Shown here: in pieces, positions 1 through 18,727 of the stretch
How the letters are laid out: every line of letters starts with the position of its first letter
Numbering within the stretch: the first letter of the stretch is position 1
Origin: a virus
Taxonomy: Duplodnaviria > Heunggongvirae > Uroviricota > Caudoviricetes
Reading direction: 5' to 3' (one strand)
IMG/VR virus record: IMGVR_UViG_2802429219_000002
DNA length: 18,727 nucleotides
The notes under the pieces: generated by a model
Told to the model about the DNA's origin: nothing
Databases searched by the model: none
The model's input: the letters and a program-made list of their open reading frames with translations, nothing else
Program-made: the position numbers and the translations under genes

Positions 1-90
1 ATCGAGCATTACAATGAAAACCATCCGCATAGTGCGTTGGGTTATCGCTCTCCGCGAGAATATCGACGTCAGCGGGTAATGTTAACTTAA
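1..90 (+). CDS. IS3-family (rve/DDE integrase-core) transposase, 3' fragment; only the last 29 codons plus stop are inside the window
   Basis: Frame 1 reads IEHYNENHPHSALGYRSPREYRRQRVMLT then TAA at 88-90. The YN-x-x-R/H-P-HS-x-LGY-x-S/T-P-x-EY tail is the conserved C-terminus of IS3-family OrfB transposases (recalled, not searched). The IS family member and its terminal inverted repeat cannot be assigned by eye. Confidence 0.6.
   Translation: MEHYNENHPHSALGYRSPREYRRQRVMLT
1..90 (+). mobile_element. Remnant of an insertion sequence (IS3 family) ending just upstream of trkG; true right end not determinable
   Basis: Inferred only from the transposase 3' fragment above; the element boundary downstream of 90 is not defined. 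Confidence 0.4.
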
Positions 91-254
91 GATACAACCC
101 CTGTCTGGAAATAAGGGGGCAAGAACAAAGGTGCTCAGCAATACATAACCGAACAGTGTTTAAAGTAAAATCTTAACTACAATATGATTCATTTTGATGA
201 TTGTTTCATAAGGAACAGTGAAGTAAGATCTAAGATGAGTTAAATTTTATACAG

Positions 255-289
255 TATAATCATAATGTTGCAGCAAGGTGGTTATAATT
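255..289 (+). promoter_or_regulatory. Putative sigma70 -10 elements and Shine-Dalgarno region upstream of trkG
   Basis: Two perfect TATAAT hexamers (255-260 and 284-289) and AAGGTGG (275-281) in an AT-rich leader. No convincing -35 at canonical spacing, so the promoter call is weak. Confidence 0.25.
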
Positions 290-305
290 GAAAGAATATT
301 TAGAT

Positions 306-1763
306 ATGAATACATCTCATGTAAGAGTTGTTACTCATATGTGTGGGTTCCTGGTTTGGCTCTATAGTCTTTCAATGTTGCCACCAATGGTTGTAGCATT
401 GTTTTATAAAGAAAAAAGCCTGTTCGTTTTCTTTATAACTTTCGTTATATTTTTTTGCATTGGTGGCGGAGCGTGGTATACAACTAAGAAATCTGGTATT
501 CAATTACGTACCCGTGATGGGTTTATTATAATTGTAATGTTTTGGATTTTGTTTTCTGTTATTAGTGCATTCCCTTTATGGATTGACTCAGAACTTAATT
601 TAACGTTTATTGATGCTCTATTTGAAGGGGTTTCTGGAATAACAACAACAGGAGCAACTGTAATTGATGATGTTAGTTCATTACCTCGGGCATATTTGTA
701 CTATCGGTCACAGTTAAATTTTATAGGTGGCTTAGGAGTTATTGTTCTGGCGGTTGCTGTATTGCCATTATTGGGTATTGGTGGTGCAAAGCTTTATCAG
801 TCAGAAATGCCAGGGCCATTTAAGGATGACAAACTTACTCCCCGCCTGGCCGATACGTCACGGACACTTTGGATAACTTATTCTTTATTAGGTATTGCTT
901 GTATTGTCTGTTATAGACTTGCAGGAATGCCTTTGTTTGATGCTATTTGTCACGGGATATCCACAGTTTCGCTTGGTGGTTTCTCAACTCATAGCGAGAG
1001 TATCGGATATTTTAATAACTATTTGGTTGAGCTGGTGGCTGGTTCTTTTTCCCTGCTATCGGCTTTCAACTTCACCCTTTGGTATATTGTTATTAGCAGG
1101 AAAACGTTAAAACCTTTAATCAGAGATATTGAACTTCGTTTCTTTCTGTTAATAGCCTTAGGGGTGATCATTGTTACCTCTTTCCAGGTCTGGCATATAG
1201 GTATGTATGACTTGCCTGGAAGTTTTATTCATTCGTTTTTTCTTGCCAGCTCCATGCTCACTGATAATGGTTTAGCTACGCAGGATTATGCAAACTGGCC
1301 CACGCACACGATAGTGTTTTTGCTGTTGTCAAGTTTCTTTGGGGGATGTATAGGTTCAACTTGTGGTGGAATTAAGTCACTTCGATTTCTTATACTTTTC
1401 AAACAAAGCAAACACGAGATAAACCAGCTTTCTCATCCCAGAGCGTTGTTGAGTGTAAATGTAGGAGGGAAGATAGTTACAGATCGTGTAATGAGGTCTG
1501 TATGGAGTTTCTTTTTTCTTTATACTCTCTTCACGGTGTTTTTTATACTGGTGTTAAATGGTATGGGATATGATTTTCTTACATCATTTGCAACAGTGGC
1601 TGCATGTATTAATAATATGGGATTAGGTTTTGGGGCTACTGCATCGTCATTCGGAGTGCTTAATGACATTGCAAAATATTTAATGTGCATAGCTATGATT
1701 CTTGGCCGCCTTGAAATTTATCCTGTTATTATATTGTTTTCAGGTTTTTTTTGGCGCTCCTAA
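306..1763 (+). CDS. trkG: Trk-system K+ uptake membrane protein TrkG (TrkH/KtrB superfamily)
   Basis: 485-aa polytopic membrane protein starting MNTSHVRVVTHMCGFLVWLYSL..., with repeated glycine-rich selectivity-filter-like segments (GITTTGATV, GGLGVIV, SLGGFSTHS, NMGLGFGA). Matches E. coli TrkG from memory, the Rac-prophage paralogue of trkH. The ORF track starts at TTG 288 (AAGGTGG lies 6 nt upstream); ATG 306 gives the recalled 485-aa length. Markedly AT-rich compared with the flanking phage genes. Confidence 0.9.
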   Translation: MNTSHVRVVTHMCGFLVWLYSLSMLPPMVVALFYKEKSLFVFFITFVIFFCIGGGAWYTTKKSGIQLRTRDGFIIIVMFWILFSVISAFPLWIDSELNLTFIDALFEGVSGITTTGATVIDDVSSLPRAYLYYRSQLNFIGGLGVIVLAVAVLPLLGIGGAKLYQSEMPGPFKDDKLTPRLADTSRTLWITYSLLGIACIVCYRLAGMPLFDAICHGISTVSLGGFSTHSESIGYFNNYLVELVAGSFSLLSAFNFTLWYIVISRKTLKPLIRDIELRFFLLIALGVIIVTSFQVWHIGMYDLPGSFIHSFFLASSMLTDNGLATQDYANWPTHTIVFLLLSSFFGGCIGSTCGGIKSLRFLILFKQSKHEINQLSHPRALLSVNVGGKIVTDRVMRSVWSFFFLYTLFTVFFILVLNGMGYDFLTSFATVAACINNMGLGFGATASSFGVLNDIAKYLMCIAMILGRLEIYPVIILFSGFFWRS

Positions 1764-1900
1764 TATATGGCTGATTTATAATTGTGAGTTTAATATTATA
1801 TTGACTCACTCATTGATCCAATACCTAACTTTACCAGCAACACCTCCGCCCCCAGTAGCACTGGCTGCTGGGGTGCGTTTTATTCATAAAGCAAGGCTGT

Positions 1901-2692
1901 ATGAGCGAGAAATTGAAGATCGTCTATCGCCCTTTACAAGAACTGTCTCCGTATGCACACAACGCCAGGACACACAGCCCTGAGCAGGTGGCACAACTGG
2001 TAGAAAGCATTAAGCAATTCGGCTGGACTAATCCGGTGCTGATTGATGAAAAGGGCGAAATTATTGCTGGTCACGGTCGCGTTATGGCGGCTGAAGTGCT
2101 CAAAATGGATTCCATTCCGGTCATCGTTCTGTCTGGTTTGATGGATGATCAGAAAAAGGCGTACCGCCTGGCAGATAATCGCCTGCCGATGAATGCTGGC
2201 TGGGATGAAGATCTGTTACGGATGGAGCTGTCGGACCTAATCAATGCTGATTTTGATGTCTCCCTGACAGGCTTCAGCCCGACAGAAATTGATGAACTGT
2301 TGACGGATGTTTTGCCCGGTACAGGAAATGAGGAGGAGCCGTATACGACGAAAATTGATACGCCTGTTTATGAGCCGTCGGGCGGTAAACCGGATATCAG
2401 TGAACTGTACGACGATACGAAAACACAGGAGCTGATCAGCCGGATACGTTCGGCGTCCCTTGAGCCTGATATTGAGAAATTCCTCCTGTGTGCGGCAGAA
2501 CGTCACACGGTGTTTAATTTCAGCAGAATTGCGGACTATTACGCTCACGCCCCCGCTGAAATTCAGTGTTTTTTCGAGGAGTCGGCGCTGGTGATCATTG
2601 ATTATCAGCAGGCTATTGAAAATGGATTTGTCCGGATGACGCAGCGCATGGTGGAGATCATGCATGGTGGTGAGGAGGAGGAATATGCGTGA
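1901..2692 (+). CDS. ParB-like nuclease domain (ParB N-terminal/sulfiredoxin fold) protein with uncharacterised C-terminal region
   Basis: 263-aa ORF. The N-terminus carries the ParB signature: SPYAHNARTHSPEQVAQLVESIKQFGWTNPVLIDEKGEIIAGHGRVMAAEVLKMDSIPVIVL (box II-like IIAGHGR, IPVIV strand). The C-terminus ends in an acidic tail, GGEEEEYA. Sits where I recall ynaK in K-12 Rac (unverified). Confidence 0.8.
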   Translation: MSEKLKIVYRPLQELSPYAHNARTHSPEQVAQLVESIKQFGWTNPVLIDEKGEIIAGHGRVMAAEVLKMDSIPVIVLSGLMDDQKKAYRLADNRLPMNAGWDEDLLRMELSDLINADFDVSLTGFSPTEIDELLTDVLPGTGNEEEPYTTKIDTPVYEPSGGKPDISELYDDTKTQELISRIRSASLEPDIEKFLLCAAERHTVFNFSRIADYYAHAPAEIQCFFEESALVIIDYQQAIENGFVRMTQRMVEIMHGGEEEEYA

Positions 2693-3617
2693 TGATTTTT
2701 GCGCCTTTATTCTGACTCACGGGCGACCGGACAAAGTTCTGACTTACCGGACGTTGCGTCGTGCTGGCTATACCGGGAAAATTTTTATCGTTGTTGATGA
2801 TGAAGATAAGACACGGCATCAGTACATGGCTGAATTTGGTGAACAGGTGCTGGTGTTTTCCAAAGCCGATATCGCCAGTCGTTTTGACGAAGCCGATAAT
2901 TTCGGTGACCGCCGCTCAATTTTTTACGCCCGTAATGCCTGTTTCGACCTGGCAAAACTGGTCGGGTGTAAATACTTCATTCAGCTCGATGATGATTATC
3001 ACGAGTTCCAGTTTCGGGTGGATCGCAACTATGACCAGGCCTATTTTCCGATAAGGAAACTGGATGCGATCCTTTCTGAAATGCTGGCGTACTACGAATC
3101 AATACCTGCTCTTTCCATCGCTATGTCGCAGGGCGGGGATTTTCTTGGTGACAATGGCGGCCATGCTTCGTGGGTGAAACGCAAGGCAATGAACAGCTTT
3201 ATCTGTTCGGTTGATCGACCGTTCTCATTCATGGGGCGCATTAACGAGGATGTGAATACGTACACGAATCTCGGTCGCTGTGGTGAATTGTTTATGACGA
3301 TCGGTGCTGTCCAGTTAGGGCAGAAACAGACGCAGAAAAACAGCGGCGGAATGACCGAGCTGTATCTGGATTCCGGAACCTACGTTAAAAGTTTTTACTC
3401 CGTCATGTATGCGCCGTCGTGCGTAAAAATCTCACTGATGGGTGCCAGCCATAAACGCATTCACCATCAGGTCACCAGGAACAACGCTGCAGTAAAAATC
3501 CTTCACGAAAAATACAGGAAGAAGACACCCTGCATATCAATAGGGGTGACAAATGATTCCGTATTCGAAAGTCGAGTCTCTGGCAGCGTGCCGGATGACT
3601 GCACAACAAATCGCTGA
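2685..3617 (+). CDS. Hypothetical protein; possible GT-A-like nucleotide-sugar transferase fold (two DxD-like acidic motifs); function unknown
   Basis: Start ATG 2685 is preferred over the track's 2664 because GAGGAGGAGG (2672-2681) sits 4-6 nt upstream. Its start overlaps the ParB-like gene stop by 8 nt (ATGCGTGA), suggesting translational coupling. Hydrophobic strand + acidic motifs FILTHGRP, KIFIVVDDEDK and YFIQLDDDYHEF resemble a GT-A/Rossmann-like arrangement; this is a guess by eye only. Confidence 0.65.
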   Translation: MRDDFCAFILTHGRPDKVLTYRTLRRAGYTGKIFIVVDDEDKTRHQYMAEFGEQVLVFSKADIASRFDEADNFGDRRSIFYARNACFDLAKLVGCKYFIQLDDDYHEFQFRVDRNYDQAYFPIRKLDAILSEMLAYYESIPALSIAMSQGGDFLGDNGGHASWVKRKAMNSFICSVDRPFSFMGRINEDVNTYTNLGRCGELFMTIGAVQLGQKQTQKNSGGMTELYLDSGTYVKSFYSVMYAPSCVKISLMGASHKRIHHQVTRNNAAVKILHEKYRKKTPCISIGVTNDSVFESRVSGSVPDDCTTNR

Positions 3618-3804
3618 CGTTCTGGATGTTGATCTGAACCGACTGAAAGAAAATCGGGAAGCAATGACAGATTTTTATGCGGCCATCCGTAAGGGCAGAG
3701 CGAAAGGTGAAGCCGAGTTACGAGCGGCATTGTTTAAGCTTGCCAGAAAAGGGGATGCCTTTGCTCTGCGCGAACTACTCAGGGTGGATAAAAATCAGGA
3801 CTAA
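3553..3804 (+). CDS. Small (83 aa) HTH-like protein of unknown function immediately upstream of the small terminase gene
   Basis: SD-like AGGGGTGA 3542-3549 then ATG 3553. Overlaps the 3' end of the previous CDS by 65 nt in another frame. Helix-turn-helix-like segment MTAQQIADVLDVDLNRLKEN followed by a basic helix. Stop TAA 3802-3804 lies 3 nt before the terS ATG. Confidence 0.5.
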   Translation: MIPYSKVESLAACRMTAQQIADVLDVDLNRLKENREAMTDFYAAIRKGRAKGEAELRAALFKLARKGDAFALRELLRVDKNQD

Positions 3805-3807
3805 CTG

Positions 3808-4902
3808 ATGAGCAGACCGGACTGGGGGGCGTTGCAGCAGGAGTATATTGCTGAATACACCCGCTCCGGTATATCTCCGGTGGCATGGTGTGAAGCAAGG
3901 GGACTGAATTACGCAACAGCCCGTCGTTACATCAAAAAACCTCCGAAAAATGCGCAGACAGAAATGCGCAAAACTGCGCAAAAAAGTGCGCAGAAAAAAT
4001 CTGCGCAGACTGCACAAAAGCGGAACGAAAAATCTCAGGAAAAAAAGCCAGTATTCGATGCGGGCCTGAATGAGGGCGACGCGGAGGAATTTTCGTTCTG
4101 TCCCGATGAATTCGGCATTTCTGACCAGCAGGCTAAGTTTGCGATGCTTGTTGCTCAGGGGAAAAAGCCGACAGAGGCGTACCGACTAGCCGGTTATGAG
4201 GGGCAAGGTGCGACAGCTAACAGCAACGCCAGTCGTATGCTTAGAAATGCCAGGGTTTTTCGCGCTATCAGCTACTTCCGCAATCAGTACCAGAAACGCT
4301 ATACCGCAGACCTGGATTTACTGGTGAGTCAGTTGATGGCCATTGTCCTGGCCGACCCCAATCAGCTTGCACAATTTCGCCGTGTTAACTGCCGTTATTG
4401 CTGGGGCGAGAATCATCTCTACCAGTGGCGCGATATAGCAGAATTCGACAAGGCAGCGGCGCAGGCTTCCAGAGATGGCAAACCCGAACCGGAATATGGA
4501 GGCCTCGGCTTTGTTGATAACGCCATACCCAATCCGGACTGCCCGAAGTGCTGCGGTGAGGGAACGGGACAGCTTTATATGGCTGATACCACTCTGCTTG
4601 ATGGGGATGCGCGGCAATTATATGCAGGGGCAAAACTCGGAAAATTCGGCGTTGAGATCCTGCTGGAGGATAAGGCTGCCGCCCGGCGTGAATTGTTGCG
4701 TTTGCTTTCTGCTGGCGGGGCTTTATGTGCAGATAAGCGGCTACAGGAACTGGAAATTGAACGACGCAGAATGGAAAACCAGAAGCTGCGCAAAGAGATC
4801 GAAACGGTGGAAGATAATGAACATCCCCAGCCTGTGGCGATCAATATTAATGTGGTTGATGCCAGAGTAAGGAGTGATGAAGATGATCTCTCCGACGCTT
4901 AA
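3808..4902 (+). CDS. Terminase small subunit (Terminase_2-like) with N-terminal HTH, lysine-rich repeat linker and Cys4 zinc-ribbon-like cluster
   Basis: N-terminal HTH (ISPVAWCEARGLNYATARRYI), Terminase_2-like segment (KPTEAYRLAGYEGQGATANSNASRMLRNARVFRAI), cysteines CRYC ... CPKCC, coiled-coil C-terminus. Lies directly upstream of and overlapping the large terminase gene. Unusually long (364 aa) for a TerS. Confidence 0.7.
   Translation: MSRPDWGALQQEYIAEYTRSGISPVAWCEARGLNYATARRYIKKPPKNAQTEMRKTAQKSAQKKSAQTAQKRNEKSQEKKPVFDAGLNEGDAEEFSFCPDEFGISDQQAKFAMLVAQGKKPTEAYRLAGYEGQGATANSNASRMLRNARVFRAISYFRNQYQKRYTADLDLLVSQLMAIVLADPNQLAQFRRVNCRYCWGENHLYQWRDIAEFDKAAAQASRDGKPEPEYGGLGFVDNAIPNPDCPKCCGEGTGQLYMADTTLLDGDARQLYAGAKLGKFGVEILLEDKAAARRELLRLLSAGGALCADKRLQELEIERRRMENQKLRKEIETVEDNEHPQPVAININVVDARVRSDEDDLSDA
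3951..4016 (+). repeat. Array of five TGCGCA palindromic hexamers (plus one TGCACA variant) separated by A-tracts, inside the terS coding region; candidate pac/terminase recognition site
   Basis: TGCGCA at 3951, 3965, 3975, 3987 and 4002; TGCACA at 4011. Start-to-start spacings are 14, 10, 12, 15 and 9 bp, each hexamer flanked by A3-A6 runs. The same DNA encodes the peptide repeat KNAQTEMRKTAQKSAQKKSAQTAQKR. Confidence 0.6.
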
Positions 4903-6184
4903 TGTGCCTCAGGCGCGATTTCTTTCAATGCCCCATAAATTTAAAGCCTATATTGCTGGTTTTGGCTCGGGCAAAACATGGGTTGGGTGTGGCGGCATAT
5001 GCAAGGGGATTTGGGAGCATCCAGGTATAAATCAGGGATATTTTGCGCCAACGTATCCCCAAATTCGCGATATTTTTTACCCTACAGTGGAAGAAGTTGC
5101 TGCTGACTGGGGATTGAACGTAAAAATTAATGAGGGAAATAAAGAGGTTCACTTTTATTACGGACGCCAGTATCGGGGAACCACTATCTGCAGATCGATG
5201 GAGAAGCCACAAACGATCGTCGGTTTCAAAATTGGTAATGCGCTGGTGGATGAACTGGACATTTTGCCGAAGGAAAAAGCCAGAACGGCGTGGCGCAAGA
5301 TAATTGCGCGTATGCGTTATAAGATTGATGGACTTCGCAACGGTATTGACGTTACAACCACGCCGGAAGGATTCAAATTTGTCTACGAGCAGTTTGTTAA
5401 AGCCGTGCGTGAAAAAACAGAGCTGGCCTCACTGTATGGTCTGGTGCAGGCATCTACTTTCGATAATGAAAAGAACCTGCCAGCAGATTACATTCCTTCG
5501 CTTCTTGAATCATACCCTCCAGAGCTGATTAAAGCCTATCTTCGAGGACAGTTTACTAACCTGACAAGTGGTACTGTTTACCATCAGTTTGACCGGAAAC
5601 TGAATAATTGCGAAGAAGTGGAGCAGCCAGGGGAGCCGATTTATATTGGGATGGATTTTAACGTTGGAAAGATGGCGGGGATCGTCCATGTGCTGCGTTT
5701 GGGGCTTCCATGTGCGGTAACTGAAATCATCAATGCCTACGATACGCCGGATATGATCCGCATCATTAAAGAACGCTTCTGGCTGTATGACGGGAATGAT
5801 TACCGGAAAGTGAGGGAGATTTATATTTATCCAGATGCTTCCGGAGATTCCAGAAAATCAAGTAACGCAAGTACGACGGATATAGCCCAGCTTAAGCAGG
5901 CTGGTTTTAACGTTGTGGTGAACAGCTCGAACCCGCCAGTAAAAGATCGCGTTAACTCAATGAATGCAATGTTCTGCAATGCCAATGGTGAGCGTCGCTA
6001 TAAAGTTAATGTGAAGCGTTGTCCGGTATATGCCGAATCTCTGGAGCAACAGGTCTGGGATGATAAGGGGGAGCCTGATAAAAAATCTGGCAATGATCAC
6101 CCGAATGATGCCGGAGGTTATTTCATCGTTAAGCAATTCCCTATTGTCAAACCGACCGGAAGAGTCACATCACTTCGGATTTAA
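4883..6184 (+). CDS. Terminase large subunit (ATPase/nuclease)
   Basis: Walker A-like GFGSGKT near the N-terminus, ~434 aa, positioned between TerS and portal. Start is ambiguous (GTG 4874, ATG 4877, ATG 4883); AAGGAG at 4869-4874 favours ATG 4883. Overlaps the terS 3' end. Confidence 0.85.
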   Translation: MISPTLNVPQARFLSMPHKFKAYIAGFGSGKTWVGCGGICKGIWEHPGINQGYFAPTYPQIRDIFYPTVEEVAADWGLNVKINEGNKEVHFYYGRQYRGTTICRSMEKPQTIVGFKIGNALVDELDILPKEKARTAWRKIIARMRYKIDGLRNGIDVTTTPEGFKFVYEQFVKAVREKTELASLYGLVQASTFDNEKNLPADYIPSLLESYPPELIKAYLRGQFTNLTSGTVYHQFDRKLNNCEEVEQPGEPIYIGMDFNVGKMAGIVHVLRLGLPCAVTEIINAYDTPDMIRIIKERFWLYDGNDYRKVREIYIYPDASGDSRKSSNASTTDIAQLKQAGFNVVVNSSNPPVKDRVNSMNAMFCNANGERRYKVNVKRCPVYAESLEQQVWDDKGEPDKKSGNDHPNDAGGYFIVKQFPIVKPTGRVTSLRI

Positions 6185-6186
6185 TT

Positions 6187-7593
6187 ATGGCTGATATATC
6201 AACACCCAACCTCGACTATAACGATATGCTGGAGGCGTGGGATATTAACGACGCATTGATGGGCGGTACGCTTGAAATGCGCAGGCAGGGGGAAAATTAT
6301 CTCCCCAAATGGCCTAATGAAGATGAAGACGCTTATAAAAAACGCCTGTCTGTGGCTACGCTACTTCCTGTGTATGAAGAAAGCATCAAACAAAATATTG
6401 GGCGCATATTTGCAGAGCCGACAGTATTGAGTGAGGAAACGCCGGAAAAAATCAGGGAATATGCAGAAAATATCGACATGGAGGGGAGCCGACTGGATGT
6501 GTGGGCGCAGCAATTTTTCAGTCTCGCATTTCAGTATGGTGTGGCACATGCGCTGGTGGACTATCCACGAACGGATATGAAAGAGATTCGGACAAAAGCC
6601 GATGAAAACGCGGCCGGTGGTCGCCCGTACGTTACGATGCTGAATCCACGCCAGGTTATTGGATGGAAATCGAAAGTTGAAAAAGGGAAAGTTGTTCTCA
6701 CTGATTTGCGTATAAAAGAGGTCATCATTATTGATGGTGATGATTTCGGGCAGAAGAAGGTGGAGCAGATCCGCCATATTATGCCCCGTCGAGTAGAAAT
6801 TTATCGACGCAGCGAAGGTACTAATGGCGAATCTGTCTGGATGCTTCATGAGTCATGGAATACCAGCCGTGATGATATTCCTCTGGTAACACTGTATACG
6901 AAGAAAACAGGGTTTATGCGTGGTACACCGCCATTGCTTAATCTTGGCTTGCTGAATATCAAGCACTGGCAAAGCCAGAGCGAGCAGGACAATATTCTTC
7001 ATGTTGCCCGCGTTCCATTGCTGGTGGCCTACGGGCTGGACAGGAATGAAGAACTGACGGTTGGTGCATCCACCGCTACGATTTTTGAGGACAGAACAAA
7101 AAATGGCCTCGAATATGTTGAACATAGTGGCGCAGCGATAGAATCTGGCGAAACATCACTTGAGAAGCTGGAAAATCAGATGCGTCATGCCGGTGCTAAA
7201 CTTCTGCGGGCTGAAAATACATCCACCAAATCTGTTGATCAGACTAATGAAGAGCGGATGCAGGAACACTCGCCGCTTTATACAATGGCGAACTCCCTCG
7301 AAGATGCCCTCGATAATATTCTCCAGATAATGGCGGAATGGAGCGGAGAGAGTTGCGGTGGCAATGTGGATGTGCGCACTGAACTGGATGTATCTGCCCA
7401 GGTGTTTGACTCATCCTCCGCGCTGGCTGTTCAGTCATTGCGTCAGGGCGGTGATATACGTCAGATTGATGCGGTTCGGGTGTTGCAGGCGTTGAAATTT
7501 ATCGATCAGGATTCCCGTCCAGAGGAAGTGATCGATGAATTAAAAAATCAGAGTGTAATGCTGATGGAAATCAATGATGCAAACCGTGAATGA
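6187..7593 (+). CDS. Portal protein
   Basis: 468-aa ORF starting 3 nt after the TerL stop and followed by an F-like head morphogenesis gene; size and position are typical of a pac-phage portal. Confidence 0.8.
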   Translation: MADISTPNLDYNDMLEAWDINDALMGGTLEMRRQGENYLPKWPNEDEDAYKKRLSVATLLPVYEESIKQNIGRIFAEPTVLSEETPEKIREYAENIDMEGSRLDVWAQQFFSLAFQYGVAHALVDYPRTDMKEIRTKADENAAGGRPYVTMLNPRQVIGWKSKVEKGKVVLTDLRIKEVIIIDGDDFGQKKVEQIRHIMPRRVEIYRRSEGTNGESVWMLHESWNTSRDDIPLVTLYTKKTGFMRGTPPLLNLGLLNIKHWQSQSEQDNILHVARVPLLVAYGLDRNEELTVGASTATIFEDRTKNGLEYVEHSGAAIESGETSLEKLENQMRHAGAKLLRAENTSTKSVDQTNEERMQEHSPLYTMANSLEDALDNILQIMAEWSGESCGGNVDVRTELDVSAQVFDSSSALAVQSLRQGGDIRQIDAVRVLQALKFIDQDSRPEEVIDELKNQSVMLMEINDANRE

Positions 7594-8689
7594 ACGGCTG
7601 CGTGATGAATCAATTGCTCATGCAGTCTGGATATCCCGCTATAGCACTGGTGTGGCTGCCAGAATGGTGAAAATACTGAATGACAGCGATGCGGAGCTTA
7701 CAGCTCGCCTGCTGGTAGCACTGGACAGCCTCGATCCTGGTAGTTTTACCGTTACGCGCCTGGAGTCACTTCTGGCGAGTGTCAGAGAGGTTAACCGCGC
7801 TGCTATTAACAGCATGTTTACCAGTCTCTCCGGAGAGCTGAACGAGCTGGCAATTTATGAGGCTGGTTATCAGTTAAGTCTGTTTGATTCTCTGCTACCT
7901 GATTTTGTTGCTGATGTTCACCCTCTGGTTGGTATATCTTCTGATGCACTTTACGCCGCTGCAATGGCGCGACCATTCCAGGGACGACTGCTCAGTGAGT
8001 GGGCCTTGGATCTTGAGGCGGATCGGCTCAGACGCATAACAAATACGGTGCGTCAGGGTTTTTTGCTGGGGGATACCAATGAGCAGATCGCAAGAAAAAT
8101 TCGGGGACATGTCAGCAAGGGATTTCAGGATGGTGCATTGCAGATGAGCCGGGCTAATGCGGCCAGCATTGCAAAAACAGCGGTTGGACATCTTGCTGCT
8201 ACTGCCCGTGAGAGTTTTGCCAGCGCGAATAATGATTTGATTAAGGGTAAGCAATGGTTATCAACGCTTGATAATCGTACTACGCCACAATGTCGAATCA
8301 GGGATCGCCTCAAATATACGCTGGATAATAAACCTGTAGGTCACAGTGTGCCTTATTTGCATGGGCCGGGAAAAATTCATTTCTGCTGCCGCTCAACGGA
8401 AACGTTCATTCTGAAATCAGCGAAGGAACTGGGTATTGATGTTCGTGATATTTCCCCGGCTGAGCGGGCCAGCATGGATGGCGTGGTGGCCGGAGATACA
8501 ACCTACAGGGAATGGTTTTTGCGTCAGCCTTACACCAGACAAAAACAGATTGTGGGGGAAACCCGGGCAAAGCTGATTCGGGATGGCGGTATGTCGCCAG
8601 ATGAATTTTACACCGATAAAGGCGAATGGCTGACGCTGAAGCAACTCCGTGAGCGTGATGCACAGGTATTCAGAAAAGCAGGGATTTAA
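7574..8689 (+). CDS. Head morphogenesis protein (phage Mu F-like / SPP1 gp7-like minor head protein)
   Basis: 371 aa, overlaps the portal 3' end by 20 nt. Central region KGKQWLSTLDNRTTPQCRIRDRLKYTLDNKPVGHSVPYLHGPGKIHFCCRSTE resembles the Mu-F family core (recalled). Confidence 0.75.
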   Translation: MMQTVNERLRDESIAHAVWISRYSTGVAARMVKILNDSDAELTARLLVALDSLDPGSFTVTRLESLLASVREVNRAAINSMFTSLSGELNELAIYEAGYQLSLFDSLLPDFVADVHPLVGISSDALYAAAMARPFQGRLLSEWALDLEADRLRRITNTVRQGFLLGDTNEQIARKIRGHVSKGFQDGALQMSRANAASIAKTAVGHLAATARESFASANNDLIKGKQWLSTLDNRTTPQCRIRDRLKYTLDNKPVGHSVPYLHGPGKIHFCCRSTETFILKSAKELGIDVRDISPAERASMDGVVAGDTTYREWFLRQPYTRQKQIVGETRAKLIRDGGMSPDEFYTDKGEWLTLKQLRERDAQVFRKAGI

Positions 8690-8709
8690 ATAAATCATTT
8701 ATTACAACA

Positions 8710-8733
8710 GGCTACCTTCGGGTGGCCTTTTTT
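8710..8733 (+). terminator. Rho-independent terminator-like hairpin downstream of the head morphogenesis gene
   Basis: GGCTACC (8710-8716), loop TTCG, GGTGGCC (8721-8727; one G-U pair), followed by TTTTTT (8728-8733). Confidence 0.6.
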
Positions 8734-8793
8734 ATTGCTGCGATCCGGATGGTGAGCAGCGTAACTGTCGGAAGACTTAAACCAGGTACTAAT

Positions 8794-9558
8794 ATGAAAC
8801 TGAAAGCGGTCGAGATTAACGGAAAACAATACGCAGAAATTGATACTGCTGGCCTGCCAGTTTATGTGCACGACGATGGTAAAGAAATCGGCTTCGATGC
8901 ACCGCTGGCGATAAAAAAAATTACAGAGCTTAATGGCGAGGCAAAAAATCATCGCCTGGCTAAAGAAGCTGCAGAGGAAAAACTGGCTAAGTTTGCCGCT
9001 ATCGAAGACCCGAAGAAGGCGATCGAGGCACTGGAAATGCTGTCAAAAATCGACCAGAAAAAGCTGATCGATGCGGGACAGGTTGACCAGGTTAAGGCAG
9101 AAATTACGAAAAATTTTCAGCAGCAATTAGATGAAGAAAAGCAACGCTCTCAGATGCTGGAGACGCAGCTTTACGATTCTATGATTGGCGGTAGTTTTGC
9201 GGGTTCAAAATATATTGCCGATAAAATTGCGATCCCGGCAGATTTATTACAAGCCCGCTTCGGGCAGGCATTCAAAGTGGAAGAAGGGAAGATCGTTGCT
9301 TATGACGCTTCCGGCAACAAAATTTATTCCCGCGCGAAGCCTGGCGAACTGGCGCAGTTTGATGAGGCGCTGGAGTTCCTCGTCGAAAATTACCCTCAGA
9401 AAGACTACATCCTGAAAGCCAGTGGCAACAATGGCGGCGGCTCCCGTCCGACACAGCATGATATTGGTCAGAAAACGATGAAACGCTCTGCTTTTGATGC
9501 ACTGGATGTTGCAGGTAAGCAAAACGCATTGAAAGACGGTATCACAATTGTTGATTAA
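8794..9558 (+). CDS. Scaffolding protein (putative)
   Basis: 254-aa charged, helix-rich protein (EAAEEKLAKFAAIEDPKKAIEALEMLSKIDQKKLIDAGQVDQVKAEI...) immediately upstream of the major capsid gene. Start ATG 8794 chosen because the track's ATG 8722 lies inside the terminator hairpin. Confidence 0.6.
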   Translation: MKLKAVEINGKQYAEIDTAGLPVYVHDDGKEIGFDAPLAIKKITELNGEAKNHRLAKEAAEEKLAKFAAIEDPKKAIEALEMLSKIDQKKLIDAGQVDQVKAEITKNFQQQLDEEKQRSQMLETQLYDSMIGGSFAGSKYIADKIAIPADLLQARFGQAFKVEEGKIVAYDASGNKIYSRAKPGELAQFDEALEFLVENYPQKDYILKASGNNGGGSRPTQHDIGQKTMKRSAFDALDVAGKQNALKDGITIVD

Positions 9559-9656
9559 CACATTTGTCAGCTTCCGGATGGGAGCTGGTGTCAGGGCTGG
9601 ATAGCTCATTACTCCATCTATTCACAATTACGCAAATTTTTAAGGAATATTTAATT

Positions 9657-10655
9657 ATGGCTGGAAATACCCTGACCGGGTTGATCCCGACTATTTATAC
9701 CGCCCTGGATATTGTATCCCGTGAGCAGGTAGGTTTTATCCCTGCGGTAGCAAAAAACGCAAAAGCTGACGCCGCAGCAAAAGATCAGACGGTAACCGCG
9801 CCAGTTGCGCCTGAGGCGAAAACCGAAGATATCGTACCGGGGCCGTCAGCTCCGAATACCGGTGATCAAAATATTGGCACTGTTGATGTGAAAATTACTA
9901 AATCCAAAATGGCACCGGTTAAATGGAATGGTGAAGAACAACTGGCTCTTGGCCCTTCAGGGACTTACAACACCATTCTGGCTGATCAGTTCAAGCAGGC
10001 TTTTCGCGCCCTTGCAAACGAGGTTGAGGCTGATCTTGGTGCGTTGTATTTCGGTGCTTCCCGCGCCGTGGGAACCGCAGGGACAACGCCGTTTGGTGTT
10101 AAAGATGATCTTTCTGATGCTGCTCTGGCTCGTCAGGTTCTGGAGGATAACGGCGCACCGACAACCGATCTGCAGATGGTGCTTGGCTCCACTGCCATTG
10201 CTAATTTGCGCGGAAAACAGTCTGTACTGTTTAAAGTGAATGAATCCGGCACTGAACAGCTACTGCGTGAGGGCGTGTTGGGGCGTCTGGAGGGATTCAA
10301 TATTCACAGTTCGGCAGGTGTAAAACGAGCGCCAAAGGTTGCTGCAACTGGTTATCTCGTGAATGGCGAGAAAAAAGAAGGCGATGTTCTTATTTCCATT
10401 GATACTGGTTCGGGGAGTATTTCTGCAGGTCAGATTGTTACGTTCGCTGGCGATCCGAATCAGTATGTTGTGGCAGCAGCGACCAGCAATCTGATTACTC
10501 TTGCAGCGCCCGGACTGCGTCAGGATCTGGCCGATGATACTGCAATCACAGTTGTTGGCTCCTTTACTGCAAATATGGCGTTTGATCGCAACGCGTTTCG
10601 CTGGCATCCCGTACTCCGGCAATGCCGGAAGGTGGCGATAATGCTGATGATGTAA
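9657..10655 (+). CDS. Major capsid protein; the 3' end appears frameshifted (likely intact reading would end at 10731)
   Basis: SD TAAGGAA 9641-9647 then ATG 9657 (the track's upstream start at 9564 has no RBS). Large protein directly after the scaffold gene. After ...TANMAFDRNAF the frame gives an atypical tail RWHPVLRQCRKVAIMLMM*, while the -1 frame continues protein-like to TAA 10729-10731. Confidence 0.7.
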   Translation: MAGNTLTGLIPTIYTALDIVSREQVGFIPAVAKNAKADAAAKDQTVTAPVAPEAKTEDIVPGPSAPNTGDQNIGTVDVKITKSKMAPVKWNGEEQLALGPSGTYNTILADQFKQAFRALANEVEADLGALYFGASRAVGTAGTTPFGVKDDLSDAALARQVLEDNGAPTTDLQMVLGSTAIANLRGKQSVLFKVNESGTEQLLREGVLGRLEGFNIHSSAGVKRAPKVAATGYLVNGEKKEGDVLISIDTGSGSISAGQIVTFAGDPNQYVVAAATSNLITLAAPGLRQDLADDTAITVVGSFTANMAFDRNAFRWHPVLRQCRKVAIMLMM

Positions 10656-10805
10656 TGAATGTTACGGACCCGATTTCAGGGATTACGTTCCAGATTGCAC
10701 TGTATCGTCAGTATCGCCAGGTGCGCTATTAAGTTGGACTGGCATGGGGTGTTTCATCAGTGAAGCCGGCACATGGTTGTCTGATTCTTGGTTAAACATT
10801 CAAAC

Positions 10806-10825
10806 GGGGCTTCGGCCCCATTTTT
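10806..10825 (+). terminator. Rho-independent terminator downstream of the capsid gene
   Basis: GGGGC (10806-10810), loop TTCG, GCCCC (10815-10819), then A and TTTTT (10821-10825). Confidence 0.65.
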
Positions 10826-10837
10826 AATGGAGGGCAT

Positions 10838-11014
10838 ATGGCCGGATTAACTAAAGAGCAAAGAGCACAGCGTGAAGCCGCACAAAAAACGCAAATTGAG
10901 TTAGTGGTTATGGTGACCGATTATCAGATGTTTCCCGGCGCACCAACTATCGCTAATGTTCATCCTGATGAAGTTGACAACTGGAAGGCTATGGGCTGGA
11001 AAACTCAGGAGTAA
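10838..11014 (+). CDS. Small hypothetical protein (58 aa), not present in the supplied ORF track
   Basis: SD GGAGGG 10829-10834 then ATG 10838; translation MAGLTKEQRAQREAAQKTQIELVVMVTDYQMFPGAPTIANVHPDEVDNWKAMGWKTQE, stop TAA 11012-11014 lying 3 nt before the next gene's ATG 11018. Confidence 0.5.
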   Translation: MAGLTKEQRAQREAAQKTQIELVVMVTDYQMFPGAPTIANVHPDEVDNWKAMGWKTQE

Positions 11015-11017
11015 CAC

Positions 11018-11413
11018 ATGATCACTTACGTGACCTGTGATGACGTTGATAATGCGTTTGGGAACGCCTGGACGAGTGAGAACGCTAAAAATAAAGCTGT
11101 TTTAATGGCTAATGCCTGGCTTAATGGCTTCAACCTGAAAATTAACCCATCCCGTATTCCGGAAGAGGTAAAACTTGCGGGAGCATATGCAGCCAGAATT
11201 GCCTCATTCGGTAAGTTGTTTCAGCAGAAAAATGATTCTGGCGTTGTTATCAGTAAAGCCGTGTCGGCTGACGGGGTCAGTGTATCGAAATCATTTGCTG
11301 AGTTGCCAGCAAACAGCACTGTATTGCTTGAACCCGATTTACAGCTTGCGATAGCACTGCTGAAACCGTACGGACTTAGTCGCTCACAAGTCAGGGTTGT
11401 GAGGGGGGGATAA
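11018..11413 (+). CDS. Head-tail connector / adaptor protein (gp6-like)
   Basis: 131 aa; N-terminus MITYVTCDDVDNAFG is typical of the gp6-like head-tail connector family (recalled); located just after the capsid gene. Confidence 0.7.
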   Translation: MITYVTCDDVDNAFGNAWTSENAKNKAVLMANAWLNGFNLKINPSRIPEEVKLAGAYAARIASFGKLFQQKNDSGVVISKAVSADGVSVSKSFAELPANSTVLLEPDLQLAIALLKPYGLSRSQVRVVRGG

Positions 11414-11796
11414 TGGGGCTTCGTGAAGAGATTCAGTCAGAGGTTGCCGCTGCTTTTGATGAGGATTTAGCGGACGCCGTGAGTGATTTTTCTGGTTCTT
11501 ACGTTACGCACCGGCACTGGGATCCTGTGACGGAAACTGGCGGCGAATCCACCGCAATCTATACCGGGCGAGGCGTGTTGACACGTTATAAGCTGGGCAG
11601 AATTGATGGGATTAATATTTTGCATGGTGACCTTAAATTAACCGCTCTGGTATGCGAGGTTACGGATAAACCCGCTGTCGACCATATTATTGAGATTTAT
11701 GATCCTGTATTAAGGCAGTTACAACGATACGAGGTAATTACAGCGAGTGTAGATCCTTCCGCATCAGTTTACTCTATCCAGTTAAGGAGAGCGTAA
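11413..11796 (+). CDS. Head-tail joining (head closure-like) protein
   Basis: 127-aa ORF whose ATG shares one base with the upstream stop (TAATG); assignment is by position in the connector cluster. Confidence 0.55.
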   Translation: MGLREEIQSEVAAAFDEDLADAVSDFSGSYVTHRHWDPVTETGGESTAIYTGRGVLTRYKLGRIDGINILHGDLKLTALVCEVTDKPAVDHIIEIYDPVLRQLQRYEVITASVDPSASVYSIQLRRA

Positions 11797-12177
11797 ATGG
11801 CAAAGGCATGGGATATAGAACCGTCAATATTTGCCGGGATGATTGAGGAAGATGTGGGGCTGAAAATTCGCTACATCGCTATGCAGATTCTTACTGCTAT
11901 TGATATTGCTGCTCCGGTTGATACCGGACGTTTCAGAAATAACAACCTGGTGTCGTTACAGCATCCCGATTTTGGTATATCTGATAACGTGGATCCGAAC
12001 GGTACGATTGCGGTTCAGCGTGGGATCGGGGTTATTTCGAAAGCTGCAAATTACGGAGTTATTTATATCCAGAATAACCTTCCTTATGCAGAGGCTCTTG
12101 AAAACGGTCATTCACAACAAGCGCCAACTGGCGTGTATGCCAACGCTTTTCATGGTGTTTTACAGGCTTACAAATGA
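11797..12177 (+). CDS. HK97 gp10-like neck / tail completion protein
   Basis: 126 aa with a PVDTGRFRNN motif characteristic of the HK97 gp10 family (recalled); ATG follows the upstream TAA directly. Confidence 0.65.
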   Translation: MAKAWDIEPSIFAGMIEEDVGLKIRYIAMQILTAIDIAAPVDTGRFRNNNLVSLQHPDFGISDNVDPNGTIAVQRGIGVISKAANYGVIYIQNNLPYAEALENGHSQQAPTGVYANAFHGVLQAYK

Positions 12178-12566
12178 CGTTTACTGAAATCAGAAATACG
12201 GTTATTTCCAGAATGACGGCACAGACGATTATTGATGGAAAAGACGTATTGTATCCGAACGCGCCAACGTTCGATCCTTCCGGTAAGTTAATCTGGGCGC
12301 GGTTAAGTAATATTCCCGGGCAGGCTGGAGTTAATGAAATTGGCGCGGGGCCGATTGTTTATCGCACGGGGATAATCATTATTCAGTTATTTGTCCCCGC
12401 AGGTTCTGGTTCAAAACTCATTACTGAGACAGCCGATAAATTGCGGGAACTGTTTGAGTTTCAGGATGACGATCGTCTCAGTTACCAGGCTGTTTCCTCA
12501 ATAGCCGTTGGCGAAAAGAATGGCTGGTTCCAGCTTAATCTTCAAATTCCATATCGCGCGCTCTAG
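12174..12566 (+). CDS. Tail terminator-like protein (gpU analogue)
   Basis: 130-aa ORF overlapping the previous gene by ATGA, immediately upstream of the major tail gene. Confidence 0.55.
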   Translation: MTFTEIRNTVISRMTAQTIIDGKDVLYPNAPTFDPSGKLIWARLSNIPGQAGVNEIGAGPIVYRTGIIIIQLFVPAGSGSKLITETADKLRELFEFQDDDRLSYQAVSSIAVGEKNGWFQLNLQIPYRAL

Positions 12567-12592
12567 CGCAATTAATGACATAGGAGGCTCCT

Positions 12593-13555
12593 GTGAGTTC
12601 AGGTGCAAAGGTTATCTCGGCATTTATCCGGGAGACGGTTGCAGGCACTACGCCAGCAAGTGGTGACTGGAGTTTATTAAAACGCACAAGCTGGGGAGTA
12701 AAACCCACCCAGAATAAAGGCGAAAATAATGAGATTGGTGGCTCCCGGATGGCTCAGGGGGCGACGCCTGGCACTGTGGATGTCGGCGGTGATGTTGGTA
12801 CCAAATTTCGCTGGGGTCAACATGATGATTTTCTTGCATCCTGTTTCGGCGCGGAATGGTCAGGCGATTCTCTGACAATGGGGAATGAGCGAATAACATT
12901 TTCTCTAGCGACCTATGCGTCCGATGTCGGAATTGCCTCTGTCGTCAGAGGAGCGCAGGTTGGCTCATGGAAAATGCAGATCCCTAACGACGGCGATATT
13001 ACAGCGACCGTAACCTTTGCCGGACTGGACTGGGAATCAAAGGCCGATGATACGAATTTTATCAAAGGCGAACCTGTGGATAGTGCAGGAAAGCTACGTT
13101 ATTCGTTTAAGGAGGTTTCAGCAGTAAGCCTGAATGGTGTTGCCGGAGGTAACGGTTTTTGTATCGACAGTTTTGATATTCAGTTCGATAACAAACTCCA
13201 GACACAGCGTTGTATCGGGACTGGCTCGCCTTATGCAGGAGCAAATATTCCGACTACTTTTACACCGTCCGGTACGGTGACGCTTTCATGGTCTAAAGCC
13301 GCGTGGGAAATCTGGAGTAAAACACTGACTGGAGAAACAGTTCCGTTCAGCTTTACGCTTTCGAATGGAGAGGGGGCATACACTTTCAGTTTCCCGAAGG
13401 TTCAGGTGTCAGGTGAATGGCCTGATGGGGGTAATAGCGACATTATCCAGGTTCAATTGAGCATTACCGCAGCAGATGAAGCACCTACGATAACCAGAAA
13501 AAAAAATTCCCCGGCTGCCGTGATCGCAAAAGCCAGTGCTGAGGCGATTAGTTGA
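12593..13555 (+). CDS. Major tail (tube) protein
   Basis: GTG start 12593 preceded by AGGAGG 12582-12587; 320 aa, Gly/Ser/Thr-rich beta-type composition; lies between the tail terminator and the G/GT chaperone genes, as in lambda (V). Confidence 0.7.
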   Translation: MSSGAKVISAFIRETVAGTTPASGDWSLLKRTSWGVKPTQNKGENNEIGGSRMAQGATPGTVDVGGDVGTKFRWGQHDDFLASCFGAEWSGDSLTMGNERITFSLATYASDVGIASVVRGAQVGSWKMQIPNDGDITATVTFAGLDWESKADDTNFIKGEPVDSAGKLRYSFKEVSAVSLNGVAGGNGFCIDSFDIQFDNKLQTQRCIGTGSPYAGANIPTTFTPSGTVTLSWSKAAWEIWSKTLTGETVPFSFTLSNGEGAYTFSFPKVQVSGEWPDGGNSDIIQVQLSITAADEAPTITRKKNSPAAVIAKASAEAIS

Positions 13556-13603
13556 TTTTCCGTTATTCCTCCTGTGGTACTGCCCTACAGGGGGACGCAT
13601 TGA

Positions 13604-14065
13604 ATGAGGTTATGGATGTTTATTCTTAATCAGAAAATTATCATTGGTGGAGAACGCTGGTTTACGCCAATGAAGGACTTAAAACCTGTAGACGGGTTAA
13701 AACTGTTGGTGGCAAGCAGCGATAACGATCAGTATCGCTCCCGTAATGCATTAATCCGTCGCCACATTGAGAAAATGGATGCCAGTTTGCACGTCGGAAC
13801 GAAGGAGTTTGATATTTCAAAGGTTTCCGAGGTGGATTCTGTTGATGATTTACTCATTGATAATGCCGCTCGTTATCTGCTGAAAGACTGGAAAGGGGTT
13901 GGTGAACTGGTTAATGGTGTTGAGGTTGCACTGGAATATACGGCAGAACGAGGGATCGCGCTGCTTAAGCAGAATCCAGAGTTGTACTGGCAGATCCTTG
14001 CAGAAGCAGCCAGCATCGCCCAGGGTAAAGAGCAGCAGAAGCAGGATACGATAAAAAAGCCATAG
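13604..14065 (+). CDS. Tail assembly chaperone (lambda gpG analogue)
   Basis: SD AGGGGGA 13589-13595 then ATG 13604; 153 aa, acidic, ending ...EQQKQDTIKKP*. The slippery heptamer A_AAA_AAG sits 4 nt before the stop. Confidence 0.75.
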   Translation: MRLWMFILNQKIIIGGERWFTPMKDLKPVDGLKLLVASSDNDQYRSRNALIRRHIEKMDASLHVGTKEFDISKVSEVDSVDDLLIDNAARYLLKDWKGVGELVNGVEVALEYTAERGIALLKQNPELYWQILAEAASIAQGKEQQKQDTIKKP

Positions 14066-14373
14066 CTGCCCAGCGGTGGTTATCGGAGTTCGGGGGAGAA
14101 AGGGGGGAAAAGGCAAGATGGAAGCGAGAAAAACTCAGGTTGCCACCGATACCGGAACCAGAAATAGACCCGGTGCTTAAGGAGTTGTTGTACGCCTATT
14201 CGGTAATATCCCGTGCCCGACGTTATGCTGGAATGGCTGGGGTGCCTTTGCCTTTATCTCTGACAGAGATAAATGAATATTTAGCCACTCATCCGGTATT
14301 GATTGAGCGCGATGAATTTGAAGCAGTGATCTTTGCACTGGATGACCAGTATTTTCAGGAGCAGTGTGTGTAG
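13604..14373 (+). CDS. Tail assembly chaperone GT fusion made by programmed -1 ribosomal frameshift (join 13604..14059 and 14059..14373)
   Basis: The -1 frame is open from the slippery site through 14373 (107 codons), reading KKAIAAQRWLSEFGGERGEKARWKREKLRLPPIPEPEIDPVLKELL...; the track shows this ORF only from an internal TTG at 14140. Confidence 0.65.
14053..14059 (+). promoter_or_regulatory. Slippery heptamer A_AAA_AAG for the G/GT -1 frameshift
   Basis: Zero-frame codons ATA AAA AAG (I K K) at 14051-14059; X_XXY_YYZ pattern with an open -1 frame downstream. Confidence 0.65.
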
Positions 14374-14493
14374 TTGTTAATTACGTACACTCTGTTACAG
14401 AGATGTGATGGTGTCTTTAATTAAATCGATGATGCTCCTGGAGAAAAGCATTGCGTGGCCTCGTAATCGCTATATCTACTATTATGTCGCCTG

Positions 14494-14518
14494 AAACCCA
14501 CTTCGCGGTGGGTTTTTT
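14494..14518 (+). terminator. Rho-independent terminator-like hairpin in the T-to-tape-measure intergenic region
   Basis: AAACCCAC (14494-14501), loop TTCGCG, GTGGGTTT (14508-14515), T-run to 14518; followed by SD AGGAG 14525-14529 and the tape measure ATG 14539. Confidence 0.55.
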
Positions 14519-14538
14519 GTTGTCAGGAGTTTTAATAA

Positions 14539-17500
14539 ATGGCAGAGCAAACCTCGCGTCTCGCAATAATTATTGATAGCACTGGAGCGAAAAATAATGC
14601 TGACAATCTGACCTCCTCATTAGTCAAAATGACGCAGGCTGGGGAAACTGCTGCAAATAGCGCAGGGAAAGTGACTAAGGCAACAGAAGATGAGAAGAAC
14701 GCGCTCGCAAAATTAAAAGCAGCTATTGATCCAGTTGGTGCCGCAATTGATACTGTCGGTCGACGCTATTCTGAATTAAAGAAATTTTTCGATAAAGGGC
14801 TTATTGATAAAGAAGAATATGAATTTCTTGTCCGTAAACTTAATGAAACCACAGAGGAATTGAGCGGGGTTGCGCAAGCGCAGAGAGAAGCCGAGAAGGC
14901 CGGAAAACTTGCTGCCGCCCAGCAGGAAGCGCAGGCTCAGGCCTTTCAAAGAATGCTGGACAAGATCGACCCTCTGGCTGCGGCGCTAAGAAATCTTGAA
15001 CAACAGCATGATGAACTTAATGCTGCGTTTGCATCCGGGAAAATAAATGGTTCTCAGTTTGAGAATTATAGCCGAAAAATACAGGAAACACGGCGAGAGC
15101 TTACCGGAGAGGCTCAGGCAGAGCGAGAAGCAGCAAAAGCGCATGATGAACAGGTTGTTGCTTTGCAACGTCTGATTGCTCAACTTGATCCTGTCGGAAC
15201 TGCTTTTAATCGTCTGGTAGAACAACAGAAACAGCTCAATGAAGCAAAAGCTAAGGGGATGCTTTCTCCTGAAATGTATGAGGAGCTTTCTGGAAAACTT
15301 CGTGCTATGCGGAGTGAGCTTGAGGTTACTCAATCACAATTAAGCAAAACCGGAATGTCGGCAAAACAAACGGCTTTTGCTATGCGCATGTTGCCTGCAC
15401 AAATGACGGATATTGTTGTTGGGTTGTCCACTGGTCAGTCGCCATTTATGGTGTTAATGCAGCAGGGCGGCCAGCTAAAAGATATGTTCGGTGGGATTGG
15501 CCCGGCGATCAAAGGTGTAGGTTCTTATGTGCTGGGATTAGTTAATCCTTTTACCCTGGCCGCAGCAGCCGTTGGGGTCTTAGGACTGGCTTACTATAAA
15601 GGCTCTCAGGAGCAGGACGAATTTAATAAATCTCTTATTCTTACCGGAAATCAGTTGGGGACAACCAGCGGGCAATTGGGCGATATAGCTCAACGTGCCG
15701 GGAATGCGGCTGATTCGACAACTGGTGCTGCGGCGGCAGTATTAAATCAGCTTGTGCGTTCGGGAAAGGTAGCGAGCAGTTCGCTGGAGCAAGTGACGAC
15801 AGCGATAGTAAAAACGAGCGAAGTAACAGGAATATCAACCGAACAACTGGTTAATGACTTCAATGAAATTGCAAAGGATCCTGTCAGTGCCATATCAAAA
15901 CTTAATGATCAGTACCATTTTCTGACACTTGCGACTTATAACCAGATTAAGGCGCTACAGGATGAAGGGAACCAGCAGGAGGCCGCCCGCATTGCGACAG
16001 AAGAATACTCATCCTCAATGATCCAGCGCACCAACCAGATTAAAGAAAATCTTGGTTATCTTGAGACTGCATGGAAAGCTGTCGCAGACTCCGCAAAATG
16101 GGCATGGGATTCCATGCTGGATATTGGCCGTGAGGCCTCCCTTGATCAAAAAATCTCAGATGTTCTCCGTCAAATTGATGAAATAGAAAAAAATACCCGA
16201 CCCGGAGTTTTCGGGTTAGGTGGCATTGGAGATGGCGGAGCTCAAAATAAAAGGCTGGCACGATTAAAGCAGCAATTGGGCGTACTTCAAGCAGAAAAAA
16301 TTGCTCAGGACGTACTAAATTCATCAATAAACGATTACAACAAGCGACAACAGGAAGGAATTGAACTCAGACAGAGAGCAGATGCCTTTTCAAAACAATA
16401 TCAGACCCGGGAGCAGCAGAGAGCTAGTGAACTTGCAAAACTGGAAAAGCTAAAGAATCAGTATTCAAAGGAAGAATATAATAATCTTATCGCTCAAATA
16501 AATGAGCGTTATAAAGATCCAAAGCAACCAAAGGCGAAAGGTTATTCTGATGATGCAGCCCAACGAATGATTGATCATCTGAATCAACAGAATGCGTTAC
16601 TAAGTTCACAAGCTGAGTTGACCGTTAAATTAAGTTCCTCTGAACAGGAACTGGTTAAGTGGCGTCAGCGGATTGCCGACCTAGAGTCACGACCATCAAC
16701 GAAATTAACCCAGGATCAGAAATCGCTTCTCTTACACCGGGAAGAAATAACCGCGTTGATGGAGAAAAATGTTGCGATTGAAAAAAATAACAGGCTAATC
16801 AAGGAATCCGCCGAAATAACAGCATGGCGTGATTCATTGCAGGCTTCGATTGATAATCGTCAGCAGGGGTATGATATTCAGATTGCTGGTTATGGGGTTG
16901 GCGATAAAAATCAGCAACGCCAGCAGGAATTACTGCGGATTGAACATGGATATAACAATCAGCGTCTGCAACTTGAACGTGACTATGCAGATAAATCCCG
17001 TGGAATGTCAGATCATGTTTTTCAAGAGAAAATGCAGGCTCTGAATGATGCTCTGGAACGGGAAAAAGAAATTGTCAGACAGAAAAACGAGCAGCTCGAT
17101 ATTCAGGCAGGAGACTGGGTTAGTGGTGCCTCCCAGGGATTCAATAACTGGCTGGATGACACTAAGGATATCAGTGAGCAGATAAAATCAACCACGACTC
17201 AGATGTTTGATGGGATGACCGATGCGCTGGGTGATTTTGTCACGACAGGCAAGGCAAATTTTCGTTCTTTCGCTACTTCCGTGATTTCGGATCTTAGTCG
17301 AATAGCATTAAAGGCTTCAATTACTGGGATTTTCGACAGCATTAGTAACAGTTCTTCTGGGGGGATTTTAGGAACTATCGGGAGTGCTATTAGTAAATTT
17401 ATTCCGAATGCAAAGGGCGGTGTTTATGAGTCTCCGTCATTGAGCACGTATTCGAACGGTATTTATGATTCCCCGCAATTTTTTGCTTTTGCAAAAGGGG

Positions 17501-17772
17501 CTGGTGTTTTTGGTGAGGCTGGACCGGAAGCTATTATGCCATTAACACGAACTTCCGATGGTTCTCTTGGTGTCAGAGCTATTAATAGTAAAAGTGGTAA
17601 TGGAGGCGGAGATATTACCTATGCCCCTGTATACCAAATCACTATTCAAAATGACGGCCAGAATGGAGAGATTGGCCCTCAGGCAATAAAAGCACTTATG
17701 GGGATGGTTGATCAGCGGGTGCAGGGCAATCTGTTAAATATGCGACGTGATGGGGGAATGTTAAGTGGCTAA
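14539..17772 (+). CDS. Tail tape measure protein (lambda gpH analogue)
   Basis: 1077-aa ORF, long Ala/Gln/Glu/Lys-rich coiled-coil-like N-terminal half, hydrophobic central segment ([27 protein letters not shown]), located between GT and M. Confidence 0.9.
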
Positions 17773-18103
17773 TACGGAAGAATTTCACTGGTTACCAGAG
17801 GATGGAATGAAAACAGAAAATAAACCATCGATAAAAACTGTAAGATTTGGTGATGGTTATGAGCAACGAAGTCCAAATGGACTTAATCATTCTCTGCGCG
17901 TTTTCACCTGTGATTTCAAAGTTGAGGCGAATGAACGTGATTCATTTGAAAAATTTTTAGCCCGGCATGAAGGCTATAAATCTTTTTTTTGGCGCCCGCC
18001 GGGTATTAACAGAAAAATCAGAGTGGTGTGTCGAACGTGGTCAGCGACAGAACATATCACCTATACCGATTTTTCGTGTCAGTTTGACGAAGTGGTGATC
18101 TGA
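17765..18103 (+). CDS. M: Minor tail protein M (lambda gpM-like)
   Basis: Translation ...[35 protein letters not shown]...[19 protein letters not shown]... parallels lambda gpM (recalled ...FRWKVKPGMD...VRFGDGYSQRAPAGLN...). GTG 17765 is taken as start because the extension aligns with the lambda M N-terminus; ATG 17807 is an alternative. Overlaps the tape measure stop. Confidence 0.85.
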
Positions 18104-18727
18104 TGCAGGACATACGACAGGAAACACTGAATGAATGCATCCGTGTGGAGCAGACGGCCAGCGTGGTGCTCTGGGAAATTGATCTGACAGAGGTCGGTGG
18201 GGAGCGTTACTTTTTCTGCAATGAGCAGAATGAAAAAGGTGAACCGGTTACCTGGCAGGGGCGAAAGTATCAGGCGTACCCCATTCAGGGAAGCGGCTTT
18301 GAGATGAACGGTAAGGGCAGCAGCGCACGTCCCACACTTAAGGTATCTAACCTGTATGGCATGGTCACCGGGATGGCCGAAGACCTGCAGAGTCTGGTCG
18401 GCGGAACGGTGGTCAGGCGTAAGGTTTATGCCCGTTTTCTGGATGCGGTGAACTTCATCAACGGAAACAGCGAAGCCGATCCGGAGCAGGAGGTGATCAG
18501 CCGCTGGCGCATCGAGCAGTGCAGCGAACTGAACGCGGTTAGCGCGGCCTTTGTGCTGTCTACTCCGACGGAAACGGATGGTGCTGTTTTTCCGGGGCGC
18601 ATCATGCTGGCCAACACCTGCACCTGGACCTATCGCGGTGACGAGTGCGGTTATAGCGGTCCGGCTGTCGCGGATGAATATGACCAGCCAACGTCCGATA
18701 TCACGAAGGATAAATGCAGCAAATGCC
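18103..18727 (+). CDS. L: Minor tail protein L (lambda gpL-like), 5' partial; runs off the window end
   Basis: ATG 18103 shares its A with the M stop codon (TGATG). Translation [72 protein letters not shown]... closely matches lambda gpL as I recall it, including the C-terminal cysteines (CTWTYRGDECGYSGP...KCSKC). No stop before position 18727. Confidence 0.9.
   Translation, partial: MQDIRQETLNECIRVEQTASVVLWEIDLTEVGGERYFFCNEQNEKGEPVTWQGRKYQAYPIQGSGFEMNGKGSSARPTLKVSNLYGMVTGMAEDLQSLVGGTVVRRKVYARFLDAVNFINGNSEADPEQEVISRWRIEQCSELNAVSAAFVLSTPTETDGAVFPGRIMLANTCTWTYRGDECGYSGPAVADEYDQPTSDITKDKCSKC

Follow-up and report, generated by a model that had tools for sequence, protein, structure and literature searches.

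What is an insertion sequence (IS) doing directly upstream of trkG in the late region of a Rac-like prophage? The window considered here, that is, the whole stretch of 18,727 nt that was analysed, opens inside a transposase gene and runs on into trkG. A sequence-only reading of it took this proximity as a sign that the IS had brought about the acquisition of trkG or a rearrangement of the region, possibly with the loss of the lysis genes that normally precede this position, and proposed that the IS might also provide trkG with a promoter. The explanation that best accounts for the evidence as a whole, and in which we have high confidence, is a recent, strain-specific insertion of ISEc48 into the 3' end of the lysis gene Rz after trkG was in place. 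The earlier picture would then be corrected on three points: trkG would neither have come with the IS nor owe its promoter to it, and only a few codons would have been cut from the lysis module.

The identity of the element follows from its coding sequence and its ends. In frame 1, positions 1–90 of the window encode IEHYNENHPHSALGYRSPREYRRQRVMLT, i.e., 29 codons (1–87) followed by a TAA stop codon at 88–90. This 29-residue tail matches the Pfam family rve_3 (E 3.7e-6, 27 bits against a gathering cutoff of 26.5), with the motif YN..HPHSALGY.SP, and among the NCBIfam models it scores best with “IS2 transposase TnpB” (E 1.2e-10) and “IS3 family transposase” (NF033516, transpos_IS3), which rules out a phage integrase in place of an IS transposase. 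The description of 1–90 (+ strand) as the last 29 codons of an IS3-type transposase is thus confirmed, and the element can be given a name: these 90 nt, the C-terminus of the OrfAB/OrfB transposase with its stop codon, are 100% identical to genes annotated by the NCBI PGAP pipeline as ISEc48, a name that this annotation uses in many E. coli genomes. Positions 1–130 are 99–100% identical to genes annotated as “IS3-like element ISEc48 family transposase”, and in several genomes, the match at 100% extends over 1–128 or 1–129. Among 5426 complete genomes of E. coli, 1841 contain a match to this end; roughly one matching record in four has an identity below 95%.

The first 127 nt of the window coincide throughout (127/127) with the right-hand terminus of an intact, 1336-bp copy of ISEc48 (L002), which reads TGAGCTGGCCCCCTGAAATACC ... 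GGAAATAAGGGGGCAAGAACA and has imperfect terminal inverted repeats. In this copy, OrfA contains HTH_Tnp_1, and OrfB contains HTH_21, rve (2.6e-18) and rve_3 (3.8e-16); intact copies with identical ends have a transposase annotated with “programmed frameshift”. The DDE transposase of the IS3 family, with its rve core and conserved C-terminal motif, is therefore represented here, as are the TG...CA inverted repeats of that family: intact copies begin with TGAGCTGG, the copy in the window ends with ...AAGAACA at 127, and the arms of the intact copies are 38 nt long with 74% complementarity. ISEc48 can be placed in the IS2 group because it is 67% identical to IS2 at the nucleotide level over the element and because its ends resemble those of IS2; the two have in common the OrfA/OrfB frameshift layout and the architecture of the ends but differ in the sequence of the right inverted repeat, TGTCTGGAAATATAGGGGCAAATCCA in IS2 versus TGTCTGGAAATAAGGGGGCAAGAACA here. 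Window 1–127 is, in short, the right end of ISEc48 (IS3 family, IS2 group). The four papers found to name ISEc48 mention it only in passing.

The right boundary of the element can be fixed to the nucleotide. ISEc48 ends with ...GGGGGCAAGAACA, a canonical CA-3', at position 127, since the flanks of six independent copies cease to be related directly after ...AAGAACA. The right terminal inverted repeat (IRR) occupies 82–127 (+ strand), its arms having been found in the full copy L002, and its core, TGTCTGGAAATAAGGGGGCAAGAACA at 102–127, occurs once in the window, where none is expected by chance. The transposase C-terminus, the IRR and the CA-3' are the same as in known ISEc48 copies, whereas the insertion site, the 3' end of the Rz gene of a Rac-like prophage, differs from theirs.

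The DNA beyond this boundary belongs to the prophage. From inside Rz to trkG, window 128–320 is 100% identical to E. coli 042 (L001 3001–3193), in which Rz encodes a protein of 154 aa (PF03245, E 2.4e-49) that ends at L001 3041, which is equivalent to window 168. The Rz frame thus continues past the IS to its stop codon, and 128–168 (+ strand) corresponds to the last 41 nt of this gene, with 13 codons, KGAQQYITEQCLK, and TAA; the product is an i-spanin, or “lysis protein”, homologous to rzpD and rzpR. The native Rz–trkG intergenic spacer at 169–305 (+ strand), with a GC content of about 25–30%, is identical in IS-free prophages. It is followed at 306–1763 (+ strand) by trkG, which encodes a Trk-type K+ transporter (PF02386, TrkH, E 1.8e-143), is a moron of Rac-like prophages and is annotated as trkG in all the relatives. 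From the transposase stop codon to the ATG of trkG at 306 there are exactly 215 nt, as the sequence-only reading had estimated, and from the end of the IS to the start of trkG there are 178 nt. That reading had treated the 215 nt as a spacer; the length stands, but the description as spacer throughout does not, as 91–127 is IS repeat, 128–168 is Rz and only 169–305 is intergenic. The two TATAAT hexamers that it noted are indeed present, at 255–260 and 283–288, in DNA that is AT-rich (GC 25–35% across about 101–350).

Two features of the trkG neighbourhood may be described here. An island of low GC content (25–42%, compared to 46–52% in the flanking phage genes), by which trkG stands out as foreign, extends from 169 to about 1810, and its borders are sharp: one lies at the Rz stop codon, the other about 90 nt ahead of the ParB-like gene. 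Directly downstream of trkG and just before the terminase genes, there is a conserved pair of overlapping genes (1901–2692 and 2664–3617) for a ParB_N/Srx-domain protein and a TAGT protein (TET-associated glycosyltransferase, PF20691, E 8e-35). This pair may constitute a DNA-modification module of Rac-like phages; no TET/JBP gene was seen in the window. A search of the whole window against Rfam returned no family.

How common is this arrangement with and without the IS? Window 128–18727 is colinear with a prophage of E. coli 13E0767 (100% coverage, 99.4% identity), where the order is essD (holin), rrrD (lysozyme), Rz, trkG, the gene for the ParB/Srx protein, genes for hypothetical proteins, the small and large terminase genes, the portal gene and the head and tail genes. 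At least 80% of window 128–18727 is covered in 694 complete genomes, and E. coli 042 is among those with the uninterrupted order essD–rrrD–Rz/Rz1–trkG–ParB–terminase, at 100% identity to the window from position 128 on. With a probe of 160 nt that has the insertion site at its centre, the empty site is found intact in 1519 of the 5426 complete genomes. A public assembly collection lists the identical TrkG protein in 1222 blocks, and all ten of the contexts shown for it have the order holin–lysozyme–Rz/Rz1–TrkG–ParB_N–TAGT–terminase without an IS. The Rac prophage of E. coli K-12 (rzpR–rzoR–trkG–ynaK) and the full-length Rac-like prophages likewise have the order Rz/Rz1–trkG–ParB-like gene, with a near-identical spacer, and trkG as an AT-rich, H-NS-repressed moron is a further shared feature. 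Compared to K-12 Rac, the prophage in the window retains the full late region, from the terminase to the tail genes, and has an additional ISEc48 in Rz.

The junction between the IS and Rz, in contrast, is absent from all 5426 complete E. coli genomes. Exact searches with a 40-mer spanning the junction gave no match in the GTDB representative genomes or in IMG/VR, and one with a 28-mer gave none in the JGI metagenome contigs. Both the element and its prophage setting are already known; the insertion site was absent from all of the collections searched. Since the IS-free order is widespread and the junction is present in no complete E. coli genome, ISEc48 is very probably a late, secondary insertion into an existing Rz–trkG arrangement rather than the vehicle of trkG. 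As for the label of remnant given by the sequence-only reading, the edge of the window cuts the element, and the 127 nt that are visible are identical to intact, recently active copies of ISEc48. The insertion makes a useful strain marker, and it probably accounts for the starting point of the window and perhaps of the contig.

A mechanism for the insertion can be outlined. ISEc48 moves by a copy-out/paste-in pathway, and one copy would have transposed into the 3' end of Rz in a Rac-like lambdoid prophage, with its transposase gene oriented in the same direction as the late operon and trkG, at a time after trkG was already present in this type of prophage. The left flank of the IS would then be expected to be ...CTTGAAGGTGCTCAGCAAT from Rz. 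If the element is complete (1336 bp) and generated a 15-bp duplication (see below), the left junction should read ...CAACTTGAAGGTGCTCAGCAAT joined to TGAGCTGGCCCCC, with a length of around 1351 bp over that of the empty site. As for the consequences to lysis, the insertion would replace the C-terminal 8–13 residues of Rz, including Cys152, by residues encoded by the IS; with a 15-bp duplication, the Rz frame would pass from ...QLEGAQQ into LSWPPEIPDSRCILK and then a stop codon, giving a protein of 161 aa in which YITEQCLK, with Cys152, is lost. Berry, Rajaure and Young are said to have shown that, in lambda Rz, the penultimate residue, Cys152, forms an intermolecular disulfide. The Rz1 frame of the IS-free relatives stops 19 nt short of the insertion point, at a distance of 197 nt upstream of trkG.

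The length of the duplication deserves attention in its own right. Exact 15-bp direct repeats flank all six of the intact ISEc48 copies that carry flanking repeats (L002 1277–1291 and 2628–2642; L005 and L006 377–391 and 1728–1742; three copies in L064, plasmid p2RM10740). For one of them, the insertion in yihO, the reconstructed empty site containing a single 15-mer is contiguous in 3884 genomes, with a best identity of 100%; since the empty site has the 15-mer only once, the repeat is a genuine target-site duplication. No clear consensus emerges among the target sites, which are AT-rich (25–44% GC), and some copies of ISEc48 are without flanking duplications (L065 and L008/L061). In the IS3 family, target duplications are normally of 3–5 bp, with 5 bp for IS2, so the 15 bp of the intact ISEc48 copies depart from this norm and are three to five times longer. 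The length of the duplication is descriptive rather than diagnostic, and the placement of ISEc48 in the IS3 family by its transposase and its ends stands. A literature search found nothing linking the IS3 family with 15-bp repeats. On the basis of the six copies with 15-bp repeats, the right-hand duplication at the site in Rz is predicted to be AAGGTGCTCAGCAAT at 128–142.

A second insertion at the same place was found in E. coli 23CRST010 (L004 2197–3527), in which an IS2 in the opposite orientation has a flank on the trkG side that starts at the same nucleotide, equivalent to window 127/128 (AAGGTGCTC...). Here, the duplication made by IS2 is 4–5 bp as opposed to the 15 bp of ISEc48. Independent insertions of two IS2-group elements at one nucleotide, with opposite orientations, suggest that they share a hot spot, namely the AAGG at the 3' end of Rac-type Rz. 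We put forward only tentatively, and with somewhat less than even confidence, the combined proposal that ISEc48 integrates by a 15-bp staggered cut and that this AAGG is a hot spot of the IS2 group. Unless ISfinder already lists a duplication of 15 bp for this element, the finding would indicate that members of a much-studied family of transposases can capture their targets with an unusual geometry. The wider interest of the locus is limited to this duplication and to the insertion nucleotide shared with IS2.

Could the IS nevertheless have brought trkG, or removed the lysis genes? The proposal that it mobilised trkG into the prophage, whether as a composite transposon or by one-ended transposition, draws on adjacency alone, the end of the IS being as close as 178 nt to the gene, and it is extremely improbable. 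The comparison with Rac-like prophages lacking the IS, which the sequence-only reading had recommended, shows that the arrangement of Rz, spacer and trkG exists without it: the Rz–trkG junction, the spacer and trkG itself are 100% identical in IS-free prophages, to which the empty sites in complete genomes may be added. Moreover, the boundary of the IS does not fall at the edge of the trkG island (169) but 41 nt outside it, within Rz coding sequence of normal GC content. A composite transposon carrying trkG is rejected on the further ground that a second IRL or IRR, of either ISEc48 or IS2-like type, is absent from the 18.7-kb window at up to three mismatches, which means that trkG is not bracketed by two copies. 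The suggested loss of the lysis genes fares little better, given that the tail of Rz is kept at 128–168 and that the insertion itself would remove only the last 8–13 codons of the gene. One might still suppose that, after the insertion, an adjacent deletion, an inversion or a recombination event removed the lysis cassette (essD, rrrD and the 5' part of Rz/Rz1) upstream. This would be compatible with a left flank that lies outside the window, the window and perhaps the contig starting inside the IS, and the ISEc48 copies without target duplications (L065, L008 and L061) imply that recombination or deletion has occurred at some copies. On the other hand, the closest relatives all retain the cassette, essD–rrrD–Rz is still upstream in 23CRST010 with its IS2 at the same site, and a start inside a multicopy IS is what a break in a short-read assembly would give, all of which makes such a removal unlikely.

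The remaining alternative concerns expression: the IS might alter that of trkG via a hybrid promoter based on a -35 in the IRR, via read-through from the transposase gene or via a disruption of the silencing of the AT-rich island by H-NS. The first route has a precedent in that the right end of IS2 contains an outward-reading -35, which, together with a -10 at the left end and a mandatory spacer of 17 bp, forms the minicircle junction promoter Pjunc (PMC3219604). By alignment with the IS2 end, the putative outward -35-like hexamer of ISEc48 would be TGGAAA at 106–111 (+ strand), homologous in position to the -35 of Pjunc. The hexamers located 16–18 nt downstream of it, however, match TATAAT at only 1/6 (AAGGTG, 128–133), 0/6 (AGGTGC, 129–134) and 2/6 (GGTGCT, 130–135) positions, which argues against a hybrid promoter at the end of the IS. 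Moreover, a two-hexamer promoter scan of 1–420 yielded two hits against the 1.7 expected, none of them at the junction, and neither of the TATAAT sequences upstream of trkG passed, as they have no acceptable -35. These two hexamers belong to the native prophage DNA; the window contains 10 TATAAT sequences in all against 10.3 expected from its composition, with 7 of the 10 lying inside the AT-rich trkG island. Read-through is favoured by the location of the transposase gene and trkG on the same strand and by the scan of 1–420, which found no terminator-like site on the + strand between 90 and 306, but the transposase promoters of the IS3 family are weak. The third route is suggested by the partial repression of trkG by H-NS in K-12, where a fragment from upstream of trkG drives a luciferase reporter (PMC9898762). 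Since this fragment is free of any IS, trkG has a promoter of its own, and the IS is not needed as the source of one, contrary to what had been proposed; furthermore, all 137 nt of the AT-rich native spacer are kept in the window. An alteration of trkG expression by the IS is, on balance, quite unlikely. The effect on the gene is probably small beyond a possible weak read-through transcription, and the candidate routes would be this read-through from a weak IS promoter and, possibly, a changed silencing by H-NS.

Searches with the end of the IS brought to light other copies and fragments of ISEc48. In E. coli, several hits proved to represent a single ancestral site, which is next to a fragment of IS66 and has no duplication. 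The scan of GTDB gave two loci only. That of IMG/VR gave 35 loci, about 30 of which have a common flank, ATGAT(C/T)AGATTCCCTGG; none of the 35 has a usable target duplication, and the left end was absent in the common-flank loci that were checked. This flank marks a truncated ISEc48-like fragment at a fixed site, which is found in the phage records ev099 (L058), mEp332 (L059) and PhiR70_1 (L060) as well as in these roughly 30 loci of IMG/VR (among L021–L055). In the phage records, the fragment is about 97% identical to window 1–128 and adjoins a gene for an AraC-family regulator; in ev099, it is near an integrase gene, and in mEp332, the flank has one further variant. This fragment looks like an old, inherited remnant, unlike the copy in the window.

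Two further occurrences were seen. One is an element of 402 bp (L054 781–1182) whose left end resembles that of ISEc48 (TGAGCTGGCTCCTTGAAATGCCAGACAG) and whose right end is exactly that of ISEc48; it has no flanking duplication that could be seen and may be an internally deleted, MITE-like derivative of ISEc48. The other is an exact match of 27 nt to the right end of ISEc48 in a contig of 576 bp from Acinetobacter idrijaensis (L057, JQCU01000296.1), which could reflect either contamination of this assembly or a spread of the element across genera.

Follow-up and report, generated by a model that had tools for sequence, protein, structure and literature searches.

The 18,727-nt stretch of DNA analyzed in this study (the window) is, as judged from its sequence, part of the Rac prophage in an undeleted form and not of a second kind of trkG-carrying prophage. 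The explanation that best accounts for its trkG, and that we hold with high confidence, is that the gene belongs to a cassette of an undeleted, decaying Rac, would be transcribed from its own promoter, would support TrkA-dependent K+ uptake and would also be reached by late read-through. That trkG lies in Rac, has a low GC content and a promoter and is controlled by H-NS is already known from textbooks or published work, and hundreds of genomes, as well as GenBank phage records, already contain full-length Rac-type prophages with trkG, leaving little discovery value. What was gained is clarification of the K-12 'cryptic' Rac as a deletion derivative, of the cassette limits and of hidden damage in a copy that is inactivated at two places though it looks complete.

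Prophage identity and gene layout

The window contains the following features, all on the + strand.

1..127, +, 3′ end of an IS3-family (IS2-group, ISEc48-like) element; transposase stop codon at 88-90, element end at 127; only this end lies in the window
128..168, +, final 41 nt of Rz, the i-spanin lysis gene, severed from its 5′ part by the IS
169..305, +, AT-rich region 5′ of trkG (24-30% GC); moves together with trkG and is predicted to contain a promoter for the gene
306..1763, +, trkG, 485 aa from the ATG at 306 (491 aa if translation begins at TTG 288 instead); TrkH-family protein, the membrane subunit of the K+ uptake system Trk
1764..1830, +, 3′ end of the cassette, an AT-rich tail with 26-28% GC
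1847..1887, +, GC-rich hairpin with UGCGUUUUAUU after it, in the gap between trkG and the ParB-like gene; resembles an intrinsic terminator
1901..2692, +, ParB/Srx-like gene, 263 aa (Pfam ParB_N; PHROG 620 at 3.7e-89)
2685..3617, +, TAGT-family glycosyltransferase gene (Pfam PF20691, 8.1e-35; PHROG 842, 3.6e-102), called 'GREB1-related' in some records
3808..18103, +, packaging, head and tail genes (Pfam; colinear at 98.3-99.4% with relatives L001, L007 and L038): terS, terL, portal, MuF-like, scaffold-like DUF6651, P22-type capsid, head-tail genes, tail tube, chaperone ydaY and tape measure

The trkG gene is on the strand of the late genes and lies between the IS-cut lysis cassette and the packaging genes. 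The original prediction had put it between an IS remnant and the latter, which is right for the position between lysis cassette and packaging, but the ParB-like and TAGT genes lie between trkG and the terminase genes. The interval proposed for it also extended to 1900, 137 nt beyond the stop codon; the ORF ends at 1763, and 1764-1900 is intergenic. Bases 1-129/134 matched, at 97-100%, the ends of transposases of the ISEc48 and IS3 families in numerous E. coli records, and Rac sequence restarts at 128 (AAGGTGCTC...). From there to 168 the window is colinear with 20001-20041 of L001, the end of an annotated 'lysis protein' (19577..20041). An Rfam scan of the whole window gave no match.

K-12 Rac matched the window at 128-2154 (97.8%) and 13714-15473 (99.9%) and is without 2155-13713 (11.56 kb), a segment that holds the 3′ part of the ParB-like gene together with the TAGT, terminase, portal, head and tail-tube genes. 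The K-12 match ends a second time inside the tape-measure gene, at 15473. Full-length Rac-type prophages located at ttcA are colinear with window 128-18727; since the window begins inside the IS and the left arm and attachment site of this copy fall outside it, the placement at ttcA is read from L001 (98.65% identity). That relative carries intR, xisR, ralR, recET, kilR, sieB, a Q-like gene and essD-rrrD-Rz upstream, and its late genes are all on one strand. The closest relative, L038 (99.4%), has ydaT/U/V upstream and sitBCD downstream. We assigned the prophage to Rac because the slot of trkG is identical, the identity to K-12 Rac is 97.8-99.9% on both sides of the deletion, and a full-length relative resides at ttcA; the earlier notion of a prophage other than Rac thus had to be given up. 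K-12 Rac would derive from such a full-length element through the 11.56-kb deletion. Because the deletion is mapped base-for-base, ynaK and ydaY are explained as fused gene remnants, ynaK being the 5′ remnant of the ParB-like gene.

In the complete E. coli genomes, trkG was present in 1551 of 5426, and 694 genomes carry 80% or more of the late region (18.6 kb, window 128-18727). Ten GenBank phage records contain trkG together with this structural module. Rac-type prophages that are intact or active have been described (PMC6379469; KingRac, PMC6731689).

The trkG ORF and its cassette

The ORF proved to be trkG, as originally proposed. It differs from K-12 trkG (b1363) at 18 of 1458 bases (98.8% DNA identity) and at four residues, two of which, L268 and Y458, are the family consensus, with I and C in K-12. 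The product matched Pfam TrkH (PF02386; E = 1.8e-143; 479.1 bits, cut-off 27; profile positions 3-500 of 502) and the PDB TrkH chains 3pjz and 4j9u (E ~6e-121, residues 7-485), and PHROG 1916 already contains the TrkG family. When 11 TrkG-clade proteins were aligned with E. coli TrkH, the first sequence being numbered from TTG 288, the shared motifs were TTTG, LGGFST with its two invariant glycines, DNG with its invariant glycine, NNMGLG and GGCxGSTxGGxK, and the invariant columns were T119-T121, G122, G230/G231, G328, N442/N443, G445, G447 and G352-K363. We assign these columns to the P-loop filter, with its four glycines, and to the gating loop of domain 3, which is rich in glycine, of the 3pjz structure. 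The dN/dS of trkG was 0.08 for the comparison with K-12, 0.07 with E. ruysiae and 0.04 with E. albertii, and the gene is under strong purifying selection.

The expected AT-richness relative to the following genes was borne out. With a GC content of 0.379 (37.9%) and a GC3 of 0.321 (32.1%), trkG is the most AT-rich part of the window, where the remaining ORFs have a GC of 0.41-0.52 and a GC3 of 0.34-0.55. Windows of equal length (1458 nt) from 1901 on had a minimum GC of 0.426 and a mean of 0.474 (sd 0.019), which places trkG at z = -5.0. The low-GC block runs from ~128 to 1830 and ends in an abrupt step (0.365 over 128-1830 versus 0.477 over 1831-18727). Atypical codon usage had been claimed as well, and here the result was mixed. 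The load of E. coli rare codons was the highest in trkG (128 per 1000, compared with 24-102 in its neighbors and 33 in the chromosomal paralogue trkH), and its fit to pooled structural-gene codon usage was the lowest (-1.212), but two short ORFs fit about equally (-1.211 and -1.202). The atypicality is only partly separable from GC3 and consists mostly of GC3 and the rare-codon load.

Low GC could merely reflect a Phe/Ile/Leu-rich, hydrophobic polytopic membrane protein rather than foreign origin. The coding strand is indeed T-rich, with an AT skew of -0.2 to -0.3 across 400-1800, and the GC2 of trkG (0.397) is not below that of several neighbors. However, the deficit is greatest at third positions: GC3 is 0.626 in trkH and 0.72 in an Enterobacter homologue that is 70% identical, so the protein sequence does not force AT-richness. 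The noncoding flanks 169-305 and 1764-1830 are more AT-rich still, and the GC step falls where homology to trkG-less phages starts. The GC3 values and flank composition refute membrane-protein composition as the cause, and we consider it extremely improbable. These data support the conclusion that trkG is compositionally foreign to the flanking phage genes.

Whether this composition is a fading trace of recent transfer is a separate matter. Between the Rac trkG and a non-phage copy in E. albertii, dS is ~0.97 and dN/dS 0.04, and both have a GC3 of ~0.32 in genomes of ~50% GC. The Enterobacter homologue with a GC3 of 0.72, in contrast, matches its host completely in composition. The AT-richness may be maintained, although we regard this as unlikely. 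If true, it could reflect selection for H-NS-dependent control, unregulated Na+/K+ flux being costly; alternatively, the persistent low GC3 could result from repeated acquisition out of a low-GC donor pool that has not been sampled.

Phages without trkG and the E. albertii copy at another locus set the cassette limits at ~126/128 on the left and 1767/1830 on the right. The left limit was fixed within ~35 nt, as homology to DLP12-type Rz stops at the position corresponding to window 93 and that to E. albertii begins at 126. In E. albertii, only window 126-1767 (a ~1.65-kb cassette) has homology, between copC/copD and rsmF at a non-phage chromosomal site. On the other side, the prophages of KO11FL/E. 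coli W and STEC005 have lysis genes, short ORFs and then ParB, TAGT and terS without trkG, and their homology to the window begins at 1831 or 1847, so that the tail at 1764-1830 is missing from them. Window 128-1830 forms a self-contained AT-rich unit of ~1.7 kb, in which the ORF is preceded by ~140-180 nt of control region and followed by the short tail. The unit is lodged in a lambdoid prophage, with Rz on one side and, on the other, the ParB-like gene located ahead of the terminase genes.

Two hairpins follow the ORF. Folding placed an AT-rich one (GTGAGT...ACTCAC) at about 1785-1810 in the tail. The GC-rich hairpin feature at 1847-1887 (minimum free energy -25.2 kcal/mol, z -4.1) contains a terminator-scan match at 1850-1873, and the hairpin itself, at 1847-1877, may act as a terminator. 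This hairpin stands past the point where backbone homology resumes. Because trkG-less relatives have a diverged counterpart of it with a T6 run, it would belong to the phage backbone or the junction and is not clearly the terminator of the cassette.

In phage Rac-SA53, LT-IIa toxin genes occupy the slot of trkG between lysis and terS. The predicted moron position is upheld by the trkG-less relatives, which keep the downstream backbone, and by E. albertii, which has the cassette alone outside a phage; the data support the view that trkG behaves as a moron. A literature search on trkG as a moron returned irrelevant papers only.

The gene might instead be host chromosomal DNA taken up by imprecise excision, in the style of specialised transduction, and not a moron of the late region. 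Within its clade, TrkG is 61-79% identical to proteins from E. fergusonii, Citrobacter, Pectobacterium, Enterobacter, Serratia and Xenorhabdus; the nearest relatives outside Rac, from E. fergusonii (79%) and Citrobacter (78%), are chromosomal and less AT-rich. We rejected the idea that genes of this clade are generally phage-borne: in E. fergusonii, Enterobacter, Pectobacterium and Citrobacter, the gene has chromosomal surroundings that are not of phage type, and in Serratia it is part of an island that also holds a P4-type primase and IS debris. This chromosomal occurrence fits an origin by imprecise excision. However, trkG lies ~20 kb from attL in mid-prophage, between lysis and packaging genes, its limits are tight (126-1767 in common with E. 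albertii, with the phage backbone restarting at 1831), and no flanking host genes accompany it, making such an origin very improbable.

Damage to this copy and expression of trkG

The morphogenesis genes had been described as largely intact. This is correct for gene content, but the IS2-group element interrupts Rz at 127/128, and the P22-type major capsid gene is frameshifted by a 1-nt deletion at 10600. The exact IS/Rz junction had no match in complete E. coli genomes or GTDB species representatives, and the frameshift was absent from all complete genomes searched. We therefore rejected the frameshift as a lineage marker; since no complete genome has it, it is private to the source or a sequencing error. 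This copy of Rac would itself be decaying, as suggested by the two lesions.

The IS lies 178 nt 5′ of the trkG ATG and could alter promoter or H-NS behavior. With an upstream IS and a broken capsid gene, neither seen in any other complete genome, trkG could be a silent passenger on a dying prophage, its expression changed or lost. On the other hand, the ORF is intact, two of the four residues that differ from K-12 are the family consensus, and the 178-nt upstream region (128-305) is kept with three changes from K-12, two of them (236 and 267) within 169-305. We judge a silent passenger to be quite improbable.

The upstream region is conserved in the E. albertii cassette despite a different genomic context. 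It contains TATAAT hexamers at 255-260 and 283-288 and a Shine-Dalgarno-like AAGGTGG at 275-281. A consensus promoter scan of 1-4000 gave six hits versus 8.3 expected from shuffles, and the sole match 5′ of the ORF was weak (9/12, at 159-188); both perfect TATAAT hexamers were without good -35 partners. A promoter of its own is nevertheless expected in 169-305, a candidate by sequence whose counterpart region is active in K-12. A constitutive RpoD promoter peak was reported at K-12 trkG (PMC5811629), a gene that the study calls 'inserted together with its promoter', and K-12 trkG was characterized by low GC, location in Rac, partial H-NS repression, promoter-reporter activity and Na+-dependent K+ uptake, with Na+ also taken up (PMC9898762). 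Since K-12 trkG is functional despite a truncated late region, with a sigma-70 promoter peak and only partial repression by H-NS (PMC5811629, PMC9898762), the proposed test of whether trkG is expressed without late transcription has in practice already been made there.

Dependence of K+ uptake on TrkA was shown for the K-12 allele (PMC9898762), from which the window allele differs at four residues. By likeness to K-12, the window allele probably also mediates K+ uptake, depends on TrkA and has a promoter active in the lysogen. TrkG would be the ion-conducting membrane subunit of Trk, working with host TrkA. In the lysogen, it would be transcribed from its own sigma-70 promoter, partly damped by H-NS on the AT-rich DNA, as in the K-12 literature; during lytic growth, it may also be read through in the Q-dependent late transcript, although in this copy the IS would be expected to stop transcription arriving from upstream.

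Such read-through leaves room for the view that trkG mainly benefits the phage, its late expression sustaining K+ uptake and late protein synthesis in the infected cell. The gene is co-oriented with the late genes and within their block between Rz and the terminase genes, about half of the trkG carriers also keep a complete structural module, and trkG is found in deposited phage records. In Salmonella, loss of trkH (Trk) conferred resistance to two phages, though via RpoS (PMC8744999). Against this, K-12-type copies of Rac, which are unable to make particles, keep trkG intact under strong purifying selection, trkG has its own promoter activity and adds to K+ uptake in uninduced K-12 (PMC9898762, PMC5811629), and sister phages manage without it. 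A benefit mainly to the phage is thus distinctly unlikely.

Comparison with known systems

In K-12 Rac, too, trkG is flanked by Rz and the ParB-like ynaK, with the same upstream region (3 of 178 nt differ) and downstream hairpin. Unlike K-12 Rac, the window copy has an Rz gene cut by an IS and a frameshifted capsid gene, the latter a lesion that cannot show in K-12, where the capsid region is missing. Full-length Rac-type prophages and phage records (such as E. coli 13E0767, AH19B041, APEC O1 and 042; ON470595 vB_EcoS-683R6; ON032529) are 98.3-99.4% identical and colinear with the window over 128-18727, with trkG present. Their Rz is uninterrupted and their capsid gene intact, whereas the window copy has both damaged.

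TrkG is of the same family and length as the TrkH of E. coli and Vibrio parahaemolyticus (3pjz, 4j9u), is 41% identical and has conserved filter and gating motifs, but it belongs to a separate clade.

The moron concept reportedly goes back to Juhala/Hendrix 2000, and lambda bor is a moron of lambdoid phages located downstream of Rz. Like lambda bor and the LT-IIa genes of Rac-SA53, trkG is an extra gene of deviant base composition, with its own (here expected) promoter, among the late-operon genes of a mosaic backbone. Unlike in these morons, a dedicated terminator of the trkG cassette is only putative, and what trkG contributes is neither a virulence nor an exclusion factor but a subunit of a housekeeping-type ion transporter, dependent on host TrkA.

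Identity and composition of trkG

The sole long ORF within 306-1900 is trkG, as the original prediction had it: its product (485 aa counted from ATG 306) matches the TrkH Pfam family (PF02386) end to end (E 1.8e-143) and the solved TrkH chains 3pjz and 4j9u (E about 6e-121), and at the DNA level the ORF shares 98.8% identity with trkG of K-12 and 99.9% with that of APEC O1. The predicted interval was too long at its 3′ end; the gene stops at 1763, 1764-1900 is intergenic, and the next gene, a ParB/Srx-like ORF, begins at 1901. The strand opposite trkG has no ORF reaching 60 aa, and an Rfam scan of the whole window gave no match.

1-127: end of an ISEc48-like, IS3-family element, inserted at AAGGT, 41 nt 5′ of the Rz stop codon
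288/306..1763, plus strand: trkG ORF
1847-1887: stable hairpin (-25.2 kcal/mol, z -4.1), then UGCGUUUUAUU

The window gene differs from K-12 b1363 at 18 nt; 12 of the codon changes are silent and 4 replace a residue (I268L, H304P, S330N and C458Y), and at two of these four positions the window protein carries the family-consensus residue. When it was aligned with 11 TrkG-clade proteins and E. coli TrkH, the invariant motifs were found to be kept: TTTG, the two glycines of the LGGFST stretch, DNG (glycine invariant), NNMGLG and GGCxGSTxGGxK. The annotated start may be six codons short. ATG 306 is the K-12 annotated start, but a strong Shine-Dalgarno-like AAGGTGG in the region 275-306 lies 6 nt 5′ of TTG 288 and none serves ATG 306; the majority of TrkG-clade homologues are 491 aa long and have no Met where K-12 starts, and the longer form is used by PHROG 1916 (the TrkG family) and phage record ON470595.

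The dN/dS of trkG was 0.08 versus K-12, 0.07 versus E. ruysiae and 0.04 versus the E. albertii copy (L018 6001-7455 against window 306-1760; dS about 0.97). These low ratios indicate strong purifying selection, including in hosts whose Rac makes no particles.

Sliding GC, GC3 and comparison among ORFs firmly confirmed that trkG is AT-rich relative to its neighbours. Its GC is 0.379 and its GC3 0.321, versus 0.41-0.52 and 0.34-0.55 in the remaining window ORFs and 0.531 and 0.626 in the K-12 chromosomal paralogue trkH. Among 1458-nt windows from 1901 on (n = 308; mean 0.474, sd 0.019), GC was never under 0.426, placing trkG 5 sd below the mean. In 80-nt steps, the low-GC block extends from about 128-170 to an abrupt edge near 1830, and its most AT-rich parts are the non-coding flanks (169-305 and 1764-1830, GC 24-30%). 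Hydrophobic amino-acid content was rejected as the cause of the low GC, since third positions show the largest deficit and GC3 reaches 0.72 in an Enterobacter homologue of 70% identity.

The description of trkG as codon-atypical held in part. It carries more rare codons than any other ORF of the window (128 per 1000, versus 24-102 in neighbours and 33 in trkH), and its likelihood under pooled structural-gene codon usage ranks lowest, but two short ORFs score about equally, so the codon signal is essentially AT-richness in another form. Just one point on trkG was mildly unexpected: the E. coli gene and its E. albertii counterpart both have a GC3 of about 0.32 although dS between them is about 1. 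Such persistence of AT-richness over a long divergence is a hint that it may be kept up, and not simply left over from a recent transfer.

Extent and origin of the cassette

That trkG is a moron was borne out by relatives without it, by the cassette standing alone in E. albertii and by other cargo in the same slot of phage Rac-SA53. The Rac-type prophages of KO11FL (E. coli W) and STEC005 carry lysis genes and short ORFs, then ParB-like, TAGT, terS and terL genes as in the window; both lack trkG, and their homology to the window begins at 1831 and 1847, at the GC step. In E. albertii, homology to the trkG unit (93% aa, 84% nt) is confined to window 126-1767, and the neighbours are chromosomal (ptrB, exoX, copC/copD, an NleF-like gene and rsmF), outside Rac. 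An upstream region of roughly 180 nt accompanies the gene there, with identity blocks including TATAAT (255-260) and AAGGTGG (275-281). In Rac-SA53, LT-IIa enterotoxin genes occupy the trkG position, between endolysin and terS. On the left the boundary is less well defined: homology of the Rz gene to DLP12-type Rz ends at the position corresponding to window 93.

Enterobacterales often carry more distant TrkG-clade proteins (61-79% identity), and a phage-borne context was found in none of the five examined, indicating that Rac acquired its trkG from a mobile accessory clade; no donor was found in the databases searched.

Toxin cargo was also seen in neighbouring late-region slots of Rac-type relatives: an ADP-ribosyltransferase and an AB5 B-subunit gene between the Q region and holin in STEC005 (L006 1901-3119), and pertussis-like toxin genes and LT-IIa in Rac-SA53 (L004 4665-5896 and 7687-8827). 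Directly 5′ of terS, at 1901-3617, the ParB/Srx-like gene is paired with a TAGT-family glycosyltransferase (Pfam PF20691; PHROG 842, 'beta-glucosyl-HMC-alpha-glucosyltransferase'). The two may be a DNA-modification or packaging-linked pair; no TET/JBP gene lies near them.

State of the late genes and expression of trkG

The claim that the morphogenesis genes are largely intact stood for gene content but not for function. The remaining structural ORFs have the lengths annotated in relatives, whereas Rz is cut and a single-nucleotide deletion at 10600, seen against three close relatives including the AH19B041 prophage (L001) and L007, frameshifts the P22-type major capsid gene. The frameshift falls about 65 codons ahead of the normal stop (gene 9564/9657..10655, expected end 10796), and the closest relative (99.4%) has the capsid gene annotated intact. 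The deletion occurs in no complete E. coli genome, so it is a sequencing error or else an inactivating mutation private to this copy.

The IS cuts the lysis cassette and parts the late genes from the late promoter, whatever sequence precedes. The AAGGT site at the Rz 3′ end (window 127/128) has been hit by two different IS2-group elements in opposite orientations; E. coli 23CRST010 (L037 2698-4027) carries IS2 where the window has the ISEc48-like element, so the left boundary of the cassette may be a hot spot for insertion.

K-12 TrkG mediates Na+-dependent K+ uptake and some Na+ uptake and uses TrkA; its gene showed reporter promoter activity and partial, incomplete repression by H-NS/StpA (PMC9898762). 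By genomic SELEX, trkG has a constitutive RpoD promoter peak; the study concluded that the gene entered Rac 'together with its promoter' (PMC5811629). In the window, the promoter could not be placed from sequence. The 1847-1887 hairpin could terminate the trkG transcript in the lysogen, and Q-modified polymerase could read through it; from gene order only, induction would bring late-promoter read-through into trkG. The hairpin is not clearly part of the cassette because a diverged counterpart exists in trkG-less relatives.

Two further observations concern the structural module. There is a mosaic joint at about 17954: from there to 18727 the sequence resembles tail genes M/L of the lambda-like kind found in HK630-type phages (about 90%), with GC climbing to 0.57. 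A 127-aa head-tail ORF (L001 31287-31670, window 11413-11796) is 'glutamate 5-kinase' in one RefSeq genome and 'hypothetical protein' in another, probably an annotation artefact.

Comparison with Rac of K-12 and its relatives

Window 128-18727 aligns without rearrangement to the E. coli AH19B041 prophage (98.65%), which adjoins ttcA and has intR, xisR, ralR, recT, recE, kilR and sieB in its left arm. Its rightward strand, in a single orientation throughout, reads ydaT, ydaV, a Q-type antiterminator-like gene, two tRNAs, essD-rrrD-Rz and trkG, and then the ParB-like gene and the terminase, head and tail genes.

Two stretches of the window have counterparts in K-12 Rac, 128-2154 (97.8%) and 13714-15473 (99.9%); 2155-13713, between them, has none. 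Because the matches only flank this gap, K-12 Rac is the window arrangement minus 11.56 kb. The deletion was mapped to the base (window 2154 | 13714; NC_000913.3 about 1425630), and its junction, directly readable, fuses two remnants: ynaK, the first 254 nt of the ParB-like gene, and ydaY, the 3′ portion of a tail assembly chaperone gene (PHROG 313). A second break in homology, at 15473, lies within the tape-measure gene. By its sequence, then, the window element is an undeleted copy of Rac, and setting Rac against a prophage whose morphogenesis genes are intact, as was originally done, amounts to comparing deleted and undeleted copies of one prophage family.

Among 5426 complete E. coli genomes, 1551 carry trkG; at least 80% of 1764-3700 is present in 889 complete genomes, and 694 have 80% or more of the entire 18.6-kb late region. 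Ten GenBank phage records (ON470581-ON470616 and ON032529) have trkG with the window's structural module, one with an annotated 'Rac prophage repressor'. Other strains are reported to have intact Rac (PMC6379469), and KingRac to be an active Rac-like phage at ttcA (PMC6731689). That trkG is AT-rich cargo of Rac is already known, its low GC and location being stated in PMC9898762, citing a 1991 description. K-12 Rac has the same trkG slot as the window, the same 178 nt upstream (3 differences) and the same downstream hairpin, the slot being identical because K-12 Rac is the deleted form of the same arrangement.

What the first reader, a model, noticed from the sequence alone, without database searches (positions are those of the whole stretch)
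1901..3617. Coupled accessory pair: ParB-like nuclease-domain protein plus ~310-aa DxD-motif protein of unknown function
The two genes overlap by 8 nt (ATGCGTGA). The GAGGAGGAGG stretch encoding the acidic GGEEEEYA tail of the first protein doubles as the ribosome-binding site of the second, so the pair is probably co-translated as one unit. The first has a clear ParB N-terminal fold. The second has alternating hydrophobic strands and acidic motifs (FIVVDDED, FIQLDDDY) that look like a nucleotide-binding GT-A fold, which would suggest a DNA- or nucleotide-modifying enzyme. The pair sits in the accessory slot between the trkG cargo and the packaging genes, where lambdoid phages carry anti-restriction, DNA-modification or defence cargo. 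I cannot assign either protein's function, so this is the best candidate for an undescribed system in the window.
Basis: partly seen in the sequence, partly recalled or inferred. Interest (0 to 1): 0.65.

Follow-up and report, generated by a model that had tools for sequence, protein, structure and literature searches.

The report
Phage ParB-partnered DNA glycosyltransferase pair
These two overlapping genes of an E. coli Rac-like prophage encode a sugar-transferring enzyme of a phage DNA-glycosylating family and its dedicated ParB-like partner; the cassette sits beside DNA-packaging or DNA-replication genes in viruses of many bacteria and one archaeon, yet the enzyme that normally prepares DNA for sugar attachment is missing, so its target is unknown.

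Summary
Gene A (1901-2692, 263 aa) is the full-length form of E. coli ynaK: a ParB/Srx nucleotide-binding N-domain, a disordered linker with an invariant YTxKIxxPxYEP motif, and a helical C-terminal domain (CTD) with no Pfam family. Gene B (2685-3617, 310 aa) is a GT-A glycosyltransferase of Pfam TAGT (PF20691, E 7.5e-35), the family of the T2/T6 enzyme. They overlap by ATGCGTGA, just upstream of the terminase genes.

This is an instance of the 'ParB-terminase large subunit locus' that Iyer et al. (2013) predicted to modify phage DNA at packaging, so the kind is not undescribed.

Three points seem to be new:
- The constant partner of this TAGT subfamily is the CTD. It lies directly upstream in all 37 sequence clusters and in 79 of 80 further viral contigs, usually overlapping by 8 or 11 nt.
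- When ParB_N is absent, the cassette sits among replisome genes (DNA polymerase, sliding clamp, DnaB).
- No TET/5mYOX or thymidylate-synthase-type enzyme turned up nearby, nor is there a candidate in the complete 31.8-kb phage c5.

Most likely it is a two-subunit, DNA-directed glycosyltransferase with an unknown acceptor. Solitary TAGTs are an acknowledged open question, testable here in E. coli.

The parts
1850..1873 (+). Terminator-like GC-rich hairpin followed by a T-run, after trkG and 27 nt before gene A. No promoter match better than chance precedes the pair, so it is probably read as part of the late operon.
1901..2692 (+). Gene A: full-length YnaK, 263 aa, acidic (pI 4.5). It is the ParB/Srx-type partner subunit.
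1901..2308 (+). ParB/Srx nucleotide-binding N-domain plus helical extension (residues 1-136). It has a GHGR motif in place of GERR (box II) and an invariant D92-N93. The same module is fused to DNA methyltransferases in other phages (PHROG 498 E 4.5e-50; PADLOC MTase_II E 5e-38). No HTH DNA-binding domain was detected.
2342..2377 (+). Invariant linker motif YTTKIDTPVYEP (residues 148-159). Y148, P155 and Y157 are conserved in >=97% of 159 diverse sequences. It lies inside a segment predicted to be disordered (137-169).
2408..2662 (+). Helical C-terminal domain (residues ~170-254) with near-universal F194, L195, R201, H202, A211, Y214, E226, S228, D234 and G242. It has no Pfam family. Together with the linker motif it is the part that always accompanies this TAGT subfamily.
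2672..2681 (+). GAGGAGGAGG: it codes the acidic tail of A and is Shine-Dalgarno-like for B, ending 3 nt before the ATG.
2685..2692 (+). ATGCGTGA: the start codon of B overlaps the stop codon of A by 8 nt. This is the commonest arrangement across all homologous loci.
2685..3617 (+). Gene B: TAGT-family GT-A glycosyltransferase, 310 aa, pI 8.3. The last ~22 residues are a non-conserved extension that overlaps the next gene.
2988..2996 (+). DDD (D102-D104): the DxD metal/NDP-sugar motif, invariant. Together with invariant R14 and E188-D189 (3246-3251) it appears to match (my assignment by position, not aligned to their sequences) the R...DDD...ED(Y/F) signature reported for phage DNA GT-A enzymes.
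   Evidence: motif from bioRxiv 10.1101/2023.12.21.572611
3595..3804 (+). Context: small ORF (69-83 aa) with similarity to part of a small-terminase family (PHROG 309). It overlaps the 3' end of B.
3808..4902 (+). Context: terminase small subunit (Terminase_2).
4874..6184 (+). Context: terminase large subunit (Terminase_6N/6C), the 'Tls' end of the ParB-Tls locus.

Best explanation
The pair is a two-subunit, DNA-directed glycosyltransferase module of the phage 'ParB-terminase large subunit' locus. B is the catalytic GT-A enzyme, which uses an NDP-sugar donor through its DxD motif. A is its obligate partner. The linker motif and C-terminal domain of A bind or complete the enzyme. The ParB/Srx nucleotide-binding N-domain of A couples the enzyme to double-stranded phage DNA at the time of packaging, in the way a ParB-like protein activates a phage thymine dioxygenase on dsDNA. 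The genes are expressed with the late operon and translated as a coupled pair, so newly replicated phage DNA would be sugar-modified just before or during packaging, presumably to blunt host nucleases in the next host.

Shown: family membership, fold, the catalytic motifs, the strict CTD-TAGT coupling, and the neighbourhood of terminase or replisome genes.

Inferred: physical interaction of A and B, DNA as the substrate, the timing, and the benefit to the phage.

Unknown: the acceptor atom. No hydroxymethyl-pyrimidine-forming enzyme accompanies the pair, so the acceptor is either a canonical DNA component or something not yet recognised.
For: - Fold and layout of A: ParB/Srx fold. Its layout is N-domain, short helical segment, disordered linker, CTD, with no DNA-binding domain. 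This is the layout of ParB176, which activates 5mYOX176 on dsDNA (PMC13229309).
- The N-module of A is the one fused to phage DNA methyltransferases.
- Coupling: a CTD-bearing ORF lies directly upstream of the TAGT gene in 37/37 clusters and in 79/80 further viral contigs, and in 76/79 of these it lies within -14 to +8 nt. CTD and TAGT divergence are correlated (Mantel r 0.85, 0/2000 permutations).
- Two neighbourhoods, both DNA machines. With ParB_N, most first large ORFs downstream carry terminase-large-subunit domains, at least 20 of 24 by Pfam family counts, from at least four Pfam TerL families. Without ParB_N, the cassette lies between DNA polymerase A and the beta clamp, or next to DnaB, RecA, clamp loader or primase genes.
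- Breadth: E. coli, Lactobacillus, Nocardia and Porphyromonas phages, Haloarcula virus HHTV-2, and MAGs of several further phyla.
- The ParB-Tls locus was already predicted to modify DNA during packaging (PMC6536676 and PMC4738411).
Against: - No DNA modification has been measured for any phage carrying this pair, as far as I could find.
- Known TAGT-type and JGT-type enzymes need a hydroxyl on a hydroxymethyl base or on a sugar. No TET/5mYOX or thymidylate-synthase-type enzyme appeared among the most frequent families in 146 upstream ORFs of 30 loci or in 150 ORFs of the CTD-only loci. The Pfam neighbour lists of six metagenome contigs lack it. The whole Rac-like prophage has none annotated, and the complete phage c5 has no ORF long enough.
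- A is strongly acidic (pI 4.5) and has no recognisable DNA-binding domain.
- The C-terminal half of B and the CTD of A were modelled with low confidence.
- GREB1, a relative of this superfamily, glycosylates a protein (PMC7968844).
Confidence: 0.55

Rival explanations
1. B is a protein glycosyltransferase whose substrate is its own partner, or a packaging or replication protein. The invariant Tyr/Thr-rich linker motif of A (YTxKIxxPxYEP) would be the acceptor peptide, as in glycogenin-type self-glucosylation. DNA would be only the place where the glycoprotein acts.
For: - Among the proteins I tracked (partner, TerL, replisome genes), A's linker motif plus CTD is the only one that accompanies B everywhere. 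That would fit an enzyme-substrate pair.
- The motif sits in a predicted disordered segment with two invariant tyrosines.
- Glycogenin and the peptide S-glycosyltransferase SunS are among the top structural matches of B.
- GREB1 glycosylates a protein.
- No hydroxylated base is available.
Against: - The family's only biochemically defined members act on DNA.
- A conserved motif in a linker is equally expected for a docking site.
- The polar invariants of the CTD (R201, H202, E226, D234) suggest more than an acceptor peptide.
- A protein-only role does not explain why the partner carries a ParB module, or why the cassette sits in replisome clusters.
Confidence: 0.15
2. This is classical hydroxymethyl-pyrimidine glycosylation. 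B glycosylates 5hmC or 5hmU made by an enzyme that is unlinked, too divergent to recognise, or host-encoded.
For: - This is the family's known chemistry.
- The authors of PMC13229309 report thousands of candidate contigs without a TET/JBP annotation, which may hold divergent dioxygenases.
- My neighbourhood screens show only the most frequent families, so rare occurrences cannot be excluded.
Against: - The complete 50-ORF genome of phage c5 has the pair but no uncharacterised ORF longer than 208 aa, apart from structural, replication and lysis genes.
- The whole Rac-like prophage has no candidate annotated.
- As far as I know (own knowledge, not tested here), hosts spanning Haloarcula to E. 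coli to Lactobacillus share no such enzyme.
- The pair is syntenic with terminase or replisome genes, not with any third modification gene.
Confidence: 0.12
3. The pair serves inter-phage competition or defence. The prophage-encoded enzyme over-glycosylates or mis-glycosylates the hydroxymethylated DNA of superinfecting phages such as T-even phages, and does not mark its own DNA.
For: - The T2/T6 relative acts on glucosyl-hmC.
- The authors of bioRxiv 10.1101/2023.12.21.572611 raise anti-phage activity of prophage GTs as a possibility.
- Rac carries other exclusion genes, such as sieB.
Against: - The pair has no PADLOC defence match.
- It lies in the late operon behind a terminator-like hairpin, with no promoter match above chance.
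- It occurs in virulent phages (c5) and in replisome clusters of large lytic phages.
- It occurs in taxa where hmC phages are not known.
Confidence: 0.06
4. The pair is a packaging accessory without DNA chemistry. The ParB-like protein helps the terminase recognise or process DNA, and the glycosyltransferase-like protein is structural, inactive, or acts on a small molecule such as a nucleotide sugar.
For: - The pair has a constant position just before the terminase genes.
- In Nocardia phage NTR1 the large terminase follows with no small-subunit gene between.
- ParB/Srx proteins include nucleases and kinases.
Against: - All catalytic GT-A motifs are invariant across phyla.
- About a quarter of loci lack ParB_N and sit in replication modules, not packaging modules.
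- The terminases that follow belong to at least four unrelated Pfam families, which argues against a specific protein-protein partnership.
Confidence: 0.05

Closest known systems
ParB-Tls (ParB - terminase large subunit) loci of phages and prophages (Iyer, Zhang, Burroughs, Aravind 2013, NAR 41:7635; not readable here, quoted in PMC6536676, PMC4738411 and PMC8256090)
   Same: A ParB-like gene, then a DNA-modifying enzyme gene, then the terminase genes. [quoted passage not shown] The window shows exactly this order.
   Different: That description is computational, and as quoted it centres on methyltransferases and TET-linked pathways. I could not read the original, so I do not know whether it notes the dedicated C-terminal domain, the CTD-only form, or the lack of a hydroxymethylase.
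ParB-dependent phage thymine dioxygenases, e.g. 5mYOX176/ParB176 (O'Toole et al. 2026, PMC13229309)
   Same: The ParB-like protein has a nucleotide-binding N-domain, a short helical segment, a long disordered linker and a C-terminal domain, with no DNA-binding domain. It is encoded next to a post-replicative DNA-modifying enzyme. ParB176 pairs fairly specifically with its own enzyme and is required on dsDNA.
   Different: There the partner enzyme is an Fe/2-oxoglutarate dioxygenase, not a glycosyltransferase. Homology between the two C-terminal domains was not tested because no sequence was available. Functional dependence is not shown here.
T2/T6 beta-glucosyl-HMC-alpha-glucosyltransferase and 5mYOX- or ThyS-associated phage GT-A DNA glycosyltransferases (PF20691; PMC13216743; bioRxiv 10.1101/2023.12.21.572611); trypanosome JGT
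   Same: Same Pfam and PHROG family, GT-A fold, and R...DDD...ED signature. All are phage-encoded.
   Different: Those enzymes act on a hydroxymethyl base or on its sugar and come with an enzyme that makes that base. They are too distant for tblastn: no T2/T6 hit at E 1e-3. The T4-like Aeh1 homologue has no CTD partner gene within 2.5 kb. The subfamily here is the 'solitary TAGT' class that the 2026 paper flags as unexplained (288 of 753 phage genomes).
ParB_N-DNA methyltransferase fusions of phages (PHROG 498, PADLOC MTase_II; Kaljevic et al. 2025, PMC12704722; Paracoccus phages, PMC6536676)
   Same: The same N-terminal ParB module (residues 3-141 match at E 4.5e-50) and the same position upstream of the terminase.
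   Different: There the modifying enzyme is fused covalently. Here the ParB module is fused to an adaptor-like domain and the enzyme is a separate, translationally coupled protein.

Membership tests
TAGT, TET-associated glycosyltransferase (Pfam PF20691) | Sequence match to the family profile above the curated cut-off | tested here: met
   121.2 bits against 27.5, residues 8-222 covering profile positions 4-205 of 205; PHROG 842 E 3.6e-102
TAGT, TET-associated glycosyltransferase (Pfam PF20691) | GT-A fold with DxD and the R...DDD...ED(Y/F) active-site signature | tested here: met
TAGT, TET-associated glycosyltransferase (Pfam PF20691) | Genomic association with an enzyme that makes the hydroxymethyl-pyrimidine acceptor (TET/5mYOX, or a ThyS-type hydroxymethylase plus alpha/beta-GT) | tested here: not met
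   None in the window, in the whole prophage, in six Pfam-annotated contigs, or in complete phage c5. None among the frequent families of 296 neighbouring ORFs.
TAGT, TET-associated glycosyltransferase (Pfam PF20691) | Sugar transfer to DNA | not testable with these tools
   Needs biochemistry or nucleoside mass spectrometry
ParB-Tls locus (Iyer et al. 2013) | A DNA-modifying enzyme gene lying between a ParB-like gene and the terminase large subunit gene | tested here: met
   Window order: A 1901-2692, B 2685-3617, terS 3808-4902, terL 4874-6184. The same order is seen in most of the 24 representative loci, at least 20 by Pfam family counts.
ParB-activated DNA-modifying enzyme pairs (O'Toole et al. 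2026) | ParB-like protein with NBD, disordered linker and CTD, and without a DNA-binding domain | tested here: met
   AF2 model: residues 1-135 ordered ParB/Srx fold, 137-169 disordered, 170-254 helical. Pfam finds only ParB_N. Described layout of ParB176.
ParB-activated DNA-modifying enzyme pairs (O'Toole et al. 2026) | The partner enzyme is a 5-methylpyrimidine dioxygenase | tested here: not met
   The partner is a GT-A glycosyltransferase
ParB-activated DNA-modifying enzyme pairs (O'Toole et al. 2026) | Enzyme activity on dsDNA depends on the ParB-like protein | not testable with these tools
   Only genomic coupling and correlated divergence are shown
Canonical ParABS partition ParB | HTH DNA-binding domain, ParA partner, parS sites, match to TIGR00180 above its cut-off | tested here: not met
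   TIGR00180 scores 36 bits against a cut-off of 58.45, N-domain only. No HTH family hit. No ParA in the prophage. No palindromic repeat family near the pair.
Known anti-phage defence systems (PADLOC-DB 2.0) | Match to a defence-system protein model | tested here: not met
   B has no hit. A matches only the ParB-like N-terminus of a methyltransferase model.

The most novel reading that the evidence does not exclude
The CTD-TAGT cassette is a self-sufficient two-subunit enzyme that puts a sugar directly on canonical DNA, either on a base nitrogen or on another universal DNA group. It would need no hydroxymethyl precursor. It would be coupled to the terminase through a fused ParB module, or to the replisome when that module is absent. 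This would be a new type of DNA modification, spread over more than a thousand phage lineages from archaeal viruses to E. coli prophages. The unnamed ~115-residue C-terminal domain, with its invariant Y, Y, R-H, E and D residues, would be a new obligatory subunit and perhaps part of the active site.
Probability: 0.25. Interest if true: 0.85.

Novelty: new variant of a known kind. Interest (0 to 1): 0.5.

Why it matters
Two recent experimental papers leave the same gap. About 65% of some 25,000 phage glycosyltransferase contigs have no neighbouring base-modifying enzyme (bioRxiv 10.1101/2023.12.21.572611). In addition, 288 of 753 TAGT-encoding phage genomes have a 'solitary' TAGT (PMC13216743).

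This window places a member of that unexplained class in an E. coli prophage present intact in about one in six complete E. coli genomes, where it can be tested directly. The analysis adds a concrete handle. The solitary enzyme is not solitary, because it always comes with a small partner domain, usually fused to a ParB module.

If the pair glycosylates DNA without a hydroxymethyl precursor, that is new DNA chemistry. It would bear on how phages evade restriction and on DNA-labelling tools. If it glycosylates its partner protein instead, it shows that this enzyme family is not restricted to DNA. Either result also tests the 2013 prediction that ParB-like proteins steer modification enzymes onto DNA at packaging.

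Tried and rejected
1. Gene B is not the intact form of the K-12 ydaY pseudogene, as I first noted. ydaY lies in the tail region, and K-12 ynaK is a deletion remnant of gene A.
2. Sequence search of solved structures with the TAGT profile found nothing.
3. tblastn from B, and from the T4-like Aeh1 homologue, did not reach T2/T6. The link to the characterised enzyme therefore rests on the shared Pfam/PHROG family as stated in PMC13216743.
4. The first IMG/VR scan returned almost only Rac-like loci. The genome-contig scan gave only 20 loci because the search patterns were narrow. A second viral scan seeded with a distant member gave the diverse set.
5. The original Iyer 2013 paper could not be read, and no supplementary sequences of ParB176 are held. 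Homology between the two kinds of ParB C-terminal domain is therefore untested.
6. The afdb50 fold library was unavailable, so the reported JGT structural link could not be re-checked.
8. 50 of the 191 kb of the Vibrio phage pv27 genome were inspected for a thymidylate-synthase-type enzyme and none was found. The rest was not read.
9. Repeat and promoter scans around the pair showed no parS-like palindromes and no promoter signal above chance.
10. Both structure-prediction jobs went on the single proteins, so no model of the complex could be made.
11. Pfam screens of neighbouring ORFs list only the 25 commonest families. They can exclude a regular TET or ThyS neighbour but not a rare one.
Full report
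**What is there**

The window is the late region of an E. coli Rac-like prophage. trkG (288-1763) is followed by gene A (1901-2692, 263 aa) and gene B (2685-3617, 310 aa). Next come a small ORF, the small and large terminase subunits, portal, head and tail genes.

- The stop of A and the start of B overlap as ATGCGTGA at 2685-2692.
- GAGGAGGAGG (2672-2681) encodes the acidic tail of A and lies 3 nt before the ATG of B.
- In RefSeq, A is 'ynaK, ParB/Srx family N-terminal domain-containing protein'. B is 'hypothetical protein' or 'GREB1-related protein'.

The K-12 ynaK gene (87 aa) is a deletion remnant of A. B is deleted in K-12, and my early idea that B equals ydaY was wrong. The pair matches in 1566 of 5426 complete E. 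coli genomes, and 889 carry it at >=80% coverage. trkG has 37.7% GC. The pair has 48-50%, like the rest of the late operon. trkG is therefore the foreign insert and the pair is not. A terminator-like hairpin (1850-1873) follows trkG, and no promoter match above chance precedes A.

**What the proteins are**

A has three parts:
- A predicted disordered linker (137-169).
- A helical C-terminal domain.

GHGR replaces the GERR box, with the last arginine invariant, and D92-N93 are invariant. No HTH domain is found, and the protein is acidic (pI 4.5). The N-module (residues 3-141) is the one found fused to phage DNA methyltransferases (PHROG 498 E 4.5e-50; PADLOC MTase_II E 5e-38).

**The pair elsewhere**

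The same overlapping pair, followed by terminase genes, occurs in:
- metagenomic phage contigs with unrelated terminases and capsids; one further contig carries the pair with no terminase within the 6 kb downstream that it holds;
- Lactobacillus gasseri phage phi jlb1;
- the virulent L. delbrueckii phage c5, where the two genes are ORF1 and ORF2 right after cos;
- Nocardia phage NTR1;
- a Porphyromonas gingivalis phage;
- the archaeal Haloarcula virus HHTV-2.

Genomes and MAGs of Saccharibacteria, Desulfovibrionaceae, Bacteroides, Lachnospiraceae, Thiotrichales and Hyphomonadaceae carry B homologues at 50-57% identity.

I built HMMs of B, of the N-domain of A and of the linker plus C-terminal domain (CTD) of A. 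I then scanned all ORFs of 113 loci. All 37 clusters (90% identity) have a CTD-bearing ORF upstream on the same strand. In 33 of them its stop lies within -11 to +8 nt of the start of B, most often -8. A second viral-contig scan, seeded with the most distant member, gave 80 diverse loci. 79 have the CTD ORF; the exception has B at the contig edge. 76 of the 79 lie within -14 to +8 nt. Divergence of the CTD and of B is correlated (Mantel r 0.85, 0 of 2000 permutations). This shows inheritance as a unit but does not prove contact.

**The constant partner is the CTD**

In about 20 of the 80 loci, in Vibrio jumbo phage pv27 and in a Lachnospiraceae MAG, the upstream protein is only 120-148 aa. It consists of the motif plus the CTD, with no ParB_N.

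A phmmer search with the CTD alone against 1.84 billion representatives found 1188 clusters (1001 at E <= 1e-10). The domain is nearly always at the C-terminus of a 250-300 aa protein. Pfam recognises only ParB_N in the proteins checked.

Across 159 diverse sequences the near-universal residues are Y148, P155, Y157, P164, F194, L195, A198, A199, R201, H202, A211, Y214, Q222, E226, S228, L230, D234, A238 and G242 (renumbered by +2). The T4-like Aeromonas phage Aeh1 homologue of B is distant from this subfamily and has no such partner gene within 2.5 kb.

**Two neighbourhoods**

With ParB_N, the first ORF of 380 aa or more downstream carries terminase-large-subunit domains in most of 24 representative loci, at least 20 by the Pfam family counts. 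These come from at least four Pfam families (Terminase_6N, Terminase_3, TerL_ATPase, GpA_ATPase); four members also hit a T7-type terminase nuclease domain.

Without ParB_N, the cassette lies inside replisome clusters:
- DNA polymerase A, CTD, TAGT, beta clamp in L142 and L126 (both neighbours checked by Pfam); L169 has ORFs of the same sizes and spacing that I did not scan one by one. In L125 a second TAGT lies upstream and the beta clamp downstream.
- next to DnaB in L152, L135, L127 and L197;
- with RecA, clamp loader and primase genes nearby.

Some loci carry a second TAGT in tandem (L125, L193, probably L126). Both settings are DNA machines. This is the strongest argument that DNA is the substrate or the site of action.

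**What is missing**

Known enzymes of this family need a hydroxyl, either on a hydroxymethyl pyrimidine made by a TET-type dioxygenase or a ThyS-type hydroxymethylase, or on a sugar already attached. I found no such enzyme in any of these places:
- the window, or the whole prophage;
- the Pfam neighbour lists of six metagenome contigs;
- the frequent families of 146 upstream ORFs from 30 loci and of 150 ORFs from the CTD-only loci;
- the complete 31.8-kb genome of phage c5, whose unassigned ORFs are all 208 aa or shorter.

The family screens list only the 25 commonest families. Rare occurrences are therefore not excluded, but a regular partner is.

**Comparison with the literature**

Iyer et al. 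(2013) defined the ParB-Tls locus, in which DNA-modifying genes sit between a ParB-like gene and the terminase large subunit. They proposed that ParB steers the modification apparatus during packaging. I could not read that paper. The statement is quoted in PMC6536676, PMC4738411 and PMC8256090.

O'Toole et al. (2026) showed that a phage ParB-like protein with the same layout as A is required by a thymine dioxygenase on dsDNA and is fairly specific for its own enzyme.

Two papers flag the class to which B belongs as unexplained:
- About 65% of some 25,000 GT contigs lack a 5mYOX or ThyS neighbour.
- 288 of 753 phage genomes have a solitary TAGT.

None of the papers I could read mentions the dedicated C-terminal domain, its ParB-less form, or the replisome setting.

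**Interpretation**

I read the pair as a two-subunit, DNA-directed glycosyltransferase. B is catalytic. The motif and CTD of A bind or complete it. The ParB module, when present, couples it to DNA at packaging.

I give this 0.55. The family, fold and coupling are solid. The DNA substrate is inferred from context, and the acceptor is unknown.

The rivals are:
- glycosylation of the partner protein itself, on the invariant tyrosine-rich motif (0.15);
- classical hydroxymethyl-base glycosylation with a hidden or unlinked precursor enzyme (0.12);
- action on the DNA of competing phages (0.06);
- a packaging accessory without DNA chemistry (0.05).

**Verdict**

The claim of an undescribed system is only partly right, because the locus type and the enzyme family are known. 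I rate it a new variant of a known kind. It is of moderate interest because it places an acknowledged open problem in a tractable E. coli prophage and supplies a specific, testable partner domain.

Noticed in passing
window 288-1763 and 1850-1873: trkG has 37.7% GC against 46-52% for the surrounding phage genes and ends with a strong terminator-like hairpin. It looks like the true foreign insert (moron) of this region, placed between the lysis genes and the ParB-Tls locus.
   Followed up: partly
window 3953-4018 (also 4765-4794): Closely spaced CGCAGA...TGCGCAAA-type direct repeats and small hairpins lie inside the 5' part of the small terminase gene. This region encodes a lysine/glutamine-rich low-complexity stretch. 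The repeats may be the pac site, as in other phages whose pac lies within terS.
   Followed up: no
window 3553-3804: A small ORF (83 aa; annotated as 69 aa from 3595 in RefSeq) matches the middle of a small-terminase PHROG (309, E 8e-23). It overlaps the non-conserved C-terminal extension of gene B. The prophage therefore has two small-terminase-like genes in a row.
   Followed up: no
proteins P0192, P0205, P0209, P0210, P0222, P0235, P0237; K-12 ynaK: Many E. coli records encode chimeras of the first ~160 residues of gene A fused to Lom, tail-fibre, NlpC/P60 or terminase fragments. Only 889 of 1566 genomes with a match keep the whole pair. Deletions with one end inside ynaK seem to recur in Rac-like prophages, and K-12 ynaK is one such remnant. 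A 2026 screen reports that overexpressing this remnant raises the MIC of six antibiotics (PMC12924614).
   Followed up: partly
L002 15837-16894 and L003 8659-9716: Two Glycos_transf_2 genes follow the major capsid gene in a metagenomic phage that also has the ParB-TAGT pair. They may serve virion glycosylation and are separate from the pair studied here.
   Followed up: no
L125 8764-9603, L193 8717-9589, L126 8394-9631: Some ParB-less loci carry a second, divergent TAGT gene directly upstream of the CTD gene. In L126 a second CTD ORF (8394-8801) lies upstream of an adjacent ORF (8798-9631) that may be a second TAGT, suggesting the whole cassette is duplicated (not verified). Sequential glycosyltransferases would fit the building of a disaccharide.
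   Followed up: partly
alignment A4: downstream TerL genes of the representative loci: Two of the large terminase genes downstream of the pair carry LAGLIDADG or homing-endonuclease (intein-like) domains.
   Followed up: no
L154 8141-9358 and related loci: IS200/IS605-type TnpB genes (OrfB_IS605 plus a Cas12f1-like TNB domain) lie next to the CTD-TAGT cassette in three of the large-phage contigs.
   Followed up: no
L149 4139-4942: Here the partner protein is full length (267 aa) and has the CTD, but its N-terminal half does not match my ParB_N profile. It may be a very divergent ParB module or a different N-terminal domain.
   Followed up: no

Follow-up and report, generated by a model that had tools for sequence, protein, structure and literature searches.

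The locus examined here raises the question of how a small terminase subunit (TerS) finds the DNA that it is to package, and whether a run of short repeats inside its own gene could mark that place. To our knowledge, little is understood of how TerS selects viral DNA, and mapped pac sites are few. In the window, by which we mean the whole 18,727-nucleotide stretch of DNA that was analyzed, terS carries close copies of the hexamer TGCGCA, and an earlier interpretation made from the nucleotide sequence without database searches (here called the sequence-only reading) saw in them a candidate pac site built of repeated hexamers. That proposal gains support from conservation at the DNA level, from co-variation with a putative DNA-binding helix, and from inheritance as a cassette. 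When these results are taken together, the array probably forms the recognition part of the pac site of a Rac-like E. coli prophage, laid out on the plan of phage P1. Coordinates are given in Table 1.

Table 1. Features of the terS locus and neighboring head genes, by position in the window.
Feature	Position	Strand	Basis or remark
terS, small terminase subunit, 364 aa	3808..4902	+	ORF; Pfam Terminase_2, E 2.5e-8; PHROG 51 "terminase small subunit", E 1.7e-76
N-terminal three-helix HTH (aa 1-45), proposed hexamer reader	3808..3942	+	AF2; hhalign against P1 PacA
Arg39 codon in putative recognition helix T-A-R39-R-Y-I-K	3922..3924	+	Residue that appears to track hexamer base 5
Disordered Lys/Gln/Ala-rich linker; its DNA is the site of the array	3943..4092	+	AF2 pLDDT; composition
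Hexamer 1, TGCGCA	3951..3956	.	Frame AAT GCG CAG = Asn-Ala-Gln
Hexamer 2, TGCGCA	3965..3970	.	Other frame, ATG CGC AAA = Met-Arg-Lys
Hexamer 3, TGCGCA	3975..3980	.	Thr-Ala-Gln
Hexamer 4, TGCGCA	3987..3992	.	Ser-Ala-Gln
Hexamer 5, TGCGCA	4002..4007	.	Ser-Ala-Gln
Hexamer 6, degenerate TGCACA	4011..4016	.	Exact TGCGCA in the majority of other E. coli terS variants
Terminase_2 core: own HTH, presumed oligomerization region, CxxC...CxxCC insertion	4171..4770	+	Pfam; AF2
terL, large terminase (nuclease/ATPase)	4874..6184	+	Pfam Terminase_6N and Terminase_6C
DUF4055 portal	6187-7593		Pfam
Mu-F-like protein	7574-8689		Pfam

The array comprises five exact TGCGCA hexamers and one TGCACA within 66 bp, from +144 to +209 nt of terS, a count made in the sequence-only reading and confirmed here by position and by simulation. 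Half of the ten TGCGCA hexamers in the window fall inside these 66 bp, TGCGCA is the only hexamer anywhere in the window to reach five copies in such a span, and hexamers of three or more letters never exceeded three copies per 66 bp in 200 first-order Markov simulations. The clustering is therefore far beyond chance. Tandem Repeats Finder picks up the same region, with units of 10-36 bp, and a search of the window for sites with at most one mismatch showed no enrichment downstream, leaving a single cluster. The A-runs said to flank the hexamers are also real, and the spacers between hexamers are 50-58% A in all lineages versus a background of 26-34%. What did not hold up is the suggestion that the repeats are spaced by helical turns: start-to-start distances along the array are 14, 10, 12, 15, and 9 bp, the period in the window is about 12 bp, and spacing across the family is irregular, at 7-16 bp. 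The periodicity of A-tracts (AAA) has its maximum at 11.5-12 bp, with the observed power reached in 0 of 2000 shuffles, and gives no signal at 10-11 bp, where 855 of 2000 shuffles equal it. As the spacing is not helical, the accompanying idea of DNA bending by in-phase A-tracts fails. GATC is absent from positions 3940-4020, which makes Dam control impossible at the array of the window, and the best match in an IHF consensus scan, with one mismatch at 4266-4278, is at chance level.

The protein encoded by terS, labeled terminase small subunit in RefSeq, matches Terminase_2 (PF03592) over aa 122-321 with 35.1 bits against a gathering cutoff of 26.1. The additional domain at its N terminus is not covered by any Pfam family. 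An AF2 model of aa 1-50 has a pLDDT of 84.6, with DSSP helices at residues 6-20, 24-30, and 35-38, and the top matches in a fold search were mostly HTH DNA-binding domains, none of them significant. The domain is accordingly predicted to have an HTH fold by a confident model whose structural matches fall short of significance, and its third helix, likely running on through the motif TARRYIKK, would be the recognition helix. PDB sequence searches returned no homologue of this domain, and a 46-aa query against 90% protein clusters returned fragments only. A profile of 25 HTH sequences nevertheless aligned with aa 1-60 of P1 PacA in hhalign (probability 93.3%, E 2.8e-7, 39 columns), indicating that the two N-terminal domains are homologous; this and the mapped P1 pac site, which has the same layout, bear out the analogy with P1 that had been drawn from the repeats. 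The linker is predicted to be disordered (AF2 pLDDT below 50 for aa 52-93), and the HTH of the Terminase_2 core is modeled with pLDDT 64-89 (aa 99-160). The full-length AF2 model was of poor quality except at aa 1-45 and 99-160 and was therefore kept out of the fold search. The cysteines of the CxxC...CxxCC insertion are invariant. Over its first 303 nt (3808-4110), terS shows 100% identity to E. coli 042, where the prophage lies near 1,555,400 of the chromosome.

The gene context named in the sequence-only reading, a Terminase_2 TerS followed by a portal and a Mu-F-like protein, was recovered by Pfam. Relatives of TerL occur in K1H-like and Jersey-like siphoviruses, which are headful phages, and a PDB sequence search gave no solved TerL homologue. 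By analogy, TerL, the DUF4055 portal, and the MuF-like protein would make up a head module of the type known from headful phages. In this setting TerS can be envisaged as a Terminase_2 core preceded by an additional N-terminal HTH (aa 1-45), the two being joined by a disordered tether some 50 residues long, with six close copies of the hexamer that the HTH would read, TGCGCA, in the DNA encoding that tether. Several HTHs of one TerS oligomer could then engage several hexamers at once, giving high avidity for a single locus, whereupon TerL would be recruited and would cut near the array, and headful packaging would proceed rightward through terL, the portal, and the head genes. We infer physical binding, avidity of the oligomer, position of the cut, and direction of packaging from comparison of sequences. 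The literature on TGCGCA and terminase packaging, on Rac prophage, 933W, and Stx, and on Yersinia and EHEC phages yielded no description of the array and no mapped ends.

Related terS genes place the array into evolutionary context. Around 200 distinct sequences, from Enterobacterales, Vibrio, Aeromonas, Pasteurellaceae, and Stx phages, retain 4-10 hexamers at the equivalent place, and 52 representatives with less than 92% nucleotide identity (about 60 genera) were used as the comparison set. Among these, an A-R-R-Y/H helix is accompanied by a TGCGCA array in 41 of 42 cases, with a mean of 5.0 copies in the 210 nt past the HTH and a density of 24 per kb versus 0.77 per kb in the flanks, and an A-K-R-Y helix is accompanied by a TGCGAA/TTCGCA array in 10 of 10; array density is highest between +120 and +210 nt, counted from the ATG. 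The same pairing is seen across all distinct sequences, which count sequences and not independent R/K switches: RRY/RRH with TGCGCA (167/172), KRY (K39) with TGCGAA (25/25), and RTR (A-R-T-R, as in 933W) with GATCAT (2/2). Providencia PSTCR3 and Klebsiella RothC are examples of phages of the K39 type. Arrays are never mixed in hexamer type in the family comparison. Arg39 thus appears to track base 5 of the hexamer, although its codon lies about 25 bp from the first hexamer and the co-variation could partly reflect linkage. P1 PacA has an R-R-Y helix but a TGATCA hexamer, so a one-residue code fails across the superfamily as a whole. One intact relative (L251) has the HTH and no array.

Comparison of TerS cores shows that the HTH and the array are inherited together as a cassette. 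Three core families, unrelated by BLASTP, each occur with both cassette types, and pairs of cores with 85-93% identity differ in their cassettes (L143 and L171, L069 and L006, and GER2 and 933W). A TerS whose core is 77% identical to that of the window combines another HTH with another array behind it, TGGAAA. Sister core families possess a second hexamer cluster, and in one core family this cluster, about 200 bp downstream, switches along with the cassette, from IAQ..IAQ/TGCGCA to VAN..IAN/TGCGAA. The 933W array consists of four (C/T)GATCAT repeats with Dam GATC sites and an exact 12-bp period. Extension of the design to other N-terminal HTH classes was seen in anecdotal cases only.

Recognition of the array by the HTH might also serve regulation rather than the start of packaging, with the array as an autoregulatory operator or roadblock that affects terS and terL expression. 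The evidence for recognition is also compatible with such a role, and the array does lie near the 5' end of the coding region of terS itself. However, in P1 the homologous arrangement has been proven to be a pac site, and the HTH is without exception attached to a terminase small subunit and moves between the three TerS core families, as expected of a module for packaging specificity. We know of no TerS autoregulation through intragenic operators, and consider regulation an unlikely primary role.

A further possibility is that the hexamers are sites for another protein, either a host factor or a different phage protein, with no relation to the TerS HTH. The R-R-Y helix of PacA and its different hexamer would be compatible with this. 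It is, however, difficult to reconcile with a pair of HTHs that are 95% identical over 43 residues, differ only by T37S and R39K, and are followed by opposite arrays, or with a helix rule that is the same in Enterobacterales, Vibrio/Aeromonas, and Pasteurellaceae, where host factors differ. As an unrelated replacement HTH also comes with a replaced array, a separate binding protein seems very improbable.

It could likewise be proposed that the array is mainly a recombination junction, providing microhomology for exchange between N-terminal and core regions and having no role in binding. Mosaic junctions do fall at the array, the terS deletion-fusion of Rac-SA53 ends within it, 933W retains distal TGCGCA relics past its acquired GATCAT cassette, and IS629 is inserted directly after the array in some Stx2a phages. 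Such a role would leave the exact hexamers across frames, the unmixed arrays, and the match to the helix unexplained, and we give it only a slight chance of being the main function; any activity as a junction more likely follows from the repeats. The HTH-less Rac-SA53 fusion was separately tried as a test of hexamer decay, with 3 of 7 substitutions in hexamers as counted from the alignment, which is not significant, and was left unused.

Whether selection acts on the DNA or on the peptide was left undecided in the sequence-only reading, and the comparisons settle the matter in favor of the DNA. Hexamers across the family fall into all three reading frames (182/60/14), encoding xAQ/xAH, [L/M/V]R[x], and CA, respectively. 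The repeated xAQK peptide that had been noted in the linker holds for the x-Ala-Gln copies of the window and not for hexamer 2 at 3965, whose frame differs from the nnT GCG CAn of the others. Relatives have [Leu/Met/Val]-Arg-x at positions homologous to hexamer 2, and this variation around Arg(CGC) corresponds to the residue choices that preserve nTG CGC A. TGCGAA codes for Cys-Glu in Pasteurellaceae and for Ala-Asn or, inverted, Asn-Ser-Gln in Enterobacterales. Synonymous positions are fixed as well, with x-A-[Q/H] spelled nnT-GCG-CAn in 135 of 148 linker instances (91%) versus 14 of 125 (11%) elsewhere in the same loci (Fisher 8.5e-45). Relatives might have kept the peptide in other codons and lost the DNA repeat, an outcome named beforehand as contrary to a pac site; the opposite was found, with the DNA repeat kept while the peptide changes. 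These observations place selection on the DNA, and the linker peptide is probably for the most part a by-product of the hexamers. The signal comes from deep comparisons and not from within E. coli, where an alignment judged by eye, with no statistics, did not show the hexamer to be clearly more conserved than spacer positions; variants there have 4-6 copies, with single hexamers missing in some and a unit deletion among the changes. That the array is instead a by-product of a low-complexity linker, with selection on xAQK or on disorder and charge and with slippage or duplication accounting for the DNA identity, would suit the Lys/Gln/Ala-rich disordered product, the tandem repeat units, and the copy number changes within E. 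coli, but the results on reading frames and codons effectively refute it, and it is also opposed by the persistence of hexamers in frameshifted pseudogenes (L062) and of the array in phages that share only about 40% TerS identity.

A packaging role for the array would have several consequences. We lean toward a general model in which the HTH, together with the array in its own linker-coding DNA, is a self-contained and portable packaging-specificity cassette, which could be reset by one or a few helix residues (R39/TGCGCA, K39/TGCGAA, R-T-R/GATCAT) and has moved between at least three unrelated TerS cores as well as P1 PacA, in Enterobacterales, Vibrionales, Aeromonadales, and Pasteurellales, including Shiga-toxin phages. 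The terS family offers a compact and readable case of DNA selection, with a 45-residue HTH, a 6-bp site, and natural, near-isogenic switches of specificity. On the general model, the protein sequence of the linker is dictated by overlapping DNA sites, which illustrates clearly how a DNA signal can fix the residues of the protein segment that it overlaps. The cassettes would supply parts to re-target phage or phagemid packaging, as has already been achieved for P1 (PMC10028697). Finally, for a large share of gammaproteobacterial prophages, it could become possible to read from sequence the pac site and, with it, where lateral transduction begins and which way it runs. As matches to the HTH and array DNA (the first 303 nt), with an identity of roughly 90% or more, occur in 883 of 5426 complete E. 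coli genomes, and the cassette is also found in 933W-like Stx phages, a readable pac would predict the starting points of headful packaging and lateral transduction in many pathogens.

The proposed site can be compared with those of known packaging systems. In P22 (gene 3) and Sf6 (gene 1), which are headful temperate enterobacterial phages, pac lies within the coding sequence of terS, and among their relatives the type of TerS changes together with the type of pac. However, the pac of P22 is one asymmetric site, about 22 bp long, with no hexamer array, and the TerS proteins of P22 and Sf6 are without the N-terminal HTH domain found here. The R-sites of lambda cosB are a repeated short element beside terS that is bound by TerS, through the N-terminal winged HTH of gpNu1, but they belong to a cos system with IHF-assisted bending, lie upstream of Nu1 and not within coding sequence, and are read by a DNA-binding domain of a different fold family. 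The SPP1 pac (pacL/pacC/pacR) overlaps terS and is contacted at several points by its TerS, G1P, and in the SF6-type model TerS wraps DNA. The window resembles these systems in its A-rich sequence and in a portal and MuF-like protein of an SPP1-like head module, and its TerS would likewise make several contacts through HTHs displayed on an oligomer. Unlike the array, the SPP1 boxes are not a tandem run of one hexamer. A bent pac of the SPP1 type needs A-tracts in helical phase (about 10.5 bp), and the period here is about 12 bp; the proposed reader here is moreover an extra HTH on a long tether, besides the HTH of Terminase_2.

The closest counterpart is phage P1, from which the window differs in several respects. 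Its hexamer is TGCGCA and has no Dam GATC to gate cleavage, there is one cluster of six where P1 has 4 + 3 (HEX4/HEX3) flanking the cut, and the IHF scan stayed at chance level. The Terminase_2 core has no detectable similarity to that of PacA, and in place of PacB there is a TerL of the Terminase_6 type. The overall plan is nevertheless alike. In P1, TGATCA/G hexamers of the mapped pac site span +194 to +233 and, in a second cluster, +324 to +352 of pacA; they occupy two frames, and the clusters lie on either side of the annotated cleavage sites. Each system has an array of a 6-bp element in the 5' part of the gene for its own recognition subunit, beginning shortly past the region that codes for the N-terminal HTH, with hexamers in two or more frames that dictate an odd, low-complexity peptide, and the 933W variant of the terS family even carries GATC in its repeats. 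Synonymous recoding of the P1 hexamers lowers packaging about 9-fold (PMC10028697).

The repeat array at 3945-4016, which the sequence-only reading took as a candidate pac site, stands as described in its copies, positions and clustering. Five of the ten TGCGCA copies in the window fall in one 66-bp stretch, and among all hexamers of the window TGCGCA alone reaches that density; in 200 first-order Markov simulations, hexamers with at least three letters peaked at three copies per 66 bp. The region is also called by Tandem Repeats Finder. The array begins 9 bp past the final codon of the N-terminal helix-turn-helix (HTH) domain of the small terminase TerS and occupies linker-coding DNA, where four TGCGCA copies and the TGCACA are read nnT-GCG/GCA-CAn (x-Ala-Gln) and the copy at 3965 is read in another frame (ATG-CGC-AAA, Met-Arg-Lys). 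The helical phasing and planar A-tract bend proposed with it are unsupported, as hexamer starts are irregularly spaced, both here (14, 10, 12, 15, and 9 bp) and across the family (modes 7, 9, 12, 14, and 16 bp), and the A-tract period in the window is ~12 bp, not 10.5. One hexamer is missing in some E. coli variants, and neither a second hexamer cluster nor an IHF site was found in the window. Runs of A7-A9 occur in linker DNA (window 4043-4049 and relatives such as L006 and L171), and many database terS copies are frameshifted or truncated around the linker (loci L027, L062, L107, and L124; proteins P0009-P0018); the linker DNA of these genes may be an indel hotspot.

Positions of features in the window, in P1 pacA and in related terS loci
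Feature	Position	Remarks
TrkH/trkG-like transporter	288-1763	upstream of terS
ParB_N-domain protein	1901-2692	upstream of terS
TET-associated glycosyltransferase family protein (TAGT)	2664-3617	PF20691; upstream of terS
83-aa ORF	3553-3804	
terS, 364-aa small terminase	3808-4902	Pfam Terminase_2; PHROG 51
TGCGCA copies	3951, 3965, 3975, 3987, 4002	in terS
TGCACA copy	4011	in terS
TerL	4874-6184	Terminase_6N/6C; downstream of terS
Portal	6187-7593	DUF4055
Mu-F-like protein	7574-8689	
P1 TGATCA/G hexamers	+194, 201, 213, 228 and +324, 336, 347 of pacA	two reading frames
P1 IHF site	+256 to +268 of pacA	P1 record annotation
P1 pac cleavage sites	+275 to +285 of pacA	P1 record annotation
Four (C/T)GATCAT repeats	L173 (phage 933W) 1742-1783	exact 12-bp period
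Second clusters	L002 +359/+371/+397; L161 and L166 +329/+341; L069 +281/+293/+327	

Comparison with relatives separates selection on the DNA from selection on the peptide. Scans with the HTH as query, over IMG/VR and one genome per species, gave 160 loci, from which 52 representatives below 92% nucleotide identity were taken. TGCGCA arrays are present in 41 of the 42 with an A-R-R-Y/H helix, at a mean of 5.0 copies in the 210 nt past the HTH (24 per kb, versus 0.77 per kb in the flanks), with a peak at +120 to +210 nt. The array is kept at the same place in phage relatives with ~40% TerS identity, and Klebsiella prophages carry six TGCGCA across all three frames (Thr-Ala-Gln, Leu-Arg-Thr, and Lys-Cys-Ala). 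By frame, 256 sites divide 182/60/14; frame 1 shows only Leu/Met/Val, then Arg (CGC), then Thr/Lys/Asn/Ser/Arg/Ile, the choices that preserve nTG-CGC-A. Of the x-Ala-Gln/His tripeptides in linkers, 135 of 148 take the form nnT-GCG-CAn, versus 14 of 125 outside the linkers at those loci (Fisher 8.5e-45), and hexamers persist in frameshifted pseudogenes. Relatives that kept the peptide and lost the DNA repeat would have told against the pac-site reading; the reverse was seen. The hexamers are constrained at the DNA level.

The AlphaFold2 (AF2) model of TerS places a confident three-helix domain at aa 1-45 (pLDDT 84.6 folded alone; helices 6-20, 24-30, and 35-38 by DSSP), followed by disorder at aa 52-93 and a Terminase_2 core, which contains a further HTH at aa 99-160. 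The recognition helix is probably the third, running on through T-A-R39-R-Y-I-K-K. The N-terminal domain has no Pfam family, a sequence search of solved structures returned no match to it, and its structural matches include none that is significant, the best being mostly HTH DNA-binding domains (IstA, DeoR, KorB, ParB, TetR, and Tc3). In an exhaustive search (E <= 0.001), most of the 150 listed of 191 representatives have one copy, N-terminal. Some proteins of 198-565 aa carry a motif similar to this HTH, W..L...Q..SG.S...WC.E.GI..., in at least four tandem copies (P0255 with 4 matched stretches, P0226 with 6, P0170 with 7), which we take to resemble the HTHs of insertion-sequence helper proteins. 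Within the core, invariant CxxC ... CxxCC cysteines (window 4390-4554, aa 195-249) suggest a zinc-ribbon-like insertion, in a region of low AF2 confidence.

Hexamer type follows the recognition helix. Counted as distinct sequences, not independent switches, RRY/RRH helices go with TGCGCA in 167 of 172, KRY with TGCGAA in 25 of 25, and RTR with GATCAT in 2 of 2; the five RRY/RRH exceptions are four truncated or stop-interrupted terS copies and one intact gene, L251. All ten K-type representatives (A-K-R-Y) carry TGCGAA/TTCGCA arrays (mean 5.5 copies). In Enterobacterales, identity between K-type and R-type HTHs reaches 95%, and between loci L106 and L067 the sole HTH differences are T37S and R39K, with the arrays fully switched. 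The rule extends to Aeromonas and Vibrio phages (TGCGCA) and to Pasteurellaceae phages (TGCGAA, encoding Cys-Glu instead of Ala-Asn in about half, 26/53). Helix and site co-vary in the sequences compared. Linkage contributes to this, because the R39 codon lies ~25 bp from the array, and residue 39 alone is no universal code, since P1 has an R-R-Y helix but a TGATCA site.

The HTH and its array also travel together between cores. The cores fused to this HTH form three families unconnected by BLASTP: long Terminase_2 (which includes the window), short Terminase_2-like, and 933W-like, with no Pfam match. R and K cassettes are both present in each, and differing cassettes sit on cores 85-93% identical. 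The 933W-like Stx phages have the same HTH with helix T-A-R-T-R-I-K and GATCAT repeats, each holding a Dam GATC site, accompanied by distal TGCGCA relics; GER2 has a core 93% identical to theirs, an R-R-Y helix and five TGCGCA. In a set of Stx2a phages (L168 1501-1680), three copies are followed directly by IS629, and terS is cut to 59 aa. In some core families 2-3 further hexamers form a second cluster, 150-200 bp past the main array. In the long family this cluster (~200 bp downstream) switches with HTH type, altering a conserved core peptide from IAQ-x-IAQ (TGCGCA) to VAN-x-IAN (TGCGAA); in the short family TGCGCA stays in the second cluster of K-type phages L006 and L146. These patterns demonstrate, among the genes compared, inheritance of HTH and array as a cassette. 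Small terminases may in general be built this way, an HTH first and then its sites in the linker-coding DNA: Actinobacillus phage vB_Apl-pPE4 (L253 631-1722) has a TerS core 77% identical to the window's and an unrelated N-terminal HTH, then ~eight (G)TGGAAA(C)/GTTTCCA hexamers. At locus L256 (about 1290-1560), four CTAAGC copies directly follow the TerS HTH.

Judged from its content, the element is identified as an intact Rac-family prophage: phage Rac-SA53 is among its relatives, and carriage of trkG is a Rac hallmark. Over its first 303 nt (3808-4110), terS shows 100% identity to E. coli 042; among 5426 complete E. coli genomes, 883 match this stretch at roughly >=90% identity. The Rac-SA53 terS (L001 1417-2445), annotated as a deletion fusion with its junction at the array start, has lost the HTH; hexamers 2-3 are intact and hexamers 4-6 have one substitution each. 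The ParB_N and TAGT genes upstream overlap, and the two could act together in DNA modification. The 83-aa ORF, which stops 4 bp ahead of the terS start, has no Pfam family and matches the mid-part (positions 145-218 of 319) of PHROG 309, 'terminase small subunit', at E 8e-23; the ORF may be what is left of another type of TerS, or an accessory to one.

Four results support the proposal of a pac site within terS: constraint on the DNA, co-variation of helix and site, inheritance as a cassette, and homology to P1 PacA. It can be hypothesized that TerS oligomerises via its core, that the HTHs on their tethers occupy the TGCGCA array cooperatively, gaining avidity, with Arg39 tracking base 5, and that TerL would then be recruited, cut near the array, and start headful packaging running rightward. 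No description of the array was found in the literature searched, which was short of most subscription journals. Beyond the original finding, HTH and array together are a widespread, exchangeable cassette that probably sets packaging specificity, Stx phages included.

The closest known system is P1 pac. The N-terminus of PacA, the recognition subunit of the P1 pacase, is collinear with the HTH profile over 39 columns (hhalign probability 93.3%, E 2.8e-7), an alignment that establishes homology at the level of profiles. No similarity was found between the PacA core and other TerS cores, and P1 therefore represents a fourth core with the same kind of cassette. Synonymous recoding of the P1 hexamers lowers P1 packaging about 9-fold (PMC10028697). 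The second cluster of some core families recalls the two P1 hexamer clusters, HEX4 and HEX3, and the 933W-like repeats share with P1 a Dam GATC in the hexamers. The window differs from P1 in having TGCGCA, a single cluster, no Dam control, and a Terminase_2 core, and its array is best filed as a TGCGCA variant of the P1-type pac design.

Follow-up and report, generated by a model that had tools for sequence, protein, structure and literature searches.

Two point lesions in the P22-type coat protein gene of a Rac-like Escherichia coli prophage

The major capsid gene at 9657–10795 of the window, by which we mean the whole stretch of 18,727 nucleotides analyzed here, is very probably a pseudogene of the P22-type coat family that two real mutations, inherited within one E. 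coli lineage, have inactivated. The first lesion, a one-nucleotide deletion in codon 315 (CTG), throws the frame by −1. Translation from the ATG at 9657 therefore proceeds through 314 native codons and 18 codons of the nonsense frame to a stop at 10653–10655. The second lesion turns ancestral codon 359 from GAA into TAA, a nonsense change. The product would be left without the five strands that follow the inserted domain of the fold and, judging from conservation and the predicted structure, would neither fold nor assemble into procapsids. We infer that a prophage that makes no procapsids would, on its own, be unable to package DNA or to make infectious particles.

The capsid gene and its two lesions

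All features of the capsid region lie on the + strand. A Shine-Dalgarno-like AAGGAA can be read from the sequence at 9642–9647, 9 nucleotides upstream of the capsid ATG. The open reading frame that follows (9657–10655) encodes 332 amino acids. Its translation runs to ...ANMAFDRNAF and then continues with RWHPVLRQCRKVAIMLMM up to the stop, a segment that occupies 10599–10655. The initial annotation had described the 18 residues after FDRNAF as atypical, and they are indeed unrelated to the family, whose frame is left after F314. They are without a counterpart in any homologue. The −1 frame had been called protein-like, and this description also holds, as its peptide, ...SLASRTPAMPEGGDNADDVMNVTDPISGITFQIALYRQYRQVRY, is identical to the intact orthologues and conserved in distant ones. 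When both candidate C-termini are aligned with the homologues, the −1 peptide aligns and the tail starting with RWHPVLRQ aligns to nothing. Some of the earlier coordinates have to be corrected. The −1 frame was given as open from 10538; it contains a TGA at 10583–10585 and is open only from 10586, and its TAA is found at 10730–10732, not at 10729–10731. The two frames overlap over 10586–10655.

A comparison with the closest relatives, in which the intact orthologue is 1,140 nucleotides long and encodes the 379-residue protein WP_000918483.1, shows where the frame was lost. In all top matches the aligned segment has 1,252 bases, one more than the 1,251 of the query. Where the relatives have GCG TTT CTG CTG GCA (A F L L A), GCG TTT C-G CTG GCA is found in the window. 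One T is therefore missing between C10599 and G10600 from the ancestral TTTCTGCTGG, in which it belongs to the CTG codon of L315. The switch point had been correctly placed at GCGTTTCGC (10593–10601); the lost base had been assigned to the TTT run there and is instead the T of the CTG codon. The ancestral protein reads ...NAFLLASRTP..., so that the proposed repair with a single T to ...FDRNAFSLASR... does not give the ancestral ...FDRNAFLLASR.... Nor is one base sufficient, because there are two lesions.

The DNA of ancestral codons L316–Y358 (10601–10729) is intact, although it is now in the −1 frame and untranslated. The second lesion is located 131 nucleotides downstream of the first, where the window has TAA at 10730–10732 and all relatives have GAA, a G-to-T change at 10730 that turns E359 into a stop. 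This TAA had been taken for the end of the restored frame. It is not the natural stop, and the ancestral frame continues through codons 360–379 (VGLAWGVSSVKPAHGCLILG; 10733–10795 with the stop) to the native TAA at 10793–10795. If a T is inserted at the first site and T10730 is replaced with a G, the resulting 1140-nucleotide open reading frame encodes exactly the 379 residues of WP_000918483.1, a protein that occurs on at least 1000 contigs. The footprint of the ancestral gene (9657–10795) is supported by the orthologue alignment, this reconstruction, PHROG 283, the Pfam family P22_CoatProtein and a fold match. As two lesions are present, neither a single-base reversion, nor a compensating indel, nor a ribosomal slip can give a full-length protein.

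Separate translation of the downstream piece was considered as well and rejected: its sole in-frame ATG, at 10622, has no obvious ribosome-binding site, and the product would be 36 residues long. Further downstream, 11 nucleotides past the native stop, a consensus scan picked out a terminator-like hairpin at 10806–10829 (GGGGCTTCGGCCCC, then ATTTTTAATG). It is GC-rich with a T-rich run, and is likely an attenuating terminator after a highly expressed coat gene.

Inherited mutations or consensus errors

The entire window corresponds to PTSA01000050.1 of assembly GCA_002965785.1. At 18.7 kb, this draft contig is short, and the lesions are known from assembled contigs. It could be argued that the capsid gene is intact in the actual genome and broken only in the contig, through a consensus indel error, which the initial annotation had suggested in the form of a sequencing or assembly indel at a homopolymer. 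The sequence around the deletion does not favor this explanation, as the deleted T stood between a C and a G (TTTC[T]GCTGG), outside any homopolymer. The lesion 131 nucleotides away is, moreover, of the substitution type.

The exact 332-residue product was also found on two contigs assembled from other read sets, and both lesions are present in each of them. The first (L005, SRR3988017) shows 100% identity with the window across 13,750 nucleotides. This read set and the window may derive from one isolate and hence not be independent, in which case independence would rest on the second contig (L006, ERR273776). The latter reproduces both lesions exactly, yet differs from the window by two mismatches over 12,954 nucleotides, at window positions 4057 and 7346. 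On the strength of these two SNPs, it represents an isolate and a project distinct from those of the window. An assembly artefact is largely refuted by these observations, and we consider it very unlikely. Because the lesions recur in other assemblies, one of them from a distinct isolate, because the deletion lies outside a homopolymer, and because the second lesion is a substitution, both are best read as inherited mutations of one rare E. coli lineage. The alternative offered by the initial annotation, a genuine capsid-inactivating mutation, stands in that the mutation is real, and needs to be amended in that a single lesion was assumed and two are present.

The lesions are private to this lineage among the genomes compared. 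The capsid segment occurs, at a coverage of at least 80%, in 744 of the 5,426 complete E. coli genomes. A 60-base query centered on the first lesion found the segment in 743 complete genomes, none of which carries the deletion: all 743 keep the T and have a single uninterrupted open reading frame. The analogous query for the second lesion found it in none of 755 complete E. coli genomes, all of which have GAA. In strain CFSAN061763, the closest intact relative, the only differences from the window between 9000 and 11000 are at the two lesion positions.

Conservation and fold of the lost segment

The window product is without the C-terminal 65 residues (315–379) of the coat protein, and this segment is well conserved. 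Homologues with 82–88% identity, which come from Citrobacter, Salmonella, Klebsiella, Phytobacter, Serratia, Leclercia and Pantoea, are all 377–379 residues long, and residues 315–379 are their most invariant stretch, changing hardly at all. An exhaustive HMMER scan gave 1,808 cluster representatives at E ≤ 0.001, and in the majority of the best 150 the alignment extends to the C-terminal end of the query. For a more diverse alignment, 110 representatives with 35–56% identity were combined with the query to give 111 sequences. The occupancy of residues 315–379 in the 110 diverse homologues is 99.7%, a value that is biased upward by the choice of full-length matches. The mean identity in this set is 0.49 for residues 315–379 against 0.43 for residues 1–314. 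Of all 111 sequences, 99 end at the column of the native stop, and the column of E359 has E as its majority residue (82 sequences).

Profile comparisons identify the family to which the gene belongs. The Pfam family PF11651 (P22_CoatProtein) matches the intact orthologue with 44.3 bits (cutoff 24) and an E-value of 1.4e-11, over residues 105–241 only. PHROG 283 ("major head protein") covers the intact protein from profile position 2 to 383 of 385 (E = 3e-136), whereas its match to the window product ends at position 319 of 385.

Searches of PDB sequences with the single protein and with a shallow profile gave nothing useful. With the profile of 111 homologues, matches to Che8 gp6 (E = 5e-10) and Sf6 gp5 (E = 4e-4) were obtained. 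An AlphaFold model of the intact orthologue calculated from 33 close homologues (82–99% identity) had a pLDDT of 31.8 and was discarded; the model calculated from the 111-sequence alignment had a pLDDT of 93.5 and a pTM of 0.90. A Foldseek comparison of this model with the PDB returned P22, CUS-3 or Sf6 coat chains for all of its top 17 matches, with E-values from 1e-18 to 7e-16 and TM-scores of up to 0.71. The best of them is the P22 coat protein 8i1v_A (E = 9.5e-19, TM-score 0.71). By profile and by predicted fold, the intact gene is hence a member of the P22-type coat family (PF11651; PHROG 283), along with P22 gp5, the CUS-3 coat protein and Sf6 gp5. The resemblance is remote at the sequence level, as the intact orthologue is about 14% identical to P22 gp5 and consists of 379 residues versus 430.

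In P22-like coat proteins, the chain that has passed through the inserted domain returns and builds the P- and A-domain sheets of the HK97 core. The model places the lost segment in this part of the P22-like fold: residues 314–378 form five beta strands that follow the inserted domain, and their pLDDT is 94–98. The window copy does not encode a complete coat polypeptide, since residues 1–314 are continued by 18 foreign ones and the remainder of the gene carries the TAA. According to the model, the loss of the five strands should abolish both folding and assembly, and the prophage is most likely unable to build heads.

Evidence against a programmed frameshift in the capsid gene

Capsid-gene programmed frameshifts are known from other phages, and a break that is followed by conserved C-terminal sequence in an overlapping −1 frame calls such a mechanism to mind. 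A −1 ribosomal frameshift near 10596–10601 would in this case produce the full or an alternative capsid protein in the manner of T7 gene 10A/10B. The capsid gene resembles T7 10A/10B and lambda G/GT in that two reading frames overlap where the structural gene ends, at its 3′ end, and the conserved sequence is carried on in the −1 frame. A true site of the G/GT type appears to be present elsewhere in the window. However, the capsid gene differs from these systems in several respects. The entire overlap, in which the 0-frame codons 10587–10655 were read, does not contain an X XXY YYZ heptamer. The 105 nucleotides downstream (10596–10700) have a folding energy of −28.8 kcal/mol, which is no better than that of shuffled sequences (z = −0.30) and does not amount to a stimulatory structure, and Rfam gave no family match. 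Furthermore, the relatives have one continuous open reading frame, unlike T7 10A/10B and lambda G/GT. This is true for all 743 complete E. coli genomes with the segment, for the phage records and for homologues from other genera. Finally, a ribosome that shifted here would still end at the premature TAA at 10730, so that 21 conserved residues would be missing. The probability that the break represents programmed recoding is negligible and we reject this explanation.

The other site is found in the YdaY-family gene, which ends ...ATA AAA AAG CCA TAG and contains a canonical −1 heptamer, A AAA AAG, at 14050–14056. The −1 frame after the heptamer is open to 14373 and merges with an open reading frame at 14140–14373, just upstream of the tape measure gene (14539–17772). 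We take a YdaY gene and a −1 reading frame in front of a tape measure gene to be the lambda G/GT arrangement, and the region (13604–14373) looks like a conserved tail-chaperone programmed frameshift of this type. The RefSeq annotation has only "protein YdaY" at this position.

The prophage and its late genes

Close relatives with complete genomes place the window in the late region of a Rac-like lambdoid E. coli prophage that adjoins trkG. The order begins with the lysis genes, which are known from the relatives, and continues with trkG, a ynaK-like ParB_N gene, a TAGT/GREB1-like gene and the small and large terminase genes. The head genes are next and encode the portal (DUF4055), a Mu-F-like minor head protein, a DUF6651 scaffold-like protein (8722–9558), the major capsid protein and the head-tail connectors. 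They are followed by the genes for the tail tube, YdaY, the tape measure protein and the lambda-like distal tail proteins. The coat gene comes after those of the portal, the Mu-F-like minor head protein and the scaffold-like protein, as it does in the P22-type coat family. The prophage differs from P22, which has a short tail, in its lambda-like long tail module, and from the family as a whole in that its copy of the coat gene is broken.

The initial annotation called the module otherwise intact-looking, and we agree with this. From trkG to the tail genes, the open reading frames other than the capsid gene have the same lengths as in the intact relatives, and all head, tail and packaging frames except that of the capsid are full length. 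Head formation is the sole visible defect on the contig, which covers the region described above; the early region, the lysis genes and the tail fibers are outside it.

Several features near the start of the window deserve a comment. The trkG gene (306–1763), which encodes a host-type potassium transporter, is a moron inside the prophage, with the lysis genes (rzpD/rzoD in relatives) on one side and the packaging genes on the other. Lineage-private substitutions cluster in trkG and the ParB_N gene (150–2430); the head and tail genes differ very little from those of relatives. The ParB_N/Srx-family gene (1901–2692), annotated as a truncated pseudogene (ynaK) in several relatives, overlaps the TAGT/GREB1-like glycosyltransferase-family gene (2685–3617), which is directly upstream of that of the small terminase. 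The two genes together (1901–3617) may be a phage DNA-modification pair. Bases 1–127 of the window do not align in most relatives, for which matches begin at 128, and one genome has their match roughly 9 kb farther upstream. As 127 is a common assembler k-mer size, these bases are probably not biological but an overlap left at the contig end by a repeat or branch.

Origin of two lesions in one gene

Over roughly 15 kb (about 3500–18500), only five alleles distinguish the window from four close intact relatives. Three of them are W265R in the TAGT protein (3477), a synonymous change in the portal gene (7194) and T29A in the scaffold protein (8806); the remaining two are the capsid lesions. Two of about five private alleles are destructive, 131 nucleotides apart and in the same gene. 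Stop codons are created by only 2.7% of the possible substitutions in the intact reading frame. Two such hits look improbable under independent neutral decay (roughly 1%, a post hoc figure for a site that had been picked as a lesion). Moreover, none of the collections searched contained an intermediate with only one lesion. Exact 28- and 30-nucleotide motifs spanning the lesions had no match in viral, metagenome or GTDB-representative contigs, and the 358-residue protein expected from the nonsense mutation by itself is absent from a collection of 15 billion proteins.

These numbers raise the question of whether the lesions arose by a non-neutral or non-independent route. They could be a clustered event that stems from one error-prone repair tract. 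Alternatively, loss of the capsid could have been selected, either to keep tails, lysis genes and morons such as trkG without virions, an early domestication to a tail-only particle, or to turn the truncated coat into a decoy or an assembly poison that interferes with related phages. Other E. coli lineages with independent truncations of the same capsid gene could be cited in favor of a non-neutral or non-independent origin. However, as the finding was chosen as a lesion, post hoc probabilities exaggerate the surprise, and all late genes drift once a prophage has become defective. The recurrent truncations suit plain decay equally well, and the analysis gave no positive sign of a selected function or of a single clustered event. 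We regard both a clustered and a selected origin as improbable.

The truncations in other E. coli assemblies are 278 (P0015), 326 (P0007) and 349 (P0005) residues long. The 278-residue form, which is encoded on 62 contigs, is the result of a frameshift after about residue 241, the 326-residue form has its junction after residue 293, and the 349-residue form is a nonsense product with the stop after L349. Decay of the capsid gene is recurrent in Rac-like prophages, and these truncations fit ordinary decay. The 90%-identity cluster that contains the truncated capsid proteins also lists a 119-residue "protein YdaY", an unrelated protein encoded 3 kb downstream. Its presence there looks like a clustering artefact of the protein collection.

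Comparison with other prophages and implications

That prophages decay through mutations which abolish virion formation is well described, and E. coli commonly carries such defective prophages, also called grounded or cryptic. The inactivation of the capsid gene described here is ordinary decay of this kind, an already well-documented type of event. The Rac prophage of K-12 provides a direct comparison, as it has the same chromosomal neighborhood (trkG, a ynaK-like ParB_N gene and ydaY). K-12 is known to have a truncated, incomplete Rac, and more of this prophage is present in other strains (PMC6379469). The whole head region and most of the tail region have been deleted from Rac of K-12, whereas the window keeps the entire late region and has two point lesions in one gene. 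It represents an early stage of decay, earlier than that of K-12 Rac. The intact capsid gene is also found in records named as vB_EcoS-xxxRx phages, which are prophages predicted in clinical isolates (bioRxiv 10.1101/2022.06.29.498070). Since these are predictions only, we rejected them as proof that this phage type forms virions.

For annotation, these results mean that the region should be described as one capsid pseudogene at 9657–10795, and not as a 332-residue "capsid protein" followed by non-coding DNA. They also bear on the scoring of prophages: tools that rely on gene content and rate this late region as "intact" would err, as heads are very probably not made. In terms of evolution, the window provides a snapshot of the first step of prophage decay, in which one gene has been hit twice and about 17 kb of neighboring late genes are untouched.

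Follow-up and report, generated by a model that had tools for sequence, protein, structure and literature searches.

A predicted −1 ribosomal frameshift of the G/GT class at the tail assembly chaperone genes of a Rac-type Salmonella phage, with G corresponding to full-length ydaY

In phage lambda, a −1 shift near the 3′ end of gene G leads onto T, an ORF that has no start codon of its own, and the G/G-T pair lies between the major tail and tape measure genes (Levin, Hendrix & Casjens 1993; Xu, Hendrix & Duda 2004, 2013, 2014). The mechanism has been described for lambda with a G:GT ratio of about 30:1 (PMC5009743). The lambda heptamer is G_GGA_AAG, no conserved RNA stimulator accompanies it, and the two proteins belong to the Pfam families PF06894 (G) and PF06223 (T). 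A different Pfam family, PF06222 (Phage_TAC_1), holds the HK97-type chaperones (PDB 2ob9), including E. coli O157 ECs1801, which is cluster A_AAA_AAG_25 of Sharma et al. 2014 and represents a previously recognised E. coli tail-chaperone cluster using A_AAA_AAG. Frameshifting in an HK97-like TAC cluster was measured at 6–7% (PMC3711429). The heptamer A_AAA_AAG, read by the same tRNA-Lys, is also that of E. coli dnaX (gamma/tau), which has an upstream Shine–Dalgarno-like element and a downstream hairpin and reaches an efficiency of approximately 50% (PMC3711429); its frameshift product is the shorter of the two proteins. In E. coli reporters, A_AAA_AAG and G_GGA_AAG gave 0.29% and 0.28% frameshifting as bare sites, and 39% and 43% when combined with the IS3 stimulator (PMC4066793 Table S3). 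Finally, the Acinetobacter phage vB_AbaS_TRS1 (NC_031098) carries TRS1_18 and TRS1_19, the latter already annotated as a two-piece CDS, with G_GGA_AAG located 78 nt before the G stop.

Here we analysed a window of 18,727 nucleotides, which is 100% identical to Salmonella phage SPF_0923 (ON032529.1; window coordinate = record coordinate − 35) and represents an intact Rac-type phage. The features relevant to the G/T region are as follows.

12174–12566, + strand: tail terminator gene (PF13554)
12593–13555, + strand: tail tube (major tail) gene, directly 5′ of G (PF18906 Phage_tube_2, 9.4e-32)
13606–13609, + strand: putative Shine–Dalgarno-like GAGG, 6 nt before the G start at 13616 (from reading of the sequence)
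13616–14065, + strand: gene G, predicted tail assembly chaperone of the YdaY family, 149 aa, TAG at 14063–14065
14053–14059, + strand: slippery heptamer A_AAA_AAG, proposed −1 shift site (sequence, frame and comparative evidence)
14059–14373, + strand: T segment, 104 codons in the −1 frame, first codon GCC at 14059, TAG at 14371–14373 (from translation)
13616–14373, + strand: predicted composite GT, 252 aa (13616–14059 in frame 0 and 14059–14370 in frame −1, base 14059 being read twice)
14539–17772, + strand: tape measure gene, directly 3′, 1077 aa (PF06791 TMP_2, 2.6e-81, plus PF09718 and PF24622)

The gene order is thus terminator, tube, G, T and tape measure, and the same order is found in relatives. 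The G/T pair sits between the tube and tape measure genes, the placement typical of a G/GT cassette. Elsewhere, the window carries trkG (288–1763; TrkH, 2e-143), a full-length ynaK encoding a ParB-like protein of 263 aa (1901–2692), and genes for a TAGT glycosyltransferase, terminase, portal, MuF, scaffold and P22-like coat proteins.

The original prediction had assigned this locus to the G/GT strategy of lambda-like siphophages. The strategy itself is borne out by the synteny, by the match to the tail chaperone family phrog_313 described below, by a conserved slip site and by a T frame that lacks a start; relatedness to lambda in sequence is not. When lambda G and T were compared with those of the window, as had been proposed, the layout proved to be the same, but hhalign assigned a probability of 0.2% to both G versus gpG and T versus gpT, and neither protein matched the corresponding lambda Pfam family, G of the window belonging to the PF27119 family and T having no Pfam family. 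The overlap between the two reading frames is also shorter, at one codon compared with approximately six codons in lambda as annotated, and the window uses A_AAA_AAG in place of lambda's G_GGA_AAG, which occurs exactly in one relative (L090). Like lambda, and unlike dnaX, the window shows no conserved stimulators; the resemblance to dnaX lies in the identical heptamer, the same tRNA-Lys and the same host group, and the frameshift product at the window site is the longer protein. The HK97-type protein ECs1801 was also considered as a possible homologue, and was rejected as unrelated in sequence (BLASTP E = 1.0) and as a member of another Pfam family (PF06222). The closest relative with an annotated join is that of TRS1, which is a distant homologue of both halves with the same synteny and a join at the homologous position: its T part is 39% identical (E 4e-6) and its G is 32% identical over 62 aa. 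TRS1 differs in its host lineage and in the distance from heptamer to G stop, which is 3 nt in the window.

Based on the sequence, we consider it approximately 90% probable that G and T are decoded by a programmed −1 ribosomal frameshift of the G/GT class. In the proposed scheme, most ribosomes would start on G at 13616, terminate at the TAG at 14063 and yield the 149-aa chaperone. A minority would shift with Lys tRNAs on AAA (14054) and AAG (14057), both slipping back by one base and re-pairing with AAA and AAA. Reading would resume at GCC (14059) and continue over 104 codons to 14373, giving a 252-aa GT protein, and the T segment would be produced only as the C-terminal part of GT. The predicted junction is ...QDTIKK-AIAAQRW..., with two lysines, within the junction peptide ...DTIKKAIAAQRW.... 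By analogy with lambda, many copies of G and a few copies of GT would coat the tape measure protein, the T domain would then recruit the tube protein, and neither G nor GT would stay in the virion.

The 3′ end of G reads CAG GAT ACG ATA (14051) AAA (14054) AAG (14057) CCA (14060) TAG (14063–14065), which places AAAAAAG at 14053–14059 in the G frame, with the phase A_AAA_AAG. A single codon (3 nt) stands between heptamer and stop, corresponding to 4 nt from the last base of the heptamer to the first base of the stop, exactly as had been claimed. The −1 frame is open from 14029 to 14370 (114 codons, stop at 14371–14373) and overlaps G by 12 codons; the 107 open codons given in the original prediction are correct when counted from 14053 with the stop included. 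The statement that T appears in the ORF list only as an ORF started by TTG was also accurate (14140–14373), and the GenBank record uses another TTG, at 14188. The junction had to be revised. It had been proposed as ...DTIKK/KAIAAQR..., with an additional lysine, but tandem −1 slippage reads GCC (14059–14061) next, giving ...DTIKK-AIAAQR....

The presence of the heptamer alone proves nothing, because AAAAAAG occurs eight times in the window against 6.9 copies expected; the weight lies in its frame, position and conservation and in the open −1 frame. We estimate the odds of a 104-codon open −1 frame in random sequence as (61/64)^104, or approximately 0.7%. A second slip site was sought in the purine tract at 14093–14115 and rejected, as the tract contains no X_XXY_YYZ motif in the phase of the T frame and is not conserved in relatives. 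At the 5′ end of G, an alternative in-frame ATG at 13604 would extend the protein to 153 aa. The start at 13616 is likely to be the correct one, since the putative GAGG lies 6 nt upstream, the invariant Met of the homologues aligns there, and the GenBank record uses the same start.

G is a tail assembly chaperone by identity. It matched phrog_313 ("tail assembly chaperone") with an E-value of 4e-46 over residues 5–153. The conceptual fusion of G and T aligned with positions 13–246 of the 258 positions of phrog_313 in a single stretch, scoring 174 bits compared with 159 bits for G alone. The T segment matched phrog_1189 (1.4e-36) and, weakly, the C-terminal part of phrog_313, and its match to PF23812 (Phage_TAC_18) was below threshold. 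G had no match in a copy of Pfam lacking PF27119 (Phage_YdaY); this family was assigned to 120 of 120 homologues of G among the matches listed. Copies of G that are 100% identical in E. coli are annotated as ydaY. Searches of NCBIfam returned no family matching G, T or GT, and a PDB sequence search with the G profile returned no match. In a fold search with the predicted model of G, the best PDB match was the HK97 tail assembly chaperone, albeit a weak one, and nearly all named matches in BFVD were tail or tape-measure chaperones. The predicted model of T is of low confidence (pLDDT 61, pTM 0.34).

To compare the site across relatives, we gathered approximately 200 related loci from species-representative genomes, IMG/VR contigs, assemblies and GenBank phages; a scan of viral contigs with the Erwinia G protein found nothing. 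The slip-site count covers the 192 loci with an intact T (E. coli, Citrobacter, Klebsiella, Erwinia and Pseudomonas), and as these loci are phylogenetically non-independent, the counts overstate the number of independent observations. In 192/192 loci, the T frame is entered at one and the same aligned position, at a site ending in A_AAG. Loss of the open −1 frame or of the slippery site in homologues had been named as the result that would speak against a frameshift, and both are kept throughout this set. Four forms of the heptamer were found at this position.

A_AAA_AAG: 166 loci (Escherichia, Shigella, Citrobacter, Klebsiella and others)
G_GAA_AAG: 23 loci (Pseudomonas phiPSA1-like; L094, L096, L179–L199)
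G_GGA_AAG, the heptamer of lambda: 1 locus (L090)
C_GCA_AAG, followed directly by TAA: 2 loci (L091 and Erwinia phage Gungnir39, L095)

In L090, GTA-AAA is replaced by GTG-GGA, so that three bases differ together (the wobble position of the Val codon and positions one and two of the codon that follows) and a canonical heptamer is kept. At the homologous place, the Acinetobacter phages TCUAN1 and TRS1 use G_GGA_AAG; both stand outside the 192 loci, being too divergent for the motif search used in that count. G_GAA_AAG of Pseudomonas and C_GCA_AAG of L091 and Gungnir39 are non-canonical, and the P-site Glu tRNA at the Pseudomonas site would re-pair with GGA. The comparison suggests that the A_AAG tetramer may be sufficient for the slip, possibly helped by an adjacent stop. 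In several Pseudomonas prophages, a stop in the −1 frame lies four codons upstream of the slip, which confines entry into the T frame to approximately 12 nt. The 0-frame stop of G, by comparison, drifts among the loci (+0, +3, +21 or +105 nt from the heptamer) with the −1 frame still open and conserved, and its exact position is evidently not critical. With tblastn, 47 phage records matched; 27 of them yielded both halves in two neighbouring pieces, and most of the remainder yielded only the T part.

These variants also bear on how the frame is changed. If RNA polymerase dropped one A of the A6 run, a fraction of the mRNAs would encode GT in a single frame. The site does have six consecutive A residues, and realignment on poly-A tracts is known, but the documented cases involve runs of at least 8–9 A or T (PMC3711429), and the homologous sites G_GGA_AAG, G_GAA_AAG and C_GCA_AAG have A runs of only three to four. 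What is conserved is A_AAG with its codon phase fixed, which is the mark of tRNA-Lys slippage and not of a homopolymer. We therefore regard transcriptional slippage as very unlikely. Because A_AAG is conserved and phase-locked and the A runs of the homologous sites are so short, ribosomal slippage of tRNA-Lys is indicated, and we infer that the shift is ribosomal.

The T frame is clearly a coding frame, conserved from the first codon after the slip and under purifying selection, as judged from sequence comparison. Pairwise differences among 113 distinct T sequences, which are phylogenetically non-independent, numbered 173k, 143k and 338k at the first, second and third codon positions, and the first 30 codons alone showed the same third-position excess (39k, 40k and 78k). 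Between the nearest upstream stop of the −1 frame and a conserved Trp, no ATG, GTG or TTG was present in 77 of 78 distinct contexts. The first possible start of T lies 14–52 codons past this Trp, and in the window at +21 (TTG 14140). Accordingly, 27 codons separate the slip site from the first possible start in the window, and this segment is conserved from E. coli to Erwinia, with a consensus of roughly A-I-x-A-Q-x-W-L-x-E-F-G-G-E-x-G-E-K-A-x-W-x-R-E-K-L-x-L-P-P.

There is little room, on these data, for T as a separate small gene translated from an internal TTG (14140 or 14188) with no fusion to G, a reading that we consider very improbable. It corresponds to the annotation produced by gene callers, GenBank and RefSeq, which record a stand-alone "hypothetical protein" of 61–77 aa, and an AGGAG at 14180–14184 lies just before TTG 14188; the spacing between the two, however, is only 3 nt. 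The conserved 27-codon segment with its third-position excess precedes any possible start and has no start codon ahead of it in nearly all contexts, the annotated starts vary from record to record, and phrog_313 is matched from end to end by the fusion. T proteins in the databases are 60 to 138 aa long and have arbitrary starts, all named "hypothetical". Given the lack of start codons and the arbitrariness of the annotated ones, an independently translated T is excluded as the source of the conserved N-terminal segment.

That a chance heptamer lies beside a chance ORF, or that a once continuous GT gene was broken by a frameshift mutation, is extremely improbable: the heptamer is at chance frequency in the window and T is disrupted in some related prophages (L030, L032 and L047), but the two-frame arrangement recurs in the 192 loci of Enterobacteriaceae, Erwinia and Pseudomonas and in the two Acinetobacter phages, it is present in isolated phages with complete genomes, the source record included, the slip-site variants retain function-compatible motifs, and an inactivating mutation would not persist over such divergence with the downstream frame under purifying selection.

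Returning to the ribosomal frameshift, we searched for stimulatory elements around the heptamer. A hairpin at 14060–14086, beginning directly after the heptamer, has a predicted stability of −14.4 kcal/mol with a z-score of +1.0, and is thus no more stable than shuffled sequence. The consensus fold of eight homologues reached only −3.8 kcal/mol, and no conserved downstream RNA structure was found. At the stimulatory spacing of 10–14 nt upstream there is no Shine–Dalgarno-like element; the only candidate is an AGGA located 6 nt upstream, which is missing in L092. Since no stimulator was found and lambda itself shifts at a low rate, a low efficiency is suggested.

A more speculative and rather doubtful reading is that the family forms a natural series in which slippage of a single tRNA-Lys sets the G:GT ratio, A_AAG being the only invariant element (the P-site codon varies among AAA, GGA, GAA and GCA) and no RNA stimulator being conserved. 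The stop after the slip in two members and a strongly conserved nascent peptide, ...IAQGKEQQxQ(E/D)T(V/I)KK, might assist, in place of classical tandem slippage combined with mRNA structure. As a corollary of this tentative reading, K-12 ydaY would keep an intact, potentially active recoding site together with an unannotated T ORF in the Rac remnant.

The G/GT strategy is well known; what is new here is an unannotated member in a Rac-type phage, in which G is full-length ydaY. The frameshift is unannotated in SPF_0923, in nine vB_EcoS phages, in the Klebsiella, Erwinia and Pseudomonas relatives and in every E. coli RefSeq row inspected. T is either a truncated "hypothetical protein" or omitted in the source record, in its close relatives among phages and in the E. 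coli RefSeq records that were inspected. Among complete E. coli genomes, 1,074 of 5,426 carry the region, and the records inspected give no GT product. Sharma et al. 2014 listed five prophage clusters, none of which is the YdaY cluster, and our literature search on ydaY found no paper linking the gene to a frameshift. The value of the finding lies mainly in correcting the annotation of T, GT and the truncated G, in the function of ydaY and in the comparative material. With four slip sites that are interchangeable in nature at a single homologous position, the family provides test cases for the rules of −1 frameshifting and for prediction tools.

The E. coli K-12 sequence (L205) matches the window only from approximately 13714 onward, and its ydaY (119 aa) therefore corresponds to a C-terminal remnant of G. 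Comparison of the sequences places the predicted K-12 deletion from inside ynaK to inside G. We can assign the uncharacterised ydaY of K-12 to the Rac tail assembly chaperone, of whose gene it is the C-terminal remnant. K-12 retains both the slippery site and the T ORF (100% intact), with T left unannotated. RefSeq PGAP gives YdaY the 119-aa K-12 start even where the 149-aa G is intact, for example in E. coli G3 (L204 447–806, corresponding to approximately 13706–14065 of the window). This truncated start seems to be an annotation artefact inherited from the K-12 remnant.

Several further variants were observed among the relatives. In one lineage of IMG/VR prophages (L069–L076), the G stop TAG is replaced by TTG, which extends the 0 frame by 105 nt and gives a G of approximately 183–188 aa, with the heptamer and the T-frame protein unchanged. 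In the E. coli prophages L030, L032 and L047, the heptamer and G are intact and the T frame is truncated or disrupted; these sequences probably come from decaying prophages or contig ends. The sole continuous G-T protein found was P0001 (E. coli NB16F79_39920, 240 aa), a deletion variant, either natural or arising from the assembly, that joins G to the T frame ahead of the heptamer (...ILAEA|GYDKKAIAAQR...) and would make GT only. By analogy with lambda mutants that make GT only, a tail assembly defect would be predicted for such a prophage.

In the gap that separates the T stop from the start of the tape measure gene, the tail operon of the window contains a 29-aa ORF with a GTG start (14405–14494), and a strong terminator-like hairpin of 10 pairs followed by a T run lies 3′ of this ORF (14493–14516, within the region 14405–14526). 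Relatives carry extra moron-like genes in the same gap, for example a membrane protein gene in a Klebsiella phage locus (L098) or ORFs of 165–227 aa in L090 and L091.

Follow-up and report, generated by a model that had tools for sequence, protein, structure and literature searches.

The window, an 18,727-nt stretch of DNA that belongs to a Rac-type lambdoid prophage of E. coli, contains a tail operon in which a pair of tail assembly chaperone genes, G and T, precedes the gene for the tail tape measure protein (TMP); the features of the junction between them are collected in Table 1. Gene order is that of lambda G/T–H, including a chaperone pair linked by −1 frameshift ahead of the tape measure gene. 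When G and T are conceptually fused, the 252-aa product fits PHROG 313 ('tail assembly chaperone') in a single stretch (profile positions 20–246 of 258, E 8e-51), from which it follows that T ends at 14373. The first-pass annotation had reported a non-coding gap of 165 nt between T and TMP, and with the T stop at 14373 and the TMP ATG at 14539 its coordinates, 14374–14538, are right. The elements described within it were likewise found in place, namely the short inverted repeat CTGTTACAG, a 28-codon mini-ORF without Shine-Dalgarno sequence and a canonical terminator just ahead of the TMP ribosome-binding site. In lambda, T adjoins H directly and no terminator separates the two, whereas the present junction is interrupted by 165 nt that include a terminator. 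The 3′ end of T is itself variable: its C-terminal tail differs between junction alleles, and 2-nt deletions in the (GT)4 tract, seen in three loci, shift the T stop to 14406–14408.

Table 1. Features at the chaperone–tape measure junction (positions in the window)
Feature	Position	Strand	Basis and remarks
Tail assembly chaperone G	13616..14065	+	PHROG 313, E 5e-46; RefSeq name YdaY; 3′ part is ydaY in K-12
Slippery heptamer A_AAA_AAG, −1 frameshift into T	14053..14059	+	Read from sequence; fused product matches PHROG 313
T-specific part of GT product	14066..14373	+	Stop TAG 14371–14373; last 6 codons (from 14356) allele-specific
Left direct-repeat copy TTTTCAGGAG, imperfect, 10 nt	14352..14361	+	9/10 identical to right copy, spacing 168
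Orphan insert (cassette) between direct repeats	14362..14519	+	About 158 nt; holds new T tail, cargo and terminator
(GT)4 microsatellite at 3′ end of T	14364..14371	+	2-nt deletions in three loci
Cargo proper	14374..14492	+	119 nt, 39.5% G+C, pi 0.0037 among relatives
Predicted imperfect hairpin 1	14377..14424	+	One varying pair only (G.U to A-U), no compensatory change
CTGTTACAG palindrome	14392..14400	+	Within predicted hairpin 1
Mini-ORF, 28 codons from ATG	14408..14494	+	29 aa from alternative GTG 14405; stop TGA 14492–14494
Putative intrinsic terminator	14493..14522	+	Stem-loop 14493–14516, T-run 14513–14518, then GTTG
Right direct-repeat copy TTGTCAGGAG	14520..14529	+	Includes TMP Shine-Dalgarno AGGAG 14525–14529
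Tail tape measure protein gene (TMP)	14539..17772	+	RefSeq and GenBank annotation; 5′ part is ynaA/tmpR in K-12

The first-pass annotation had allowed for the spacer being absent or unconserved in relatives, which is not what the genomes show. An identical copy (100%) lies in E. coli K-12 at 1426289–1426453, between ydaY and ynaA, and the spacer recurs in about 1,045 of the 5,426 complete genomes of this species, at the T–TMP junction every time and without annotation. Searches with the 119-nt cargo by blastn returned only copies of this element in its usual setting (E. coli genomes, phages and plasmids) and detected no similarity to the cargo of other junction alleles or to the HK97 moron, while a pattern scan of genome contigs placed the cargo in Escherichia and Shigella only.

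The spacer occupies a slot of highly variable content. Comparative alignment of related prophages, proposed earlier as a check, gave gap sizes of 38–39, 163–165, 485, 570, 746–797, 1159 and 1783 nt among 80 IMG/VR relatives and the E. coli genomes, and the cargo genes of other alleles encode a protein of the Ail/Lom family (PHROG 108, E 9e-47), a membrane/zinc-ribbon protein of 122 aa or a KilA-N-like regulator. With at least eight different contents, the chaperone/tape-measure junction of Rac-type prophages behaves as a slot that takes up cargo repeatedly. Among its alleles in E. coli the 165-nt spacer is the most frequent, and it holds no supported gene. In near-identical phages the insert stands as an alternative to gene-carrying cassettes. 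Sister prophages with flanks 92–97% identical to the present locus (E. coli Ceylon31, NZ_CP076270; IMG/VR loci L059, L066 and L068–L072) have an Ail/Lom cassette instead: homology ends at 14355, within the last T codons, and returns at 14505–14510, at the terminator T-run/Shine-Dalgarno. These breakpoints, together with the variability of the slot, support the earlier suggestion of a scar of module exchange. The Ail/Lom cassette and the present insert each have their own terminator 21–23 nt before the ATG, but the former is longer (746–796 nt), has an AT-rich leader and a gene for an outer-membrane beta-barrel protein of 178–185 aa, and forms a stronger hairpin (−17.8 kcal/mol). It is also much rarer in E. 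coli, with 19 of 1,076 matching records at 80–90% identity, of which the one inspected (Ceylon31) has the cassette.

The description of the gap as unusual did not survive comparison with HK97 (AF069529), in which the same tail-operon slot is occupied by gene 15 and a putative terminator. Located between the chaperone genes 13/14 and the tape measure gene 16, gene 15 was the first element to be called a moron, and a superinfection-exclusion function has been shown for its product (PMC3594210). Compared with phages whose junction is tighter, both gene 15 and the present insert are additional DNA, and the two loci share the order of GT stop, inserted DNA, factor-independent terminator, 12–22 nt and TMP start, the putative HK97 terminator following gene 15 and lying 12 nt before H. 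They differ in what is inserted: the HK97 gap of 289 nt encodes a 62-aa membrane protein behind a strong AAGGAGG ribosome-binding site, whereas no gene is supported in the present insert, where the 28-codon ORF lacks both a Shine-Dalgarno sequence and a hydrophobic segment. The two inserts have no sequence similarity. Measured by the marks of a moron, the insert is extra DNA where close relatives have different DNA or none (gap alleles of 38–1783 nt), it ends in a putative factor-independent terminator of its own (stem-loop 14493–14516 followed by T6), and its base composition is unlike that of the surrounding genes (cargo 39.5% G+C, compared with 49.4% for T, 45.3% for G and 45.0% for TMP), which is weak evidence on just 119 nt; a supported gene able to benefit the lysogen is missing, the 28-codon ORF being the sole candidate.

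The insert is bounded by an imperfect direct repeat, and if the 9/10 repeat were collapsed, only 3 nt would separate the T stop from the TMP ATG in the resulting compact junction. Such a junction was found in no relative. A gapped pattern for it returned only 13 unrelated matches in IMG/VR, and a synthetic collapsed junction aligned to E. coli genomes as a split alignment with the insert present in 58 of 58 full-length matches among 60 sampled rows.

The second element of the junction is the terminator-like hairpin. Its sequence has what is expected of an intrinsic terminator, that is, a GC-rich stem-loop with a U-rich tract directly after it on the transcribed strand: a perfect 8-bp inverted repeat (14494–14501 with 14508–14515), extendable to 10 pairs, has a predicted energy of about −12 to −13 kcal/mol and runs into T6. 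The scan used for such sites is loose when taken alone (28 sites in the window compared with 18.8 ± 5.0 in shuffles). Recurrence at the junction is more telling, since a hairpin and T-run end 18–26 nt before the TMP ATG in HK97 and in all 13 of the junction alleles inspected, and the hairpins among them have at least seven unrelated sequences; to judge from these sequences, this is far beyond chance. Even the near-empty allele of 38–39 nt has a hairpin and T-run of its own. The alleles differ in detail, for example by a 2-nt loop indel that yields a C(UUCG)G tetraloop and by changes in the T-run. That every allele keeps such a hairpin may point to a general function, insulation or a step-down in expression, at the place where high-copy tail genes give way to low-copy ones.

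Taken together, the spacer is a real but fairly ordinary feature. We consider it probable that the T–TMP junction is a hot spot at which foreign cassettes (morons) are gained and exchanged, and that the 165-nt spacer is an orphan insert composed of a non-coding scar of cassette exchange and a putative intrinsic terminator, the 119-nt cargo most likely being a non-functional remnant. In the lysogen, the terminator would halt ordinary RNA polymerase that comes in from the upstream side, having started, for instance, at the trkG cargo gene or at spurious promoters, with the effect that TMP and the distal tail genes stay silent. In lytic growth, polymerase modified by a Q-like protein would pass most or all of the terminator, and residual termination or stabilisation by the 3′ hairpin may then lower expression stepwise between the genes for tube and chaperone, needed in high copy, and those for TMP and tip, needed in low copy. 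In having a GC-rich stem with a U-run on the sense strand, the putative terminator resembles the intrinsic terminators of Q-antiterminated lambdoid late operons.

Emphasis may be placed differently, on the terminator as a device by which the late operon attenuates its own transcription or stabilises its mRNA, the cargo being irrelevant filler. Some late transcripts would then end, or be 3′-protected, after G/T, and tube and chaperone messages would exceed those for TMP and the tip, matching virion stoichiometry. The first-pass annotation had also considered an attenuator that lowers TMP expression, and for the putative terminator by itself this is plausible from its retention in the 38–39-nt allele, where there is nothing to insulate. 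The hairpin lies exactly at the boundary between many-copy and few-copy genes as these are known from lambda, in which the tube protein V and chaperone G are needed in many copies and H and the tip proteins in few. Putative terminators are annotated in HK97 also before and after the major tail gene, and the window has other such hairpins at 1850, 8709 and 10806; terminator-like hairpins on the + strand follow its head-morphogenesis and major head genes. Against this reading, and in favour of the preferred one, a Q-like antiterminator gene precedes the late genes in two Rac-type prophages with the spacer: in one of them the gene (PHROG 753, E 6e-79) is located ahead of the lysis genes, and the same DUF1133–lysis–trkG order recurs in the second genome. 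Polymerase modified by Q is known to pass intrinsic terminators unhindered. Moreover, the natural variants 14512 G>T, 14513 T>C and 14499 C>A weaken the hairpin or T-run without compensation. An attenuator of the late operon is considered unlikely, and the match of message levels to virion stoichiometry equally so.

A different proposal gives function to the cargo, as a mini-moron that benefits the lysogen through a small RNA of about 90–140 nt ending at the terminator or through a 28-aa micropeptide, and that selection keeps near-invariant. The RNA would possibly bind Hfq via the A/U-rich segment 14470–14490 and the U-tail. The suggestion draws mainly on the diversity of the cargo, which has 6–8 substitutions in 119 nt and the lowest pi of any segment examined (0.0037, compared with 0.022–0.027 in the coding flanks, 0.049 in the tube–G intergenic region and about 0.28 at synonymous sites of the flanks), with high-frequency polymorphisms close on either side, within about 12 nt (14361; 14504/14513). 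Such invariance could reflect a constraint at the nucleotide level and to that extent counts against a scar. However, a 300-nt stretch of TMP coding sequence (14689–14988) exhibits the same trough in synonymous diversity (pS 0.03–0.06); recent shared ancestry is therefore enough to explain the invariance of the cargo, and low diversity was rejected as proof of selection. The layout of insert, terminator and about 20 nt before TMP parallels HK97 gene 15, and the low G+C of the cargo relative to its flanks (45–49%) also fits a mini-moron.

Examination of the cargo for an RNA or a peptide went mostly against that proposal. The whole spacer folds somewhat better than its shuffles (z = −2.28, with 1 of 200 shuffles as good), and the three variants within hairpin 1 (3/3) are all compatible with its structure, the latter a point for the proposal. 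Among 53 pairs none was changed on both sides and the covariation score equalled that of shuffles (20 distinct haplotypes, 17 aligned); the covariation check recommended for the hairpin therefore gave no compensatory pair, in a test without power on sequences 96–100% identical. Rfam returned no family at the gathering threshold across the whole window, and an E-value scan of 14300–14600 had as its best match an sroH terminator segment with 14.7 bits against a threshold of 80. The palindrome CTGTTACAG is at chance level (0.20 matches expected per window; at least one in 38 of 200 shuffles), and a LexA box was rejected on this frequency and on its 1-nt rather than 8-nt spacer. The mini-ORF is at chance level too, several ORFs of 20–49 codons overlapping the gap on both strands. 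Its ATG is lost in one clade (ATG>ATA at 14410) and a nonsense codon interrupts it in the locus L050 (TGG>TGA at 14458). Of its seven substitutions three are synonymous, which speaks for the proposal, and four non-synonymous. Gene callers reported it just twice, as 'hypothetical', and it matches no PHROG family. A degenerate back-translated pattern revealed no diverged homologs, 37 of 37 metagenome matches being the same element at ≥96.6% nucleotide identity. The small RNA or leader peptide raised by the first-pass annotation consequently finds no support in the Rfam, variant or homolog results.

Searches for transcripts agree with this. The identical K-12 copy has no annotated small RNA or small protein. 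The available part of the K-12 Term-seq tables of Adams et al. has no 3′ end near 1426431–1426440, the sole end being on the minus strand inside ynaA; the accessible portions of the TRS termini study tables, the RIL-seq small-RNA prediction set and the supplement of the ROSE in-vitro transcription study contain nothing at the spacer, and an RNA-seq compendium of novel K-12 transcripts has none there. A sigma-70-like site on the + strand is absent from 14300–14500; the same scan is also blank for the Ail/Lom cassette and HK97 gene 15, and having missed both of these positive-control morons it was dropped as an argument against an internal promoter, which leaves a mini-moron unaffected by it. 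A functional mini-moron is accordingly regarded as quite unlikely. About as unlikely is its narrower version, a gene-less 'RNA moron' in which the cassette of roughly 140 nt would be expressed by the prophage as a small RNA that starts at a weak promoter just behind the T stop, ends at the terminator and has a 3′ region of Hfq type, rich in A/U; just as doubtful is the selection that it invokes for near-invariance (pi 0.004) across about a fifth of E. coli, K-12 included, in tail modules differing by up to 7%. If the cargo were expressed, it would represent a very widespread and overlooked E. coli prophage RNA, but present evidence does not favour expression.

Finally, a translation-coupled leader of the pyrBI/pyrE type, in which a ribosome at the mini-ORF stop would block the hairpin and let polymerase enter TMP while CUCCUG (14435–14440) could mask the Shine-Dalgarno sequence at 14524–14529, is highly improbable: the mini-ORF stop does overlap the first stem base of the terminator, the minimum-free-energy fold does pair 14430–14441 with 14524–14535, and the CUCCUG segment is also complementary to 14356–14363 at the 3′ end of T as an alternative pairing, but the masking helix was rejected as conserved on three independent one-sided variants (14440 G>T, 14524 C>A and, in about 25 loci, 14525 A>T) that break it without compensation, the alternative pairing is broken by 14361 G>T, the mini-ORF has the defects of start, reading frame and ribosome-binding site described above and is thus no conserved translatable ORF in control of the terminator, and other junction alleles have terminators with no comparable ORF.

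Returning to the preferred reading of an exchange scar with a putative terminator, it is in line with K-12 data, where an RNA-seq compendium defines a transcription unit trkG-ynaK-ydaY and scores the ydaY/ynaA pair as not co-transcribed, with P = 0.25 (PMC10392735 Tables S5, S6). This boundary could alternatively arise from the action of Rho on the T region, most of which is untranslated, or just from the annotated gap of 473 nt. The practical value of the reading is mainly one of annotation: that ydaY–ynaA interval, formerly 'empty', can now be divided into the T frameshift extension, the 165-nt cassette remnant, a putative intrinsic terminator and the TMP ribosome-binding site.

Taken together, the comparisons lead us to file the spacer between the tail chaperone and tape measure (TMP) genes (165 nt, 14374-14538) best as a gene-less or decayed allele of a known moron slot, a moron being an extra autonomous transcription unit in a phage late operon. 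The chaperone/TMP junction is the archetypal moron slot in the literature (HK97; PMC3594210). The HK97 record places the end of GT at 8145, gene 15 at 8203-8391, a putative terminator at 8398-8422 and the start of H at 8435, whereas lambda itself has no gap at this junction. The gap had been called unusual in the first-pass annotation; given the HK97 arrangement, it is not so for lambdoid siphophages. The element appears to work like a moron and sits in the moron position: it is extra DNA, has its own terminator and holds a cargo (14374-14492) of deviant composition, at 39.5% G+C versus 45-49%, in which no gene is supported.

The end of T, the -1 frameshift extension of chaperone gene G, is placed at 14373, because the conceptual GT fusion (252 aa) matches PHROG 313 'tail assembly chaperone' in a single stretch (profile positions 20-246/258, E 8e-51); past the slippery site, the -1 frame is open as far as TAG 14371-14373. 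The 165-nt gap, the palindrome, the mini-ORF and the terminator before the TMP ribosome binding site were all seen where the first-pass annotation had put them. Neither the palindrome (pattern expected 0.2 times per window, present in 38 of 200 shuffles) nor the mini-ORF (20-49-codon ORFs overlap the gap on both strands) is above chance.

Features at the chaperone/tape measure junction (window coordinates)
Feature	Position	Strand	Basis or remark
Chaperone gene G	13616-14065	+	3' end reads ...ATA AAA AAG CCA TAG
Slippery heptamer A_AAA_AAG, canonical -1 site	14053-14059	+	read from sequence
Imperfect 10-nt direct repeat bracketing insert, TTTTCAGGAG; TTGTCAGGAG	14352-14361; 14520-14529	+	repeat search
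Palindrome CTGTTACAG	14392-14400	+	read from sequence
Mini-ORF	ATG 14408 (or GTG 14405) to TGA 14492-14494	+	ORF reading
Perfect 8-bp inverted repeat AAACCCAC/GTGGGTTT	14494-14501 + 14508-14515	+	then T6 run
TMP, 1077 aa	ATG 14539	+	AGGAG at 14525-14529 upstream

The T-TMP junction is variable as a slot. Among 80 IMG/VR loci with a G homolog, in which the distance from T stop to TMP ATG was measured, ~60 carry the present element (gap 163-165 nt), and six loci of a more distant clade have 38-39 nt, with little beyond a hairpin GCCCGGCATGTCCGGG-TATTTTTAT and then a Shine-Dalgarno (SD) sequence. Longer gaps accommodate a 120-aa ORF with no PHROG match (485 nt), a 122-aa membrane and zinc-ribbon protein (570 nt; PHROG 31852), an Ail/Lom outer-membrane protein (746-796 nt; PHROG 108, E 9e-47; annotated in RefSeq in E. 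coli strain Ceylon31), a membrane-anchored protein of 132-152 aa (797 and 1159 nt; the 132-aa form N-terminally anchored, PHROG 2320) and contents that include a KilA-N-like regulator (1783 nt; PHROG 129). By analogy with HK97 gp15, the uncharacterised cargo proteins found in the gaps of five loci (L081, L087, L088, L090 and L091) may be candidates for superinfection exclusion or defence. On either side of the gap, phages with the Ail/Lom gene match the window at 92-97% identity; their homology is lost at 14355, six codons short of the T stop, and is back within the terminator at 14505-14510 (3' arm and T-run). Accordingly, the C-terminal tail of T is allele-specific beyond the conserved ...EFEAVIFALDD. 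A scar of module exchange, offered earlier as one option, is thus supported by the variability of the slot and by these breakpoints in sister phages. The last T codons also contain a (GT)4 microsatellite (14364-14371), and 2-base deletions in three loci (L008, L114, L123) move the T stop to 14406-14408, with 11 residues added; the extreme C-terminus of T therefore seems free of constraint.

The inverted repeat and T6 run compose a textbook intrinsic terminator (14493-14522) with a predicted energy of about -12 to -13 kcal/mol. Hairpin and T-run are present in all thirteen junction alleles examined and in HK97, the stem ending 18-26 nt before the TMP ATG, with energies of -6 to -18 kcal/mol and at least 7 unrelated stem sequences. 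The scan used is loose, and on shuffled sequence its rate is ~5e-4 terminator-like sites per nt and strand; at that rate, such recurrence of independent hairpins at one position lies far beyond chance. The predicted terminator is canonical and its position conserved. The hairpin is also the most polymorphic part of the present element: in about 40% of loci a 2-nt loop indel leaves a C(UUCG)G tetraloop in place of UUCGCG, the T-run varies in length, substitutions occur at 14499 (C>A), 14512 (G>T) and 14513 (T>C), and no compensation for any of these was seen among the relatives.

From 14000 to 14700 the window matches the cryptic Rac prophage of E. coli K-12 at 100% identity (K-12 coordinate = window coordinate + 1,411,915). 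There the spacer is NC_000913.3 1426289-1426453, between ydaY, which corresponds to the 3' part of G, and ynaA/tmpR, which corresponds to the 5' part of TMP; in that interval the RefSeq annotation of K-12 shows neither an RNA gene nor a small protein. In the lysogen, the terminator would stop unmodified RNA polymerase arriving from upstream, where trkG, a constitutively expressed cargo gene of the same prophage, may be the source of such transcription; in lytic growth, Q-modified polymerase would read through. Two spacer-carrying genomes have a Q-like antiterminator gene upstream of the lysis genes and trkG (PHROG 753, E 6e-79, in one; the same DUF1133 family and gene order in the other). A K-12 RNA-seq compendium reports a trkG-ynaK-ydaY unit ending before ynaA and scores ydaY-to-ynaA as not co-transcribed (P = 0.25, with 0.78 for ynaK-to-ydaY), a score that depends on intergenic distance too (PMC10392735). 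The unit boundary is consistent with the terminator stopping upstream polymerase. Rho acting on the largely untranslated T region could instead account for this boundary, and the Term-seq tables searched for K-12 list no 3' end at the hairpin. An attenuator or step-down function of the hairpin, as the first-pass annotation proposed, is less likely; the idea is kept alive by alleles that have no cargo and yet retain the hairpin. The minus-strand 3' end that a supplementary table of Adams et al. 2021 gives antisense to ynaA, at window 14854 (-) (K-12 1426769), implies that antisense transcription crosses the 5' part of TMP in K-12.

Regarding the origin of the insert (14362-14519), a 9/10 repeat anywhere in 221 nt is expected ~0.7 times by chance, and one with both copies within ~10 nt of independently defined breakpoints ~0.01 times (own estimate). 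Collapse of the bracketing repeat would yield ...GAC CAG TAT TTT CAG GAG TTT TAA TAA ATG GCA, placing the T stop 3 nt before the TMP ATG and the SD sequence inside the last T codons, a compact junction like that of lambda. No extant allele of this kind was found in IMG/VR, and in the E. coli search 58 of 58 full-length matches among 60 sampled rows were split in two, with the insert present; the collapse is therefore a step that we infer.

The cargo is an orphan, with no homologs among the other cargo alleles, the HK97 moron, other E. coli genome sites, phage records or plasmids. That it represents a widespread invariant RNA moron is improbable. The spacer folds better than its shuffles (z = -2.28), the prediction comprising, besides the terminator, an imperfect hairpin of 48 nt (14377-14424) and a long-range helix. 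Two-sided changes occur in 0 of 53 predicted pairs, among spacer sequences too alike (96-100% identical) for this to weigh against the structure. The promoter scan gives none for the cargo, but it is equally blind to those of the Ail/Lom cassette and HK97 gene 15, and so carries little weight against independent transcription of the cargo. With pair changes never two-sided and the mini-ORF not conserved, the small RNA or leader peptide suggested at first finds no support. As a gene, the mini-ORF is not supported: it lacks an SD sequence, the most diverged clade (L074-L080) has ATA in place of its ATG while keeping GTG 14405 and 14411, one locus (L050) has a nonsense codon (TGG>TGA at 14458), and it has no diverged relatives and no match to PHROG families. 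Its changes overall are 3 synonymous and 4 non-synonymous; the peptide has only two automatic 'hypothetical protein' calls in a 15-billion-protein collection, and a degenerate peptide-level pattern retrieves 37 metagenome loci, all of the same DNA (at least 96.6% identity). An SD-masking role of the long-range helix, which pairs CUCCUG (14435-14440) with the TMP SD sequence, is dismissed as a conserved feature, since three one-sided variants that arose independently disrupt the helix; about 25 loci carry one of the three.

Invariance of the cargo is the sole observation that could point to function. Across about 55 haplotypes (93-100% identical overall), the cargo (119 nt) has 6-8 substitutions and pi 0.0037, compared to pi 0.022-0.027 in the coding flanks (pS 0.26-0.30, pN 0.05-0.09) and 0.061 in the terminator and SD segment. 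The tube-G intergenic region (13556-13615; 15 substitutions/60 nt, pi 0.049) is the most substitution-rich segment among relatives, in sharp contrast to the invariant cargo 800 nt downstream. An equally deep synonymous trough lies in TMP at 14689-14988 (300 nt; pS 0.03-0.06 vs about 0.3 on either side), either a recombination/sweep block or unrecognised constraint; recent common ancestry via recombination can therefore yield troughs without selection. We do not take the cargo invariance as a sign of function.

Of 5,426 complete E. coli genomes, 1,046 have the spacer, in nearly all cases as a single copy, and among one-genome-per-species representatives it was found in Escherichia and Shigella only; every record examined has it at the same junction, never annotated. 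In E. coli ET734 (L006 2440-2597), IS1 is inserted in the spacer at ~window 14462, in a degraded prophage whose TMP is interrupted by further IS1 copies. Several records derived from E. coli prophages match the region at 98% identity, and GenBank ON032529 matches it at 100%. The latter ('Salmonella phage SPF_0923, complete genome'; L134, ON032529.1 28143-35262) ends in sitABCD, uspF, ompN and a pyruvate-flavodoxin oxidoreductase gene, and therefore looks like a prophage fragment with chromosomal flank rather than the genome of a free phage; in E. coli K-12, Rac is adjoined by uspF, ompN and the oxidoreductase gene, there named ydbK.

Overall, the window represents a lambdoid late region, in the order trkG (306-1763), ParB-like gene, terminase small and large subunits, portal, head morphogenesis, scaffold, major head, tube (12593-13555), G/GT and TMP. 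The K+ transporter gene trkG (485 aa), which has the lysis genes on one side and the ParB-like and terminase genes on the other and is followed by a strong terminator-like hairpin (1850-1873), is a further insertion of the moron type in the late operon that holds the spacer. Further terminator-like hairpins lie on the + strand between the head-morphogenesis and scaffold genes (8709-8728) and after the major head protein gene (10806-10819). An ORF between the ParB-like and small terminase genes (2664-3617) matches PHROG 842 'beta-glucosyl-HMC-alpha-glucosyltransferase' (E 4e-102), a label that is odd in a lambdoid prophage.
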